Shown here: positions 1 to 64,000 of the stretch, piece by piece
Layout of the letters: every line of letters begins with the position of its first letter
Position numbering within the stretch: the stretch's first letter is position 1
Assembly (NCBI GenBank): GCA_965217585.1
Contig: OZ244561.1
Span: 6,912,001-6,976,000 of the forward strand
DNA from: Candidatus Latescibacterota bacterium
Lineage (GTDB): Bacteria; Latescibacterota; UBA2968; UBA8231
DNA length: 64,000 nt
Direction: 5' to 3'
The notes under the pieces: generated by a model
What the model was told of the DNA's origin: nothing
Seen by the model: the letters and a program-made list of their open reading frames with translations, nothing else
Database searches by the model: none
Made by a program: the position numbers and the translations under genes

Positions 1-112
1 ATACTACATACTAATTGGAAGGATGAGGGCAAGGCGATAACGGCTTTTCCTACTCCAGATCAAGCCGCCTCTTGACCGAGTTCAAGGGGCGATTTATTTT
101 ATATATCTCTCC

Positions 113-1286
113 GGCTTTGTTGCATGAAAACCGGCGGGGCCGTGTTGCCCCCTGTCTCGTGTGATTTATGCTTTTTTGGTTATCGGATAGGACTCGGGTT
201 TGGCCAACGCCCGCATCCGGTTGAGCACGGCACAGCCCACCCGTGTTTCGGTCTGTTGGTGGGGTAGGGTTCGGGCACGCAAGGTGTCGCCGAGGATCTG
301 TTTGTAGCGGCCGATCTGGGTTTCGACGATGGAGCGGCGATGATAGCCGCTGGTTTTTTTCCACGTTCGACGGCCCCGTTTACGGATGGTTCGGATCGTC
401 TCATCGCGCGGCAACGGCTCGGCTTTGCGGTTGCCATGTTGCTCAATCTTGGCGTCTTTGCGCGGCGGAATGATCGGACGCATCGGCGGGCCCCGGTCTG
501 GCGCGGCCAACGCCTCAAACACCTTGCGCCGATCATAGGCTCCATCCCCGCCCACCGCTCCGATGGGGGCTTCGACTTGATCCAGCAACGGCTCGACCTG
601 CCCCGCATCATCTTGGCTATTCGTCGTCAAGGTCTGTGCAACGATCTCGCCGGTGGCTTCATCCACGCCGAGGTGCAATTTGCGCCACGTGCGCCGCTTG
701 TTCCAGCCGTGCTGACGCACCTTCCACTCGCCTTCGCCATACACCTTCAACCCCGTCGCGTCGACGACCAAGTGCAGGGGTTGATCCTTGGGCTGTGTAG
801 GCATCGCCACCGCCAAGTCGGCCTGACGCCGCGATAGGGTCGTGTGATCCGGCACCCGTACCGCCAAGCCCATCAAGGCCAACACCGAAGCGACGAACCC
901 CTCGGTTTGGCGCAGCGGCAAGTGATACAAAAGCCGCAGCGTCAACGCCGTTTGGATGGCACCATCCGAAAAGGTATATTGGGCCCCCCGTTGGGGCGGC
1001 CCTTGATAATACCACGCTTCGACCGCTTGGGGCGTGAACCACACGGTCAAGCTACCGCGCTGTTGTAGCCCCGCATCGTAGTCCGGCCAATTACGCACCC
1101 GATACCCGACCTTCGAGCGACGGCGACAGGGCTTGACCGAAGACGGGCAAGACGATACGTTGGACATGACAGGTTCCTTGGAAGAGAAGGCATGGGTTTT
1201 TTAGCGAGAGTCGTGCTCAATCTACTGAGGAGCCTGTTTTTATTCAAACGAGCAACCGAAAAAACACCGATTCATGCACCAAAGCC
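113..1286 (-). mobile_element. Complete IS5-family (IS903 group) insertion sequence, 1174 bp
   Basis: IRs GGCTTTGTTGCATGAA (113-128) and TTCATGCACCAAAGCC (1271-1286), one mismatch; 9-bp direct repeat TATCTCTCC at 104-112 and 1287-1295; encloses a DDE transposase. Confidence 0.95.
166..1167 (-). CDS. IS5 family (IS903-like) DDE transposase
   Basis: YRVRNWxxYDxGLxxRGSLTVW, PDHTTLSRR, VDATGLKVYGEGEW, WRKLHLGVD, DGAYD and YHRRSIVET motifs typical of IS903-group transposases. Confidence 0.95.
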   Translation of the reverse strand: MSNVSSCPSSVKPCRRRSKVGYRVRNWPDYDAGLQQRGSLTVWFTPQAVEAWYYQGPPQRGAQYTFSDGAIQTALTLRLLYHLPLRQTEGFVASVLALMGLAVRVPDHTTLSRRQADLAVAMPTQPKDQPLHLVVDATGLKVYGEGEWKVRQHGWNKRRTWRKLHLGVDEATGEIVAQTLTTNSQDDAGQVEPLLDQVEAPIGAVGGDGAYDRRKVFEALAAPDRGPPMRPIIPPRKDAKIEQHGNRKAEPLPRDETIRTIRKRGRRTWKKTSGYHRRSIVETQIGRYKQILGDTLRARTLPHQQTETRVGCAVLNRMRALAKPESYPITKKA

Positions 1287-1307
1287 TATCTCTCCTCGGA
1301 TACAATC

Positions 1308-1802
1308 ATGGGCAAATGGTTATCAAAGATAACAGAAGCAGCAGTGATATGGATTACAACAGCATTAATACAAATATCGTCCTGTTCATCAGACGACAAG
1401 CCAGAACCTATGTTTGCGAATGAGGAGTTTACGATAAATGAAGGGGAAACATATACCGGCACAATATGGTTAAATAAAAAATGGGGAACGCCTTTGCAAA
1501 TAGGATTGGTGACCGAAAACAGGGAAAGACAAGCAATGGCGTCGAATAATGACTATAAATTGAATCCGCAAACAATAGAATTTAAACCAGGAGAAAACGA
1601 ACAGAAATTTATAATAGAAGCTCTTAAGGACTCTCTGATAGAAGTGCAAGAAATAATCGTCTTGCGACTTTTCAATATAGAAGAAATGGAAAATTATACA
1701 TACTACGGATCAAGCTCAGGAAGAAGCAAAATAATTATAATGATTAATGACACAACTCCACGCAATAAAGAATCCGAAGAACTTCCGTGGGCATGGCCGT
1801 AG
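1308..1802 (+). CDS. AT-rich putative lipoprotein with Calx-beta-like domain
   Basis: Hydrophobic N-terminus with ISSC lipobox-like motif; 'DY..TIEFKPGE..K.I.I....D...E..E...L.L' pattern of Calx-beta; much lower GC than the rest of the window. Confidence 0.6.
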   Translation: MGKWLSKITEAAVIWITTALIQISSCSSDDKPEPMFANEEFTINEGETYTGTIWLNKKWGTPLQIGLVTENRERQAMASNNDYKLNPQTIEFKPGENEQKFIIEALKDSLIEVQEIIVLRLFNIEEMENYTYYGSSSGRSKIIIMINDTTPRNKESEELPWAWP

Positions 1803-1948
1803 GAAATTGGGTCTTATTTTATATAAAGGCCAAAGTAAATAGTATATATTTCACCTAAGTGTGGAGTCGGCCGAAACCCTTCCCCTCCTCCGGCCATGCC
1901 CTCGCAACCATCCCCGGGCCGCAAGCCCCTCGATCGGAAAGTCGTCCC

Positions 1949-3385
1949 ATGCACTTTGACGCCTACGATCTCAACGCCGCAACCTACGATGAGATGTTCC
2001 TGCCCGACGGCACGCCCCGCCCACACTACCGCGAATTATACGACACCTTGTGCCGGCTCTCAGACGAGGAAATCGGCGCGATCCAAGAGCGAGTAACGCA
2101 CTCTTTCTCCACCGAAGGCATCACCTTCACCGTCTATGGCGACGACGAGGCCGACGAGCGCATCATTCCCATCGACTGCGTGCCCCGGCTCCTCTCGGCT
2201 GCCGAGTGGCAACATCTAGAAAGCGGCCTAACCCAGCGCATCGCTGCCCTGAACCGCTTCCTAGAGGACGTGTACAGCGAAGCCCGCATCATCGCCGATG
2301 GCGTGATCCCGACCGATGTGGTGCGCGGCTGTCCCCAGTACCACATCGAGATGCGCGGAGTCTCCGTCCCCCACGGCACGTGGGTCGCCGTCTGCGGCAC
2401 CGACCTAGTGCGCACCCAAGACGACGGCTTCGTAGTGCTTGAGGACAACCTACGAGTGCCCTCGGGCGTGTCCTATATGATCGCCAACCGCAAGGTGGTG
2501 AAGACCAGCTTGCGCCGCCTCTATCGGAGCTGCCGAGTGCGAGAGGTGGAGCACTACGGGCAAGTGTTCCTCCAGACTTTGCGCGACCTCGCCCCCGAGG
2601 GATGCACCGACCCCTGCATCGTCCTGCTCACGCCCGGAGTCTATAACTCGGCCTTTTACGAACATATGTTCCTAGCGCATGAGATTGGCGCATCACTCGT
2701 GGAAGGCCGCGACCTGCTAGTCAACGACGGCTTCGTGTACATGCGCACCACCACGGGGCTGCGGCGCGTCGATGTGATCTACCGCCGGGTGGACGACGAC
2801 TTCCTCGACCCCCTCGTCTTCCGCCCCGACTCCCTGCTCGGGGTGCCTGGGCTGCTGCACGCCTTTAAGCTCGGGCACGTGGCTTTAGCAAACGCACCGG
2901 GGACGGGCGTGGCCGACGACAAAAGCGTCTATGCCTACGTCCCTGACATGATCCGCTATTACCTAGGCGAGGAACCGATCCTCGCCAATGTGGAGACCCA
3001 CCTGTGCCGCCGGCCGGAGAGCCTAGAGTACACCCTCGACAACCTCGACAACCTCGTGGTGAAGCGCGTGGGCGAATCCGGCGGCTACGGTATGCTCATC
3101 GGTCCGCACGCAACACCCGCGGAGCGCACAGCCTACGCCGAGGAAATTCGCGCCGAGCCAGCCAATTTTATCTCCCAGCCGGTGCTCGCGCTCTCAAGCA
3201 CACCCTGCTTCATTGAGGGCCGCGCTGAGCCGCGCCATGTTGACCTGCGTCCTTTTGTCCTCCACGGCCGCGAGACCCGCATCGTGCCCGGGGCCTTCTG
3301 CCGCGTGGCGCTGCGCCGAGGCAGCCTCGTGGTCAATTCCAGCCAAGGCGGAGGCGGCAAGGACCTCTGGGTCCTGGAGGCCTGA
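1949..3385 (+). CDS. Circularly permuted type 2 ATP-grasp protein
   Basis: YDEM, GITFTVYG, VLEDNLRVPSGVSY, VIYRRVDDDFLDP, NAPGTGVADDK, PRHVDLRPF, VVNSSQGGGGKD. ATG at 1949 preferred over the ORF-track start at 1859. Confidence 0.93.
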   Translation: MHFDAYDLNAATYDEMFLPDGTPRPHYRELYDTLCRLSDEEIGAIQERVTHSFSTEGITFTVYGDDEADERIIPIDCVPRLLSAAEWQHLESGLTQRIAALNRFLEDVYSEARIIADGVIPTDVVRGCPQYHIEMRGVSVPHGTWVAVCGTDLVRTQDDGFVVLEDNLRVPSGVSYMIANRKVVKTSLRRLYRSCRVREVEHYGQVFLQTLRDLAPEGCTDPCIVLLTPGVYNSAFYEHMFLAHEIGASLVEGRDLLVNDGFVYMRTTTGLRRVDVIYRRVDDDFLDPLVFRPDSLLGVPGLLHAFKLGHVALANAPGTGVADDKSVYAYVPDMIRYYLGEEPILANVETHLCRRPESLEYTLDNLDNLVVKRVGESGGYGMLIGPHATPAERTAYAEEIRAEPANFISQPVLALSSTPCFIEGRAEPRHVDLRPFVLHGRETRIVPGAFCRVALRRGSLVVNSSQGGGGKDLWVLEA

Positions 3386-4357
3386 ATGCTCTCGCGCAGC
3401 GCCCAAGGGCTGTACTGGATGGGCCGCTACCTCGAGCGGGCGGAACATCTGTGCCGCCTGTTGCGCTTGCAGGTAGAAACGCTGGTGGACCGGCCGATCT
3501 CTGAGATCCATTTTGGCTGGAGTCGGATCTACGGCTGCTTGGGGCGACGGCTACCCTTTGGGGGCGATTTCGAGTCCGACGAGAGCGACGACTACACCCT
3601 AGCCGATTCCTACACCCTAACGGACGACCTCACGTTCGAGCGCTCCAACCCCGATTCAGTCTGGAACTGCTTTTCCCTCGGCCGCGAGAACGCCCGCCAA
3701 GTGCGCCACTGCATCAGCGCCGAGATGTGGACCTGCCTGAACTTGGCCTGGCTGCGCATCCGCGACCTAAGTATCGAGAATATCTGGAAGGTCTCCCCGG
3801 AGAGCTTCTACGCGGAGACCTCGCGGGAAATCGACACCTTCACCGGGGTGGCCGACGCGACCATGTACCGCGACGAGGGCTGGCACTTCATGCGGCTCGG
3901 CCGTTTCATCGAGCACTCCCAACGGCTGGTCGCATTGCTCCTCGCTCAGTTCGCCGCCGGCCGCGCGCAGGGCGAAACCTCGGACACGGACTGGACGTGC
4001 CTGTTGCGCTCATGCCAAGCATTCGACGCCTACAAACGCAGCTACAGCGTCGAGATCCAGCCGGAGCGGGTGATAGATCTGCTCGTTACCGATCCTCTGC
4101 TGCCTGGGTCGCTGTGCCGCGTGCTCGACGCGCTAGCAGCAGAGCTGGCAGCCATCGGGGCGAGCCCTAACTCGCACGCTGGAGCCGAGGCCGAGCGGCT
4201 CGCCGGCCGACTGTGTACCCTAGTCTGCTACGAGTGGCCGGACCGGGAAGACCGGGAAGCACTTCTCGTGCAGGTGGGCGAGGAGTGCCGCAAGCTCCAC
4301 GCGCTCGTGACCACGGCGTATATCGATTATGCCGTCGAAGACTCTCCAGTCCACTAA
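3386..4357 (+). CDS. Alpha-E domain protein
   Basis: MLSRxAxxLYWMGRYLERAE, RENARQVR..IS.EMW, M.RDEGWHF..LGR; immediately downstream of the CP ATP-grasp gene. Confidence 0.92.
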   Translation: MLSRSAQGLYWMGRYLERAEHLCRLLRLQVETLVDRPISEIHFGWSRIYGCLGRRLPFGGDFESDESDDYTLADSYTLTDDLTFERSNPDSVWNCFSLGRENARQVRHCISAEMWTCLNLAWLRIRDLSIENIWKVSPESFYAETSREIDTFTGVADATMYRDEGWHFMRLGRFIEHSQRLVALLLAQFAAGRAQGETSDTDWTCLLRSCQAFDAYKRSYSVEIQPERVIDLLVTDPLLPGSLCRVLDALAAELAAIGASPNSHAGAEAERLAGRLCTLVCYEWPDREDREALLVQVGEECRKLHALVTTAYIDYAVEDSPVH

Positions 4358-4361
4358 CGCC

Positions 4362-5231
4362 ATGACTGGAGCCGTCCGTTACGAGATCGAACACCTCTCT
4401 CGCTACTGCTACACAGCCCCAGCCCAGCAGTGCGTGATGCTCCTGTGTCTGGAGCCGCGCGAGGATCGAGGGCAGCGGCTCCTAGATTTTGCGATTGAGA
4501 CGCAACCTCCGGCCAACCTAAACCGCGAGACGGACTGTTTCGGCAACACGCGGCACCTCCTCGACCTCCACCAAGCGCACCAAATCTTGGAGATCACGAC
4601 CCGCTCCACGGTCGAAACAGTGCCCACCTCTCCGCTCCCAGCGCGCTTGCACCCCGCTGCCTGGGAAGAGATCCGCTCCCTTGGAGAATCGTGCGCCTAT
4701 TGGGACTTCACACACCCGAGCGCGCTGGTCCACCCCTCGCCCGCACTCGCCGCGTTCGTCGATCGGCATCGCATCGAACCTGTGGACGATCCGCTCGAAA
4801 GTCTGCTGCAACTGTCGCACACGCTCCACCACTGCTTGCACTACATCCCGGGCAGCACCACGACGGAATCCCCCGTCGAGCACATCCTCGAAACCGGTCG
4901 GGGCGTCTGCCAAGATTATGCCCACCTGATGATTGCCATCGCGCGTTCCTGGGACATCCCCGCCCGCTATGTTTCGGGCTACCTGAACCCCGGCGAGCAG
5001 GCACAAAGCAATGCCACACACGCTTGGGTCGAATGCCGACTGCCAGAGCTTGGCTGGGTCGGCTTCGATCCGACCAACCAGAGCTTCGCCGGCGAAGGGG
5101 GGAAAGTACACATCGCAGTAGGGCGCGATTACCGCGATGTGTCACCGACGCGCGGCGTCCTCCAAGGCGGAGGAGAAACCCGTCTCGAAGTCGATGTGCG
5201 GACGCGTTCCTTTCCTATTGAATCACCATAG
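4362..5231 (+). CDS. Transglutaminase-like family protein with N-terminal bacterial transglutaminase domain
   Basis: GVCQDYAH, ARYVSGY, HAWVE, GWVGFDPTN and GRDYRDV motifs (Cys-His-Asp triad). Start at the second Met. Confidence 0.92.
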   Translation: MTGAVRYEIEHLSRYCYTAPAQQCVMLLCLEPREDRGQRLLDFAIETQPPANLNRETDCFGNTRHLLDLHQAHQILEITTRSTVETVPTSPLPARLHPAAWEEIRSLGESCAYWDFTHPSALVHPSPALAAFVDRHRIEPVDDPLESLLQLSHTLHHCLHYIPGSTTTESPVEHILETGRGVCQDYAHLMIAIARSWDIPARYVSGYLNPGEQAQSNATHAWVECRLPELGWVGFDPTNQSFAGEGGKVHIAVGRDYRDVSPTRGVLQGGGETRLEVDVRTRSFPIESP

Positions 5232-5283
5232 GCATAGGTCTTAACTTGAGGGAAAATTCAACCACATCACATGGGAGGGAATT

Positions 5284-5724
5284 ATGAATACGCTCAAGCG
5301 AATTAGTGGCATATTTCTCGTCGTGATGGCGATTGCGGTCGCAGTTCACACCGTAGTCGAACCGCTCTATCACGTCTCCAGCGAAGGACAGCCGTACAGC
5401 CCGTTTTGGTCCATCTTGGACCGGTTGATGGCCCTAGCCATTGCGTTGGGCGTGATATTCGGCTACCTCCGCAAGAAAGCCGCTGACAGCGAGGGGGACA
5501 GCGGCGCGGTGACGCGCGAGTTTGTTGCCGCCAATGTGCAGTTCTACGGCTTTCTGTTCGTGGGCATCCTGTTCTTCTGGAACTGGTTTATCCTGCTCAG
5601 TCCTGCATTCACCGCCGCAGGAGGGAATACGGCCTCCCTCGTGTGGATCCTCATCGACGCCACCCTGCCACTGCTTGCGGGCGCGATGGGCGTGTTCCTG
5701 TTGCGCGGCAGTAGAGACAGCTAG
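5284..5724 (+). CDS. Hypothetical 4-TM membrane protein
   Basis: Four hydrophobic segments; GGGAGGGA RBS just upstream. Confidence 0.7.
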   Translation: MNTLKRISGIFLVVMAIAVAVHTVVEPLYHVSSEGQPYSPFWSILDRLMALAIALGVIFGYLRKKAADSEGDSGAVTREFVAANVQFYGFLFVGILFFWNWFILLSPAFTAAGGNTASLVWILIDATLPLLAGAMGVFLLRGSRDS

Positions 5725-5797
5725 GCCAGACGTTGCCAGTAGAATCAGTTCGATTTTAAAGACATGACCGAAACCATGCGCCCAAGCGAATTGCTTC

Positions 5798-6823
5798 TTA
5801 CAGATAATCCGCAATTCGCTTGGGCTGTCCATCCACCGTCGTCTCCATCGCCGCAATCACCAACGCGAAACTCTGCAAATTATCTTCAATCCTCGTCGCC
5901 GACGCCTTGCCCCCCTCCAGCCAATCCACAAACTCCTTGAACAAATACTCGTGCCCTGCCCACTCCATCGCTGGTGCCCCATACACCTCCACCTCCTGCC
6001 CCACCCGATAAATCCGCACCTCGTCTCCCGCGCCTATCTCCACCGTCCCTTCCTCGAACTCCAAGCGATAGTACTCGCTGTGCCAACAACTCTTAATCCC
6101 CGCCGCCGAACTGTTCCCCTCGTATGCAGTATGCACTCCATTGTCCATCCTCATCAGATAAAATCCGCTCGAATAGTGTTTAAAGCTCGACCACGCCGGG
6201 TTCCACCCAAATCCTTGAAACACCTCGCAATTCCCCCCCGACAAAAAGCGCATCATGTCGAAGTGATGCACCGAACCTTCAAAGAGCAGGCTGAAATCCA
6301 TGTCGTGTCGCCACTCCTTGCCCCACGACTTGTATTCGCGATAGTCGCAGGCGTAGCGGCCAAAGATGTGCTGTAGCCGCCCCAATCGCCCTTCCTCGCG
6401 AATCCGCACCACCTCCTGCTTGTTGGGCGCGTAGCGGTAATTCTGGATAATCGCGCACGGCAGCCCCGTCTCCTCGGCCTTAGCTGCCATCGCCTTGGCC
6501 GCTGCTAACGTATCGGCAATCGGCTTCTCGCAAATAACCGGCAGCCCCGCTTCCAGCGCGGCAATGGCCTGCGGGCTGTGGAACTGCGGCGGGGTGGCAA
6601 TGCCGCAGAAATCGGCCTGCACCTTGGCGCAAGCCTCTTCGCAATCGGTAAAGAGCTGATCGGCCCCCAAACCGAGCTTGGCCCCTTGAGCCGCGAGCAC
6701 TTCCTCGTTGACATCCACCAGCCCGACGATCTGGATTCTGTCGCCGAGGCGCTGAGTCATCCGCTCGATCCAGCTCCCAGCCATGCCGCTGGCACCGATC
6801 ATCAAACACGTCTTAACTGCCAT
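5798..6823 (-). CDS. Gfo/Idh/MocA family oxidoreductase
   Basis: Rossmann IGASGMA, TPPQFH, VICEKP, EGSVHHFD. Confidence 0.9.
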   Translation of the reverse strand: MAVKTCLMIGASGMAGSWIERMTQRLGDRIQIVGLVDVNEEVLAAQGAKLGLGADQLFTDCEEACAKVQADFCGIATPPQFHSPQAIAALEAGLPVICEKPIADTLAAAKAMAAKAEETGLPCAIIQNYRYAPNKQEVVRIREEGRLGRLQHIFGRYACDYREYKSWGKEWRHDMDFSLLFEGSVHHFDMMRFLSGGNCEVFQGFGWNPAWSSFKHYSSGFYLMRMDNGVHTAYEGNSSAAGIKSCWHSEYYRLEFEEGTVEIGAGDEVRIYRVGQEVEVYGAPAMEWAGHEYLFKEFVDWLEGGKASATRIEDNLQSFALVIAAMETTVDGQPKRIADYL

Positions 6824-6960
6824 GACACTCCCTTTCTATCAATTGTAACACAATGGCCACATGAATTTAAGGTCCGACAAGCGATGCAAAATTCCTTATA
6901 ATAGGTGTTTCTTTATAAAGCGCCTCTTTTATCCACATCCCCAAATTGAACGGCAAACGC

Positions 6961-8244
6961 ATGCGAAAGCGCACAATTGAGCAAGGAATTTTGGTCTTTC
7001 CCGCTGGCGCTGCAACCGATGTGCAGGTTGCTGGCCGCACCCTCCTCCAGCGCGGGATCCGCACCATGGCCAGCGCCGGCATCAAGCGCGTCTTGGTCGT
7101 GCTCCCCGGCCACACCCCCAGCGGCAAATCCCTGGTCCCCGACCTCGACATCCAAGTAGAGCAAACCACCCCGGAGGCCGCTCGCCTACCCGACGCGCCC
7201 TTGCTGCTGCTCAGGGGCGATTGCGTCCACCACCATTCCTCACTGCAAGCCCTTATCGACGCGGGCCTGCAACGAGATGACCTCGTCGCGCAGACCAGCG
7301 ATGGCGTCAGCAGCGGAGCGTTCCTCTGCGCCCCAGGCGCATTGCCCTCGGATGCGCTAACCAGCGACCTTTGGAGTTCGCTCGCAGCGCGCCCGCACCG
7401 CCGCGAAGACATCGCGCCGCATCTGTGGCAGCACGTAACCGACAAGCGCAGTGCGCGCGCCGCCAAGAACATGCTCTTCGACCAAGTGAGCAAGGCCACC
7501 AGCGGCACGGTAGCGCACCTGCTCAACGTGCGCATCTCCGTGCCCATCAGCAAGCTCATCGTCGATACCGGCATCTCGCCCAACATGGTGACCTTTTTCA
7601 TGGTCCTGTGCCCGGGCCTGTTCGCCGCCTATCTGGCGACGCAGCCCGACGACTACTTGCGGCTCGCCATCGCCGGTGTCCTCTGGCAGCTCGCCTCCAT
7701 TCTCGACGGCTGTGACGGCGAGATCGCCCGAGTCAAGCTGGCCGAGACCAAGTTCGGCGCTTGGTTCGATACGGTTACCGACAACCTCGCCTATCTCTTC
7801 GGCTACGCCGCGCTGATGGCCGGTATGTGGCATCTCTATCCCGACAACTACCTGCCCATCTACGCCGGCATCTCCGCCATCGCCTCGATGGTCCTGACCC
7901 TAGTCCTGCTCTACAGCTACGCCCTAAAAACCGGCACCGGCAGCCTACAGTATTACCTCGGCGACTTGGGCAACAAGGTTCCCGATGGCGAAAAGGACTG
8001 GAGCTATCAGTTCCTAGAGCGCGCCGGCTTTATTACCAAGCGGGACTTCCTCTCGTTGTTCATCGCCGTCGGCTTGGTGGCCAATCTGTTGGCGGTCGTT
8101 TATTGGCTCTTGGTCGTCCTGCTGCACGTAGCGGCGCTGGGCGTTTTGACCACCCACTATCGGCTGATGGGCAACCAGCGCGCCGCCGAGCGGCAGATCG
8201 CCTCGCTTCCGGCACCGGCCGTCAACCCAGAGGAGATCGCGTGA
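6961..8244 (+). CDS. CDP-alcohol phosphatidyltransferase with N-terminal degenerate nucleotidyltransferase-like domain
   Basis: SPNMVT and LDGCDGEIARVKLAETKFGAWFDTVTD signature; N-terminal 'VAGRTLLQRGIRTMASAGIKRVLVV' resembles NTP_transf. Start could be 6946 or 6961. Confidence 0.85.
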   Translation: MRKRTIEQGILVFPAGAATDVQVAGRTLLQRGIRTMASAGIKRVLVVLPGHTPSGKSLVPDLDIQVEQTTPEAARLPDAPLLLLRGDCVHHHSSLQALIDAGLQRDDLVAQTSDGVSSGAFLCAPGALPSDALTSDLWSSLAARPHRREDIAPHLWQHVTDKRSARAAKNMLFDQVSKATSGTVAHLLNVRISVPISKLIVDTGISPNMVTFFMVLCPGLFAAYLATQPDDYLRLAIAGVLWQLASILDGCDGEIARVKLAETKFGAWFDTVTDNLAYLFGYAALMAGMWHLYPDNYLPIYAGISAIASMVLTLVLLYSYALKTGTGSLQYYLGDLGNKVPDGEKDWSYQFLERAGFITKRDFLSLFIAVGLVANLLAVVYWLLVVLLHVAALGVLTTHYRLMGNQRAAERQIASLPAPAVNPEEIA

Positions 8245-9272
8245 AAGCCCTGCAAATTTCCATGGTCGCCGTTGGCTTCCTGCTGCTGGGCTATCTCGTC
8301 GGCCAGCTCGGGGTTGACGAGGTCCTCCACCACTTAGACGCGATCAAGTGGATGTTCCCCTTGCTGTTGCTGCCCTCGTGCGCTTGGCACCTCTCCAACA
8401 CGATCGCTTGGAACTTCGCCTTCCCGCCCGACGCCTTCAAACCGCGGCTGCCCACCCTTTTTGCAGCCAAGCTAGCCGGCGAGGCGGTCAATCAACTCAC
8501 GCCGCTGGCCAATCTCGGCGGCGAGCCAGTCAAGGCCTATTTGCTCACCCATCGGACACCTGGCCCGCGCGGCATGGCTTCGGTGGTCGTTGACAAAACC
8601 GCGCAAATTGCGGTCGGCCTGTCCTTTACCGTCCTCGGCCTAGGGCTGTTGTTTTACTACCACGACGTGTCCGAGCTTATCTCCTTGGAATACCGGGTCT
8701 TGTTCGCGTGTCTGCTCATTGTCAGCTTGGCGGCCTTCTGGATCTTCTACAAGTTTCAAGAGCGCATGTTCACGTCCCTGCTCAAACTGCTCCGCTCGGC
8801 CGGTCTGCGCACCGACATGATCGAGCGCAATATGGGGCGCGCGGCACGCATCGACACCAATATCGGGGCCTTCTACCGCACCCACCGCACCCGCTTTCTA
8901 CGCGCCTTGTTCTTTCAGAGCATCGGCTGGTTTATGGGTACCTGTGAGACCTACGCCATCCTCTGGGCACTGGACGCGGGCGTCGGTTTTTGGTTTTGTT
9001 TTCTGCTCAACGCCTTGGGCGCGGTCATCAACGCCCTGTTCTTCTTCATACCCTCCAATATTGGGGTCATGGAAGGCAGCCTCGTATTTCTGTTTTCCAG
9101 CTTGGGATTAGACCCGTCTCTCGGCCTGTCTTTGGGTCTTACACGCCGCCTGCGCCGCGTGTTCTGGATTTTCATCGGCTGGACTTTCCTCAGCTATATG
9201 AGTCGCACCGCGCTCCAGCGCCGTCCTGCAACGGCCTTAACCATGCTTCAGGAACAAGAAAACCCGCGCTGA
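8241..9272 (+). CDS. Lysylphosphatidylglycerol-synthase-TM / flippase-like membrane protein
   Basis: GTG start after AGGAG, overlapping the previous stop; NQLTPLANLGGEPVKAYLL and IPSNIGVMEG motifs; multiple TMs. Confidence 0.85.
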   Translation: MKALQISMVAVGFLLLGYLVGQLGVDEVLHHLDAIKWMFPLLLLPSCAWHLSNTIAWNFAFPPDAFKPRLPTLFAAKLAGEAVNQLTPLANLGGEPVKAYLLTHRTPGPRGMASVVVDKTAQIAVGLSFTVLGLGLLFYYHDVSELISLEYRVLFACLLIVSLAAFWIFYKFQERMFTSLLKLLRSAGLRTDMIERNMGRAARIDTNIGAFYRTHRTRFLRALFFQSIGWFMGTCETYAILWALDAGVGFWFCFLLNALGAVINALFFFIPSNIGVMEGSLVFLFSSLGLDPSLGLSLGLTRRLRRVFWIFIGWTFLSYMSRTALQRRPATALTMLQEQENPR

Positions 9273-9296
9273 CCCCGACCCACAAGAGATAGAGCA

Positions 9297-10049
9297 ATGC
9301 GTCGACACATACTCGCTGGCCTAGCGGGCTACTGCGTCCTCTCTCTATACACTGCCTCTGCCCAAGATGCGCCTCCGGATGGAGGCGAGTACGAAGCCCC
9401 TCCCTACCTCGTCATCGAAGACTTTGCCACCACGCCCCTAGACAGCCTGCCCCGTGGCTGGCGCTGGCGCGGCAAGGACGACGACAAACCCAAGCTCTAC
9501 GCCGTCCGCGAGGCCAACGGCCGCCGCTACCTAGCCGCGCAGGACACCGGCCACTCGGTCGTCCTCATGAAGATATTCCCCTGGGATCCCCGGCAATATC
9601 CAATTATGACTTGGTGCTGGCGCGCCGACGCCCTGCCGCCGGGGGGAGACGAGCGCTATACCGAGACCAACGACAGCGCCGCCGGGGTGCACGTCGTTTT
9701 TTCGCGCAGCTTCCTCTTCAGCATCCCGCGACAGATCAAATACGTGTGGAGCACGACCTTAGCCCCGGGTACCGTCTCCCGCCGCAAAGGCATTGGCCGC
9801 CCTTGGTTTGTCGTGCTCCAAAGCGGGCCGGAGAAGTTGGGGCAATGGCTCCAAGAGTGGGTCGATCTAGAAAGGGATCACGAGCGTACTTTGTCGTCCG
9901 ACCTACCAAAAAAAACCATCGGCATAGCCTTGCTCACCGATGCCAATTCGACACGGGGACACGCCGCAGCAGCCTACGCCGACTTCCGGGTCTGGCCGCG
10001 GGCAGCGCTGGCGCACATCCCCAACTACTGCGCCGGCCTCCCCCCATGA
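9297..10049 (+). CDS. DUF3047 domain secreted protein
   Basis: Signal peptide; W.WR...LP.GGDE....NDSAA, IKYVWS, W..E.VDL..D, IALLTD.NST pattern. Confidence 0.8.
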   Translation: MRRHILAGLAGYCVLSLYTASAQDAPPDGGEYEAPPYLVIEDFATTPLDSLPRGWRWRGKDDDKPKLYAVREANGRRYLAAQDTGHSVVLMKIFPWDPRQYPIMTWCWRADALPPGGDERYTETNDSAAGVHVVFSRSFLFSIPRQIKYVWSTTLAPGTVSRRKGIGRPWFVVLQSGPEKLGQWLQEWVDLERDHERTLSSDLPKKTIGIALLTDANSTRGHAAAAYADFRVWPRAALAHIPNYCAGLPP

Positions 10050-11185
10050 GGATCTGCATCGACGCTCGCTCGCTGCGCGATGTGCCCACCAGTCTCGGCC
10101 GCTACGCCGCCGACCTCGTCAGCCATATCGCCAAGCTAGACTGCGAAAACGAGTACATCGTCGTCCGCCGGCCCTCGCGCCACGGTCCCATCGCCGATCA
10201 GGCCAACTTCAGGGAGATTTTCGCACCGTACGACATTTCCTCGGCACACAACATCCTCGCCGGTGCCCGGGTCATCAACGGGCTCGACGCCGACGTGTAT
10301 CACTCCCTGTACCACTTTCTCCCCATCGGCGTACGCGCCCGGCGCATCGTCATCACCTTGCACGACCTGATATGGGTGGATCACTCCTACCTCGCCGATG
10401 GCCGGCGCTGGCGGCGGTGGGTCAAGGGGTCCCTAGGCAGCCTCGGTATCCGCCGGGCCATTGCCGCGGCAGATCACATCGTCGCCGTCTCCTCAAGCAC
10501 GCGCCAAGCTGCGCTCGACCACGGCGTCCCCGCCAACAAAGTAACAGCCATCCTCAACGGCGTGGCCCCCGCTTGGCACTCGGGCAACGCGGAACCAGCC
10601 CTGTTTGACTTGGACAACACGACCGACCAGCAGGCTATTCTCGACGGTCTTGCAGAACGGCCTTTTGTCTTTGGCTTGGGCAACAGCTTGCCGTACAAAA
10701 ACCTGCCTCGGCTGGTGCGCGCTTTTTCTCAAGTCGCCCCGACTCATCCCGACCTCGCGCTGGTGTTCGCCGGCCGCGGCGAGGGCAATCCCCAGCTCGT
10801 GCGCCTAGCGCATCAACTCGGCCTGAGCGACCGGGTGCTCCTCGTCGGCCAACTCAGCGACGACCAAATCCGCGCCTGTTTTGCCCACGCGCTCTTTTTC
10901 GCATTTCCGTCGCTGATAGAAGGATTCGGGCTGCCCGTGCTCGAAGCGATGGCCAGCGGCTGTCCGGTGCTCACGTCGAACTGTTCCTCGCTCGCCGAAG
11001 TCGCCGGAGAAAACGCCGTGCTCGTCGATCCGCTCGACATCGCGTCCATCGCCGCCGGGATGCAGCGCCTGCTGACCGATTCCGCGCTCCGCCAACGGCT
11101 ATCGCGCCAAGGACGACAACGGGCCGCAGCCTTCACATGGGAAGACGCGGCCCAGCGAACCATTCAACTATATAAGCAGCTATAG
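10046..11185 (+). CDS. Glycosyltransferase family 4 (MtfB-like)
   Basis: MRICIDAR, ITLHDL, YKNL, FPSLIEGFGLPVLEAMASGCPV, FTWE; ATGA overlap with the DUF3047 stop. Confidence 0.92.
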   Translation: MRICIDARSLRDVPTSLGRYAADLVSHIAKLDCENEYIVVRRPSRHGPIADQANFREIFAPYDISSAHNILAGARVINGLDADVYHSLYHFLPIGVRARRIVITLHDLIWVDHSYLADGRRWRRWVKGSLGSLGIRRAIAAADHIVAVSSSTRQAALDHGVPANKVTAILNGVAPAWHSGNAEPALFDLDNTTDQQAILDGLAERPFVFGLGNSLPYKNLPRLVRAFSQVAPTHPDLALVFAGRGEGNPQLVRLAHQLGLSDRVLLVGQLSDDQIRACFAHALFFAFPSLIEGFGLPVLEAMASGCPVLTSNCSSLAEVAGENAVLVDPLDIASIAAGMQRLLTDSALRQRLSRQGRQRAAAFTWEDAAQRTIQLYKQL

Positions 11186-11271
11186 CCTGTAGTTTTTCGC
11201 CGTTGACGCTAGGGCCTCCTCGTCACCCGTACCGCCAGCGATCCAAATCACGGCATCGCTAATCAGTATCA

Positions 11272-12321
11272 TTAGATGCTCGGAAATTTTTGATCGGGTG
11301 GCGGAGAACCCATGGGATATGGGCCATTGGTCAGGGGGCTTCTGCGGGCGTGGTCGTATACCGCGTCCTGTATTTCGAGGATGCGCACAGCTTGGTCGAT
11401 ATTGGGGGTGAAGGGCTGCCCAGCCGCCAAAGCGCTCAGAGCTTGATCGACAATGGTCTTCATGCGCTCGCCGTGCGACAGATCCTCACTGAATTGCACG
11501 CCCTCAGTAGTGTGGACTTCGATGAGAGGCTCGCCCTCTTTGCCGTACTGCTGGAAAACCATGGCGCGGGTGCCGATAACGCGGAAGAAGTGGTCGCCGC
11601 CGCGCACCCCTGCCGGGTAGGCGTAGCCGCTTTCGATAACGCCGGTCACACCCCCATCCGTGCGCAGCATTCCCAAACCAATATCCTCCACTATACGACC
11701 GTGGGTGGCATTGGACATGACGGCGCCGACCACGTGTACCGTCTGCTCGCCGACGAATTGCAGGAAGGTGTCAATGCCGTGGGCCGCCTCTACAGCCCAA
11801 CTACCGCCGCCGGAAATGGCCGGGTCGTTGTGCCAAGCCGAGGGCGTCGGGTCGTAGCGCGAGGGCGGACCGTTATTGAGGCGGCAGCTATACTGGACCA
11901 AATCGCCCAGCGTGCCGTCAGCTAACAGACGCTCCACAGTAGCGACGATGCGGCTGGCGCGGTTGGGCAGAGTAAGGGCACTGAAGACTCCGTATTTGAC
12001 CGAAGCTGCGGCCGCGGGACGAAGCCGAGCAGCGCAATCGGCAAAGGGTTTGTCGAGCAGATAGGGGATGCGCCGGTCAACGCAGGCCTGCACGTGATCC
12101 GGCATTTCAATGTGCTTGCCAGCGACTAAAGCGGCGTCGGGACTCGTGGCGTCGAGGCACTCGCCCGCCGTGGCAAAGCCTGGGCATTGGAAAATTTCTG
12201 CGAGTTGTTGGCGCGGGGCTTCTTCCCCATCCATGACCCCGATTATATCGTGCCCCAAGGCGCGGACGGTCTGGCCGATGCTGCGACCGTGGTGGCTGTA
12301 CGATAGGATGACTAGGCGCAT
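11272..12321 (-). CDS. Gfo/Idh/MocA family oxidoreductase (divergent)
   Basis: YLLDKP, SGGG..VEAAHGID, GVIESG motifs. Confidence 0.8.
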   Translation of the reverse strand: MRLVILSYSHHGRSIGQTVRALGHDIIGVMDGEEAPRQQLAEIFQCPGFATAGECLDATSPDAALVAGKHIEMPDHVQACVDRRIPYLLDKPFADCAARLRPAAAASVKYGVFSALTLPNRASRIVATVERLLADGTLGDLVQYSCRLNNGPPSRYDPTPSAWHNDPAISGGGSWAVEAAHGIDTFLQFVGEQTVHVVGAVMSNATHGRIVEDIGLGMLRTDGGVTGVIESGYAYPAGVRGGDHFFRVIGTRAMVFQQYGKEGEPLIEVHTTEGVQFSEDLSHGERMKTIVDQALSALAAGQPFTPNIDQAVRILEIQDAVYDHARRSPLTNGPYPMGSPPPDQKFPSI

Positions 12322-12329
12322 AGGTCGGC
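12289..12329. repeat. 41-bp imperfect direct repeat, copy 1
   Basis: GTGGTGGCTGTACGATAGGATGACTAGGCGCATAGGTCGGC; matches 14288-14328 with 3 mismatches. Confidence 0.85.
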
Positions 12330-13652
12330 CTCCTGCTGACGGCGCAAGGCGAGCAATTCGGAGTCGGGCAGTTCGACATCATCGTAGGTGATCAGATCGT
12401 CCTCGGGGATGTCGCGGGTGAGCACGGCCCGTTGCGACAGACCTATGGGCAGCAGGTTGCCGGAGCGAGCCAGGGCGGCTTTTTCCAACAGGCCGTACGC
12501 GCAATAACCGCCCTCGCCATCGAGCACAGTACCAGCGGCGAGAGGCTTTTTGGCCGCGGTCACAACCTCGGCGTAATGGCCGATGGGGTGCCCCGATGTC
12601 TGGCCATCGAGGGCGATGCGCGCCGCGCTGATGGGCATTTCGTGGCCAACCCAGTGCTGCGGGCGGTAGATCATGCCGTAGCCGCTGCGCTGGCCGATAA
12701 TCATGCCGATGATTTCGCCGTACGAGCCGAGCGACTCCATGGCAAAGGGCGTGGCCCCATCGACGACGCAGTACAGGCCACCGCGCAGACCGCGCTCGAC
12801 GGCCTGTTCGTTCTCGTCGATTAGACTGACCGCCTCGACCACGCCTTCCGCGTCGAGCAGGCCGCCCTTGCTCCGATGGCACAAAATGTCGGGGATGTGG
12901 CGCAAGTCCGCGGCTGGGAAGTGCATCCCGCGCACATCGGGCACGAGGCCGCTCATATTGGCCAGACAGGCCATTTCAATGGCGTGCTTAGTGCCGTCTA
13001 AAAATGAACCAAACATCTGGGCATTGTAATCGCGTCCGGTAAAGCCGTACAGACGCGGCACGTCGTCAGGATTGGCCTTGCGGAAGGCGGTCTTAAAGCG
13101 CGTGCCCTTGCCGGCGGCTATTACCCTGAAACCGAGCGCGCGGGCCCAGTCCCACAGTTCGAGGGCGCAGGCCGGCTCATCGCCGTACGCGGCGCTGTAG
13201 AGCACGCCGGCCTGATCGGCCAGTTTTTTCAGTTGGCTGCCGACGACTACATCGGCCTCCACCGTGACCATGACTAGATGCTTTTTTTGCGCGATGGCAT
13301 AACGGGCGTGGGTCGCCCCGGCCTCGACGTTGCCCGTGGCCTCGATAACTAGGTCGATGCGGCTCTCCATCAGGGCGCGGGCATCACCGGTGACGGCATA
13401 GCGGCCCGCCTCCATGGCCGCGTCAATGGCCGCAGGGTCGGCGGCTGTGTCTATCTGGTCGGCGGGGATATGGCCCCGGCCGTACGCACGCCGGGCTTTG
13501 GTTAGATCCAATTCGGCAATGGCGGCCAAGCGCATGCCGGGGGCATGGGCCAGTTGCGAGGCGATCTGGGTGCCAAAGGTGCCGGCCGCGATGAGGCCGA
13601 TCTGAATGGGTGTGCCCCTTTGGTCGAGTTGGCGCAAGCGGTGGTACAACAT
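12312..13652 (-). CDS. NAD(P)-dependent oxidoreductase with C-terminal SAF domain (homoserine-dehydrogenase-like)
   Basis: IEATG, VEADVVVG, AYGDEP, AAGKG, SFLDGTK, LDGEGGY and SAF 'LTRDIPEDDLITYDDV'. Confidence 0.88.
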   Translation of the reverse strand: MLYHRLRQLDQRGTPIQIGLIAAGTFGTQIASQLAHAPGMRLAAIAELDLTKARRAYGRGHIPADQIDTAADPAAIDAAMEAGRYAVTGDARALMESRIDLVIEATGNVEAGATHARYAIAQKKHLVMVTVEADVVVGSQLKKLADQAGVLYSAAYGDEPACALELWDWARALGFRVIAAGKGTRFKTAFRKANPDDVPRLYGFTGRDYNAQMFGSFLDGTKHAIEMACLANMSGLVPDVRGMHFPAADLRHIPDILCHRSKGGLLDAEGVVEAVSLIDENEQAVERGLRGGLYCVVDGATPFAMESLGSYGEIIGMIIGQRSGYGMIYRPQHWVGHEMPISAARIALDGQTSGHPIGHYAEVVTAAKKPLAAGTVLDGEGGYCAYGLLEKAALARSGNLLPIGLSQRAVLTRDIPEDDLITYDDVELPDSELLALRRQQEADLCA

Positions 13653-13739
13653 GGTCTGTCCTTTCTTAGGTTGAATATTTAATTATAATGAAAGGACGAC
13701 CGGAAGGTGCCCAAACATCTGAGTGAGGAGACACTTCTC

Positions 13740-13958
13740 ATGACCCAATCCCTTGAGAAGGCCATTTTAGAGATCAGGAAGCTCCCAGACGAGGAGCAAG
13801 ACGCCATCGCCGCCGTCATAATGGCGGAGCTAAAATCTGAGCGCCAGTGGGACAACGCCTTTGAGAACTCTAGGGCCGAGTTGGACCAACTTGCTGAAGA
13901 GGCACTCAAAGAATACAGCGACAACAAGACTGAGCTCCTCGATCCAGAGCAGATATGA
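13740..13958 (+). CDS. Putative type II antitoxin
   Basis: Small acidic protein 'LEKAI.EI.KLP.EEQDAIA..I..EL..E..WD..F'; GAGGAG RBS; ATGA overlap with the toxin. Confidence 0.75.
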   Translation: MTQSLEKAILEIRKLPDEEQDAIAAVIMAELKSERQWDNAFENSRAELDQLAEEALKEYSDNKTELLDPEQI

Positions 13959-14224
13959 CCTCTCGGACCACGAAGCGGTTTCGCGCGGCACTCCAAGGTT
14001 TGCCGCGCGGCGTCCGAGACCAAGCCAGATCAGCCTACCGGCGATTCCAAGCCGATCCTTATCACCCAAGTCTCCGGTTCAAGAAAGTTCATCCGACAAA
14101 ACCAATCTCCGCCGTTCGAATCAGCAGAGATTACCGCGCCTTGGGTGTTCGCCGCAACGACTCCATGATTTGGTTCTGGATTGGCTCGCACGCCGAATAT
14201 GATCGACTTCTCAAGAGACTCTGA
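13955..14224 (+). CDS. RelE/ParE-superfamily toxin
   Basis: F..DP.HPSLRFKKV, SAVRISRDYRALG, WFWIGSHAEYD; basic, 89 aa. Confidence 0.82.
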   Translation: MTSRTTKRFRAALQGLPRGVRDQARSAYRRFQADPYHPSLRFKKVHPTKPISAVRISRDYRALGVRRNDSMIWFWIGSHAEYDRLLKRL

Positions 14225-14287
14225 GATGCACAACGGGCTGTCGTGCGTCTACAACTGATAACAGCGCGGCTTGCGCGGCGCGGCGTT

Positions 14288-14328
14288 GTGGTGGCGGTAC
14301 GATAGGACGACTAAGCGCATAGGTCGGC
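14288..14328. repeat. 41-bp imperfect direct repeat, copy 2 (relic of the Gfo gene 5' end)
   Basis: GTGGTGGCGGTACGATAGGACGACTAAGCGCATAGGTCGGC; the minus strand reads MRLVVLSYRHH versus MRLVILSYSHH. Confidence 0.85.
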
Positions 14329-14341
14329 ATCCCCCACAGAC

Positions 14342-14923
14342 CTAAGCCAGCGGATTAGTACCTGCCGCCCACTCGGTTTTAGCGATGCGCATATCGCAGG
14401 TGAAGCGCGCCTTGCTGCCGGGCGGCTGCGGAATGTGAGCCACAACGCGGAAGCCCGCTTTGGCAAACGCGGCGCGGCTGCGGGGATTGTAGTCGGCAAT
14501 GTCGCAGGCGAAGATAAAATCGGCCTTCTCCTCAGCAAAACCAAAATCGACCAACGCGCGGATTATCTCCGTTCCCAAGCCCTTATTCCAATGCTGCTTC
14601 TCGCCAATGGACAGGTCAATGCGGCGGCAGTCGCAGCCGGGATGGGCCTCAATAATGCGCGACAGATTCATGGCTTGCAACCAAGCCTCGGCGATGGGCT
14701 GACCGTCGAGTTCGGCGATAAAACAAAAAGCGGCTTGCGAGATGCCGCTATAAATGCGCTTGATCTCGTCGAGCGTATAGGCCGTCACATCTGAGCCGTC
14801 GGCGTAATACAACACGTCGGGATCTTGATTCCAGCGCAGCAAGGTGTCCCAATCGGCGTCGGTCATGGGACGCAGGTGCAGGCGGGACGTGTGCAGGTGG
14901 ACGGTGTGAGTGTTGAGGGGCAT
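14342..14923 (-). CDS. GNAT (RimJ/RimL-type) N-acetyltransferase
   Basis: T.RL.LRPM, IGEKQHWNKGLGTE, NPRSRAAFAKAGF. Confidence 0.88.
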   Translation of the reverse strand: MPLNTHTVHLHTSRLHLRPMTDADWDTLLRWNQDPDVLYYADGSDVTAYTLDEIKRIYSGISQAAFCFIAELDGQPIAEAWLQAMNLSRIIEAHPGCDCRRIDLSIGEKQHWNKGLGTEIIRALVDFGFAEEKADFIFACDIADYNPRSRAAFAKAGFRVVAHIPQPPGSKARFTCDMRIAKTEWAAGTNPLA

Positions 14924-14936
14924 AGCTAAAGCCGTA

Positions 14937-15167
14937 CTAGTCGGCCTTATTCATCACCAGCGTCGCACCCTCAAGCCGTGCTGCCTTCTGATCGAAGGTA
15001 TATAGGGGGTGGGCACCCACTCGTTCGGCAGTAGCGGTAACTTCACGACAAACGTAGCCGGGACGGTCCACCGAGAGCGACTCCAGTAGCGATCGGGCGG
15101 CTTCCGCCTGTTCGATGTCGTCGCGTACCAGATAGCGGACGAGAACATTGGTATCGAGTGCGATCAC
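14937..15167 (-). pseudogene. vapC: VapC/PIN-domain toxin with in-frame internal deletion
   Basis: MIALDTNVLVRYL N-terminus and LYTFD C-terminus present, but only 76 aa; the central catalytic E and 'FxD' region are absent. Confidence 0.75.
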
Positions 15168-15397
15168 TCCTCACACGCCCCATCGGCTGCGGCCTGTTCC
15201 ATTTCCTCCACAGTGACGGCGGGGCCGTCGTGCTGGAGCGCGCCGAACAGCCGACGGATAGGACGCACGGGCAGCATTCGCACCTCGCCATCGGAAATGA
15301 CGTAGCGTACCCGGTCTCCGGCCTTTAGACCAAGCGTCTCCCGCACGCACTTAGGTAGTGTCGTCTGTCCTTTTTTTGTAATAGAGGATTCAATCAT
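15164..15397 (-). CDS. AbrB/MazE/SpoVT-family antitoxin (VapB-like)
   Basis: ITKKGQTTLPK.VRE.LGL..GDRV; GGAGG RBS; overlaps the vapC start. Confidence 0.88.
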   Translation of the reverse strand: MIESSITKKGQTTLPKCVRETLGLKAGDRVRYVISDGEVRMLPVRPIRRLFGALQHDGPAVTVEEMEQAAADGACEE

Positions 15398-15485
15398 AAC
15401 AATGCCTCCAGTCGCCTTGTAATATACGGTAATGTCGCCGCCGCTGATACGCCCAATCTCCGGAGCCTGAAGGCTCTGTATTCGC

Positions 15486-15881
15486 CTAATGGGACGCGGT
15501 CGGTACCCACCTGCCCTCGACCGCGTACGCTTCGTCCTCACCGGGCCACGGGGGCATGGTAACGGCAATCGCGGCGAGCGGCTCGTCGCCCAAGGCGCGG
15601 AGCTGGAAGTGGGTGCCCAGCGGAATGGTCAGGCAGACGCCCGGCTCGACCGCCACGATTTCCTCGCAGTCGTTCTGCCGCCGCCACATCTGGCCGCGGC
15701 CAGCGAAAAAAAACCAGATCTCTTCGACCGTGCGGTGGGCAACAGCCTTCGACGTCTGGCCGGGTTGGAGTTCAAAATGCGCCATGCCGCCGCTTTGCAG
15801 ACCCAATAGAATGCGCACATCTGAGCCATCGGGGGCGGTCACGTCAGGGGTGGCGGACAGTTTTTTAGTGTCGAATTCCAA
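15486..15881 (-). CDS. Cupin domain protein
   Basis: APDGSDVR, HRTVEEIWFF..G.G, IPLGTHFQ, TMPPWPG. Confidence 0.85.
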   Translation of the reverse strand: MEFDTKKLSATPDVTAPDGSDVRILLGLQSGGMAHFELQPGQTSKAVAHRTVEEIWFFFAGRGQMWRRQNDCEEIVAVEPGVCLTIPLGTHFQLRALGDEPLAAIAVTMPPWPGEDEAYAVEGRWVPTASH

Positions 15882-16079
15882 GGTCGGATTCTCCCGGATA
15901 GTAGAGGCTGACAGGTTCTCGTCCTAAAAATATCACGCTCAACATCTGCGGGAAGGATTTCTTTCCACTATTTTCCCGTAAGAAGCGGTCGCTCAAAATA
16001 CTATCGGCCAGCTTGACCCCTTAGCAATAATGCCTATTTATTTCCCCTATCCGATTCGAAAATTACGGGAGACGATCAC

Positions 16080-16943
16080 ATGCCAAAGCTGAAAATTGTC
16101 GGTGCCGGTACGCCCACTCCCACCCGCGACCGCTGGGGCACCTGTTTCATCCTCGAGATATGCGACCAGCGGCTGATGATCGACTGCGGCCCTGCATCGA
16201 CCTTTAAGATGCACCGCATGGGCATCCCCTGCACCTCGGTGCACAACCTGTTCTTCACCCACCTGCACTCCGACCACATCTCCGATTATCTCTGCTTCCT
16301 GATGACGCGCTTCGACCAGTGCATCGGCACCGAGCCCGATCTGCACGTTTACGGACCTGCGCCAATCAAGCGCATTACCGACGGCATCTGGAGTCCCGAT
16401 GGCCTCTTCTGGTACGACGTGATCGCCCGCACCAACCATCCCATGAGCGTTCACGCCTACCAGATGCGCGGCGGCGTGGGCGATTCCAGACCGGAGCCGA
16501 CGGTCCGCGCAACCGAATACACCGAAGGGAAAGTGGCTGAAGGCAAGGGCTGGACCTGCTATACGCGCGAGGTCAAGCACGCCCAGCCCTACATCGAATG
16601 CTACGGCTTCCGCTTTGAGACCGAAGAAGGCGTCGTCGCTTTCAGTGGCGATACAGCGCCGATCGAGTCCGTAGTCGAGCTAGCTCGGGACGCAGACCTG
16701 TTCGTGATGGAGGCCGTGCATCGGGAGGAGAAGATCCAAACCTTCCCCAGCGTCATCTCCGAAACCGGCACCCTGAATGCCGGACGCATGGCCGCCGAGG
16801 CCGGTGCCAAGCGCTTGGTAATCAACCACCAGTCCCCGACCCTCGATTCGGAAGAAGAGACCACCGAGGGCATCGCCGAGGTAAAAAGCACCTTCGGCGG
16901 GCCTATGTACTGGGCGCGGGACATGATGGAAGTGGCCTGGTGA
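16080..16943 (+). CDS. MBL-fold metallo-hydrolase (RNase Z/AtsA-like)
   Basis: GAGTPTP, IDCG, THLHSDH, SGDT, LVINH. Confidence 0.88.
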   Translation: MPKLKIVGAGTPTPTRDRWGTCFILEICDQRLMIDCGPASTFKMHRMGIPCTSVHNLFFTHLHSDHISDYLCFLMTRFDQCIGTEPDLHVYGPAPIKRITDGIWSPDGLFWYDVIARTNHPMSVHAYQMRGGVGDSRPEPTVRATEYTEGKVAEGKGWTCYTREVKHAQPYIECYGFRFETEEGVVAFSGDTAPIESVVELARDADLFVMEAVHREEKIQTFPSVISETGTLNAGRMAAEAGAKRLVINHQSPTLDSEEETTEGIAEVKSTFGGPMYWARDMMEVAW

Positions 16944-16956
16944 TTGGTCCAAGATC

Positions 16957-18021
16957 ATGGCGTCTGACCTCACATCGCCCTTCCGCTTCGTCCGCCTCAA
17001 CGCCACCATGTACCCAGCCGGCGAGTTGGAGCGATCGCTGTACGCCAAATTCGGCATCGCACCTGAATACGTCGAAGAAGAAGATCCGCAGGAACTCATT
17101 CGCCATCTATCCGGCTGCGACGCCGTCGCCGTCATTTCGACCGGCTTACCCGCGGCCGTGGTCGCATCGCTGGACCGCTGTCGCCTGATTTCGCGCCTCG
17201 GCAACGGCACCGATAAAATCGCTGTGGCAACGGCCACGGAAAACGGCATCGTCGTCTCCAACGCCCCTTTCTTCTGCGCCGAGGAAATGACCGACCACAT
17301 CATGGCCATGCTGTTGTCCTTGGCCCGCCAACTGCCGAGGATGGAGCAGTTCATGCGCGCTGGCCGCTTCCACCAAGCCCGTGTCGAGTCCACCCAGTTG
17401 CAGCGGCTCTCCACCTGTGCGCTGGGCATCGTCGGCTTTGGAGCCACCGGCGAGATGGTCGCCCGCCGCGCTAGGGCCTTTGGCCTCCGAGTCTTGGCCA
17501 CGCGCAGAAACCTGCAGGCACCCTTGCCGACGGACCTAGAAGTCGAGATGATGGACCTGGAAACGCTACTGGCCGAGTCCGACTTCATCTCCTTGCAGGT
17601 GCCCCTAAACGCGGACACCTACCACATGTTCGACGAAGAGCTGCTGCGCAAGATGAAGCCGGGCTCCTACCTGATCAACACCTCGCGCGGTGCCTTGGTA
17701 GATGAAGATGCGCTGGTACGGGTCCTGCGGGAGGGACCACTGGCCGGCGCGGCGCTGGACACCTACGAGTGGCTCAATGTTTTCACGGACGAGGATCAAA
17801 CCCCGCGGCATCCTCTCATGGAACTGGACAACGTCCTAATGACGTCCCACGTCTCCGCCCACTCGGTGCAATCTGGCGAAGACGTGGCGCGCACTGGCGT
17901 CTGTAATCTCGCCTCCGTCCTCAAGGGCCACTGGCCAGCGCCGGAAAACATCGTCAACCGAGGTGTAGTGCCGAGGTATCCGCTGAAACCGCACGATGCG
18001 GAACTGTACGCAAGCGCGTGA
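16957..18021 (+). CDS. D-isomer-specific 2-hydroxyacid dehydrogenase
   Basis: GIVGFGATG, SDFISLQVPL, INTSRG, AALDTYE, TSHVS. Confidence 0.9.
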   Translation: MASDLTSPFRFVRLNATMYPAGELERSLYAKFGIAPEYVEEEDPQELIRHLSGCDAVAVISTGLPAAVVASLDRCRLISRLGNGTDKIAVATATENGIVVSNAPFFCAEEMTDHIMAMLLSLARQLPRMEQFMRAGRFHQARVESTQLQRLSTCALGIVGFGATGEMVARRARAFGLRVLATRRNLQAPLPTDLEVEMMDLETLLAESDFISLQVPLNADTYHMFDEELLRKMKPGSYLINTSRGALVDEDALVRVLREGPLAGAALDTYEWLNVFTDEDQTPRHPLMELDNVLMTSHVSAHSVQSGEDVARTGVCNLASVLKGHWPAPENIVNRGVVPRYPLKPHDAELYASA

Positions 18022-18052
18022 TCGCATCAGTGCCCCCAAAGAAAGGAATCCC

Positions 18053-18844
18053 ATGTCCCCACAACGCCTCATCCTCTTTGTCCTCGACGGACTGCGGCCC
18101 GACGGTTTGCAACAGGCCTCCACCCCCCACATCGATCGCTTGATCAGCCAAGGTGCCAGCACCTATGCAGCCCGCACCGTGATGCCTTCGTCCACCTTGC
18201 CCTGCCACACCTCCATGTTTCGCGGCGTGACCCCACAACGGCACGGCATTACCACCAACACTTGGGTGCCCCAAGTCAGACCCGTGCCCAGCCTAGTCGA
18301 CGTGCTGCACCAAGCTGACAAGCGCACGGCCTTCTTCTACAATTGGGAACAATTGCGCGATCTGGCCGACCCAGGTTCGCTGGACCGCTCGTACTATATG
18401 AACAACTGCCACGAGCCAGACGGCGACGGGGAATTGGCCAGCTTGGCCGCGGCAACGCTGCGGGAATGGACGCCCGATTTCGCCTTTGTCTATCTAGGCT
18501 GTACCGATATAGCCGGCCACAACCACGGCTGGATGTCGGCCGAATATCTAACCGCTATTGGGCGGGCCGATGCAGCTATTGGCGCGGTGTTAGAGGCGGT
18601 CAACCAAGAAGAGACCGTGGTCATCGTCACCAGCGACCACGGAGGGCACGAGCACACCCACGGCACGGAAATGGATGAGGACATGACCATTCCGTGGGTG
18701 ATCGCCGGTCCTGCGGTGTCCTCCGGGCGACACCTGCAGGAACCGGTGAGTATCATCGACAACCCGACGACCATTGCCGCTTTGCTGGAAGTGGCACCGG
18801 CGGAGGATTGGGCCGGACAAGTGGTGCGGGAAGCCCTCGTATAG
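18053..18844 (+). CDS. Alkaline phosphatase superfamily / nucleotide pyrophosphatase-phosphodiesterase
   Basis: LDGLRPD, STLPCHTS (Thr nucleophile), DIAGH, TSDHGG; GAAAGGA RBS before ATG 18053. Confidence 0.88.
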   Translation: MSPQRLILFVLDGLRPDGLQQASTPHIDRLISQGASTYAARTVMPSSTLPCHTSMFRGVTPQRHGITTNTWVPQVRPVPSLVDVLHQADKRTAFFYNWEQLRDLADPGSLDRSYYMNNCHEPDGDGELASLAAATLREWTPDFAFVYLGCTDIAGHNHGWMSAEYLTAIGRADAAIGAVLEAVNQEETVVIVTSDHGGHEHTHGTEMDEDMTIPWVIAGPAVSSGRHLQEPVSIIDNPTTIAALLEVAPAEDWAGQVVREALV

Positions 18845-18867
18845 CGAAACCGTTTCCCCAGATAATC

Positions 18868-20868
18868 TCAGCGGTAAAAGGGCGGCGGCCTCAGCAGGCA
18901 TTTGATGACGTGGGTGCCGGCGCTCATGTAGAGCACGCCGGGATCCCCTTCGGTCAGGGCGTAGAGTTCGGGCAGAGGCGGATCGTTGAGATAGGTCAGG
19001 ACGCGGGACGAGCCGTCGATGCGGAACAGGTCAAAGCGCGTCAGGCCGTAGATAAAGCCGTCGGAGGCGCAGATCAGCGGGAACATCTCCACCCCTTCGG
19101 GCACGCCCATCAATCGGGTACCCTCCGAGCGCAGGGGGCCTATCACTTCTTCTATGACAAACCGCTCCGGATCGAAAGCGAACAAGCGGCGGTTGTCCGT
19201 GGTGCCAAAAACTAGCCCCGAGGGGTGGACGGCCAAGCTGGTGACCGTGTTGGCCCCTTCCACCGGACGCAGTTGGCAAACGCGCTGTTTAGTCTGGGGG
19301 TCAAAGACGAATAACAAGCCGTCGCGGGTGGTGATTTCCGCGCCGCGGCCCCCGTAAATGCTGGTGCCACCGTACACATAGCGCTGGTCTGCGGCCACGC
19401 ATTGCACGCTTTGTTCGGGGTCGAGGTAGATTTCCCGGTGCTCGAGGCCGGTTGCGGGATCGTACGAGGCCAGGGAGCCACCGGGAATGCCATAATTGCT
19501 GCGGTTGGCCACATAAATGCGGCCGTCGGGGCCGGTCACCACTTCAAAGGGTCGGTTCTGGTTCTGGCCCAACTGTCCCCAGTTGCGCGGATTGCTGTCG
19601 CGCTCTGAGCCGGGATTCCACGGCCGACTCGGGTCGTACACGCCGATGTTGGAGCCGCCGTAGCTGCCGAGGTAGAGCTTGTCTTGGTGGGCGTGGACGT
19701 GGTAGAGTTCGCCGCCGGACCAAGTGAAACCCAAATCGTCTATTGCATCGGTAGCGGGATCTATGGCGCACAGGTGCATGCCGTAAATATTGGTGCCGTA
19801 GATCTTGCCCTCCGGCCCTCTACCCAAAGCGCATACCGCGCTACCACGGCTGCCTTGATAGACCTCAAAACTGCGTTCTTCCCGGTCGCCGGTATCGGGG
19901 TTTACAATAGTGGCGCGGCCCTCCTCGACTTGGGCGAAGACCAAATGGCCGTCTTTGCTCAGCCCCGCTATGCCGGCGAAAGGACCTTGGCAAATGGAGC
20001 GGATGTCCAAGGTCTGGGCATCGATAGCCACCAATTGATCCCCAGCCCAAGCGTACACCACCCCACGGTCAGTGGCGCGGCTATTGCGGCCCAAGGCTAA
20101 GGGCGCGAGCGCCGCGCTAGGGCTGTCGAGGCGGGCCACTTCGGTGAAATCGGCGTTGAGGACGCGCACTTGATCGCCAGCCGCCAAAAAGAGGCGATCC
20201 CCTTCGGATATAGCGCCGGCAATTCCCTCGGCTGCGGGCGGCACGTCGCTCAACTGACCGCTTTCCACATCGTAGATTTTGGCCGGGACGGCCGGATAGC
20301 CACTGAGTAGCAGCCGGCCGTCGGGCAGCAATTGGATGCGCACTAGGCGATCGGTGGGCGGGGCAAACGGACGGCAGAGTTTGTCAAAGCACCGCTTTTG
20401 CGGGTCGTAGCAGAACAGCTCGGCCAGTTCGTGGCCTCCCATGTACAACAGGCCATCGCGCTCCTCCATACACAGGAGGCGCTGATCGCCGGGAGCGGGA
20501 CGCCCCAGACTGCTGAAAGTGCGAACCTGGGCGTCAAAGACCATGAGATGGTGGCCGTGATCGGCCGACAGGCCGGACATGATCAGGGCGTAAATGGTGC
20601 CGTCTTGAGCCTGGAAGACCGGGCCGTGCTCGCGGCAGGGCATGGGAAAGACTTCCAAGCGGCCGGTGTCGAGGTCATTGCAAAAGTAGTGGGCCCCGTC
20701 TTGGGAGAATTCGGCACCCCAAGCCAAGGTGTGCCCATTGGCGGGGTCGTAGGTGATGGAGAAGCCGTTCCACACAGCACCGACAAAGGGGATGCCCAAG
20801 TCGTAATAGGCAACGCGCGGACGCGGGGCCGGCGGTAAGGTGGGAGCGCGGGAGGTGAGAGCTGGCAT
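18868..20868 (-). CDS. Hypothetical multi-blade beta-propeller protein
   Basis: Repeated 'DG.(I/L)Y.G...L..YDP' blades; no obvious signal peptide. Confidence 0.7.
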   Translation of the reverse strand: MPALTSRAPTLPPAPRPRVAYYDLGIPFVGAVWNGFSITYDPANGHTLAWGAEFSQDGAHYFCNDLDTGRLEVFPMPCREHGPVFQAQDGTIYALIMSGLSADHGHHLMVFDAQVRTFSSLGRPAPGDQRLLCMEERDGLLYMGGHELAELFCYDPQKRCFDKLCRPFAPPTDRLVRIQLLPDGRLLLSGYPAVPAKIYDVESGQLSDVPPAAEGIAGAISEGDRLFLAAGDQVRVLNADFTEVARLDSPSAALAPLALGRNSRATDRGVVYAWAGDQLVAIDAQTLDIRSICQGPFAGIAGLSKDGHLVFAQVEEGRATIVNPDTGDREERSFEVYQGSRGSAVCALGRGPEGKIYGTNIYGMHLCAIDPATDAIDDLGFTWSGGELYHVHAHQDKLYLGSYGGSNIGVYDPSRPWNPGSERDSNPRNWGQLGQNQNRPFEVVTGPDGRIYVANRSNYGIPGGSLASYDPATGLEHREIYLDPEQSVQCVAADQRYVYGGTSIYGGRGAEITTRDGLLFVFDPQTKQRVCQLRPVEGANTVTSLAVHPSGLVFGTTDNRRLFAFDPERFVIEEVIGPLRSEGTRLMGVPEGVEMFPLICASDGFIYGLTRFDLFRIDGSSRVLTYLNDPPLPELYALTEGDPGVLYMSAGTHVIKCLLRPPPFYR

Positions 20869-20952
20869 AGAGGCTCCTGTGGTTCTGGCGAGTGGGAGGA
20901 TTGGTCGTTTCAGGTAGAGTATGTACCAGCGCGTCGCCCTACCGATTGATTT

Positions 20953-21984
20953 TCACTTCGGTTTGTTCGCCCCGCAGGATTCCCGCACGACCAGAGACGA
21001 TTTCAAGGTTATTTGCCGAGGCGTCTCCTGCCCCTCAAGCTGTTCCAACATCAATTCCATCGCCGCTTGGGCAATCGCCTCGTAGGGAGTTGATAGTATG
21101 GTCAGGGCCGGCGTCAGATACGCCGCCACCTCCATACCGCCGTTTCCCACCACGGCCACATCCTCGGGGACGCGAAGACCTGATTCCCGTAGCCCGCGAC
21201 AAACGCCTATGGCCGTATAATTGTTCCGGCACACAAGGGCCGTAAACGTCCCGTCGCGGAGCCTTTCACGCAGGCGATACCCCGATTCTGCAGGAAGAAA
21301 GCCTCTAGCATGTATGCGTTTGGGGGTCAGACCGTGCTTTTGCATCGCCAGAAAATACCCCTTGGCCTTGGCTGAACCCACGCGGTTCCGATTCCAGTCC
21401 GATCCGATAAACCCGATCCGCTCGTGACCCAACCGGATCAAATGCTCTGTGGCCTCGTAAAAACTCGTTGTCTCGTCCAGCACGACTCCGCTCAGGTTTG
21501 GAATCGGGGCCGGGAAGGTCACCACGGGCATTCGTCCCCGCACGGCATCCGCAACGCGCTCGGGCTCTCCTTGGTATCCCCGCCAATTAATCAAGAGTCC
21601 GTCTATGCCCCGGGAAATCAACTGCTTGATCTGATGGATCTGGTCAGTCTGTGGCTTCTTAGAAAACCGATCAGCGGCCACGCCCATCACGACCTGATAA
21701 CCCTGCTTGCTAACCGCCCTCAGAATCTGGTCAGTCTGACTCAACTCCTCGAAGGTTTGGTAGGTCAGTAGACCGAGGGTACCGGTCTCGTGCGTGACCA
21801 TCCCCCGCGCCATCAAATTGGGACTGTAGTTCATCTGGTCGGCTGTTTGTTGCACTCGCCTTCGGGTCTTCTCCTTCACCAAGGCCGACACCTTCCGGTC
21901 CGGAGATAGAGCCCGTGAGACAGTTGAATACGAAATCTTCAACTGCCGTGCAATGTCTTTGATGGTAGCTTGCCTTTTCTTCAT
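20953..21984 (-). CDS. LacI family transcriptional regulator
   Basis: ATIKDIA...SYSTVSRAL HTH, YSPNLMAR, GHERIGFI, GLRVPEDVAVVG, LVVRESC. Confidence 0.93.
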   Translation of the reverse strand: MKKRQATIKDIARQLKISYSTVSRALSPDRKVSALVKEKTRRRVQQTADQMNYSPNLMARGMVTHETGTLGLLTYQTFEELSQTDQILRAVSKQGYQVVMGVAADRFSKKPQTDQIHQIKQLISRGIDGLLINWRGYQGEPERVADAVRGRMPVVTFPAPIPNLSGVVLDETTSFYEATEHLIRLGHERIGFIGSDWNRNRVGSAKAKGYFLAMQKHGLTPKRIHARGFLPAESGYRLRERLRDGTFTALVCRNNYTAIGVCRGLRESGLRVPEDVAVVGNGGMEVAAYLTPALTILSTPYEAIAQAAMELMLEQLEGQETPRQITLKSSLVVRESCGANKPK

Positions 21985-22304
21985 TAGCTAATCCCAATGC
22001 TATCAAGTATAAAGTAACCGTCCTAATCCTAACTAATATATAAATTTTATTGCTCACCGCTGTATCGTCTAGCGCAGCGGACCGGGGACGATGGGCGAGA
22101 CAGTACCAGCGCCTCGGCGTGCCCTATGGCTTGGACTACGCCGAGGCATCCGCCGGCTCGGCAGGGGTCGGTGGCATTTGTGAGATGGCTTCTAGAAGCG
22201 ATGAGCAAACGAGCTTGACCCGCGACCAACAAAATTCCTTTATTTGCCCTGCGTCTCGACCACGTGCTGGCCCTCCCCAGCAGAAAGAAGCTAGCGGTAA
22301 CTGT

Positions 22305-23594
22305 ATGAGAGCAATGACGAGGCGATCGCTGCTCCGTGCCGGCCTTACCGGTTGCTTGGTCGCCCCTTGGTGGCACGCGCTGCGGGCCTTTGCCGCCCGT
22401 CCCGCTGAGTCGCCTACAGCATCTGGCGTAACCGACACTGAGATTATCCTCGGCATGTCCGCCGCTTTCTCCGGCTCCTCCCGGGGGTTGGGCATCGAAC
22501 TCTATCGGGGTGCTGGCGCGTATTTTACCCACGTAAACGAACAAGGAGGCGTGGCTGGCCGCACCCTGCGGGTCAAAGCCTATGACGATGGCTACCAACC
22601 CGGCCCTTCAGTCAAAAACACCATGAAGCTGATGCTCGACGATCAGGTGTTTTTGCTGTTCGGCTACGTTGGCACGCCGACGGTGACGCGCGTGTTGCCC
22701 ATCCTCAAGAAATTCCAAGACCAGAACATCCTGCTATTCTTCCCCTTCACCGGCGCACAACCCCAGCGCGAACCACCCTATGGTGCCTTCGCCTTTAATC
22801 TGCGCGCCTCCTACCGCCAAGAAACGGCGGGTCTAGTCGATAATTTCGTGCGCGTCAACCGCCGGCGCATCGCCGTGTTCTATCAGGCCGATGCGTACGG
22901 CCGCAGCGGCTGGGCCGGCGTGCGAAGCGCCCTGAAAAAGCACGGCGAACAAATCGTCGGCGAGGCCACCTACCGGCGCGGCGAACGGTTCACCGGCACC
23001 ATGCGCAAACAGGTCGAAATCCTCAAGGCGGCCAAGCCCGAAGCGGTGATCTGCATCGGGGCCTATGCGGCCTGCGCGGCCTTTGCCCGCGATGCCGTCG
23101 ATCTCGGCCTGCAAGTGCCCTTTGCCAACCTGTCGTTTGTCGGCAGCGAAAATCTCCTCAAGCTGCTCACCGAGGGACGCGACGACAGCCAGCGCTATAC
23201 GCAATGGCTGGTAAACTCCCAAGTGGTACCCAGTTACGAAGACACCTCCATACCTGCGGTCCAAGAGTATCGCGACTTGATGAACCGCTACGCCCCGCAG
23301 GCTCCCGCAGAACTGCTGCAAGACCCCTACACGCCTTTTGACCACAGCTTCGTCAGTCTCGAAGGCTTTCTCAACGCCAAGTTGATGGTCGAAATTTTGC
23401 ACCGCCTCGGGGCCGAGCCGCAGCGCAACCAACTCGAAGATGCGGTGTTCTCCGTCGCGGACTTCGATCTGGGCATTGGCGAACAGGTCTCCTTTGGTCC
23501 CGACCGTCGCCAAGGACTCGAGCGAGTGTACTACACGGTTGTCGATGAAGGCCGCTTTGTCCCCCTGGACGATTGGCGTGCTAGGTTTGCATGA
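22305..23594 (+). CDS. Periplasmic binding protein type 1 (branched-chain amino-acid ABC/sensor-like), Tat-exported
   Basis: TRRSLL twin-arginine signal; GMSAAFSG, YDDGY.P, GYVGTPT, NLRASY, SLEGF. Confidence 0.88.
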   Translation: MRAMTRRSLLRAGLTGCLVAPWWHALRAFAARPAESPTASGVTDTEIILGMSAAFSGSSRGLGIELYRGAGAYFTHVNEQGGVAGRTLRVKAYDDGYQPGPSVKNTMKLMLDDQVFLLFGYVGTPTVTRVLPILKKFQDQNILLFFPFTGAQPQREPPYGAFAFNLRASYRQETAGLVDNFVRVNRRRIAVFYQADAYGRSGWAGVRSALKKHGEQIVGEATYRRGERFTGTMRKQVEILKAAKPEAVICIGAYAACAAFARDAVDLGLQVPFANLSFVGSENLLKLLTEGRDDSQRYTQWLVNSQVVPSYEDTSIPAVQEYRDLMNRYAPQAPAELLQDPYTPFDHSFVSLEGFLNAKLMVEILHRLGAEPQRNQLEDAVFSVADFDLGIGEQVSFGPDRRQGLERVYYTVVDEGRFVPLDDWRARFA

Positions 23595-24322
23595 TGATAA
23601 AAGTCCAAAAGCTCTTTAAGAAAACGCTGTTCGGCGTCTTTGCTCTATTTGGCTTGATCGGCCTATCGACCTCCATTCTGTGCGTCTATACGGTCGATAC
23701 GCACCTGTCGGCCGAATACGAGAGCAACAGCCGCGACATTGCCAAAACCATCGCCGATTCCAGCGTGGACATTCTCCTAAATCGCGACTTGTCGGCTTTG
23801 CAGTCGCTCATCGATCAGTTCGTCGAAATTCAGGGCATCAAGTACATCTACATCACCGACGAGGCCGGCGAGTTTCTCGCCCACACCTTTGTGCCGGGCA
23901 TTCCCGCAGAAATTCGCGCTAGCGATCCGTTTAATATGGACACGGTGGAGCGCAGCCTGCCTGGGATGGGCGATTTCGTCGAAGTGGGCAGTCCGATTCT
24001 CGCCGGCGTTGCCGGGACGGTTCACGTGGGCATGGACACCGGTCTGATTGCGCTAAAAATTCAACGCGCAATCGGCCAGCAGGTGTACCTCTTTTCCATC
24101 ATCCTCGTCGTCGGCGTCTTTGCCGCCATCTGGTTGGTCAATCTGGCGGCCAAGCCGCTGGGCGCACTTTTGGGCTATGCTGTGGGCATGGCGCGCGATG
24201 ACAACGATGAGAAACCCGCCGCCGACAACCTGTTGGCGCGCGACGACGAAGTTGGACACCTAGCTCGACTCTTCCTCTATGTTGCCGACAGAGGCCAGCG
24301 CTCGCCTGAAAGCGTAGAGTAG
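23591..24322 (+). CDS. 2-TM membrane sensor-like protein ending in a degenerate HAMP domain
   Basis: TM, periplasmic domain, TM, 'KPL..L....RDDEVG.LA..F'; no kinase or cyclase domain follows. Confidence 0.7.
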   Translation: MMIKVQKLFKKTLFGVFALFGLIGLSTSILCVYTVDTHLSAEYESNSRDIAKTIADSSVDILLNRDLSALQSLIDQFVEIQGIKYIYITDEAGEFLAHTFVPGIPAEIRASDPFNMDTVERSLPGMGDFVEVGSPILAGVAGTVHVGMDTGLIALKIQRAIGQQVYLFSIILVVGVFAAIWLVNLAAKPLGALLGYAVGMARDDNDEKPAADNLLARDDEVGHLARLFLYVADRGQRSPESVE

Positions 24323-24426
24323 GTCTCGACTCCCCGGCGATAATGTAGCCGCAGATGAACGCAGATTAGCGCAGAGGTGGAGTGAGGTCGCTCGATGCGA
24401 GTGATTGGCGATTGAGGTCTAGGAAA

Positions 24427-25736
24427 ATGGCGCAACAAAGGCTACTGATTCCGCGCTCGATCATGGCGCTGTTCTGCACGGTCCTGCAGGTCTGCTTTGG
24501 GACGGTGTACGCGTGGAGTTTCTTCCAAACGATCTTGGTGCGGCAATTGGGTTGGTCGTTCACGGAAACGGCTTGGGCTTTCAGCCTGACGATCCTTTCG
24601 CTGGGCACCTCGGCGGCTTGGGCCGGCGCGCTGCTGCCGAGGGTCGGACCGCGGCGCTTGGCCGTGACCGGCAGCGTCATGTTTGCAGGCGGCTACATGC
24701 TGGCGAGTCTGGCGCTGCACTGGGACATGCTCGCGCTGTTCTACGTGGGGTACGGCGTCATCGGAGGGGCGGGCATCGGGATGGGCTACGTGACGCCCGT
24801 GGCGACGGTGGCCAAGTGGTTCCCGGACAAAAAGGGCTTGGCGACCGGGATTGTCGTGATGGGGTTTGGGGTGGGCGCACTGCTGTTGAGCAAGGGCTTG
24901 GCACCCCTGCTCATAGTGCGCATGGAAGGCGATTTGTCGCTTGTCTTCTTGGGGCTCGGGTGATCTTCGCCTGTGTACTGATCCCCTGCAGCTTGGTGTT
25001 GAGCAATCCCCCGGTCGCCGTTGGAGCGGTTGCCGAACAGCCGCGCAACGACGAGTCCGACTCGGCTGCGCCTTATCTGCGCTCCTCCGAATTCGTTCTC
25101 ATGTGGACTGTATTCTTTTGTAACATCGCCGCCGGCATCTCCATCATCAGCTTTCAGTCGGAACTGCTGCAGGAAGTTTGGGGGCTGGCCGATCCAACGG
25201 TGGAGCCAGCGACGCTAGCCGAATATGGGGCGACGCTGATCGCCGTCAGTTCGCTGTGCAATGGCGTGGGCCGGCTGTTTTGGGGATTGCTTTCGGACCG
25301 GCTGGGGCGCGTCAGGGTCTTCAGAATTCTGCTCGCCAGTCAGATGGTCGTCTTTGGCATTTTGATGACCGAGCGCAATCCCTATGTTTTTTCGGCGCTC
25401 GTTTGTTATGTCCTCTTGTGCTTTGGCGGGGGCTTTGCCACCATGCCCTCTTTCGTACTCGATGTTTTTGGCCCGCAAAAGATGTCGACGATCTACGGAA
25501 CCATTTTGACGGCCTGGGCGGCGGCGGGAATCTGCGGGCCGCTGTACGTGGGGTACCTAAAGGATCAATATCCCGACCGGGCGTTCATCTATTGCTTCCT
25601 GATTGGTATTCTGATGCTTGGGCTTGGCTACGTATTCTCTTATTTGCTGAGCGACGACCGCATTCGCCTCCGCCGGCCGACCTTGGAGGATACGCTGCGT
25701 CAGTATGGCATTTTGCCCGTGGGGCAAGGTAGCTAA
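24427..25736 (+). pseudogene. OFA-family (oxalate/formate antiporter-like) MFS transporter, frameshifted near 24960
   Basis: N-half (GTVYAWS, KWFPDKKGLATG) and C-half (NGVGRLFWG.LSDRLGR, FGGGF, YGTILTAW) are in different frames; adding one G at CTCGGG|TGATC restores LGLGVIF. Confidence 0.8.
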
Positions 25737-25773
25737 ATTATACGAATGCAATTAAACAAGTGGAGTTTTAAAA

Positions 25774-26607
25774 ATGAATGAGGAACAGCGCTTTGCCTTT
25801 GACACGTGGGGCTTCCTCACGGTGGAGGATGCGATTACCCCCGAGCAGGTTGCAGACCTTAAGGCCACCGTCGATGCAAAGGGCCCAGAACTCCACTCGC
25901 AGCACGCGGACCGAGGTGGTTTCTGGTCCCAGGATTTCGTCGATTTACTGGACGTCCCGGTAATTTCGGAAATCCTAGCAGAGATCTACAGCGGCCAACG
26001 GGCCGGAGGCCTCCCCCCCTTCCGCATCGACCATATCAACGTGCACACGCACGGTACCTTCAACAAAAATCTCGCCGGGGGCACCATCCACGGCGGCAAC
26101 GGACGCTTGCTAGATCCCAATCGGCCGCATGAGCTAGTTACTCATTACTTCGCTCGCGATCCCGCAACCGGGACCTTTGCCAACGGTCTGGTCACCGTGG
26201 CGTACGAGCTGGAGGATACCGTGTGTAACGGGGGTGGGTTCGGCTGTTTGGCCGGCTCGCACAAGGGGCATTATCCCGTCCCGCAAGCGTGGGTCGATTT
26301 GTCCAAGGGCGTGCATCCGATGGTCACCCGCGTACCAGCCCGCGCCGGCAGTGCCATTATCTTCACCGAGGCCCTGTGTCACGTCACGCTGCCGTGGACG
26401 GCACCGAGCACGCGGACCACGCTCTTTTACAAATACATGGAGCGCGGGGAGACCTATTCCGGCCCGAACAACTTTTTTAGTCCAACGGACGCCGACCCAT
26501 GGCAAGGCGTGGACGAGCGCAAGCGCGCGATCTTGACGCCCCCACCGCAGGCATTTGTCGAGCGCAAGGCGGAGCTAGCTAAAAAAGCGGCGGACGCTTC
26601 GCAGTGA
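25774..26607 (+). CDS. Phytanoyl-CoA dioxygenase (PhyH) family Fe(II)/2OG enzyme
   Basis: FDTWGFL, GGF.CLAGSHK, AGSAIIFTEALCH, R..LFYKY. Confidence 0.85.
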   Translation: MNEEQRFAFDTWGFLTVEDAITPEQVADLKATVDAKGPELHSQHADRGGFWSQDFVDLLDVPVISEILAEIYSGQRAGGLPPFRIDHINVHTHGTFNKNLAGGTIHGGNGRLLDPNRPHELVTHYFARDPATGTFANGLVTVAYELEDTVCNGGGFGCLAGSHKGHYPVPQAWVDLSKGVHPMVTRVPARAGSAIIFTEALCHVTLPWTAPSTRTTLFYKYMERGETYSGPNNFFSPTDADPWQGVDERKRAILTPPPQAFVERKAELAKKAADASQ

Positions 26608-26629
26608 TCTAGGCGAGTCGGATCGCACT

Positions 26630-27808
26630 TCACGCCACGGTTTGAAACCGCTCCCACGCTTCGCCAGCGGCAGCCGCTTGGCGCTCCAGTTCGCTGCGCC
26701 AACCTACGACTTCCCCCGCTTTAATGCGTTGGGCATCAAACCCCGCGTACCGATCCTCGAGCGTATCCCCTAACTTCTGGGTCTCGGCCCAACGGTCCCA
26801 CGCCGTCTGCATCCACTCGTGCGGCAACGCCTCTCGCACCGCGGGATCGAGTTGCCACGCATTGCGCGCGTCCGCCACCGCCGGCTCCTCGGTGAACGGC
26901 CCCGACCACTTCGACCAACCGATGGACAAGGTATTGCGCTCGCGCTCGGGGACGGTGTGCCCGGTGTGGATCGTAGCCCCATTGCGGATGAGGGCCTCCC
27001 CAGGCTTGAGCCGGATCGACACTTGGCCCGGCAACGGGTCCTTCCTATTCCAACTGGGCGTGTGCGGCACTCCTTGGTCCTTCATCGCTTGCGGCAGCAG
27101 CACATCGTGCTCAAACGGCGTGCGCCAGCGATGGTGGGTGCCGGGGATGAGTTCGTGGCACTCGTCGTCAACCAGCGCCAAGAACATGCTCACGCCGTTC
27201 CGCTCGGTGAGCGCTTTGGCGTTATTGGCGCGGATTTCTTCCCAACGGGTTCTTTCGACTTCCTCGGAATAATCCTCAGTGCCCTCCCCTCGGTCGTCCC
27301 GCTGCGAAAAGTAGGGCTTACCCGCGCCCCACCACGTCACGTCGCGGTGCCAACTCGGCCCATTATCGTGCTGCCGGGGATTGCACCACAGCAGCAGACC
27401 ACTCAGCGACATATCTTCAGGCCCAAGCCCGTCGCACCACGAGGCGACGAAATTGAGGAAATCGTCCGAGCCGTGGAACTCGGCAAAGCAAGGCTCTGCA
27501 AAAGCGGGATGGACGAGGCCCCGGATCGCCCACGGCTCATTGCCGCCCGCGCGATGCACGTAGCCCTTTGAGCAGTCGATCTTGCTGTAGCCATGCTCTG
27601 GCGCGCACGCTTCGGTGACGCGACGGCCGGCCTCGCGGAGAATGGGGATCCACGGGTTATCGACAAAGTCGGTGATGATGACGAAACCATGATCCCGCAA
27701 GTGCGCCAACCGCTCGGGCGTGGCTCCGGGAGCGGCGAGTCCGGGCTTGGAGTCGGCAAAATCTGTGGCGCGGTAGGTCTCCTGCGCCGGAGATTGATCG
27801 GTAGTCAT
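26630..27808 (-). CDS. PhyH-like Fe(II)/2OG dioxygenase
   Basis: DHGFVII, WHRD, LIPGTH, LKPGE...NGATIH, ERNT. Confidence 0.8.
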   Translation of the reverse strand: MTTDQSPAQETYRATDFADSKPGLAAPGATPERLAHLRDHGFVIITDFVDNPWIPILREAGRRVTEACAPEHGYSKIDCSKGYVHRAGGNEPWAIRGLVHPAFAEPCFAEFHGSDDFLNFVASWCDGLGPEDMSLSGLLLWCNPRQHDNGPSWHRDVTWWGAGKPYFSQRDDRGEGTEDYSEEVERTRWEEIRANNAKALTERNGVSMFLALVDDECHELIPGTHHRWRTPFEHDVLLPQAMKDQGVPHTPSWNRKDPLPGQVSIRLKPGEALIRNGATIHTGHTVPERERNTLSIGWSKWSGPFTEEPAVADARNAWQLDPAVREALPHEWMQTAWDRWAETQKLGDTLEDRYAGFDAQRIKAGEVVGWRSELERQAAAAGEAWERFQTVA

Positions 27809-27972
27809 TTTGTACCCTCTCTTTCGACGGATGGGAAGGTTGGCCCTGTTTCGGGCCTAAGCTACGTTTGGCCTCATTAGCTTGTCAATAATTTTAACCT
27901 CGGACGTTTTGCGGCGGCGGATCATTTCGATAACGTAGATGTATCAGGCGGACAAACCGCAAAGGCAACAGA

Positions 27973-29415
27973 ATGCACAAAATCGTCTTTCTATTCCTCC
28001 TAGTGCTATACAGCACGCCGCTCCACAGCGACGAGGTTTTGCACCAGGAAGCCGTGGAGACCATGGCCAAAGCGACGCGCTATTTTCGCGGCCAAGTGGC
28101 CACCAACGGCGGCTATCTCTGGCTCTACAAAAGCGATTTTACCCAGCGCGAAGGGGAGGGCATCGCGTCGCCGACCACCATCTGGGTACAGCCCCCGGGC
28201 ACCCCGTCGGTCGGCATGGCGTTCCTCCGAGCCTACGAAGCCACCGGCGATACCCTCTTCCTCAACGGCGCAGTCGAGGCGGCGCAAGCCCTAATCTGGG
28301 GGCAACTGGCTTCGGGCGGTTGGGATTACCGGATCGACTTTGACCCAGAGAAGAGCAAAAACTGGCATTACCGGCGCGATGTCGAACAGGGCGACCGCAC
28401 CACCGACGAACGCCGCAACCGCACCACCTTGGACGACGACAATACGCAGAGCGCCCTGCGCTTGCTCATGCGGGTCGATCAGCGCCTCGATTTTGCCGAT
28501 GCGGACCTACACCGCGCCGTCCTCTACGGACTGGAGTCCTTGCTCAAAGCCCAATACCCCAACGGCGCCTGGCCCCAGCGCTACAGCAACTGGGCCGATC
28601 ATAGTCAATTCCCCGTCGAGCAGGCGCGCTATCCGGCGAGTTGGTCCCGCCAGTACCCCAAACAGCGCTACCTCGATTACTACACTTTTAACGACAACAC
28701 CATCGCCGACATCATTGCAACCATGATCGAGGCGCACAAAACTTATGGCGACGAGCGCTTTCGTCGCGCGGCCGAACGGGGCGGCGACTTCATTATCCTA
28801 GCCCAGATGCCCGACCCGCAACCGGCTTGGGCGCAGCAGTACAATTTGGCGATGGAGCCGGCTTGGGCGCGCAAATTTGAACCGCCCGCCATCACCGGTG
28901 GCGAGAGTTTTGGCGTGATGCAAATCCTGTTGGAACTCTATCTCGCATACGGTGAGCCGCGCTTTCTCGAACCTATTCCCCGCGCCTTGGCCTGGGCTAA
29001 AGCAGCGCAATTGCCCGATGGGCGCATGGCCCGGTTCTACGAATTGAAGACCAACCGACCTCTCTATTTTACCAAAGAATACGCGCTCACCTACAGCGAT
29101 GCAGACCTGCCGACGCACTATGCCTTTAAAGTGGGCAATCCCACGGATCGCATTGAAAGCCTGTACCAGCGCATCCGCGCCGAGGGCCGCGAAGCCATCC
29201 TAGCCGAACGCGCCCAAGTGCGCCCGGTCTCTGCGGAACGGATCCAAGCCGTTATCGATGCCCTCGACGCAGAAGGCCGCTGGCTAGAAGAAGGTCGCCT
29301 GCGAAACCCCGCAGACCGCCATGCGCCCATCGTCGCCCAAGTCATCTCCTGCCGCACCTTCAACCGCAATCTCACCCTCCTATCTCAATACGTGGCCAGT
29401 CATAATCGGCCGTGA
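27973..29415 (+). CDS. Pectate lyase, PL10-like, secreted
   Basis: Signal peptide; TLDDDNT, QYPNGAWPQRY, TFNDN, WAQQY, ARKFEP. Confidence 0.85.
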   Translation: MHKIVFLFLLVLYSTPLHSDEVLHQEAVETMAKATRYFRGQVATNGGYLWLYKSDFTQREGEGIASPTTIWVQPPGTPSVGMAFLRAYEATGDTLFLNGAVEAAQALIWGQLASGGWDYRIDFDPEKSKNWHYRRDVEQGDRTTDERRNRTTLDDDNTQSALRLLMRVDQRLDFADADLHRAVLYGLESLLKAQYPNGAWPQRYSNWADHSQFPVEQARYPASWSRQYPKQRYLDYYTFNDNTIADIIATMIEAHKTYGDERFRRAAERGGDFIILAQMPDPQPAWAQQYNLAMEPAWARKFEPPAITGGESFGVMQILLELYLAYGEPRFLEPIPRALAWAKAAQLPDGRMARFYELKTNRPLYFTKEYALTYSDADLPTHYAFKVGNPTDRIESLYQRIRAEGREAILAERAQVRPVSAERIQAVIDALDAEGRWLEEGRLRNPADRHAPIVAQVISCRTFNRNLTLLSQYVASHNRP

Positions 29416-29531
29416 TACGCGCTGGCACCAGCGGTGGCTTTTGGGCCGTATAGGAAACGCGTTTGTAAAGGGGATAGCATCGGGTATATCTTATCTTTTA
29501 TCGCTCACATCTTCCAATAGAGGGAGCCGTC

Positions 29532-30557
29532 ATGAAGCGTCTGATCACAGTACTCATTCTAGGGCTAGCCAGCCTCTTGCCCGCCGTGCATCCCGCCATG
29601 GCCCAAGACCCAGAGCGCCCTAAGGTAACGGCCAGTGAGGTGGTGGACCGGGAAACATTGAAGGCTTTTGTAGAAGGAGGAAAAGAATACCTAGAGGGCG
29701 TCAGGACTCTTACCGAAACCGCGAAACTGCGGGACATCTTCAGAGCCGAGGAGGATTGGAAATCCGGCTCCACGTTCCTCGTGATACTAATCAAAAACGG
29801 TGCCGTTCTCCTGCACGGGGGCGATCCCACAATAGACAACGAATACCTGATTGATGTCGAAGACGACAAGGGCAAGAAAGTCGTGCAAGAACTCCTCGCC
29901 GCGGCCGACCGGGGCGGCGACTTTGTCGAATACTATTGGGACGATCCAGCGGTAGAAGGGGACGCCAATCCCAAGGTAAGCTACGCGGTCGGATACACCT
30001 CTGGTTTATCTGGCACGAACCTCGTCTTGGTCGGAGGCTATTATCAGGATGTGTCCAGTGTGGTCACCAAAATCCCGGAGATCGCACGCCCCGAAGTAAC
30101 GGCCAGTGAGGTGGTGGACCGGGAAACCCTGAAGACCTTTGTAGAGGCGGCGGCCCAAACCTATCGGGAGGCTATGCTTGACGACTACAGTCAGCTCACA
30201 CACGTAAAAAACGCATTCAGGCTGGAAGGGAGCGATTGGAAGTCCGGCTCCATCTACATCTTCATCATGAGCAGCGACGGTTTCGTGCTCTTTCACGGAG
30301 CCGATCCATCCCGAGAGGGCAGAATCGCGCTGGACCTCGAAGATAGCTATGGCGTCAAAATCGTAAGACGGCTCATAGATGCAGCCACCGCGGGGGGAGG
30401 CTATGTCGAGTATCACTACAATGATCCGACGGTGGAAGGAGACGAAGCCTTCGGCTCGCCCAAACTGAGCTACGCCGCAGGCTTCCACCTGTCAGACAGT
30501 GACCAACTTTTTATCGTTTGTGCCGGCATTTATCCGGATTTCGCTACGGCCGATTGA
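29532..30557 (+). CDS. Secreted protein with two tandem Cache (sCache_2-like) domains
   Basis: Signal peptide; internal repeat 'VTASEVVDRETLK.FV...WKSGS...GG.VEY...DP.VEGD...PK.SYA'. Confidence 0.8.
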   Translation: MKRLITVLILGLASLLPAVHPAMAQDPERPKVTASEVVDRETLKAFVEGGKEYLEGVRTLTETAKLRDIFRAEEDWKSGSTFLVILIKNGAVLLHGGDPTIDNEYLIDVEDDKGKKVVQELLAAADRGGDFVEYYWDDPAVEGDANPKVSYAVGYTSGLSGTNLVLVGGYYQDVSSVVTKIPEIARPEVTASEVVDRETLKTFVEAAAQTYREAMLDDYSQLTHVKNAFRLEGSDWKSGSIYIFIMSSDGFVLFHGADPSREGRIALDLEDSYGVKIVRRLIDAATAGGGYVEYHYNDPTVEGDEAFGSPKLSYAAGFHLSDSDQLFIVCAGIYPDFATAD

Positions 30558-30649
30558 AGGCCGCTCTTAGGGACAGCTCAAAAGCCGCTTTTAGCTAGTA
30601 GGACACGCATTACAGAACGTACTTAGACACACAGACGAAGGGCAGGGAT

Positions 30650-31758
30650 ATGGTAGAAGGAGCGGCGGGAAAACGAGAAGCCGATGTAGCGAGTAACGGC
30701 CTCCAGATGCCCCCCGAACAGATGCTCGATCTCGCGTGTAAAGCCGCCGAACTGGTGGTGGAGCGGATCGACGGCCTGCCCAGAGCAAATGCTTGGGAAG
30801 GAGAATTTCGGCGCGAGAAGCAGCGGGCCATCCCGAACGGATGACGGTGTACATGAGCGACCAGAGCCATAGCGCACACATCCGTGCGGCCAAGATCATC
30901 GGCGTGCGGCCGGATTGCATACGCCTGCTTCCGAGCGACGGACAGTTCCGCTTGGACATGGAGGCGCTCGTGCGCACCGTGGCTGAAGACCGCGCGGCGG
31001 GGTTCAATCCCATCGCGGTATGCGCCAACGCTGGCGCGAGCAGCACCGGGGCTATCGATCCGATCGGAGCCATGGCCGACTACTGCGAGGCGGAAGGCAT
31101 CTGGCTGCACGTCGATGCAGCGTACGGCGGCTTTGCGGTCGTGACCGATCGGGGCAAAAAGCTACTGCGCGGGATTGAGCGCGCCGATTCGATTGGACTG
31201 GATGCGCACAAATGGTTCTTCCAGCCTTATGAGGCCGGCTGCCTACTGGTGAAGGACCTGAGCACGCTTGAGAACGCTTTCGGCGTTCACCACGACATTC
31301 TCCAAGACACGATATGGGGCGCGAACCACCCGAACCTTTCGGATCGCGGCCTACAACTGAGCCGCTCGGTGCGGGCGTTGAAGATCTGGATGTCGGTCCA
31401 GACTTTTGGAATGGCTGCGTTCCGGCAGGCCGTGTCAAAGGGAATGGAACTGGCCGACCGGGCCGAGGAATACGTCCAAGCGAGCCAAACCCTAGAGATG
31501 TTGACCCCCGCGTCGCTGAGCATCGTGTGCTTCCGGGTCAACCCCGCCGACGCGGACCTCGACGAGGAAGCCCTCGAAGAAGTCAACAGGACAGTGCTCG
31601 CCCACGTCTTTTGGGACGACGACGCCTTCGTATCATCAACCCTTCTGCATGGAAAGTTTTCGCTGCGGATGTGCATCGTCAATCACACTACGACTTGGGA
31701 CGATGTGCGCGAGACCTTGGAAGCTATCGAGCGGTTCGGGCGGGAGGCGTTAGCTTAG
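30650..31758 (+). pseudogene. Group II PLP-dependent (aromatic amino acid-like) decarboxylase with internal deletion and frameshift
   Basis: N-terminal piece 30650-~30812 joined out of frame to the C-terminal part (SDQSHS, TGAIDP, HVDAAYGG, DAHKW); the region carrying the GGS.AN motif is missing. Confidence 0.8.
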
Positions 31759-31815
31759 GAAGCCGTTTGAAAATTCGTAGTGCCGAGCAACCGCCGGAGA
31801 TTTTCAGACGGCTTC
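31759..31815. repeat. 16-bp inverted repeat (terminator or IS-end/MITE relic)
   Basis: GAAGCCGTTTGAAAAT (31759-31774) and ATTTTCAGACGGCTTC (31800-31815), directly after the decarboxylase stop. Confidence 0.65.
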
Positions 31816-31862
31816 TCCATTCGCTGCGCCGCAAACGCTAGACGACAATAAGAGGAGATTCC

Positions 31863-33245
31863 ATGCCACCGCTTTCCACCCGCGTCACCGCCACGCTAGC
31901 CAATGCGTTGGAACGGCGCAGCATCACCTTCGAGTACCAACAAACGCCCATCTACCATAAGCCCGTTACCATCGAAGCTCCGCTCGACGAAAAGGGCGGC
32001 CTCGCGGTGGAACTGCCGTTTACTGAAGCGCAAATGGTTTCGATCGAACTCGACGATGAGGTCAAGCTCTTCGTGGAACCGGGCGATCAGTTGCACCTTG
32101 ACGCCGACTTGCTCGACTTGCCCCGGTCCCTCCGCTTTTCCGGCCAAGGCGCGGCCAACAACCAATTCCTCGCCGCCCTGCGGTCTCGCTTCCCCGATTA
32201 CCTGCGCATCGACTACAAAGACTTGGCGGTTGACGCGCATCGCCAAATGATTGACCAGCGGCGTTCAGAATTGGAGTCCTTTTTGGATGAAGGCTGCAGC
32301 CAATACCAACTCACCCCGGGTTTTATCGCCTACTACCGCGCTAAAATCACCTATGAATGGGCCGAACAAATGGTCTCTTATCGGATCGGTTACTATATGC
32401 AAAACGGACGGGAGCACCCGGTCCTCCCCGCGGACTATTACGACGTCCTCGATCAAGTCGAACTCGTTGACGAGTCGGCTATTGGCATCACCCATTACCA
32501 AAACTTTCTGGAGTACAATTTCGATCGTCTAGAAGACGAAGCCTATGAGCGCACCCAACGCGAGCAACTATCCGAGGAGCAGTCCCGAGACCTGCTTGAA
32601 ACCTACACCCGCTACAATCAGGCCCGGCGAGCCTTGCACGGCAAAGTCCTGTACTTCTTGCTCGCCGGGGAAATCGTCAGTGACTTCCAATGGGGCTATT
32701 TTGACCAAGGCGAACAACGCCTAGCCGAATTCCTCCAAGACAACCCCTATCCCGAATATACCGAGGTCGTCGAGGAGGTCGTGCGGGAAGCATCCAAACT
32801 CAAACCCGGTCAGCCCGCCCCCGACTTCACCCTCGACGACCTCCAAGGCCAAGGCGTCTCCCTGAGCGATTTCAGAGGCCAAGCGGTTTTCCTAGACTTT
32901 TGGGCGAGTTGGTGCGGCCCCTGCATCGAAGATTTGCCCCATCTGGCAAAGATCAAACAGCAGACCCAAAACCAGAAAATCGTCTTCCTGAGTATATCCT
33001 TGGACGCCAGCGTCGAGCAGTGGCACCAAGCGGTGGAAGCGCACACACTGACCGACGTCCACGTCCACGCCCCGGGCGGCTGGGAAGCAGTGGTGGCTCA
33101 ATTGTACCAGGTCCGGGGCATACCCTCCTATTTCTTGGTGGGTCCAGACGGCCGGATGGATGGCCGTATTGATGATATCGACGATGTCGCAGACGTGGGC
33201 TCCCGTATCGAGGAGGTACTATCGTTAAAAGGAACAGACGACTGA
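31863..33245 (+). CDS. TlpA/ResA-like redoxin with long N-terminal domain, paralog 1
   Basis: APDFTL, DFWASWCGPC, FLSISLD, YQVRGIPSYFL. Confidence 0.9.
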   Translation: MPPLSTRVTATLANALERRSITFEYQQTPIYHKPVTIEAPLDEKGGLAVELPFTEAQMVSIELDDEVKLFVEPGDQLHLDADLLDLPRSLRFSGQGAANNQFLAALRSRFPDYLRIDYKDLAVDAHRQMIDQRRSELESFLDEGCSQYQLTPGFIAYYRAKITYEWAEQMVSYRIGYYMQNGREHPVLPADYYDVLDQVELVDESAIGITHYQNFLEYNFDRLEDEAYERTQREQLSEEQSRDLLETYTRYNQARRALHGKVLYFLLAGEIVSDFQWGYFDQGEQRLAEFLQDNPYPEYTEVVEEVVREASKLKPGQPAPDFTLDDLQGQGVSLSDFRGQAVFLDFWASWCGPCIEDLPHLAKIKQQTQNQKIVFLSISLDASVEQWHQAVEAHTLTDVHVHAPGGWEAVVAQLYQVRGIPSYFLVGPDGRMDGRIDDIDDVADVGSRIEEVLSLKGTDD

Positions 33246-33354
33246 GGATGTTCATCTGGAGATAGCTAGTCGCTTGGGGGACTTCTGGGGAGCGCAACGT
33301 TTACAGGGGCCGCTCGGCCGCTACATTCTGGACGACAATGAGAGGAGATTTCCC

Positions 33355-34779
33355 ATGGCCCCGCTTTCCACCCGCGTCACCGCCACGCTAGCCAATGCGT
33401 TGGAACGGCGCAGCATCACCTTCGAGTACCAGCAAACGCCCATCTACCATACGCCCATCGCCATCGAAGTCCCCCTCGACGAAAAGGGCTGCCTCGCGGT
33501 AGAACTGCCGTTTACTGAAGCGCAAATGGTTTCAGTCGATCTCGACGATGAGGTCAAGCTCTTCGTGGAACCGGGCGACCAGTTGCACATTGACGCGGAT
33601 TTGCTCGACCTGCCTCAGTCCCTCCGCTTTTCCGGCCAAGGCGCGGCCAACAACCAGTTCCTCGCCGCCCTGCGGTCTCGCTTCCCCGATTACCTGCGCA
33701 TAGACTACGAAGACTTGGAGGTCGATGCCTTTCGCAAAATGATCGACCAGCGGCGCTTGAAAATGACTCGCTTTTTGGACGAAGGTTGCAGCCAGTACCA
33801 ACTCACCCCGGGCTTTATCGCCTACTACCGCGCTGAAATCACCTATGAATGGGCCAACGAGATAGTCTCTTATCCGCGCAATTACGAGCGGCAAAACGGA
33901 CGGGAGAATGAAGCCCTCCTCAAGGACTATTACGACATCCTCGATCAAGTTGAACTGGTTGATGAAGCGGCTATCGGCACCACCCATTACCGCAGATTTC
34001 TAGAACGCAATTTTCAGCGCCATTTTTTTCGCCTATGGGAAGAAAGGTGGAATCAGTCCAACATTGAGCAGATGCCCGCTGAGGAACCCAAGGCCTTTGC
34101 AGAAACCTACTCCGACTACAATCAGGCCAAGCGGCTCTTGCATGGCAAAGTTCTGTACTTCTTTCTCGCCGGGGAAATCATTTATGATTTGCAGGAGGGC
34201 CATTTTGACCAAGGCGAACAACGCCTGACCGAATTCCTCCGAGACAACCCCTATCCCGCATACACCGAGGCCGTCGAGGAGGTCATGCGAGAAACCGCCA
34301 AGCTCAAACCCGGCCAGCCAGCCCCCGACTTCACCCTCGACGATCTCCAGGGCCAAAGCGTCTCCCTGAGCGATTTCAAAGGTCAGGCGGTTTTCTTAGA
34401 CTTTTGGGCGAGTTGGTGCGGTCCATGCATCGGGGCAGTACCCCATCTGGAAGAGCTTAAACAGCGGACCCGAGATCAGAAGGTGGTCTTTTTGAACATC
34501 TCTTTGGACTCCGCCGATGAGTGGCACCAAGCGGTCGATGAGCACGGCTTGACCGGCGTCCACGTCCACGCCCCAGGCGGCTGGCGGGCGGCGGTGGCTC
34601 AGTTGTACCAGGTCCGGGGCATACCCTCCTATTTCCTAGTGGGTCCAGACGGCCGGATGGACGGCCGCGTCGACGATGTCTCCAATGTCGAGGAGGTGAT
34701 CAGCCGCATTGAGGAAGTGGCGGCTGGGAAGGTGCCGTCGTCGAAAAGCGGACAATCGGGGATAATTATCACGGGGTAG
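33355..34779 (+). CDS. TlpA/ResA-like redoxin, paralog 2 (tandem duplicate)
   Basis: Near-identical N-terminus to 31863 and the same WCGPC domain; AGAGGAG RBS before ATG 33355. Confidence 0.9.
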   Translation: MAPLSTRVTATLANALERRSITFEYQQTPIYHTPIAIEVPLDEKGCLAVELPFTEAQMVSVDLDDEVKLFVEPGDQLHIDADLLDLPQSLRFSGQGAANNQFLAALRSRFPDYLRIDYEDLEVDAFRKMIDQRRLKMTRFLDEGCSQYQLTPGFIAYYRAEITYEWANEIVSYPRNYERQNGRENEALLKDYYDILDQVELVDEAAIGTTHYRRFLERNFQRHFFRLWEERWNQSNIEQMPAEEPKAFAETYSDYNQAKRLLHGKVLYFFLAGEIIYDLQEGHFDQGEQRLTEFLRDNPYPAYTEAVEEVMRETAKLKPGQPAPDFTLDDLQGQSVSLSDFKGQAVFLDFWASWCGPCIGAVPHLEELKQRTRDQKVVFLNISLDSADEWHQAVDEHGLTGVHVHAPGGWRAAVAQLYQVRGIPSYFLVGPDGRMDGRVDDVSNVEEVISRIEEVAAGKVPSSKSGQSGIIITG

Positions 34780-34893
34780 CCGCATCGGGGGAACACGCGC
34801 TTTTGTCGGCGGGCTTGTCTGATAGATTTTTTGCAGGGTCGGGCGTATCTTATTCCATGTCGTTCATACTTAATCGAAAGAAAGGAGATCGTC

Positions 34894-35463
34894 ATGAAGC
34901 GTCTGACAGTAGTACTCATGCTGGCGCTGGCCACCCTCTTGCCCGCCGTGCATCCCGCCGTGGCCCAAGACCCCGAGGTAACAGCCGGTGATGTAGTGGA
35001 CCGGGAAACCCTGAAGGCCTTTGTACTCGCGGCAAAGGAATACGCGAATAAAGCTACGACCCTTCCCCAGTACATAGCTCTCTTGGGGGAATTCAGTGCC
35101 GAAGGTACTTGGAAGCAGGGCTCCATCTACCTCTTTGTTATTGCCCTTAATGGCACCTACGTCTTGCACGGAGGAAATCCAGATCTCGAGGGCAAAAACT
35201 TGATTGATCTCGAAGACTCTAACGGATTCAAAATCACACAGGGGCTCATCGCAGCGGCGGCTGAGGGAGGCGGCTACGTCGAGTATCTTTGGGACAATCC
35301 AGCGGTAGCAGGGGACGAAGAAACCGGCTCGCCTAAAGTGAGCTACGCCATCCCCTATAGCGCTCTCGGCCAAGATTTCCTCTTGGGATCTGGCTTTTAT
35401 CCGGAACCCGCTTCTACAGCAGTTGCAGGACAGTCCTGGGGACAGCTCAAAAGTCGCTTTTAG
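34894..35463 (+). CDS. Secreted single-Cache-domain protein with C-terminal 'SWGQLKSRF' tail
   Basis: Signal peptide similar to that of 29532; one Cache repeat; AAAGGAG RBS. Confidence 0.8.
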   Translation: MKRLTVVLMLALATLLPAVHPAVAQDPEVTAGDVVDRETLKAFVLAAKEYANKATTLPQYIALLGEFSAEGTWKQGSIYLFVIALNGTYVLHGGNPDLEGKNLIDLEDSNGFKITQGLIAAAAEGGGYVEYLWDNPAVAGDEETGSPKVSYAIPYSALGQDFLLGSGFYPEPASTAVAGQSWGQLKSRF

Positions 35464-35509
35464 CCGCGATCGCGGCACCAAAAGCACCTCGACGCAGAAC
35501 GATAAGAAA

Positions 35510-35555
35510 CGGGGGCCATCCGATGAGGCTTGCAATAGCCTGCGGATGGCCCCCG
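35510..35555. terminator. Strong hairpin between convergent genes
   Basis: CGGGGGCCATCCG (35510-35522) and CGGATGGCCCCCG (35543-35555) form a perfect 13-bp stem, with an inner AGGCT/AGCCT stem. Confidence 0.75.
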
Positions 35556-35599
35556 AATATTTGTTGTGAGGTGGTGCCCCTCAGACTCCTGAACGGCAT

Positions 35600-37567
35600 T
35601 TAATAGTAAACCAGAATATTGCCCTGCATGCCGGTGATGCCATCAATCGCAAACCACAGCCCACCCGCGGTTACATTGCCCAAGATCAACCCTAGGAAAA
35701 ACGGCTGGAGCCGCTGGTACAGACTCGGCCCCCCGTACTTCAACACCAAATTCTTGAGTGCCCACACCAAGAAAATACTCAACCAGATCTGGCTGGCCAC
35801 GGCCGTCGTGGCAATGGGCAAGCCGACCGGGTGCAGCGGCCACCACAACAGGAAGTGCCGCGCCACCATTAGCGCCACCATGACTATCGCGCCCACCAGT
35901 ATGTAAAACCACCCTTCCCAGTTCACGGCCGTCGGATTGTCGATCCAGCCGGCCACGTCCCCGAAGGGATTTTGGGCCCGCACGAAAAAGTACTGGTTGA
36001 GGTTGATACCGCCGTAGGTGTAGGCTTGGTGCAATAAAAACCAGTTCGATGCCAGCAGACTGACCACCAACGCCAGCGCCAAAGCCCAAAATAGCCGACG
36101 CCGATCCACTCCCCCACCGTGGATCTCCCCGTCGATCTTCAGCGCATTGGCGCACGCGGCCATGGCGAATATGCGCACCTTCAAAATCCAGCCGTACGTC
36201 ATTCCCAAGGCAACTAAACCCTCCGACCCAATCGCCGTGGTCCCCACAGTTGAAGTCATGAGCGGCTGGGGATAAATGGGGGCGCGAATGGTTGCTAAAC
36301 CGGCTTCGGCGACAAAGCGGGTCAATCCCACAAAGAGCACGAAGGCCACGAACAAGAACCAAAATACCAGCCAGCCCGGCAGCCCAGATCGCTCGAGCCA
36401 CACGCCCAGCACTACCATACCGAACAGAATGCCGAACACGGCCGTGCGATACGAGAGCATCTCCATGGAGTCGTCCACAGTTGGATCGCCCCGAAAGGCC
36501 TTGCGACACACGGCCTGCAAATGGTCTCGGGCCACCCACAGGCTGAAGAGCACAAAGGCGATCAGCGCCCCCATGCCCTCGTGCGCCGGGATCGCGCTCG
36601 AGGTGCTATAGCCGGTCAGTCGCTCGGTCATAGCAATCCCCAGAATCCCCAAAACGCCCTGCTGCACCGTCAGCAGCAAAAAGAAGACCCAGATCCCTAA
36701 GAGTACCTGTAAATTGACGAAATAGGCGAAGCCCAGGCTCATAAAACTGAGACCGATGGGTAAGACTAAGGTATTGCGAAAGAGAGGCAGACTGGTCTCC
36801 AAGGCGATTGAGGGAATGTAATTGTAGTAGCTGTGCAGGGCGTTCAGACTCAAAACGACGAACGGCAGCGAAAAACCCAGCCACATCAGCGGACGCCGGA
36901 AAAAAGGCCCAAAAAATCTTTTATCCTCCCCCTCCGCAAGCATCTCCAACGGCAGTTTCACCAGCGGATAGACCAAGCGTTCGTGCTCGACCCACTGCCG
37001 GCGCAACACCACCATCATGCATAGCATCACAAAACACAGCACCAAAAAGAAAAACCCCCAATAACTTAGCGGTTGTATCCATACCCCCCAGGGAATGGGC
37101 TCGCCCAGCGGCAGGCCCTCAAAAAAATGGCGCACGGCCTCCTCGTCCTGGGGCGCGATCCACTCTTTGAGATGCGGATGGATCAACTCGGCCCACTCGT
37201 TCTCCGGCGTGGCGTAGTACAGCACGCTGGCGATCTTGGGGACCATGTGCTCGACGTATCCTTCCGTCGGCACGGTGGCCGCCATCATCGTCATGATGAA
37301 TACCACCCCTAGCTCCGCTCGGCTTAAACCCAGCCGGTGGTAAAGTCGGGACAGCAAGGGGTGGAGGAAGGCTGCAAAGAGGAAAAAGACGAACAAGGCA
37401 ATGGGTGCACTAATGTTGAGAGCCATCCACGAGGCGTTGATGAAAGTACTGTACAAGGCCCCCAAGCTGGTGGTCAGCGACAATGCGCACCCCCAAATCA
37501 CAGCCTTGGCCGTCAGACCCGAGGATTGAGGCTCTGTCCGCATGGCTCCTTGGGCCGCTGTATTCAA
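35600..37567 (-). CDS. Polytopic membrane protein, DUF6785/DUF6784-type (putative transporter)
   Basis: YYATPENEW, RRQW..HERL.YPL, RFVAEAG, WWPLHPVG, KYGG..Y....PFFLGL. Start could be TTG 37567 or ATG 37543. Confidence 0.75.
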   Translation of the reverse strand: MNTAAQGAMRTEPQSSGLTAKAVIWGCALSLTTSLGALYSTFINASWMALNISAPIALFVFFLFAAFLHPLLSRLYHRLGLSRAELGVVFIMTMMAATVPTEGYVEHMVPKIASVLYYATPENEWAELIHPHLKEWIAPQDEEAVRHFFEGLPLGEPIPWGVWIQPLSYWGFFFLVLCFVMLCMMVVLRRQWVEHERLVYPLVKLPLEMLAEGEDKRFFGPFFRRPLMWLGFSLPFVVLSLNALHSYYNYIPSIALETSLPLFRNTLVLPIGLSFMSLGFAYFVNLQVLLGIWVFFLLLTVQQGVLGILGIAMTERLTGYSTSSAIPAHEGMGALIAFVLFSLWVARDHLQAVCRKAFRGDPTVDDSMEMLSYRTAVFGILFGMVVLGVWLERSGLPGWLVFWFLFVAFVLFVGLTRFVAEAGLATIRAPIYPQPLMTSTVGTTAIGSEGLVALGMTYGWILKVRIFAMAACANALKIDGEIHGGGVDRRRLFWALALALVVSLLASNWFLLHQAYTYGGINLNQYFFVRAQNPFGDVAGWIDNPTAVNWEGWFYILVGAIVMVALMVARHFLLWWPLHPVGLPIATTAVASQIWLSIFLVWALKNLVLKYGGPSLYQRLQPFFLGLILGNVTAGGLWFAIDGITGMQGNILVYY

Positions 37568-39390
37568 CGTTCCCGCCTCTCTTTGATCGACAGAATCTGG
37601 TTGACGGGGATATCCTCGACGCGCTGGACCATTCCACTGGTCCAGCGCACTTCGACCAAATCGACGCGCTTCTTGGTGCCCAGCCCGAAGTGCAGTCGCG
37701 GATCGCTGATCGACAAATAGCTGGAGCCGCTGCGCACCTGCCGCACCTGGACCAGATCGCCGGCGACCACTTTCACCTCGGCACCCACGCCGTCCCGATT
37801 GCTCTGGGTGCCCTCGGTCCGCACCATCAACCAGTTGTGCGCGTTGCCTCCCTCATTGCGAACCAGTTTGGCCGCACCGCCGCCATTGGTCGCCAAGATA
37901 TCGATATCCCCATCCCCGTCGTAGTCGCCAAAGGCCGTGCCCCGACCGACCTGTGCGACGGCGAACCAAGCGCCCGAGTTGGTGTCCGCCAAGGCGAAGC
38001 GGCCCGTTCCATCGTTGCAAAAAAGCTGGTGCTCTTGGGCGTATTCCACGCCGGACTGGAACAGGGCGATTTTGTCGAGGACATGGCCATTGGCCACGTA
38101 CAGGTCGAGGTCGCCATCGTTGTCGTAGTCGAGGAAATTCGTGCCAAATCCCAAAAAACGCCAACTCGGCCGCCCTAGGCCGACGGCGTCTGTTACATCT
38201 TTGAAACGCCCGCCATCGTTGCGGTAGAGCGTGTTGGTCTCGTGGGAGAAGTTGGTGACAAAGAGATCAAAGTCTCCGTCGTTGTCGTAGTCGCCAAAGT
38301 CCACCCCCATGCAGGCTTCGTCGTCGCCGTCGGCGTTAAAGGCCGCGCCCACCTGCAGCGCGACGTCGGTAAAGGTGCCGTTGCCGTCGTTGCGATACAG
38401 ATAGTTCTCCATACCGTCGTTGGCGACAAATACGTCCTGGTCGCCATCGCCGTCAAAGTCCCAGGCCACCACGCCCAGACCCTTGCCAGCCAAATCCGCA
38501 ATGCCGGTTGCGGCGGATGCGTCGGTAAAGGTGCCGTCGCCGTCGTTGCGGTACAGCGCGTCGGGTACGCCTCCATAGTCGGAAGGCGCGCAATAAGACC
38601 GGGTGCGCTCGGTAATGGCCAACAGCCCCAAAGGAGTAGTGCCCACAAAACCGCCGCACACTTTGTTGGTGGCGAACGTGAAATCGACGTTGTTGACCAC
38701 GTACAGGTCGAGGTGTCCGTCGCCGTCGTAGTCGAAAAAGGCCGCGCTCGAACTCCACTGCGGGGCCGCTACCTCGGCCCGATCCGTCACATTGGTGAAG
38801 GTGCCGTCGCCATCGTTGCGGTACAGGACATTGCGGCCGTAGTTGGTCACGTATAAATCCTGATCGCCGTCGTTGTCGTAGTCGGCTGCCGCGCAGCCCA
38901 TGCCATAGCCCGTATCATCGACCCCGGATTCCCGGCTGATGTCGGAGAACGAGCCGTCGCCATTGTTGCGGTACAATACATTGGCGGCGCGTCGGTCGCT
39001 GGCCTCGGCTAGGATTGAGAAGTCGATGTCGACGGCTCCCGGCTCCGCAGACCTCACTTGGTCCGGCCGCTCAACCCAATAGGTCCCTCCCCGCCGGTGG
39101 TCGAGATTGACGGGCGTAGCTTGGATGCCGCCCAGATCAAAGCCATTGACGAGGTAGATGTCCAAATCGCCGTCGCCATCGCTGTCGAAGAATCCTCCGC
39201 CAGCACCGTACGTCTCTATCAAGAAATATGCCCCTGAGGCACCGTCGACGTGGACAAAGTCGATCCCGGCCTGGGCCGTGACATCCCTAAAGCGCACGGG
39301 CGGCGGGGCTGTATCGCACCCTATGTACAGGCAAAGACCGACTAAAAGCGGTTTCATAATAGGCCTTGTGGTCGCCGCGTTTCCGCTCAT
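37564..39390 (-). CDS. CRTAC1/ASPIC-UnbV family FG-GAP repeat protein
   Basis: Many DYDNDGDxDLYV and LYRNDGDGTFTD repeats; C-terminal SNRDGVGA...GSSYLS..D.RLHFGLG. Confidence 0.92.
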   Translation of the reverse strand: MSGNAATTRPIMKPLLVGLCLYIGCDTAPPPVRFRDVTAQAGIDFVHVDGASGAYFLIETYGAGGGFFDSDGDGDLDIYLVNGFDLGGIQATPVNLDHRRGGTYWVERPDQVRSAEPGAVDIDFSILAEASDRRAANVLYRNNGDGSFSDISRESGVDDTGYGMGCAAADYDNDGDQDLYVTNYGRNVLYRNDGDGTFTNVTDRAEVAAPQWSSSAAFFDYDGDGHLDLYVVNNVDFTFATNKVCGGFVGTTPLGLLAITERTRSYCAPSDYGGVPDALYRNDGDGTFTDASAATGIADLAGKGLGVVAWDFDGDGDQDVFVANDGMENYLYRNDGNGTFTDVALQVGAAFNADGDDEACMGVDFGDYDNDGDFDLFVTNFSHETNTLYRNDGGRFKDVTDAVGLGRPSWRFLGFGTNFLDYDNDGDLDLYVANGHVLDKIALFQSGVEYAQEHQLFCNDGTGRFALADTNSGAWFAVAQVGRGTAFGDYDGDGDIDILATNGGGAAKLVRNEGGNAHNWLMVRTEGTQSNRDGVGAEVKVVAGDLVQVRQVRSGSSYLSISDPRLHFGLGTKKRVDLVEVRWTSGMVQRVEDIPVNQILSIKERRER

Positions 39391-39400
39391 CGCCCGGACA

Positions 39401-40732
39401 TCAAAACGACTCCGCGATCGACTTTACCGAACCGTAGGCCCCCCACAGTCCCAAGGCGAACAACGCGCCCATGAGGACGTTCTCCCACAGGCGATTCTTG
39501 TACTCTGCGCCGATGTAATCCGCCTTGGCGGTAATCCACCACAAGCCGCCCACGAGCAGGGGGATCAATACCACTGAGGCACTAGCGGCGAATACGGTCA
39601 TGACGACAAAGCCCGGCATGCCAGGCGCAGTCCAGACGACTGGAGAAATCAGGCACCAGACTACGACCCACCGGTAGCTCGGATGCGCTTGGTACGCCTG
39701 CAACTGGACTTCTGGGCCGGCCCGCCAGCGCTGGTACCCGTGGGAGCACAGGGCCCCAAAACCAAGGGCTTGACCCACCAAGCCCGTGTAGAGGACGGCA
39801 AAGAGTCCCAGATAGAACAATAAACGGCCGCCCTCTCCGAGGATCGTGCTCAGCAGTCGGGGCAGATCGTCCATCTCGGCGATAGTCATACCGCGCGGGT
39901 GGAGCACTTCGGCACCGAGGGTCCAGATCGCTAGGTCGAGGACGATTAGGACGACGATCCCCAGCAGGAGATCGTAGAACTGTACGCGGCGGAACGCGGG
40001 CCCGATCCAGCCCTTTTGTTCCAAGAAGTAGGGGTAAACCAGATTGGCCAGCGATCCGCCGATGGTCCCGATCAGCCCAATGGCCACTAGGAGCGAGCCA
40101 AAGGGTCCCACCTGTCCGGGCAGGTCGAAAGCAAAGACGCCCTGCAGGATCTTGGTCGGGGAGGGTCCGACCCACAGGGCCGCGCCCAAGAAGGAGACCG
40201 AGAGCAAGCCTAGCAGGACCTTGAAAAGCAACTCGAGTCGGCCGTACTCCGGGCGGAAGACAATGACCAGCGTCACCAAATTCCAGAACAGACCCCACAG
40301 CCAGACGTACCCGATGCCCGTCACATTGACCGAGATTTCGCCGATCCCCACAATGAGGTACGCGCCCTGGATGTGTCCTATGACGAAGCCCATCAGCGCT
40401 AGGAAGGGAGGATACCAAGGATGCAGACGGCCCAGCCCATCCAAGACTCCCTCTCCCCGCTGGTTGCACAACTGGTATTTGGCGATCAGGGATACGAACA
40501 GGAAGCGCACCACCAGCGCCAGCGCCAGCACCCACATCAGCGCGTACCCGTAGTTGCCACCAGCCACGGCCGACTCGACCACGTCGCCGGCGCCCATCCA
40601 GGTCATTGCGATGACTATGCCCGGCCCAAAAGAGCGCAGGTACTGAAAAAAAGTCCGGGGCACCTGTGGAGCCGGTGCGCCAGTGGTTTCTGCAGAAGGA
40701 GATTTGTCCATCGGATTCCCCTTGGACTCCAT
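39401..40732 (-). CDS. Nramp-superfamily (MntH/YcsG-like) divalent metal transporter
   Basis: GPG...A.W.GAGD....AGGNYGYALMW; about 11 TMs. Confidence 0.78.
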   Translation of the reverse strand: MESKGNPMDKSPSAETTGAPAPQVPRTFFQYLRSFGPGIVIAMTWMGAGDVVESAVAGGNYGYALMWVLALALVVRFLFVSLIAKYQLCNQRGEGVLDGLGRLHPWYPPFLALMGFVIGHIQGAYLIVGIGEISVNVTGIGYVWLWGLFWNLVTLVIVFRPEYGRLELLFKVLLGLLSVSFLGAALWVGPSPTKILQGVFAFDLPGQVGPFGSLLVAIGLIGTIGGSLANLVYPYFLEQKGWIGPAFRRVQFYDLLLGIVVLIVLDLAIWTLGAEVLHPRGMTIAEMDDLPRLLSTILGEGGRLLFYLGLFAVLYTGLVGQALGFGALCSHGYQRWRAGPEVQLQAYQAHPSYRWVVVWCLISPVVWTAPGMPGFVVMTVFAASASVVLIPLLVGGLWWITAKADYIGAEYKNRLWENVLMGALFALGLWGAYGSVKSIAESF

Positions 40733-40797
40733 GAGGAGATTCGCTCTGTGACCCGCAAGGGAGCGAGAAGCGGTATGTCCTCCCCTATAGGCTAGGG

Positions 40798-41670
40798 CTA
40801 CTCTTGGCGCACCAACCGGGCTCCGGTGCCGGCATTGCGGCTGGTCGGGTCACCTCCCGAGCGATTCGCCGACCGCAGAACGTGGCCGTAATTGCCAAAG
40901 GCCCCGCCGCGACCGACGCGTAAAAAACCCTTTGCCGGCCCCTTGGGATCGACCTCGGGAACGTTGCTGTAGGGCTCGTTCGAATACCAGTCCTGGACCC
41001 ATTCCCACACATTCCCGTGCATGTCGTGCAGGCCCCATGGATTGGGAAGCTTGGCACCTACAGCATGACCGTAGCGCTCGCCCACCTCCCAAGTATTGTC
41101 CGCGTACCAAGCGTACTTTTTCAAGGCGTTATCGTCCTCCCCAAAGGACCACGGCGTCGCTGTGCCAGCGCGGCAGGCGTACTCCCACTCCGCGGCCGTG
41201 GGGAGGCGGTACACTGCCGCTCCGGCCATCCGGTTGAGACGACGCGTGAATTCCCGCACATCTTCCCACGAGATGTACACGGCCGGATGGTGCGGATTAT
41301 CCTCGACATGGCTCTTTCCCGCCCACGGTCGCGAGTGCATGACGCTGGCCCACTGAGCCTGCGTGATTTCGTATTTCCCTAGGTAAAAGCCCCGGCTGAT
41401 GGTAACCCGGTGCTGCGGTCCTTCGTTTTGATCTCGTCCGGGTTCGTCGGCGGGCGAGCCCATGAGGAAACTACTCCGGCCAATCCACACCATATCCATG
41501 GTCGCACCACCGGGTAGTTCCACGGCGATGGCCTGGCCCGTGGGCCTCCTCACCTCTTTGAGGTATCCGATCACTCTGGGCGAAAAAAAATATAACGCTC
41601 CGGCCAGTGCGCCCAAAATCGACAGGACCAAGAGGCCAATCACTCTTCTTGACAGGCGAAAAGCAAGCAT
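40798..41670 (-). CDS. Formylglycine-generating-enzyme (SUMF1/FGE-sulfatase) domain protein, N-terminally anchored
   Basis: FLMGS, GKYEITQAQW, RLPTAAEWEYACRAG, PNPWGLHDMHGNVWEW, RGG. Confidence 0.9.
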   Translation of the reverse strand: MLAFRLSRRVIGLLVLSILGALAGALYFFSPRVIGYLKEVRRPTGQAIAVELPGGATMDMVWIGRSSFLMGSPADEPGRDQNEGPQHRVTISRGFYLGKYEITQAQWASVMHSRPWAGKSHVEDNPHHPAVYISWEDVREFTRRLNRMAGAAVYRLPTAAEWEYACRAGTATPWSFGEDDNALKKYAWYADNTWEVGERYGHAVGAKLPNPWGLHDMHGNVWEWVQDWYSNEPYSNVPEVDPKGPAKGFLRVGRGGAFGNYGHVLRSANRSGGDPTSRNAGTGARLVRQE

Positions 41671-41684
41671 TTATATCTTCAGAA

Positions 41685-43901
41685 ATGAATGTCCACCTAG
41701 TGAAAGTACGCCTCTGCACGGTCGCCGCTTCTACAGTCCTAGCGGCCTGCAATATCTCGTCCCCCCCACCGCAGCAAGGGCCCGGCACCAAGCGCATGGC
41801 CGCCCGCCTCGAAGAAATCGCCCGCAAGCTCAATCCCGCTACAAACACCTACATCAATGATGCAAGAGTCGAGTACTTGCGCCAACTCGACCTGCCCGCC
41901 GATCCGGTCGACAGACTGCGCCTACAGGTGCATCTGGCGCGCGAATTCCTGCGCGCCGGCCACAGCCAAGAGGCCATCGACCGCTTTTTGAGCCTAAAAC
42001 AACAACTCGGTGCGACTAAGACCAAACCCAGCGTACACAAACTCCTCGCCCTATCCTATCTCCGTTTAGGTGAACAAGAGAACTGCCTCCAACAGCACAC
42101 CAGCGAATCGTGTCTCTTTCCCATCAGCCAAGCCGGGGTACACGACAATCAGCGGGGGGCGCGGGCCGCGCTTGGAGAATTCACCGCCATCCTACGGGAC
42201 GATCCCGGCGAAATGACGGGCCGCTGGCTCCTCAATATCGCGTACATGGTCCTCGGTGAATATCCCGACTCCGTGCCGCCGCAATGGCTCATTCCGCCAA
42301 CGGCCTTTGTCTCCGATGGCGACATCGGGCGCTTTGGCGATGTCGCCCCGCAGCTAGGAATGGACGTGGTGTCTCTGGCGGGAGGCAGCATCGCCGAGGA
42401 CTTTGACCGCGACGGCGATCTGGATATCATGGCCTCATCCTGGGGTCTCCGCGATCAGCTCCGCTACTTTCGCAACCGGGGCGACGGCACCTTTGACGAT
42501 GTCACCGCAGAGGCCGGCTTGAACGGTGTAGTCGGCGGGCTGCAAATCGTCCACGCCGACTATGACAACAACGGCTTTGCCGATGTGCTCGTCCTGCGCG
42601 GGGCTTGGTGGGAAGAAGACGGCCGGCACCCCAATTCGCTGCTGCACAACTACGGCGACAGCTTTTTTGACGATGTCACCGAAGAGGCCGGCTTGCTCGC
42701 CTTTTATCCCACCCAGACGGCTGCCTGGGGCGACTACGACAACGACGGCTGGGTCGATCTCTTCATTGGCAACGAATCTTTCCGCCATAACATCCACCCC
42801 TGCCAGCTCTTTCACAACCAGGGCGACGGCACGTTTACCGATGTGGCGCAAGAAGCAGGCGTTGCGGTCTCGGGCTACGTCAAGGGCGTTGTCTGGGGCG
42901 ACTACGACAACGACGGCCGGCTCGATCTGTACATTTCGCGGCTCACCGCTCCCAATCTTCTCTTCAGGAACGAGGGCGAAAATACATCCGGCCAGTGGAC
43001 CTTTGCCGACGCCACCGCCCAGGCCGGAGTAGCCGAACCCGTCTGGAGCTTTCCGGCTTGGTTCTGGGACTACAACAACGATGGCTGGCTCGACCTATTC
43101 GTCTCCGGGTATCACGCCAATGCCGGTGATCTAGCGGCCGAATACCTCGGTCTGCCTCACGATGCCGAGTTCCCCCGCCTGTACCGCAACCAAGGCGACG
43201 GCACGTTCGCCGATGTGACCCTCCAAGTCGGGCTCGACAAGGTACTCTACACTATGGGGTGCAATTTCGGCGATCTCGACAACGACGGCTGGCCCGACTT
43301 TTACGCGGGTACGGGTTCGCCTTCGTTCCGCTCGGTCATGCCCAATCGCATGTTCCGCAACGCCGGGGGCCAATTATTCCAGGACGTCACCACCTCGGGC
43401 GGGTTTGGGCATCTGCAGAAAGGCCACGGCGTGTCCTTTGGCGATCTCGACAACGACGGCGACCAAGACATCTACGCGGTCATAGGGGGCTCCTATACTG
43501 GGGATCTGTCCCACAATGTCCTCTTTGAGAATCCCGGACACGGCAACCACTGGCTCACCCTCCAGTTGCAAGGGGTGCGTTCCAACCGCGCCGCTATTGG
43601 GGCCCGCATCCGAGTCGGGGTGCACACCAAAAGCGGCCGTCGCGACATCTATGCCACGGTGACGGCCGGGGCCAGTTTTGGCGGTTCGAGCCTACAGCAG
43701 GAAATTGGTCTGGGCCAGGCGACGGCCATCGAGTCAGTCGCAGTCTCCTGGCCGGCTTCTGCTGAGACGCAACTTTTCACCAACTTGGCCATAGATCGGG
43801 TCTATAAAATCCGCGAAGGAGATCCGGTTCCAACGCCCGTCGAACTGCAAGCCTTTGACTTGTCGCCCCCTGGCCGAACCGGGCGCGATCACCATCCTTA
43901 A
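41685..43901 (+). CDS. CRTAC1/ASPIC-UnbV family FG-GAP lipoprotein with N-terminal helical/TPR-like region
   Basis: LAAC lipobox; DYDNDG repeats; GHLQKGHG; SNRAAIGARI; QEIGLG. Confidence 0.88.
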   Translation: MNVHLVKVRLCTVAASTVLAACNISSPPPQQGPGTKRMAARLEEIARKLNPATNTYINDARVEYLRQLDLPADPVDRLRLQVHLAREFLRAGHSQEAIDRFLSLKQQLGATKTKPSVHKLLALSYLRLGEQENCLQQHTSESCLFPISQAGVHDNQRGARAALGEFTAILRDDPGEMTGRWLLNIAYMVLGEYPDSVPPQWLIPPTAFVSDGDIGRFGDVAPQLGMDVVSLAGGSIAEDFDRDGDLDIMASSWGLRDQLRYFRNRGDGTFDDVTAEAGLNGVVGGLQIVHADYDNNGFADVLVLRGAWWEEDGRHPNSLLHNYGDSFFDDVTEEAGLLAFYPTQTAAWGDYDNDGWVDLFIGNESFRHNIHPCQLFHNQGDGTFTDVAQEAGVAVSGYVKGVVWGDYDNDGRLDLYISRLTAPNLLFRNEGENTSGQWTFADATAQAGVAEPVWSFPAWFWDYNNDGWLDLFVSGYHANAGDLAAEYLGLPHDAEFPRLYRNQGDGTFADVTLQVGLDKVLYTMGCNFGDLDNDGWPDFYAGTGSPSFRSVMPNRMFRNAGGQLFQDVTTSGGFGHLQKGHGVSFGDLDNDGDQDIYAVIGGSYTGDLSHNVLFENPGHGNHWLTLQLQGVRSNRAAIGARIRVGVHTKSGRRDIYATVTAGASFGGSSLQQEIGLGQATAIESVAVSWPASAETQLFTNLAIDRVYKIREGDPVPTPVELQAFDLSPPGRTGRDHHP

Positions 43902-43921
43902 AGAGGAGGACAGATATTCTC

Positions 43922-45001
43922 ATGCGCATCACCCGTGTCGAAACCCTAGTCGTGAGGCTACCCGTGGACCCGGCGGGAAAAGGAGGAATCGGGGAGTGGC
44001 CCATCGTCCTCATCCACACCGATCAGGGTCTGCAGGGCCTTGGCCGCGGCGGCGATCCACGGGTGATCGCCCGCGATCTGGGGCCCCTGCTCATAGGGCG
44101 AGATCCGCTCAGTATTGCCCAGCTCTGGGAACAGATGTACGAAGCCGTGTGGCGTGGACCGGGCCGGTCGGCGATGTCCTCCATCGGGGCCCTAGACGTG
44201 GCCTTGTGGGATTTGTGCGGCAAGATCTGCGGACAGCCAGTGTGGCGGCTCTTGGGCGGGTACCGGGACAAGATTCCGGTGTACGCGGACGGAGCCGGGT
44301 ATCGAAATGCGCCGGATCAGTCCCCACAGGGCATAGCAACACAGGTCAAAAAATTCGTCGCCCTGGGCTATGACGCCGTCAAAATCCACATGTACCAGGC
44401 TGCCAATCCCGCGGAAGTAGTAGCGCGAGTGCAGCGTTCACGCGAGTTGATTGGTCCGCGCAAGAAACTGATGATCGACGTGCACCACGCCTGGGACGGA
44501 GACGAGGCCGTGGCGACCGCCCGTCAGCTCGAAGACTACCAACTCTACTGGATTGAGGAACCAGTGCGCCAAGACGATGAGCTGTACTATATGCGCAAAG
44601 TCCAGGAGGTCACCACGGCCTTGGTGGTCGGCGGCGAGGGCGAGGGCACCCTCCACGGTATCAGGCGCTTGCTCGAAGAAGAAGCCCTCGAGGTGGTGCA
44701 GACCGATATCCTGGCCGGCGGCGGCTATACCGGGCTCAAGCGGATCGCCGCTCTGGCCCAGGCTTTTGATGTCCCCATATCCCCGCACGGGGCGCAGTAC
44801 CCGGACATCAACTGCCACCTGATGGCGGCCGTGCCCAACAGTTTGATCATGTCCGCCTGTCCCGAAAGCGAGAGCTACCAGATCTGGTCCCGTATGTACA
44901 ATCCCCCGCTCAAAGTCGAGAACGGGCACATCGCCATGCGCGAACAGCCCGGCCTGGGCTTGGAACTAGATTGGGAGTTTGTCGAGCGTCACCGGGTCTG
45001 A
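43922..45001 (+). CDS. Mandelate racemase/muconate lactonizing enzyme family enolase
   Basis: LDVALWDLCGK..GQPVWRLLGG, LMID, WIEEP, GGE, PGLGLELD. Confidence 0.92.
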   Translation: MRITRVETLVVRLPVDPAGKGGIGEWPIVLIHTDQGLQGLGRGGDPRVIARDLGPLLIGRDPLSIAQLWEQMYEAVWRGPGRSAMSSIGALDVALWDLCGKICGQPVWRLLGGYRDKIPVYADGAGYRNAPDQSPQGIATQVKKFVALGYDAVKIHMYQAANPAEVVARVQRSRELIGPRKKLMIDVHHAWDGDEAVATARQLEDYQLYWIEEPVRQDDELYYMRKVQEVTTALVVGGEGEGTLHGIRRLLEEEALEVVQTDILAGGGYTGLKRIAALAQAFDVPISPHGAQYPDINCHLMAAVPNSLIMSACPESESYQIWSRMYNPPLKVENGHIAMREQPGLGLELDWEFVERHRV

Positions 45002-45098
45002 TCGCCGTCCGGTCCCAAAACGGCCTTCACCAGCTCCAGTTCCCCCCCGCCAGTCCTATTGGACGCTCCGGCGTTCATCGCGCTTGGCCCCGGCGCTT

Positions 45099-46247
45099 TC
45101 ACGAGTCTTTTTCCCTTGGGACTTGGGAGGTCATCACCGATGTGAGGAATTGGTTGTAGCGCTTGGTGCCGAAAACCTCCTTCCTGTTGCGCCAGCGGAA
45201 GGGCAGGGGTACGATCTTGAGGCTGCGGTCCTCAAGGGGCAGCTTTACGGGTGCGTGGCTCTGCCGGTGTGAATCCCGCAGGGCAATGGAAATCTCTAAA
45301 GCCCGGGCCATGTCCGCGCCACTGCATCGAGGTTCCACTCCCTTCTCCAGACAGTCGATTAGGGCCTGAGTGCTGGCGATTTGCCGATTCCCCGGGTACT
45401 GCCACCCCTCCTCGTCGTAGGGCATGTCGTTGAGGCCGGAGTCGGCAAAAGCCCCCTCGATTTTCTCCAGATCCGCCCATAGCGGCGATTCCGGATTCCC
45501 CTTCAATTTCCACAGGTGGAAACTGTGGTAGTCGCTGAAGAACAGGACGCGGCTGGTCAAAATCTCAATGCCCCGCCTGCAGGTGGGGCGAATGTGTGCG
45601 AAACACTCGATACCGCTGGCAAAGCGGATATGCCCTCCCATGGCTTGGTCTTCGTCGCTAAAGGGATCTTCCTTGACCCAGCCGACCACCCAATCGACCT
45701 CGGCGTCGCCGGCGAACAGGCTGGCGACACACAGATCCTGGCAGTTGGCACCCCAGATCTCGCCCCTAGTATCCGCGGCCGTAGGCATGTAGATATTGAT
45801 ACTCTGCACCGAGCCCCACTCGCCGGATTCGATTTTTGCCCGGGCCTCCCAGAACTGTGGGAGGTTGCGCATGGCGTCAGCAGCGGCCCACGGAATGCCC
45901 CGCGAGCGCGTCTCTTCCACCATGCGGTCGGCCTCTTCCAAGCTAGCGCAGATGGGTTTCTCGCAGTAGATGGCCCTGACTCCCGCCCGCGCTGCAGCCA
46001 CCACTGCGTCCGGGTTGGGTCGTGCGGGCAGGATGGGCGCGGCAATGTCGATCTGTTCTCTGGCAAGCATCTCGTCGTACCTGCTGTAGCCCCTATCGAT
46101 TTTGAAGCGCCGGCAAAAAAGCTCCAGATTTTCGGGATCTGGATCGGCCACAGCCACGATCTCGGTCCGGGGATTGAGGGCGTAGGCGCGCGCGTGTTGG
46201 GTGCCTTTTATGCCCGTGCCGATCATGCCTACTTTGTACTTGGTCAT
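45099..46247 (-). CDS. Gfo/Idh/MocA family oxidoreductase
   Basis: VGMIGTG, IYCEKP; paralog of 47951-49102. Confidence 0.88.
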   Translation of the reverse strand: MTKYKVGMIGTGIKGTQHARAYALNPRTEIVAVADPDPENLELFCRRFKIDRGYSRYDEMLAREQIDIAAPILPARPNPDAVVAAARAGVRAIYCEKPICASLEEADRMVEETRSRGIPWAAADAMRNLPQFWEARAKIESGEWGSVQSINIYMPTAADTRGEIWGANCQDLCVASLFAGDAEVDWVVGWVKEDPFSDEDQAMGGHIRFASGIECFAHIRPTCRRGIEILTSRVLFFSDYHSFHLWKLKGNPESPLWADLEKIEGAFADSGLNDMPYDEEGWQYPGNRQIASTQALIDCLEKGVEPRCSGADMARALEISIALRDSHRQSHAPVKLPLEDRSLKIVPLPFRWRNRKEVFGTKRYNQFLTSVMTSQVPREKDS

Positions 46248-46358
46248 GCTCGCATGCTCCTCGTAACAACTGCCGATACAAACGCCATCATTCCGCCGTT
46301 ACGGGGTCGGCGGATCGCCTGCTTGTACTCACTTTTTTCAGCAGATAACTGGTATCAA

Positions 46359-47900
46359 TCAAGCCAGTCCCGTCGGATAGGGACCGTACTCCACGGTGAT
46401 TTCCATCTCTTGGACGATCACTCCGCCGCTCAGTTCGTCGGGCCTTTTTTCTAAGACGATCTCCAGCAGGTTCTGGCCTTTGATGGGACGGACCTTTTCC
46501 AGGTGGAATTCCAAGGTATAGGCGCTCGCCGGCCCTATACCGCGGCTGAAGTCGCGCAGGCATACTTCGCCTGCTAGCGCGTCTCCGTTGAGAAAAATCC
46601 CGAGCTGATCGCCACTGACCAAGTTAGAGAAGCTGATCCACAGCCGCACCCGGCGGATGCGCTCGGCCGCACCGGCTATATCGTCCGCTATGTAGAAGGG
46701 AATGGCATGGCGTCTTTCAGGGTCTGCAGCCTCAATCTCAAGCGGCAGGTTGGCATCGTAGCCCAGCTCGGTGGCCGCCTGATTGCGGATGCGCAGGACA
46801 TAGCGTTTATCGCCTTCCTCGATGAGATCTGGATCCCCCAATTCGGTCAGCATCCGGCGCTCGGTGTCTTCGAGGGGCCAGTGCATGAACCAGGTGTAGA
46901 GGCCGTCCACCCCCCTGGCCCAGAAGTTGGCTGCTGTTGCCCGCAAAATTTCGGGGTCGGCGTACCAGCGCTGAGACGAGCCGGTGTACTCGTCCCGCAC
47001 ATAAGGTTGGAGCATACCGTACACCGACGCATCCGCCTCGTGGGCCGCCTGCACGATCCAGTCGATTGGCATGTCCGGATCCAGCACCATCACCGGGTAG
47101 AAGAGCGGCACGACAAAGTCCACCAGCCCCTGTTGCAGCCAAGTGCGCACGTCCAGCCCGGCCCGGAGGCACATCTCCTCGGTGGGCAGGATGCGCACCC
47201 CGACGGGTATGGAGCCGCCCGGCCGCTGCCGCACCATGCGGGAGATTTCGGCCACGTATCTGGTCATGGTCGAAACGTGCTTTGCCGCTTCGTCGGGATT
47301 GAAGTAGAAACAGGTAAAGGCAAAGTCGAGTTCGATCCCGTCCACCTCGTATCGGGTAGCCAGCTCCTCGAGCACAGCAAACTGGTGATCGCGCACTTCC
47401 TCGTGGGCGAAATCGGCCCGCAGGGTGCTGGCCAGCAACGCCCGTTTGTCCTGGTTCCACGAAGCGGGGGGCTGCGTCTGGTAGGCCTGGTCCATGCCCC
47501 CGTAGCCCGACATGCGCAGACTGGCGAAAAAATCCAGCCTCTTGTCGTGGGCTCGGTCGATGAGAACTTGCAGCGGATCGAGGCCGCGCTGGATTAGGCT
47601 CTGCATACTCTGCCAAGCACGCCATTCGTAAGCCATGTGAAAGGGGCGCTTATCCGCCCCGAACATCAGGCCGACCCTAGAGGGGTAGAACAGCCCATCC
47701 CCGCGCTCGACTCCGTAGCTGAAGGTGTCGATGGAGGTCCCCGCGATTTCGTCGATGGGACGCCAGGCGTCTCTCAGGTGTATGGGCGGCTCAAAGACCC
47801 ACAGGTAGTAGTGCCGTGCGTCGTTGTAGTAGATGGTCCGTCGTCGTCTCAAACTGCGTCCTGTTTGATCGTCTTTGCACGGCAATGTAAGTTTTCTCAT
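46359..47900 (-). CDS. Glycoside hydrolase-like (GHL10/DUF187-type TIM barrel) protein
   Basis: YNDA, DPL..LIDRAH...FFASLRM, DFAHEEVRD, YEVDGIELDF, GVDGLY. Confidence 0.72.
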   Translation of the reverse strand: MRKLTLPCKDDQTGRSLRRRRTIYYNDARHYYLWVFEPPIHLRDAWRPIDEIAGTSIDTFSYGVERGDGLFYPSRVGLMFGADKRPFHMAYEWRAWQSMQSLIQRGLDPLQVLIDRAHDKRLDFFASLRMSGYGGMDQAYQTQPPASWNQDKRALLASTLRADFAHEEVRDHQFAVLEELATRYEVDGIELDFAFTCFYFNPDEAAKHVSTMTRYVAEISRMVRQRPGGSIPVGVRILPTEEMCLRAGLDVRTWLQQGLVDFVVPLFYPVMVLDPDMPIDWIVQAAHEADASVYGMLQPYVRDEYTGSSQRWYADPEILRATAANFWARGVDGLYTWFMHWPLEDTERRMLTELGDPDLIEEGDKRYVLRIRNQAATELGYDANLPLEIEAADPERRHAIPFYIADDIAGAAERIRRVRLWISFSNLVSGDQLGIFLNGDALAGEVCLRDFSRGIGPASAYTLEFHLEKVRPIKGQNLLEIVLEKRPDELSGGVIVQEMEITVEYGPYPTGLA

Positions 47901-47950
47901 AGCTTAATTTGGGCCACCGGTCCGAGCAAGCCAGCGGAGGTTATAACTTT

Positions 47951-49102
47951 ATGAGTAAATCCAAGGAAGCCAAGTACCGGGTGGGGGTCATAGGGTGCGG
48001 CAGAAAAGGCACGGAGTACGCGCGGGCTTACCACCTCCATCCCCTGACTGAAGTCGTGGCGGCGGCCGATTCGGACCCCGAAAATCTGGAGCTTTTTTGC
48101 CGGCGCTTCAACCTAGAAAAAGGCTATAATAACTACCGAGAAATACTCCGGCGGGAAAAGATCGATATCGCCTCGGTGATCCTCCCAGTCAAACCCAACC
48201 CCGAGGTGGTTTTGGACTGTGCTCAAGCAGGAGTGCGGGCCATAGGTTGCGAAAAACCCATCGCAGCCAGTCTGGCAGAGGCCGACCGCATGGTGGAGGT
48301 CTGCCGCGACCGGGGCGTCAAGTTCGCCTGCGGCGACCTAGAGCGCAACTTTCCGCAGTACTGGAAGGCCAAGGAGATCATCGACTCAGGCGAACTAGGG
48401 GCGGTGCAGGGCATCACCGTCACCCAGGGGAGCGGCACCCAGATGTCGGGCGGGGGTTGCCAGATTTTCAGCCTGATCCGGCTCTTCGCCAGCGATGCGG
48501 AGGTGGCTTGGGGGACGGGCTGGGTCGCCAGCGATCCCATGAGCGACTACGACCAGGGGGTGGCCGGCTATATCCGCTTTGCCAACGGGATCGAGGCCTT
48601 CATACACCGCCAAAACAATGCCAAACACGGTTTCGAGGTGCTGTGTAGTCGGGGAGTGTTCTTCAGCGACGGGGCCTTTCCGCACATGTGGAAGACCAAA
48701 GAGGGTGTGGAAAGGCCGATGTGGTCCAACCTCGAAAAGATGGAGGGACTCTTCTCCGCGACCCAAGCCCTGCACGAGGGGTTTGGAAAAATGGATGAGG
48801 AGGGCTGGGAGTACGGAGGGCCCCGGCAACACGCCACAATCCAGTCCATGGTGGATGCGCTCGAGATGGATATCGAGCCCAGAAGCAACGGCGACAACGG
48901 CCGCAAGGTGCTGGAGATGGCCATTGCCCTGCGCGAGTCACACCGCCGCGGCCATGCGCCGGTGCAGTTGCCGCTCGTGGACCGCAGCTCGAGGATTATT
49001 CCCCTACCAGGGCGCTGGCTCAACAAGAAAGAGGTGTACGGCCGGGAGTGGTACGCAAAGCAGATCGGTCGCTACAACAAACAGAAGCTCGGGAAGCCTT
49101 GA
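47951..49102 (+). CDS. Gfo/Idh/MocA family oxidoreductase
   Basis: VGVIGCG, CEKP, EMAIALRESH; GGAGG RBS before ATG 47951. Confidence 0.9.
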   Translation: MSKSKEAKYRVGVIGCGRKGTEYARAYHLHPLTEVVAAADSDPENLELFCRRFNLEKGYNNYREILRREKIDIASVILPVKPNPEVVLDCAQAGVRAIGCEKPIAASLAEADRMVEVCRDRGVKFACGDLERNFPQYWKAKEIIDSGELGAVQGITVTQGSGTQMSGGGCQIFSLIRLFASDAEVAWGTGWVASDPMSDYDQGVAGYIRFANGIEAFIHRQNNAKHGFEVLCSRGVFFSDGAFPHMWKTKEGVERPMWSNLEKMEGLFSATQALHEGFGKMDEEGWEYGGPRQHATIQSMVDALEMDIEPRSNGDNGRKVLEMAIALRESHRRGHAPVQLPLVDRSSRIIPLPGRWLNKKEVYGREWYAKQIGRYNKQKLGKP

Positions 49103-49330
49103 TTGGCGATCTGTCTGAATTGTGATCAGGCCTCAATTGAATAGCATGTCCGAGAGATACGAGCACCACATACAGATCTCCTTGAGAAAGGATTGCATTT
49201 TTTGTATTTATTTTAAATGCTGATCTCGGTCTCCAACGGGTCTATCGCGCAGACATACGCAGTACAATCCCCTTCTGGCCGCCACCAATTTCTCCAAGTA
49301 CTGAGGATTGCGAGATCGACAAAGGGGCTT

Positions 49331-50971
49331 ATGAAAATACTTTTACTTTATCTGGGAACTCAGATCCTCCTGAGTTTGCAGTTTGCCGGCTGCGGTGAGA
49401 AAGAACCCATCGTCGCCCGGATCGGCGACGCCGATCTCGCAGTGGCGGATTTCAAACGCTTTGTGGGCAACCTGCCGCCCGAACTGCGGAGCGAGAAACA
49501 GGGCCGTGAAGCCGACCTCGACTATCTCAATTCCATGGTGGACCAGGAGTTGCTGCTGATGGAGGCCCGGGCCCGAGGGATAGATACCAGCGCCGCGATT
49601 GCGACCCAACTCCAAGATCTGATTCGGCTGCAGTTGGCTGGCCGCTACAGGGCCCAAGTTATTGACACGCGCATTAAAATCGCCTCGGAGGATATCCAAC
49701 GCGCTTTTGTGGATATGGGTTTTAACCGGGAGCGGCTGTACAGCCGCATTTTACTGTACACCCGTGAAGAGGTCGACGAGGTGATGCAGCAGCTTGGCCA
49801 TGGCAGGACCTTCGAGGAAATGGCGCGCCGTTTTGCCGACCATGATGCCTTTGCCCGGGAGGACGGCACCATGGACTGGATCGGTCGCACCCAGGCCGAG
49901 CGCTTCGGCATCTCTAAGCAGGATTTCTTTTCGCTGGCCGTAGGACAGGTTGCCGAGCCCCTGCGCATGCCTGGTTTCTGGCAGATTTACCGCTTTTTGG
50001 ACGACCGGGAAGCCAAAATAGAAAAATACCAGCAAGAGATCGGCAAGAAACTCTACAGGGAACAGCAGAGGATCCGGACTCAGGCAGAGTTTGAGGTTCT
50101 GAGTCGCAAGTACGGATTGCGCCTTCACCCAGAGGGAGTTCGCCTGCTGGTGCGGCGGAGTGCGCAGAAAAACCTCGACCTGACACCCGCAGAGGCAGCT
50201 CGGCCTCTGTACAGCTTCGCAGGCGGCAAAATGACCCTAGGGGCCTACCTGAACCAACTGCGCTCCAAGGGGTTTCGAGGGGGACTGATGGATAGCGTCC
50301 AAGTGGTCAAGTCGGCAAAAATTTCCGCGCTGCACCCCTCGCTCTTTGCCCGGGCCGGACGCGAGCGGGGATGGGGCGAGGAGCCCGCCTTCGTCGAGTG
50401 GCGCAAGCGCAAGAACAAAGAACTGATCCTGAAGGCCCTGATGAAAGCAGAGACGACCACTCGCATGGATCTCAATGAAACCGTACTCAGGGATTTCTAC
50501 GAGGCGGACCCGGGGCGCTTCCGCGATGCGGCAGAAGTTACTGTGCGGGAAATCTGGGTCCATGCAGAGGAAGAAGCCAGAGGATTGCGGGCGGAAATCG
50601 AACGGGGTGCCGACATAGCTGAGCTACTGCACCGGCCTGGCGTGCACTCCCACGGCAGCCTGCGCCGGGGAGGCGAACTAGTCCTCCGGCACCTGCTTAG
50701 ACCGGCCTATCCGGCACTGGTGGACACCGCGTTTGCGGCCCAAGAGGGCGACTTGGTAGGCCCCGTGGCCCTAGAAGAGATGGAAGCCTTTGCGATTTTT
50801 CGGGTCCTCGAGCGCAAAGACAGTCGCATCAGGACCTTTGAGGAGGCCCAAAAACAAGTGCGGGCCCGGGTGCGGGCCGAACAGGAACGCGAACTAAGCA
50901 CCGATTTTCTGAAGCGCCTGCAGGAGAAATACAGGGATCGAATCGAATTGTTCGTAGAGCGGCTTGAGTAA
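49331..50971 (+). CDS. PrsA/SurA-like parvulin (PpiC) peptidyl-prolyl isomerase lipoprotein with two foldase units
   Basis: FAGC lipobox; VARIG, ELLLMEARARG, FEEMARRF, VREIWV..EEEA, GDLVGPV, FEEA. Confidence 0.8.
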   Translation: MKILLLYLGTQILLSLQFAGCGEKEPIVARIGDADLAVADFKRFVGNLPPELRSEKQGREADLDYLNSMVDQELLLMEARARGIDTSAAIATQLQDLIRLQLAGRYRAQVIDTRIKIASEDIQRAFVDMGFNRERLYSRILLYTREEVDEVMQQLGHGRTFEEMARRFADHDAFAREDGTMDWIGRTQAERFGISKQDFFSLAVGQVAEPLRMPGFWQIYRFLDDREAKIEKYQQEIGKKLYREQQRIRTQAEFEVLSRKYGLRLHPEGVRLLVRRSAQKNLDLTPAEAARPLYSFAGGKMTLGAYLNQLRSKGFRGGLMDSVQVVKSAKISALHPSLFARAGRERGWGEEPAFVEWRKRKNKELILKALMKAETTTRMDLNETVLRDFYEADPGRFRDAAEVTVREIWVHAEEEARGLRAEIERGADIAELLHRPGVHSHGSLRRGGELVLRHLLRPAYPALVDTAFAAQEGDLVGPVALEEMEAFAIFRVLERKDSRIRTFEEAQKQVRARVRAEQERELSTDFLKRLQEKYRDRIELFVERLE

Positions 50972-51006
50972 TCTGGTCGAGATTCTTGCAGCTCGTGGAA
51001 TAATCC

Positions 51007-51012
51007 TATAAT
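51007..51012 (+). promoter_or_regulatory. Putative sigma70 -10 element for the 51148 operon
   Basis: Perfect TATAAT with TTGCAG 15 bp upstream (50986-50991; short spacer). Confidence 0.45.
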
Positions 51013-51147
51013 TGGGGACGCGCTAGCGGTCGACCACCGTCCATTCTGAGGCTGCACCCAAGGACCGCCGGGACTACTAGCTCTTCAAACCGGCGGTAAA
51101 CTCTTCGGTATAGGAATGTTTCTTGGGCTGGAAAAGGGGGTTTGTAG

Positions 51148-53817
51148 ATGAGACCGACACTCAAGGTATTTTGTGGTCTCCTCGTGGCTCTGGGGAACCT
51201 GGGCGGAGGGCCGGTGCTGGGACAGCCCGACTACGGCACGCGGTTGGGATTGGGCCAAGGCCTGGATCTCAGTTTTGAGCCCCAGGGCCCCGGGGTCATG
51301 CTGGGTGCTCTGGACCCGGCTGTGCGTCGCTGGTACGTGCCCCAGGAGCTTTTTGCGGAATACCAGTGGCGCCAGTGGGAGTACACCAACTATGCCCGCG
51401 ACCCGTACCAGCGCTATGTTAGCACCGCCCTAGAGGGTGATTACTTCTATGATATTTACGGCAATTTCCTAGCGCGCGGCTGGTTGATTTTCAACAACTC
51501 CCAGATCCGTCCCCAGCAGTTCGGGAATTCTCTCTTCAAAGCCACCCGCTTTGACCGGTGGTTCTCAGGGGTGGTGATAGCGGCCGATCACAAGGGCCAA
51601 TATTACTACACCATGACCCTGAGCAACCGGCTCCGCACCATCCTGACCCCCATGGTCTTTGCAAAACCGCGCATGGATGCGGTCCAGTTCGACTTGGCCA
51701 CGGACCGCTACGAAGCTACCCTGCTCTATTCGCGCGTCAGCAGTCCAGGTGGCGTCGATACCGACAACGAGGAACTCCTGCGGACCAACAATACTACCTT
51801 GGTGGGAGGACGCTTGGTCTTTCGAGTGGGGGACTTTGTAAAGGTAGGAGGGCACGTGGTTAATGCCCACCAATCCAATACCCTGTCGGACAAAATGGCG
51901 TGGAATCCCTTTACCGGCGGACTGACCGTGGACCAGAACCGCTCGATCAGTCGAATCCAACTGGTGCTGCGGGACGATTCGCCCGCAGATGGAAGAGGGG
52001 GAGCCGCCTTTTTTGCGGCCGGTTCGGACATCATCATCACCTACCGGGATGGCACAGTCGAAAAAGGCAAGGATATCCGCTTCAAACCCGTTGTAGAGGG
52101 AGGGTTTGTGCAGCAGGGTTTTATTGCGGCCGACGGCAACGAAGAGATCCGCCTACTCTACGACTTCGACAGCCCCGCCTTTCTGGACCGGACCAATTTT
52201 TCCAAAAGCGAAATCGCCGGGGTGGCGTTCCAGTTGCAGATGGGCAACGACTACCAGATCTGGATGACCTCAGACCGGCAGACGGACGACAACGGACAAC
52301 CGGTTCTCCTGCTGGTCGCCCGGGCCGAAGGCAATGTCCAGGATCTCACTAACCTGCAGACTGTGTACTTTGAAAGCGGCCTGCCCACGGCCACCCACAT
52401 TGCGGGGGGTAGCGTGGAAGTGCGCGACCTGCTGGGGTTCGACTTCTACGGCGAATACGACCTGAGCTGGAGCTTCCGCAAGTACCCCAATACCCTCGAA
52501 GAGACGCACAAGACCTCTGCGGGCATCAAAGGCAAGGAGAGCGCGCCAGCCTGGATGGTAAACCTATCTAAGAAGGCATATCCGTGGTTCGCATTCGGCG
52601 AGGTCTACAGCATGGATCCATTTTACAATACCCGAACCTTTGTCACCTCGGGCACGGGCGAGATCGACTACGCCAGCGAACGCCGGAGCGTGATGGAATT
52701 CGTCGAAGACAACGACGATCAGGACAGGATTCCGGATACCGTGCGCTTTGACTGGTTGGCCGGCGACAATACGGTCTTCCCCGGATGGGACCAAAACAAC
52801 GATTTCATCCCGGACTTCAACCAAAACGACAACTTTGAGCGCATAAACGCCGTGCCGGATTACGAAGAGCCCTTTTTTCGCTTCGGGGTAGACCGGCCCG
52901 AATTCCTCTTTGGCGTGGATCTGAATCACAATTTCTGGATTGACCAGTACGAAAACGACGAAGAGCCCGACTACCCCTATCGCAAGGATCACAGGGGGTT
53001 CAACCTCTACGGCGGGGCCCATATCACGCCCGGAGCAAAGCTGGTGATAGGGGCGCTGCGCGAGGAGTTGATCTCGGCGCACAAAAAGAACCACAGCACC
53101 TATGCCTTGCTGAGCCTCGAAGAAGACCTACCCCGCTATGGCCGCATACGGTTTTTCGAGATGATCCAGCGAGTCGAAGACGATATACCCAATCCGCTCC
53201 TGCAGTGGTCGCCGAACAACTCTCTGCAGGGTGGCGAACTCGTCAAGGTAGAGGATCCACTCCTGGCGCGGGACACTTGGGTGAATCACGTCTTCCTAGG
53301 GCACGTCCTGCAAGCGTCCTCTCTGTTTGCCATGAGCAAAATAAACTACGCGCTCTTCCTCCAGCGCACGAGCGAGAGCCAACGCCGGGAACTGGAACTG
53401 GACGCCGCGGATTTCTTCTTCGGGGCGATCAGCAAGGTGAGCTATCGCCATTCCCTGGGCTCCTTCATTTTTGAGCCGCGCTGGAAGAGTGAGTTCACCA
53501 AACAGACCCGCACTTTGTTCACCTTGGAAGAGCGCACCACCCTGAGCGAGTTGGTGGCGGGGCTAGTCGAAACCAATATCCTGCGGGCTACCCGGGTGCA
53601 GCTCGGGCTCGAATATCTGTTTTTTAACGATTTTGATGGAGATGTGCGGGATTTTAACTCGCTGACCTTGGCCCTGCAGTTCACCAATGAATCGAATTAC
53701 CTAGGTTACCGGCTGCGCGCCCTAGTGGGCACGGTGTTGGAACGAAAGGATTTCAAGGAGATGGAGTCCCGAACTACGAATCATTCGTTTATAACCATTT
53801 ATGCGGGTTTGGAATAG
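51148..53817 (+). CDS. Large exported hypothetical protein, predicted outer-membrane beta-barrel with Asp/Asn-rich loops, paralog A
   Basis: Signal peptide then QPDYGTRLG; amphipathic strands in the C-terminal third ending SFITIYAGLE; EDNDDQD and DQNNDFIPDFNQND motifs. Confidence 0.65.
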   Translation: MRPTLKVFCGLLVALGNLGGGPVLGQPDYGTRLGLGQGLDLSFEPQGPGVMLGALDPAVRRWYVPQELFAEYQWRQWEYTNYARDPYQRYVSTALEGDYFYDIYGNFLARGWLIFNNSQIRPQQFGNSLFKATRFDRWFSGVVIAADHKGQYYYTMTLSNRLRTILTPMVFAKPRMDAVQFDLATDRYEATLLYSRVSSPGGVDTDNEELLRTNNTTLVGGRLVFRVGDFVKVGGHVVNAHQSNTLSDKMAWNPFTGGLTVDQNRSISRIQLVLRDDSPADGRGGAAFFAAGSDIIITYRDGTVEKGKDIRFKPVVEGGFVQQGFIAADGNEEIRLLYDFDSPAFLDRTNFSKSEIAGVAFQLQMGNDYQIWMTSDRQTDDNGQPVLLLVARAEGNVQDLTNLQTVYFESGLPTATHIAGGSVEVRDLLGFDFYGEYDLSWSFRKYPNTLEETHKTSAGIKGKESAPAWMVNLSKKAYPWFAFGEVYSMDPFYNTRTFVTSGTGEIDYASERRSVMEFVEDNDDQDRIPDTVRFDWLAGDNTVFPGWDQNNDFIPDFNQNDNFERINAVPDYEEPFFRFGVDRPEFLFGVDLNHNFWIDQYENDEEPDYPYRKDHRGFNLYGGAHITPGAKLVIGALREELISAHKKNHSTYALLSLEEDLPRYGRIRFFEMIQRVEDDIPNPLLQWSPNNSLQGGELVKVEDPLLARDTWVNHVFLGHVLQASSLFAMSKINYALFLQRTSESQRRELELDAADFFFGAISKVSYRHSLGSFIFEPRWKSEFTKQTRTLFTLEERTTLSELVAGLVETNILRATRVQLGLEYLFFNDFDGDVRDFNSLTLALQFTNESNYLGYRLRALVGTVLERKDFKEMESRTTNHSFITIYAGLE

Positions 53818-53832
53818 ATTTGAGGCACAAAC

Positions 53833-55857
53833 TTGAATCCAAAAGGCAACGGAGGCAAACTTGCCTTGGAGGCCGCTGGTATTGGCCTACTGGCCCTATT
53901 TCTCCGGTTGGTCCACCTCCAGCAGCAGACCCAGAATCCTCTCTTCGAGGTGCCCGTGGCCGCGGCTCGGACCTTTGTAGCCCTGGCCCGGGAACTGCTG
54001 CGCCAGGGATCGTTGCCGCCGGATGCGCCGCCTTCCCTGTACCCCTTTTTTCTAGGGGGGCTCTTTTGGCTTTGCGGCGAAGCCTACGGGGCAGCCCGCT
54101 TGGTCCAGGCGCTGCTGGGAGCGGTCAACTGCGTGCTGTTGTGGCGCTTGGGATACGCGCTCTTTTCGTCGCGCCCCATAGCCCTTGGTACCGGGCTAGC
54201 AGCCGCTCTGTACGGGCCTTTGTTCTTCTTGGGCGGGTCTCTGCTGCCGCCCGTGCTAGCCGTTTTTTTTACTCTACTCTCCCTGCACGCCCTGCTGTGG
54301 GCCATGTCCGGAGAGTCGGTTTGGCGCTTCGGGATGCCGGGGCTGCTGCTGGGCCTAGCCGCTTTGAGCGGGGCTCACGTGCTGCTCTTTGCTCTAGGTG
54401 TCTTGCTCTGGCTCTGGTTGCCGGAAAGGAGGGGTTTGGGAGCTGGAGCCGGGCTGGTTCTGGGGCTGGCGGTGATCCTGCTGCCGGTTTTTCTGTGGAG
54501 CGGATGGGCGGGGGAAATGCTCTACCCTTCTTTCGGACTTGCGGCGCAAAACCTTTACCTTTTCTGGCAAGGGCAGGAGTTTTTGCCCGACCTGGATCCG
54601 TACTACGGACGCGAGTTTTCGGGGCTACTGGCCGCCTTGATGTGGAAAGGCTGGATAGGGTTCCCCTTTGGCCTTGTAGCCCCCTTGGCTCTGGTGGGCC
54701 TGGGCTTTCGACTCAGGTCGCCGGAACGCTCGCAGGCGGAAACCCCTATTCTCCTCTTTGTCGTCACTTGCTGTGTGGAAACCCTGTTTTTCGAGTGTAC
54801 CTCCGGCACCAGGGCAGTGCTGGTGCCGGGGTTCCTGCTCTTTGCCGCCGTCGGTATGGGGGAATGGAAGCGGGCCTCTTGGCCGCAGCGGGGCGCGGGC
54901 GCAGTTGCTCTGGTACTACTGGGCGTGGGACTAAACCGGGGTCAGATGGAAAAGACGGCGCAACCGCTCCAGCACCATTGGTTGGGGTACGCCTATGAAC
55001 AGCTAGATATGAAGGTCAATGCGGTCCGGGAGTACGAAAAAGCGATTTTCCTAGGAATAGAGCGCATGGACACTTATCTCGCCCTGGCCGGGCTCTACAG
55101 CGCCGGAGGGAAATACGATCGAGCCATCAGAGTGTACCGCGACCTGCTGCAGCGCTGGCCCGGAGAGTCCGCAGTGCGGCTGGCACTGGGGGACCACTAC
55201 GCGAAGGCGGGGCTCGCAGCCCAAGCCTCCACCGTGTATCGGGCGCTGCGGGAGGAGGGCGGCGATTCTGCGGTGTTGCTGCCGCGGCTGGCCCAGGCCC
55301 GTCTGGGCAGCCAGGATGCTCCGGGAGCCATTGAGGCCTACCGAGAATTGCTCAAAATCCAGCCGGAGAATGATCGGGTGCGCTTCCAACTGGGCATGCT
55401 CTACACCAAAGAAGGACGGATTCAGGAGGCCCAGGCGGCCTACCGTCCGCTGCTGCAGAATGCCGCCTGGGTGGCCGTAGCCGGTCCCCGCTTGGCGGAC
55501 CTACTGATGCGGACGCGGCAAGAGGCCGAGTCCGAGCAGGTGCTCATACAGACCTTGAGAGCTGCGCCCGACTCGGCACCGGCCCTAGCCCTGCTGGGCA
55601 AGTTGCTCTACGACCGGGGCCGCCACGAGGAATCCCTGCTGTATTTCGAACGCTTGCGTCCACTGCAGGCAGAGGATTTCCGCGTGTACTTTTATTTGAC
55701 CAAGCTCTACCAGGAGTTGGGCAGAGAGCGAGAAGCAGAGGAGGCCATGGACCTCTACCTCGAGTACCGTCGGCAAAAACACCGGGCGGATATTCAGCGA
55801 CACGCGCAAGAAGAAAGCGCCTTACTGCTAAAAAATATCTTAGGAGAAATCCATTGA
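53833..55857 (+). CDS. GT-C/PMT-like multi-TM protein with C-terminal TPR repeats
   Basis: PSLYPFFL, RLVQALLG, AALYGPL..L...LL (ArnT/PMT_2-like) followed by tandem TPR helices. Confidence 0.7.
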   Translation: MNPKGNGGKLALEAAGIGLLALFLRLVHLQQQTQNPLFEVPVAAARTFVALARELLRQGSLPPDAPPSLYPFFLGGLFWLCGEAYGAARLVQALLGAVNCVLLWRLGYALFSSRPIALGTGLAAALYGPLFFLGGSLLPPVLAVFFTLLSLHALLWAMSGESVWRFGMPGLLLGLAALSGAHVLLFALGVLLWLWLPERRGLGAGAGLVLGLAVILLPVFLWSGWAGEMLYPSFGLAAQNLYLFWQGQEFLPDLDPYYGREFSGLLAALMWKGWIGFPFGLVAPLALVGLGFRLRSPERSQAETPILLFVVTCCVETLFFECTSGTRAVLVPGFLLFAAVGMGEWKRASWPQRGAGAVALVLLGVGLNRGQMEKTAQPLQHHWLGYAYEQLDMKVNAVREYEKAIFLGIERMDTYLALAGLYSAGGKYDRAIRVYRDLLQRWPGESAVRLALGDHYAKAGLAAQASTVYRALREEGGDSAVLLPRLAQARLGSQDAPGAIEAYRELLKIQPENDRVRFQLGMLYTKEGRIQEAQAAYRPLLQNAAWVAVAGPRLADLLMRTRQEAESEQVLIQTLRAAPDSAPALALLGKLLYDRGRHEESLLYFERLRPLQAEDFRVYFYLTKLYQELGREREAEEAMDLYLEYRRQKHRADIQRHAQEESALLLKNILGEIH

Positions 55858-57929
55858 AGAGGCGCGTACTATACTCGCTGGGAATGGCTGGGCTGCTTCT
55901 AGGATCGGATACCCTGGGCCTTGAGGTCCTGCGCTTTGGCCAGGGGGAACAGGTCACTTGGGAGGGGGAGATCTCGGGGGCCGAGGGCATTTCAATCATC
56001 GCACCGGAATACCGCACCGCGCTGGACCCGAATGTCACGGAAATTGGGGTTGCACCGGGCGACCTGATCGAGTTTGAAAATCCCGATTTCCCCAGGAGCA
56101 TCATGCCCCGCCGGGTCCAGAAGGAGCAAAATCTGGCCGTGGATGTGGTCGAGCGCGGCGGCAGCATCAGTGTCCCCAATGCGATCGACATTGTCAGGGT
56201 TCAGTTGGCGACTATCCTAGCGGGAGTCATTTCACCGGATCCCACGGGCAATGCCTTTGAGCGCAAGGGGAAGAAGATCTTGGGTACCCTGATCGTCTTG
56301 GATCTGGGGGCTCGGGTTGGGGTCAATCGGGTCCGCTTTTTCCCGCGCAACACCCTGTTCCCCTCCCCTACGACTCCCTTCCAAGACGACTTTCTAAAGA
56401 ATTTCGACCTCCTGGTCAACGACGGGCTGGTGCTGACCGATGCCGGTCTACCGATCTGGGAGACGTACCACAGCCGCCTCAATAATACCGAACCCATCAC
56501 AGTGATCGACGTCGATCCGCCGCGCTACCTCCGCTTTATCCGCCTGCGGGCTACCTCTGCGGTTCCCTTCGAGATTGAGAAGCTGCAGGTCTTTGGCGAA
56601 GGGTTTTTTCCCGCGGCCCAGTATCTCTCGCCCGTAATCGACATCGGCCTTCCGGCCAACTGGGGCCGGTTGCGCTGGGAACTGGAGGCCCTAGGCAATA
56701 AGAAAAAGGGGAATGTACAGATCCGCACCCGTACCGGTGCGGATGCGACCCCCTTTGTCTATAACCGCAAGCGAGTCGGCAAAGCCGATGCCGAGGAGAT
56801 TCCCTTTTCGGTAGATGATCCATCCGAACCGCTCTCCCGGCGAGACTTTCTGAAGCTGCGGCCCAAGGGCAACCCGGACGATGAATGGGAGCGTGGCTCG
56901 GTAGAGGAAGACTTGGAGAACTGGAGTCCGTGGACTCCACCCTATTCCATAGAGGCAGCCACTAGCGAGGAGGGCACGCGGATCCTTTCGCCCGGCCCCA
57001 AGCGCTATTTCCAGTTCCGCGCGGATTTTGTGAGCGAGGACCTGGAGTCGAGCTATGTGCTAAAAAATCTGTCCTTCGACTACACTACTCCGGCTCTGGC
57101 CGATGAACTGGTAGCCGAGATCTTCCCCCGAGAAGTGTCTGCAGCCACGGATATTTCCTTTGTGTACACCGTGCGCACATCAATGAACAGCGTCAATCTG
57201 CAGGGTTTCAACGGCCTAGAGATATTCACCCAAGGGCAGCCCGAGCGCATCGAGCGCATCGAGATCATCGACGGCAACAACCAGACCACAGTAGACCATA
57301 TCTTTGCAACCCAGGATGCGGTCACCGATGAAGGCGAGGTCGGCATCACCTCCTTTACCCACGAGGGATTCACCGTGCGTTTCCCTCACATACAGGAGGA
57401 CAATACCCTCCTGAAGATCTACTTTGTCAGCCGAATTTTGACCTACAGCAGTGCTTTTGCAGGACGAGCCTTGATCGTGGGAGGGGATACCTTTCAGAAT
57501 GTGGTCTCCGGCGACGCGGCCACCTTGGACGAGGCGGATTCTCCCTTTGATTCGGGAGTTGTGGTCCTGAGTCCAGCCGTAGCCAGAGCGGACCTGATCG
57601 GGGATTTCGACTTGGACGCTCCGCTACTAACCCCGAACGGCGATGGAGTGAATGACAGGTTAGAGCTGCGCTGTGAGGTCCTGACGGTGGTGGGCCAGGC
57701 CCACATCACCATAGAAGTCCTCGATCTCAGCGGCCGACGGGTGCGCTCCCTCTTCGACCACAAAGGAGAGAACGGGGTGTACGACAGGGCCCGTTTTGCT
57801 GAGTTGGGATGGGATGGCAGGGACGTGCAGGGTCATTTGGTGCCCCCCGGACTGTACCTGGTCCGGCTTGGGGTGGACGGCGATGCGCGCTCCAGTACTG
57901 CCTTGCGTACCCTAGGGATTACTTATTGA
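55854..57929 (+). CDS. Secreted protein with C-terminal FlgD-Ig / T9SS type-B-like domain
   Basis: Signal peptide; DLGARVGVNRVRFFPR discoidin-like region; LTPNGDGVND...DLSGRRVR...WDGRD..G..VPPGLYL. Confidence 0.75.
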   Translation: MKRRVLYSLGMAGLLLGSDTLGLEVLRFGQGEQVTWEGEISGAEGISIIAPEYRTALDPNVTEIGVAPGDLIEFENPDFPRSIMPRRVQKEQNLAVDVVERGGSISVPNAIDIVRVQLATILAGVISPDPTGNAFERKGKKILGTLIVLDLGARVGVNRVRFFPRNTLFPSPTTPFQDDFLKNFDLLVNDGLVLTDAGLPIWETYHSRLNNTEPITVIDVDPPRYLRFIRLRATSAVPFEIEKLQVFGEGFFPAAQYLSPVIDIGLPANWGRLRWELEALGNKKKGNVQIRTRTGADATPFVYNRKRVGKADAEEIPFSVDDPSEPLSRRDFLKLRPKGNPDDEWERGSVEEDLENWSPWTPPYSIEAATSEEGTRILSPGPKRYFQFRADFVSEDLESSYVLKNLSFDYTTPALADELVAEIFPREVSAATDISFVYTVRTSMNSVNLQGFNGLEIFTQGQPERIERIEIIDGNNQTTVDHIFATQDAVTDEGEVGITSFTHEGFTVRFPHIQEDNTLLKIYFVSRILTYSSAFAGRALIVGGDTFQNVVSGDAATLDEADSPFDSGVVVLSPAVARADLIGDFDLDAPLLTPNGDGVNDRLELRCEVLTVVGQAHITIEVLDLSGRRVRSLFDHKGENGVYDRARFAELGWDGRDVQGHLVPPGLYLVRLGVDGDARSSTALRTLGITY

Positions 57930-57943
57930 GCAGGAAGACCGTT

Positions 57944-60634
57944 ATGGTATCTTCTGAGCACATAAAAATGGGCCTTCTATTACTCGTCGGCCTGTGGTGT
58001 CTGAGACCGGAGCCAGTGGTGGGCCAACCCGACTACGGCACCCGTCTAGGCTTGCAACAGGGGGGCCAGTGGCGCCACTTGCCACAGGGAAGCAGACCTA
58101 TGCTGGAGGTGGTGGATCCGCTAATCCGCAAGTGGTACTTGCCCCAGGAATTGTACGCGGAATACCGCTGGCGGCAGTGGGAGTCCACCAATTACGCCCG
58201 GGAATTCTACGGTCGCTATGTCGAAACCGATCTGGCAGGGGATTACTTCTACGATTTATACGGCAATTTTCTGACCCAGGGGTGGCTGATCTTCAACGCC
58301 GGCCAGACCAGCCCCGCAGAAAATGGCCATGTGCTGTTCAAGGGCCAGAAGTTCAGCGAGTGGTTTTCCGATGTGGTCATCGCCTCCGAACAAAAGGGCC
58401 AGTATCACTATGCCCTGACCGCGAGCAATGATCTGCGCATCATCTTCACTCCCCTGGTCCTGTCCAAAATCCGGTTCTCGGCGATCCAGTTCGACGCCTC
58501 GACGGACAAGTACAAGACCACGCTGTTCTATTCCCAAGGTGCGCTGCGCGGGAGGACGGATACCGAGCGGCTCCGCACCAATTCCACCACCTTGATGGGA
58601 GGACGTCTCGTCGCCCAGGTGGGGGATTTCACGGAAATAGGATTCCACCTAGTCAATGCCCACCAGTCCAACAGTCTGGACGGCAAGCTGGTGAGCAACC
58701 TCGTGGCGGGCTCCCTGACAGAGGGGCAGAACAAGGTGATTTCCTCCATCGAAATCGAGTTGCGGGACGATTCGCCCGCAGACGGCAGGGGTGGGGCGGC
58801 CTTTTTCCCGGCCGGTTCGGACATTTTCATAACCTATCGGGACGGCACTCAGGATGCGGGCAAGGACATCCGCTTTGAGCCGATCGTGGAAGGTGGGTTG
58901 GCCCGGGAAGGCTCGATTTCCGCCAACGGCGACGATACAATCCGCCTGATCTACGACTTTACCAGCCCGGCCTTTGTCAACCGGGCCCACGCCGACCGAT
59001 CCGAAATCGTCGCGGTCGAGTTCCAGCTAGCCCTGGCCAACGATTTTCAGGTCTGGATTAGTTCGGATCGGCAAACCGACAGGGTGGGCACCCCGGTGTT
59101 CCTGCTAGTGGAACGAGCCGAGGGCAATGTCCAGGACAAATCCAACCTGCGCCTCGTCAACTTTGAATACGGTCTGCCCACCGCCACCCACCTTCTCGGC
59201 GGGACCCTGAAAGTGCAGGATGTGTGGGGTATCGATCTGTATGGAGAGTACGACCTGAACTGGAACTACCGCAAGTACCCCAATCCGCAGGAAGAGACGC
59301 ACAAGACCTCTGCGGGTATCAGAGGCAAGCGCAAAGTACCAGCCTGGATGTTGAATTTGTCCAAAGAGGCCTATCCATTCTCTTTTTTTGCGGAACTCTA
59401 CAACATAGATCCCCTCTACGGTACCCAGACCTTCATCACTGCGAGCGACGGCACCATGGACTATGCCAACGAGCGCCGGCGCCTAGACCTGGTGGAGGAC
59501 AATGACGACCAAGATCGCTTCCCCGATACACCCCGCTTTGACACAGCACTTATCGCCCAAGCGGGAGAACGTCAGACCGTGGATCTCCAGGTATTCCCCG
59601 GCTGGGACAGGAACGGCGATTTCCTCCCGGATTTCAATCAGAACGACAGCAAACTCAAGCCCAATTCCATTCCCGACTATGATGAACCCTTTCTGCGCTT
59701 TCGGGTAGATCGGCCGGAGTTCCTCTTCGGGGTGGACATGAACCACAATTTCTGGGCCGATCTCTACGAGAACGACACCGTGCCCGACTATCCCTACCGC
59801 GTGGATCACCGCGGCTTCAACCTCTTTGGCGGGGTCCACCTGACGCCGCAACTGGAACTGAAGATAGGAGGCATGCGCGAGCAGTTGATCGCCTCGGAAC
59901 AGAAGAATTACAGCAACTATGGCCTACTGAAATTCGCTGGCAAATCACCGCGCTGGGGCTATTTGCGCCTCTTCGAGATGATGCAGTGGGTAGAAGATGA
60001 TATCCCCGATCCGCTGTTGCAGTGGGCCCCGGACAATACCGTGGATGGCGGGCGTCTGCAAGAGCTGGAAGATCCGCTTCTAGCGCGGGATACTTGGATC
60101 AACCAGTTCTTCGTTGGGTACAGCCTGAAGGTCGAGGCCCTAGAACTAGTGAACAAGGTACATTACGTATACTTCCGCCAGTTGATGGAGCAAAGCCGGC
60201 GCTTGCGCTTCGGGTTGGACAAGTCGGACTTTTTCTTTGGCCTGATCAACAAGGCGAGTTACCGCTACCGCCTGGGGCACCTGACCCTAGAACCGCGCTG
60301 GAAGAGCGAGTACCTAGACCAGAGCCGCAACCTGTTTGATGCCCGAGATCAAAAGACCCTCACCGAGCTGTTTTCCGGTCTGGTCGAGATGAGGCTGATG
60401 CACGCCTCTTCCCTGCAGATGGGGATCGAGTACCTGCTCTCCACGGATTTCCACGGCCGGGAGCGAGATTTCACCACCCTGAGCGGGGGGGTGCAGTTCG
60501 CCAATGAATCCAGCTACCTAGGCTACGTACTCAAAACCCTGACCGGGTTCGTGATAGAGCGCAAAGATCCCAAAGGACGAGATCCCACCACCGCGGTCCA
60601 GTCCTTTATCACCGTGTATGCAGGCATGGAGTAA
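57944..60634 (+). CDS. Large exported hypothetical protein, predicted outer-membrane beta-barrel, paralog B
   Basis: Colinear with 51148: GQPDYGTRLG, LRDDSPADGRGGAAFF, RPEFLFGVD, EPRWKSE, SFITVYAGME. Confidence 0.65.
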   Translation: MVSSEHIKMGLLLLVGLWCLRPEPVVGQPDYGTRLGLQQGGQWRHLPQGSRPMLEVVDPLIRKWYLPQELYAEYRWRQWESTNYAREFYGRYVETDLAGDYFYDLYGNFLTQGWLIFNAGQTSPAENGHVLFKGQKFSEWFSDVVIASEQKGQYHYALTASNDLRIIFTPLVLSKIRFSAIQFDASTDKYKTTLFYSQGALRGRTDTERLRTNSTTLMGGRLVAQVGDFTEIGFHLVNAHQSNSLDGKLVSNLVAGSLTEGQNKVISSIEIELRDDSPADGRGGAAFFPAGSDIFITYRDGTQDAGKDIRFEPIVEGGLAREGSISANGDDTIRLIYDFTSPAFVNRAHADRSEIVAVEFQLALANDFQVWISSDRQTDRVGTPVFLLVERAEGNVQDKSNLRLVNFEYGLPTATHLLGGTLKVQDVWGIDLYGEYDLNWNYRKYPNPQEETHKTSAGIRGKRKVPAWMLNLSKEAYPFSFFAELYNIDPLYGTQTFITASDGTMDYANERRRLDLVEDNDDQDRFPDTPRFDTALIAQAGERQTVDLQVFPGWDRNGDFLPDFNQNDSKLKPNSIPDYDEPFLRFRVDRPEFLFGVDMNHNFWADLYENDTVPDYPYRVDHRGFNLFGGVHLTPQLELKIGGMREQLIASEQKNYSNYGLLKFAGKSPRWGYLRLFEMMQWVEDDIPDPLLQWAPDNTVDGGRLQELEDPLLARDTWINQFFVGYSLKVEALELVNKVHYVYFRQLMEQSRRLRFGLDKSDFFFGLINKASYRYRLGHLTLEPRWKSEYLDQSRNLFDARDQKTLTELFSGLVEMRLMHASSLQMGIEYLLSTDFHGRERDFTTLSGGVQFANESSYLGYVLKTLTGFVIERKDPKGRDPTTAVQSFITVYAGME

Positions 60635-60640
60635 AGCTCT

Positions 60641-63600
60641 ATGCGCGAGCAAAAACAATACAATGGGCGCAGGGCTTGGGCAGTCTCCTTCGTCTGCCTG
60701 CTGGGCCATCTCAATCCCGTCGTCGCCCAGCAGGGCTACAGCATTGTGGGCGGCCAGATCGTCGTGCAGCAGCGCCAGCACTGGAAAAACTGGAAGACCC
60801 CCTCCCATCTGGTCCGCATTGACCGAGCCGGCGGGGTCAGCGCCCGCACCCTGCGCTCGGTGTTCAATGTGTTGGAGGACAAAACATTCGGACGTCCGGT
60901 GCAAATCGATAGTAAAAAGCCGCGCATCATGAACATCGACAGCACCTTGAAGCTGGATGCTTTGGGGAATCCGCTGACCAATACATCGGGCCAACAAATC
61001 TTCGACTATCTGGTGCGGCCGGGAGTCAGCCGAGCGGGTTCCAACCCTCACCTAGCGGCCAATATCGCGGACGGGGATCCGCATACTTTCTGGGAGCCCG
61101 ACCCGGATGATCCGCTCGAAGAGTGGTGGATCGAGGTGGACTTGGGTCGGGTAGTGCCACTGGAGCGGCTGCGGCTGCGGTTTGTGGAGGAGGACATGGG
61201 GGATCCCTTCCTGCGCTTCGTCCTCTTACTGGCGGCGAAGCAAAACCTCTTTTTGGAAGAAGGAGACCAACTCGCCTTTGAGAGCTTTCTTCCCTTTGAG
61301 GGGTTCAACACCACTCGGCGGGAGTTCACCTTTGACGCCGACCGGGTCAGCCCGGAACTGCCCCCGGACCCGCTGGCCGCGGCGGACAAAACCCTAGGGT
61401 GGGGGGACGTCCCTATTTCCCTGACATCTACCGCTGGCGAGGGACCGGATCCCTCGTGGACCGGAAGACTAGTCGAAACCGTCCGCATCGTAATCACGGA
61501 CGCGCGCAGGGGCCGGGCCGAACAGATCGACGAGGACGAGTGGGAGAGCTTGCCGCGAGCCGAGCGCGGGGACATTGTTCACTTCCTCCAGGACGCCGGG
61601 TACGAAGAGCCCGTGGACGCAGCGACCTACGCCTCTCTACCGCAGGACCGGCAGGGCCGCAAGGAGTACTACCGCCGCGAACGACCCCGGCTGGCCGAGG
61701 TCGAAGCCTGGGGCTGGGGGGACGACATTGGCCAGTCCCTAGTCGAAGGCGGTGGCTCCATCCACTTCAGCAATCCAGTCACTATTCCGGGCATGCTCTT
61801 CGACGGCAACTACGGCACCTCCGTTAATGTCCAAACCATTTCCCCACGCGAGCCAGGCTTGAACGTGCTGACCTTGGACTTAGGGGGCTCGGTATGGCTG
61901 GATCATATCCTCATCGTCGGTTCTACCCCGCCGCGCGGTTATGCGATCCGGGGATCTTCCGGCGAGCGCAATGCGCAGGGCGATCTCCAGTGGGAACCCA
62001 TTACCTCCCTAGAGCGGGAGACCAATGTGCATGGCGGCAATTTTCGCCTGCTAGTGGACCGCCTAGAGCCGGCCCGCCCGATTTCTTTTATCGAGATGGT
62101 CACCCTGCCCATCCGGCTGAATGCCACAGAGTGGGTCGGCAGTATGTGGCCACGGCTGTTCAATATCATGCTTTTCTCCAAGGGACCGCCGGCCGCAGTG
62201 GTGCTGGAATCCGACCAGATCGAGTTGCCCGGACTCTTCACCCTGGGCGCGGTGAACTGGGAGGCAGACGCGCCGCCGGGCTCCGAGGTGGAAATCCGCA
62301 CCCGCAGCGGCAACCAACTGCTCGAGCGCATCCGCTACTTCGACAAGACCGGCAACGAGAAGACCGCCAAGGAATACGCAGAGACCGCCTCTTTCTTCAA
62401 GGGACCGAGCGATACCTCGCTGGTGGTCGGCCCGGGCTGGAGCTCTTGGAGCCAGAAGTACCGCACCCCGGGCGAAATCGCCACCTCGCCGGGGTTGCGC
62501 CGTTTTGTCCAGATCCAGGCCAGCCTCCTCAGCCACGACCGCCAAGCCGTACCCGTACTAAAAAAAATCACCGTGGACCTTCAGCCCCCCCTGGCGCAGA
62601 GCCTAGGAGCCGAGGTCTGGCCCGAGCGCACGGTCGCCGGCCTGCTGGACACCTTTGAGGTGTTTGTCCAGCCCCGGTTTCTGGAAGCCCCCCTCAATCT
62701 CCGCAACCTGGGCTTCGACGAGGTGCTGCTGCACTCCGAGCCAGCGCTGGATCTGCGCCTAGTAGACGCGGCCTTGGGCACCGAAGAGGAATTAGAACAG
62801 GACCAACCAATCCTGCTCTTCGCCCAGCCACATGCCGAGGGACTGGAGAGCGCCGATGGCCAAGTTATGCAGATCCTCAACCAAAGCGACTCCCTGTGGG
62901 TGCGCTTTCCCCAAATCGTGCACAGCGCCGAGGAACTGACCCGACTGTATTACCGTGCGGTGCATCCCGGGGAGGAAGTGCCCACCAGTCTGGGTGGAGA
63001 ACTGCTGACGGTACACAGCCACGCTCAGCTCCCGCTCGAAGAGCGCGGTGCCGTGCGCTACTTCCGCAAGGTGCAGAGCGGGGAAGAGGTGAGGCTGGAA
63101 GAGGTGGGCCCGGATACCTATGAAGGCCTGCCCCCCACCGAGCAGGGACCGATCCGCTACTTCCGCAAGGTGGCGGGGGTGGGAGACCAGTCCCTGTTCA
63201 ACGCCCAAGGGGATACCCTAAATGCCGTGCAGCACAGAGGCCTGAGACGAAACGAGCGCGGCTGGGTGGTGGGTACGGGGCGACTGTTGCGCCTGCGCTT
63301 CAGTGCAGTGGTTTATCTGCAGAGCACCCTGCTGAAGGTGGCAGTGCGCAACAGCGGGACCGAGTCGACTTGGCAAGAGGCCCAAGGCCGGGATGTCACA
63401 GTCTTGCGGCCGGCGGAAACTCTGGCCATAGGGATAGACGGGGCGGGCCCAACCATCACCGACGTGGGGATTGCGCCCAACCCCTTTACTCCCAACGGGG
63501 ACGGGGTCAACGATGCGGCGCAGATCCAGTTCGCGCTCTTCAAGATCTACGCGGCCCGGCCGGTGGTCGTCCGGCTCTATAGCCTAGATGGCCGGCAAGT

Positions 63601-63772
63601 GCGGTGGCTGGAGGCGCAGGGGGTAGGAGGACGGCATCAATTCACCTGGGACGGTCGGGATCACAGTGGCAACCTGGTAGCCCCTGGGCTCTACCTGTGT
63701 CAGATTGAGGTGGAGGCGGATGCGGATATCAGTGGGCGCAGGCGCACCCACCTGATCGCCGTGGCTTATTGA
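60641..63772 (+). CDS. Large secreted protein with discoidin-like domains and C-terminal FlgD-Ig / T9SS type-B-like domain
   Basis: Signal peptide; DGDPHTFW..WIEVDLGR; PNPFTPNGDGVND...YSLDGRQVR...WDGRD..G..VAPGLY. Confidence 0.78.
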   Translation: MREQKQYNGRRAWAVSFVCLLGHLNPVVAQQGYSIVGGQIVVQQRQHWKNWKTPSHLVRIDRAGGVSARTLRSVFNVLEDKTFGRPVQIDSKKPRIMNIDSTLKLDALGNPLTNTSGQQIFDYLVRPGVSRAGSNPHLAANIADGDPHTFWEPDPDDPLEEWWIEVDLGRVVPLERLRLRFVEEDMGDPFLRFVLLLAAKQNLFLEEGDQLAFESFLPFEGFNTTRREFTFDADRVSPELPPDPLAAADKTLGWGDVPISLTSTAGEGPDPSWTGRLVETVRIVITDARRGRAEQIDEDEWESLPRAERGDIVHFLQDAGYEEPVDAATYASLPQDRQGRKEYYRRERPRLAEVEAWGWGDDIGQSLVEGGGSIHFSNPVTIPGMLFDGNYGTSVNVQTISPREPGLNVLTLDLGGSVWLDHILIVGSTPPRGYAIRGSSGERNAQGDLQWEPITSLERETNVHGGNFRLLVDRLEPARPISFIEMVTLPIRLNATEWVGSMWPRLFNIMLFSKGPPAAVVLESDQIELPGLFTLGAVNWEADAPPGSEVEIRTRSGNQLLERIRYFDKTGNEKTAKEYAETASFFKGPSDTSLVVGPGWSSWSQKYRTPGEIATSPGLRRFVQIQASLLSHDRQAVPVLKKITVDLQPPLAQSLGAEVWPERTVAGLLDTFEVFVQPRFLEAPLNLRNLGFDEVLLHSEPALDLRLVDAALGTEEELEQDQPILLFAQPHAEGLESADGQVMQILNQSDSLWVRFPQIVHSAEELTRLYYRAVHPGEEVPTSLGGELLTVHSHAQLPLEERGAVRYFRKVQSGEEVRLEEVGPDTYEGLPPTEQGPIRYFRKVAGVGDQSLFNAQGDTLNAVQHRGLRRNERGWVVGTGRLLRLRFSAVVYLQSTLLKVAVRNSGTESTWQEAQGRDVTVLRPAETLAIGIDGAGPTITDVGIAPNPFTPNGDGVNDAAQIQFALFKIYAARPVVVRLYSLDGRQVRWLEAQGVGGRHQFTWDGRDHSGNLVAPGLYLCQIEVEADADISGRRRTHLIAVAY

Positions 63773-63784
63773 AAGGAGGAGGAC

Positions 63785-64000
63785 ATGCCCTACCGGACTG
63801 GTTTTCTATGCTGGGTCTTCTCGCTGGTCTTTTCCAGCAGTCTGTGGGGACGGGCCGAGTTCCACCTAGGTGGCCCCGAGGGCATGCTGTGGGAAGATCT
63901 TCTCACCCCGGGCCGGGAAGGCCGCTATGTGGTGCTGGATGCCGACGGCAATATCCTCGAGGAGTTGCCCCTGACCGTGATAGGGGAACAGGCCAGCGGC
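63785..64000 (+). CDS. 5' part of another secreted protein (runs off the window)
   Basis: AAAGGAGGAGG RBS; MPYRTGFLCWVFSLVFSSSLWG signal then EFHLGGPEG..W, similar to the mature start LRFGQGEQVTW of 55854. Confidence 0.65.
   Translation, partial: MPYRTGFLCWVFSLVFSSSLWGRAEFHLGGPEGMLWEDLLTPGREGRYVVLDADGNILEELPLTVIGEQASG

Follow-up and report, generated by a model that had tools for sequence, protein, structure and literature searches.

The window, a stretch of 64,000 nt from a Latescibacterota genome, carries at positions 49331..64000 an operon whose genes lie tightly packed on the + strand, and it raises the question of what two very large paralogous proteins, A and B, do beside the secreted proteins encoded with them. 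The preliminary description had read the genes as one co-oriented run and A and B either as a new class of cognate shuttle or as a SusC/D-like receptor for secreted passengers. All genes were recovered on the + strand with the sizes given there, and comprise the following features.

49331..50971, + strand: SurA/PrsA-like parvulin PPIase lipoprotein, 546 aa (Pfam; lipobox Cys21 by eye)
51148..53817, + strand: protein A, predicted orphan outer-membrane beta-barrel, 889 aa, group I (AlphaFold2)
51952..52323, + strand: beta domain inserted into A, residues ~269-392 (DSSP on the model)
52615..52989, + strand: Asp-rich loop of A, residues ~490-614, with 20 Asp among its 125 residues
53833..55857, + strand: GT-C-fold membrane protein with C-terminal TPRs, 674 aa (Pfam PMT_2 and TPRs)
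55854..57929, + strand: P1 (beta clade), 691 aa (AlphaFold2, fold matches, clade tree)
57594..57926, + strand: CTD of P1, TPNGDGVND...WDGRD...PGLY...ITY (motif, PorU-CTD fold match)
57944..60634, + strand: protein B, paralog of A, 896 aa (58% identity to A)
60641..63772, + strand: P2 (long alpha clade), 1043 aa, F5/8-type domain and CTD (Pfam, clade)
63785..64000, + strand: start of P3 (gamma clade); the complete protein has 688 aa and ends beyond the window, at 65851 of its numbering
65983-66930, beyond the window: H, CBM9-like protein, 315 aa, with a ..SWGRIK tail, following P3

The intergenic gaps measure 176 nt (PPIase to A), 15 nt (A to GT-C), 14 nt (P1 to B), 6 nt (B to P2) and 12 nt (P2 to P3), while the GT-C/TPR gene and P1 overlap by 4 nt. 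A longer open reading frame for B, starting at 57809, would overlap P1. The window operon features no glycoside hydrolase genes.

Based on structure prediction, both proteins are large barrels of the outer membrane, as had been suspected. The AlphaFold2 model of A (pLDDT 84.7, pTM 0.83) forms a barrel that has two inserted loops and, by a DSSP count, about 24 strands. B falls in the same subclade of group I. The large N-terminal domain earlier assigned to A is instead a barrel half made of strands and one inserted beta domain, preceded by a low-confidence segment of roughly 65 residues, and the would-be plug segment has a pLDDT under 50. Strand parity in the model places the inserted beta domain and the Asp-rich loop on the extracellular side. 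The former carries a DDSP.D motif conserved family-wide; the latter probably binds Ca. No other segment of A is as strongly conserved as the Asp-rich loop (0.69 within group I and 0.53 across all groups), and for a loop in that predicted position this suggests a fixed partner or a structural role rather than variable ligands.

Neither protein matched Pfam or NCBIfam at E 0.1 (0 Pfam families), and A has no significant PDB sequence match. Three fold searches with A returned generic barrels only, with rmsd values of 5-13 Å and TM-scores of 0.14-0.25. The best Foldseek matches were MtrB, Deinococcus SlpA, the FimD/PapC ushers and LptD (E 8e-8 to 2e-5); the likeness of A to these proteins is generic, and SlpA_C stayed under its cut-off. 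PorV, PorP and SprA are absent among the fold matches listed, an absence that does not exclude them. Matches of A to the fold of TonB-dependent transporters, which are 22-strand barrels with a folded N-terminal plug, are generic as well, in a model with 65 N-terminal residues of low confidence and a strand count taken from DSSP. Plug (PF07715) and receptor-barrel families were found neither in A and B nor in 52 homologs; the Plug model does match elsewhere in the genome, which has 25 TonB-dependent plug matches, and in controls. A as a 'mini-SprA' was rejected: the profile-profile probability was 8% and 4%, confined to a short Asp/Asn motif, and a separate SprA gene exists. An Atlas lead to DUF6029, a family linked to Wzi-like barrels (PMC9603273), scored 0.89, below 0.9.

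P1, P2 and P3, formerly regarded as passengers, belong to a single family, whose members combine Ig domains with a CBM32-type domain and a C-terminal tag resembling that of PorU. They form a fixed trio and are not diverse cargo. P1 consists of a signal peptide, a CBM32/F5-8 domain, two more beta-sandwich domains and a T9SS-type CTD (AlphaFold2 pLDDT 91.5). It matches the CBM32 structure 4a42 with Z 14.7 and rmsd 2.2 Å over 124 aligned residues, and the C-terminal domain of PorU (6za2) with Z 11.6 and rmsd 2.7 Å over 97. The tails of P1 and P2 read TPNGDGVND...WDGRD..G..V.PGLY as first described, P3 shares this tail, and the proposed resemblance to T9SS CTDs is borne out by the fold match. In Pfam, the CTD of P1 scores 19 bits for both CHU_C (curated cut-off 27) and FlgD_ig, each below cut-off. 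P2 reaches 26 bits for F5_F8_type_C, 27.3 bits for FlgD_ig (above cut-off) and 23 bits for CHU_C (below), and P3 is above cut-off for both CHU_C (35 bits) and FlgD_ig (33 bits). TIGR04131 (cut-off 35) gave 13 bits for P2 and no match for P1. The pattern [TS]PNGDG.ND occurs in 103 of 18,574 ORFs of the genome, always within the last 130 residues, and in no shuffled ORF; the final residue of the P tails is mostly Y (163/181). No homology was detected between P and a type-A-tagged 640-aa partner, or between P and H.

The genome encodes SprA, for which a check had been proposed, and a PorU-like C25 peptidase adjoining PorV, with 12 PorV-family matches in total. Matches to GldM and GldN were obtained in none of five genomes, with the control genomes silent too. 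Across the phylum, SprA was found in 148 of 151 sampled genomes, including 59 of the 60 that lack A. A as a general core part of the T9SS was rejected on the latter count.

These data bear on the idea that A is an usher-like pore which secretes the three P proteins and polymerises them to form a fibre or lattice, while the PPIase acts as chaperone. Ushers have a similar strand number, FimD is among the top fold matches of A (Z 13.5, rmsd 7.9 Å), and 12 of the 52 homologs show weak SlpA_C matches, every score under cut-off. However, the fold matches are generic at the rmsd values given above, A and B match no usher family in Pfam, and the operon chaperone is a parvulin, not PapD. A fixed set of three subunit types with a foldase would suit such a pore, but P bears a T9SS-type tag in a phylum where SprA is nearly universal, and many copies of A occur without subunit genes. 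We consider an usher-like function improbable.

The window operon is one of 41 copies of the cassette in its genome (group I loci). In total, 81 A-family and 185 P-family ORFs were counted; A and P account for 8.6% of the genome, and for about 13% once linked families are added. P genes lie near 40 of the 41 group I loci, an alpha-clade P is present in 40 of 41, and alpha plus at least two other P genes in 38 of 41. The expected co-occurrence of A/B with TPNGDGVND proteins thus holds for group I but not for a sister clade of A, in which P is present at 5 of 67 loci. These loci lie among catabolic genes, with neighbours named by eye as DUF6785 (20), sulfatase-like (11), two PhyH-like groups of 12 each and oxidoreductase-like (10). 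The trees of A and of P co-diverge (rho 0.52, 0.70 and 0.79 vs a permutation maximum of 0.27), for which co-duplication alone would suffice. Among the sampled genomes of the phylum, 91 of 151 have the barrel family, and the best 80 of 500 matches in a GTDB scan are labelled Latescibacterota, Gemmatimonad or uncultured. In three RNA runs, contigs reach 26-30 of 30 bins, including those genes that precede the cassette; with no silent control, this coverage does not prove transcription of the cassette.

Carriers of the PorP/SprF/PorV kind are barrels of about 300 aa with 14 strands. A and B, with 889 and 896 aa and about 24 strands, have no match to PF11751, TIGR03519 or NF033709; PF11751 found nothing in the whole genome, with controls silent too. 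No PorP/SprF gene lies beside the window locus, and a custom profile detected three close PorP-like genes in the genome, all away from it. A PorP-like barrel is encoded at C1:477820. PorP/PorV-like barrels of about 305 aa do occur directly 3' of P, in core operons of other families and at two loci of this genome.

If A and B were oversized cognate carriers or anchors, they would receive the type-B-like CTD from SprA and keep P on the cell surface, as SprF keeps SprB. Consistent with this, the genome has just 3 close PorP-like genes for its 185 P genes, and linkage and co-divergence tie P to group I. According to the available excerpts of two studies, type B cargo stay bound to cognate barrels (PMC9143113; PMC12618676), but a single shuttle can serve orphan type B cargo in common (PMC12618676). 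In 5 of 18 regions from other genera, small PorP/PorV-like barrels directly follow P (two above the Pfam PorP_SprF cut-off), cassettes carry three P genes to one or two A genes, P is rare in the sister clade, and the distribution of A tracks a TonB-like gene, not SprA. The new class of cognate shuttle first suggested is weakened by the separate small barrels, the sister clade and the nature of P as a single family trio, and we rate it as quite unlikely. Complex prediction of A (model residues 60-864) with the P1 CTD scored 0.00 and points neither way.

The TonB-like gene encodes a DUF4159 protein found in 90 of 91 A-positive and none of 60 A-negative genomes; as the latter come from only four families, these counts are not independent. 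In L148, a relative, one co-oriented run holds three P genes, a group I A and the genes for a giant TPR protein, ExbB, ExbD and the TonB-like protein. L151, a single-contig genome, has four A matches, all group I, and a separate A-less motor operon. Such an A-less operon is also present in the window's genome (C1:471973-479534). No motor gene, TonB-like gene or giant TPR gene was found within 12 kb of any of the 41 group I loci of this genome, so that energisation of the window copy would have to occur in trans. This link lies outside the window, hence it was missed in the preliminary description. Of the 15 TonB-like paralogs, 8 carry SxxxH in their N-terminal membrane helix and 7 lack it; the first helix of the motor-operon copy is without it. 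The heads of the TonB-like arms match DUF4159, and no vWA model matched.

Core operons encode a TPR protein and lipoproteins together with three barrels, ExbB and two ExbD, and in 7 of 12 barrel triplets the members stem from three different old clades. This arrangement echoes GltABH-GltC-GltK with the Agl motor, the Agl-Glt parts of Myxococcus listed in the accessible text of PMC11761067, and suggests a force-bearing adhesion platform, in which the lectin trio, displayed on the barrels, would act as adhesins to host or particle glycans and the ExbBD motor would pull on or move the complex, with nothing imported. The conserved, presumably extracellular Asp-rich loop would agree with this, as would two lipoproteins of group II operons with an AgmX/PglI domain above cut-off (62 and 66 bits). 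Against it, NCBIfam, which may not cover GltA, GltB and GltH, gave no match for A or B, solitary sister-clade barrels stand among catabolic genes with no lectins, and 41 variants plus linked DUF6785 would exceed the needs of a motility machine. An adhesion platform appears unlikely.

The remaining cassette genes were compared across loci. The PPIase is above the Pfam cut-off for Rotamase (42 bits) and Rotamase_2 (40 bits), and 34 of the 41 cassette loci have a homolog nearby (against a background of 16%), so that the proposal of an operon with its own foldase proved typical of the cassette. A modifying enzyme had been proposed too. Its gene is present: GT-C matches PMT_2 with 27.1 bits (cut-off 26.1) in addition to its TPRs, and 10 of its 15 paralogs have an A gene no more than 10 kb away. 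The window copy lacks the Asp found at a conserved motif in 11 of 15 paralogs, and with this degenerate motif the enzyme may be inactive. A count of GT-C near 22 of 41 loci was set aside, the profile having included the TPRs. H has no Pfam match, but two relatives match CBM9_1, and the H-family profile matches the xylanase CBM9 1i82 (E 2.8e-9). DUF6785 genes lie near 29 of 41 cassette loci (background 24%). DUF6785 has no solved relative, which leaves a role in transport unsupported.

Sus/Ton systems combine a large outer-membrane barrel, surface binders, an ExbBD motor with a membrane-anchored arm, high paralogy and catabolic or membrane-protein neighbours. At the level of genes, the system described here shares the barrel, surface binding proteins, motor with membrane-anchored arm, paralogy and neighbours with them. 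The earlier suggestion of a SusC/D-like receptor fits the gene context best, although A is by sequence not a TonB-dependent transporter. Unlike SusC, A matches neither Plug nor TonB-receptor families; unlike SusD, the binding proteins are CTD-tagged CBM32 proteins and not lipoproteins; unlike TonB, the arm ends in DUF4159 and not TonB_C, and the motor operon includes a giant TPR protein of 1,080 aa. Taken together, giant barrels, three surface proteins of sugar-binding type and a proton-driven motor in relatives may constitute an unknown route of nutrient capture. We put the chance at about even that the locus encodes a proton-energised, Sus-like capture and uptake system assembled from non-homologous parts. 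Counting against it are the window operon without glycoside hydrolase, the 25 TonB-dependent plug matches that the genome already has, the low pLDDT of the would-be plug, the conservation of the Asp-rich loop, the distance of the motor genes from all 41 group I loci, the 7 TonB-like paralogs without SxxxH and the unsupported transport role of DUF6785.

Fold, motif and gene order suggest that P1, P2 and P3 would cross the inner membrane via Sec and the outer membrane via the single SprA translocon, their CTDs probably being handled by few PorP/PorV-like barrels encoded elsewhere. One P per clade would then assemble on or beside the A/B barrel via its extracellular inserts, and the trio would display its CBM32-type binding domains, with the CBM9-like H assisting. 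The modelled barrel would serve as a gated channel or receptor. Energy would be supplied in trans by the shared operon of ExbB, ExbD, the TonB-like arm with its DUF4159 head and the giant TPR protein. The PPIase may aid folding, and DUF6785 membrane proteins may be inner-membrane permeases. Dozens of variants would have arisen by whole-cassette duplication, presumably for different ligands. More tentatively, with a chance somewhat short of even, this would be a new class of energised outer-membrane transport: the orphan barrel (~24 strands) would be capped by a heterotrimer of lectins delivered by the T9SS and opened by ExbBD via the DUF4159-headed arm and a giant TPR relay, with one motor operon serving dozens of interchangeable receptor cassettes. 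As searches detected no GldLM-type motors in this lineage, the same motor might also eject these cargo from SprA.

Three other known systems share parts with this Sus-like reading, as far as the available excerpts of the sources describe them. With T9SS type B (SprB-SprF, PG1035-PorP; PMC9143113, PMC12618676) it has in common the TPNGDG-type CTD, the PorU-CTD fold, SprA/PorU/PorV and, in core operons, a PorP-like gene beside P; it differs in that A is unrelated to PorP and three times its size, P comes as a trio and P tails mostly end in Y. The likeness to Agl-Glt (PMC11761067) concerns group II operons, with three barrels, TPR, lipoproteins, an adhesin, a TolQR/ExbBD-type motor and the AgmX/PglI domain, whereas A gave no Glt match in NCBIfam, the adhesins are T9SS-tagged lectins and the window's cassette type combines three P with one or two barrels. 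Transducers with vWA heads, encoded beside TPR-tolQ-tolR-tolR (PMC12204202), are likewise non-canonical TonB-like arms with a membrane helix carrying SxxxH, a linker and a globular head, but the head here is DUF4159. In the accessible text of that paper, DUF4159 and Latescibacteria are not mentioned, and its passages contain neither giant barrels nor a lectin trio.

The view that the system is undescribed stands, as a literature search covering few subscription papers and no supplements found no description. For all its spread through the phylum (91 of 151 sampled genomes), the barrel family is without a family model or a solved relative, and no paper on it was found. New are the barrel and the assembly; motor and secretion tag are of known kinds, and the novelty would be less if the function were plain Sus-like uptake. 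If the reading is true, a second route to active outer-membrane uptake would exist besides TonB-dependent transporters, T9SS-type secretion would build receptor caps outside Bacteroidota, and DUF4159 and DUF6785 would gain a first role.

The seven co-oriented, tightly packed genes of the preliminary description are present, with successive gaps of 176, 15, -4, 14, 6 and 12 bases. The giant barrel proteins A (51148-53817) and B (57944-60634) share 58% identity, and neither matched a family in Pfam or NCBIfam. Homologs with names belong to Ca. Latescibacteria/Latescibacterota. The passenger P3 is complete past the window edge (688 aa, tail as in P1 and P2) and is followed by gene H (315 aa), the relatives of which are CBM9-like. 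H (65983-66930 in window numbering; L001:17983-18930 in the fetched region) carries a [ST]WG.IK-type tail. This short tail, often TAVE..SWGRIK, occurs in 68 ORFs genome-wide, mostly of ~300 aa, and may represent a third type of signal for sorting or docking, a minimal one.

The PPIase belongs to the parvulins and is a lipoprotein. The GT-C protein (53833-55857) is optional in the cassette and has 15 paralogs, in which the first loop motif shows Asp in 11, Ala in two (the window's copy included) and Asn in one; it was not seen in one. By analogy with GT-C enzymes, this Asp is presumably catalytic. Ala is common to the window's copy and its closest paralog (C1:2940996 on the window's contig), and the pair is possibly a non-catalytic subgroup. 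Further genes lie upstream in the window:

41607-43901: FG-GAP/ASPIC-UnbV (CRTAC1-like) protein with TPR; such proteins recur beside cassettes
40798-49102: catabolic-looking genes, named by eye (FGE-sulfatase-like, enolase-superfamily, two Gfo/Idh/MocA-like oxidoreductases, glycoside-hydrolase-like)

The genome is a single contig of 7.32 Mb (94.6% complete) and encodes 81 A-family and 185 P-family (passenger) ORFs. The C-terminal motif already ascribed to the passengers was found in 103 of 18,574 ORFs, always in the last 130 residues, and in no shuffled ORF. The T9SS-type C-terminal domain (CTD) is present in 181 of the 185 P-family ORFs, 163 of which end in Y. Its profile also matches 88 further ORFs, most with a type-A-like tail. 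A P gene lies within 10 kb of 73 of the 81 A genes; only 15 of the 88 other ORFs are near an A gene (background 14%).

In a tree of 108 A proteins (77 of this genome, four short or split ones being omitted, and 31 of other genomes), the window's clade, group I, separates with a support of 1.0. Neighbours were counted within 12 kb using score thresholds of our choice. The 41 group I loci (54 genes) feature P at 40, H-type genes at 38, PPIase at 34 and DUF6785 at 29, and none has a TonB-like protein (TM-anchored, with a DUF4159 head), ExbB, ExbD or giant TPR protein in that range. For the 11 loci of group II (25 genes), the counts are giant TPR 8, TonB-like 8, lipoprotein 9, ExbB 3, ExbD 4 and P 9. 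None of the papers listed by the literature searches mentions DUF6785.

Another group I cassette, composed of H, three P and A (order H, P, P, P, A; C1:6986511-6998064, minus strand), lies ~10 kb past the window end and faces the window's cassette; the interval holds two DUF6785-like genes and genes for one FG-GAP/ASPIC and one TPR protein. A number of A copies are broken up into at least two ORFs, both in another genome of the phylum (G073) and at C1:869724-872665 and 7213572-7215964, consistent with decay after duplication or assembly errors.

The suggestion that A forms a barrel was borne out by an AlphaFold2 model (alignment of 150 rows; pLDDT 84.7, pTM 0.83) with 12 hairpins and ~24 strands (26 possible), counted from secondary structure rather than coordinates. 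Most strands show hydrophobicity alternation, and the first 65 mature residues have low confidence. Counting strands back from the C-terminal one in the model puts both inserts, a beta domain (~269-392) and an Asp-rich loop (~490-614), outside the cell. The loop is the most conserved segment of A. Foldseek and VIA returned generic barrels only (MtrB with TMq 0.25, SlpA, FimD, LptD), with Z up to 13.9 and rmsd mostly 5-13 Å, and comparison with SprA gave no homology. An usher-like assembly pore, with FimD among these generic matches, is quite improbable. At 50% clustering, 678 representatives match A, many of them fragments. Weak, positionally consistent matches to Deinococcus SlpA_C (profile ~232-307) were seen in P0190, P0262 and ten further group II homologs; SlpA also ranks second and third in Foldseek for A.

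The model of P1 (pLDDT 91.5) has a CBM32/F5-8-like domain at mature residues 67-230 (Z 14.7, rmsd 2.2 Å) and a tail matching the PorU C-terminal domain (Z 11.6, rmsd 2.7 Å). The predicted fold does not prove sugar binding, since the top-ranked match is a DOC domain from BIRC6. A tree was built from the C-terminal 330 residues of 175 of the 185 P proteins, with clade borders drawn by us; in it, P2, P1 and P3 fall into three different clades (alpha, beta and gamma). A long alpha P is present at 40 of the 41 group I loci, accompanied by at least two other P at 38. Distances of A and P correlate (rho 0.52, 0.70 and 0.79; permutation maximum 0.27), which is evidence of joint duplication rather than of contact. 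The analysis shows co-duplication, gene content and co-occurrence, and predicts the folds.

The expected co-occurrence of A-family and TPNGDG proteins is nearly obligatory in group I, but not family-wide. In G073, with 72 A matches, the six regions fetched contain no P gene. When GTDB was scanned with a group II query, the best 80 of 500 matches amounted to 77 loci, a sample weighted towards a single clade and some ten genomes. Among the 67 of these loci of at least 20 kb, P occurs at 5, a type-A-tagged ~640-aa protein at 25 and DUF6785 at 20, with catabolic genes at many. The ~640-aa family (two FlgD-like stretches and a type-A-like tail) replaces P beside group II barrels. Another type-A-tailed family (~700 aa, start 'ALTWDF') forms tandem arrays, some near DUF4159 genes.

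L099:2830-4755; C1:4890894, 6039964, 7029875, 1343093, 4377999, 4373820: ~640-aa type-A-tailed family members
C1:3642114-3659797, 802694-819412, 6791624-6807750: 'ALTWDF' arrays

SprA, a proposed check, is present in the genome, as are a C25 sortase beside PorV and 12 PorV-family matches. GldM and GldN profiles gave no match across five genomes, but were equally silent in the control genomes. In 151 genomes of the phylum, SprA was found in 148, A in 91 and a P-profile match in 94, the latter in 90 of the 91 A-positive genomes (weak in several families, E 1e-14 to 1e-25). The Latescibacterota T9SS may have another energiser, or none. No literature joining Latescibacter with type IX secretion was found; sections of PMC4454575 credit the phylum with non-specific porins and TonB-dependent receptors only, and those of PMC12635249 do not mention Latescibacterota.

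A barrel gene of 305-400 aa lies directly 3' of P in five of 18 regions from five other genera; all five match PorV_fam, though below its cut-off, and two pass that of Pfam PorP_SprF. Three close relatives occur in the window's genome, one adjoining P in a group II operon. A conventional carrier therefore exists apart from A. This weakens the earlier proposal that A and B may be cognate carriers; the association with P at group I loci stands. Sections of PMC12618676 describe T9SS cargo-shuttle pairing as cognate, yet three orphan cargo use one shuttle; cargo anchoring on PorP-like barrels is described in parts of PMC9143113. That A is a cognate anchor for P is unlikely, although A might anchor P as well as act in transport, so that the readings are not fully exclusive.

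In core operons, P is followed by a PorP-like barrel, one to three A, the giant TPR protein (1,080 aa), small lipoproteins, ExbB and then ExbD (doubled in the two regions reaching that far), and the TM-anchored DUF4159 protein is encoded there or in sister loci. Seven of 12 barrel triplets combine one member from each of three old clades (four in the window's genome, three in G031); the other five are lineage-specific duplications. SxxxH, part of the TonB/TolA motor-binding motif in sections of PMC12204202, occurs in 8 of 15 DUF4159-protein paralogs. At E 1e-25, a threshold that shuts out distant members, the DUF4159 protein is encoded by 90 of the 91 A-positive genomes and by none of the 60 A-negative ones (four families). 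Cassette lipoproteins with a fused AgmX/PglI (TonB-C-like) domain are encoded beside DUF4159 proteins (L142:7541-8776, L139:2699-4087), a possible split transducer. The vWA-transducer comparison was drawn from portions of PMC12204202 and the Agl-Glt comparison from portions of PMC11761067; an adhesion or force platform built on such a motor is a minor possibility, and any other explanation is very improbable.

In genome G044 (L148), three P, a group I barrel, giant TPR, ExbB, ExbD and DUF4159 genes form one co-oriented run. In G038 (a single contig, 98% complete), all four A matches fall in group I, and an operon without A stands apart from them (lipoprotein, small barrel, TPR, ExbB, ExbD, DUF4159, small barrel), equivalent to C1:471973-479534 in the window's genome. 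From these arrangements we infer that the motor serves the window's cassette in trans. No published description of the A/P/motor system was found in the main texts of the open-access literature covered. We give about even chances to an energised capture and uptake system; its ligands, contacts, gating and energisation, like the route by which P would be secreted, are inferred.
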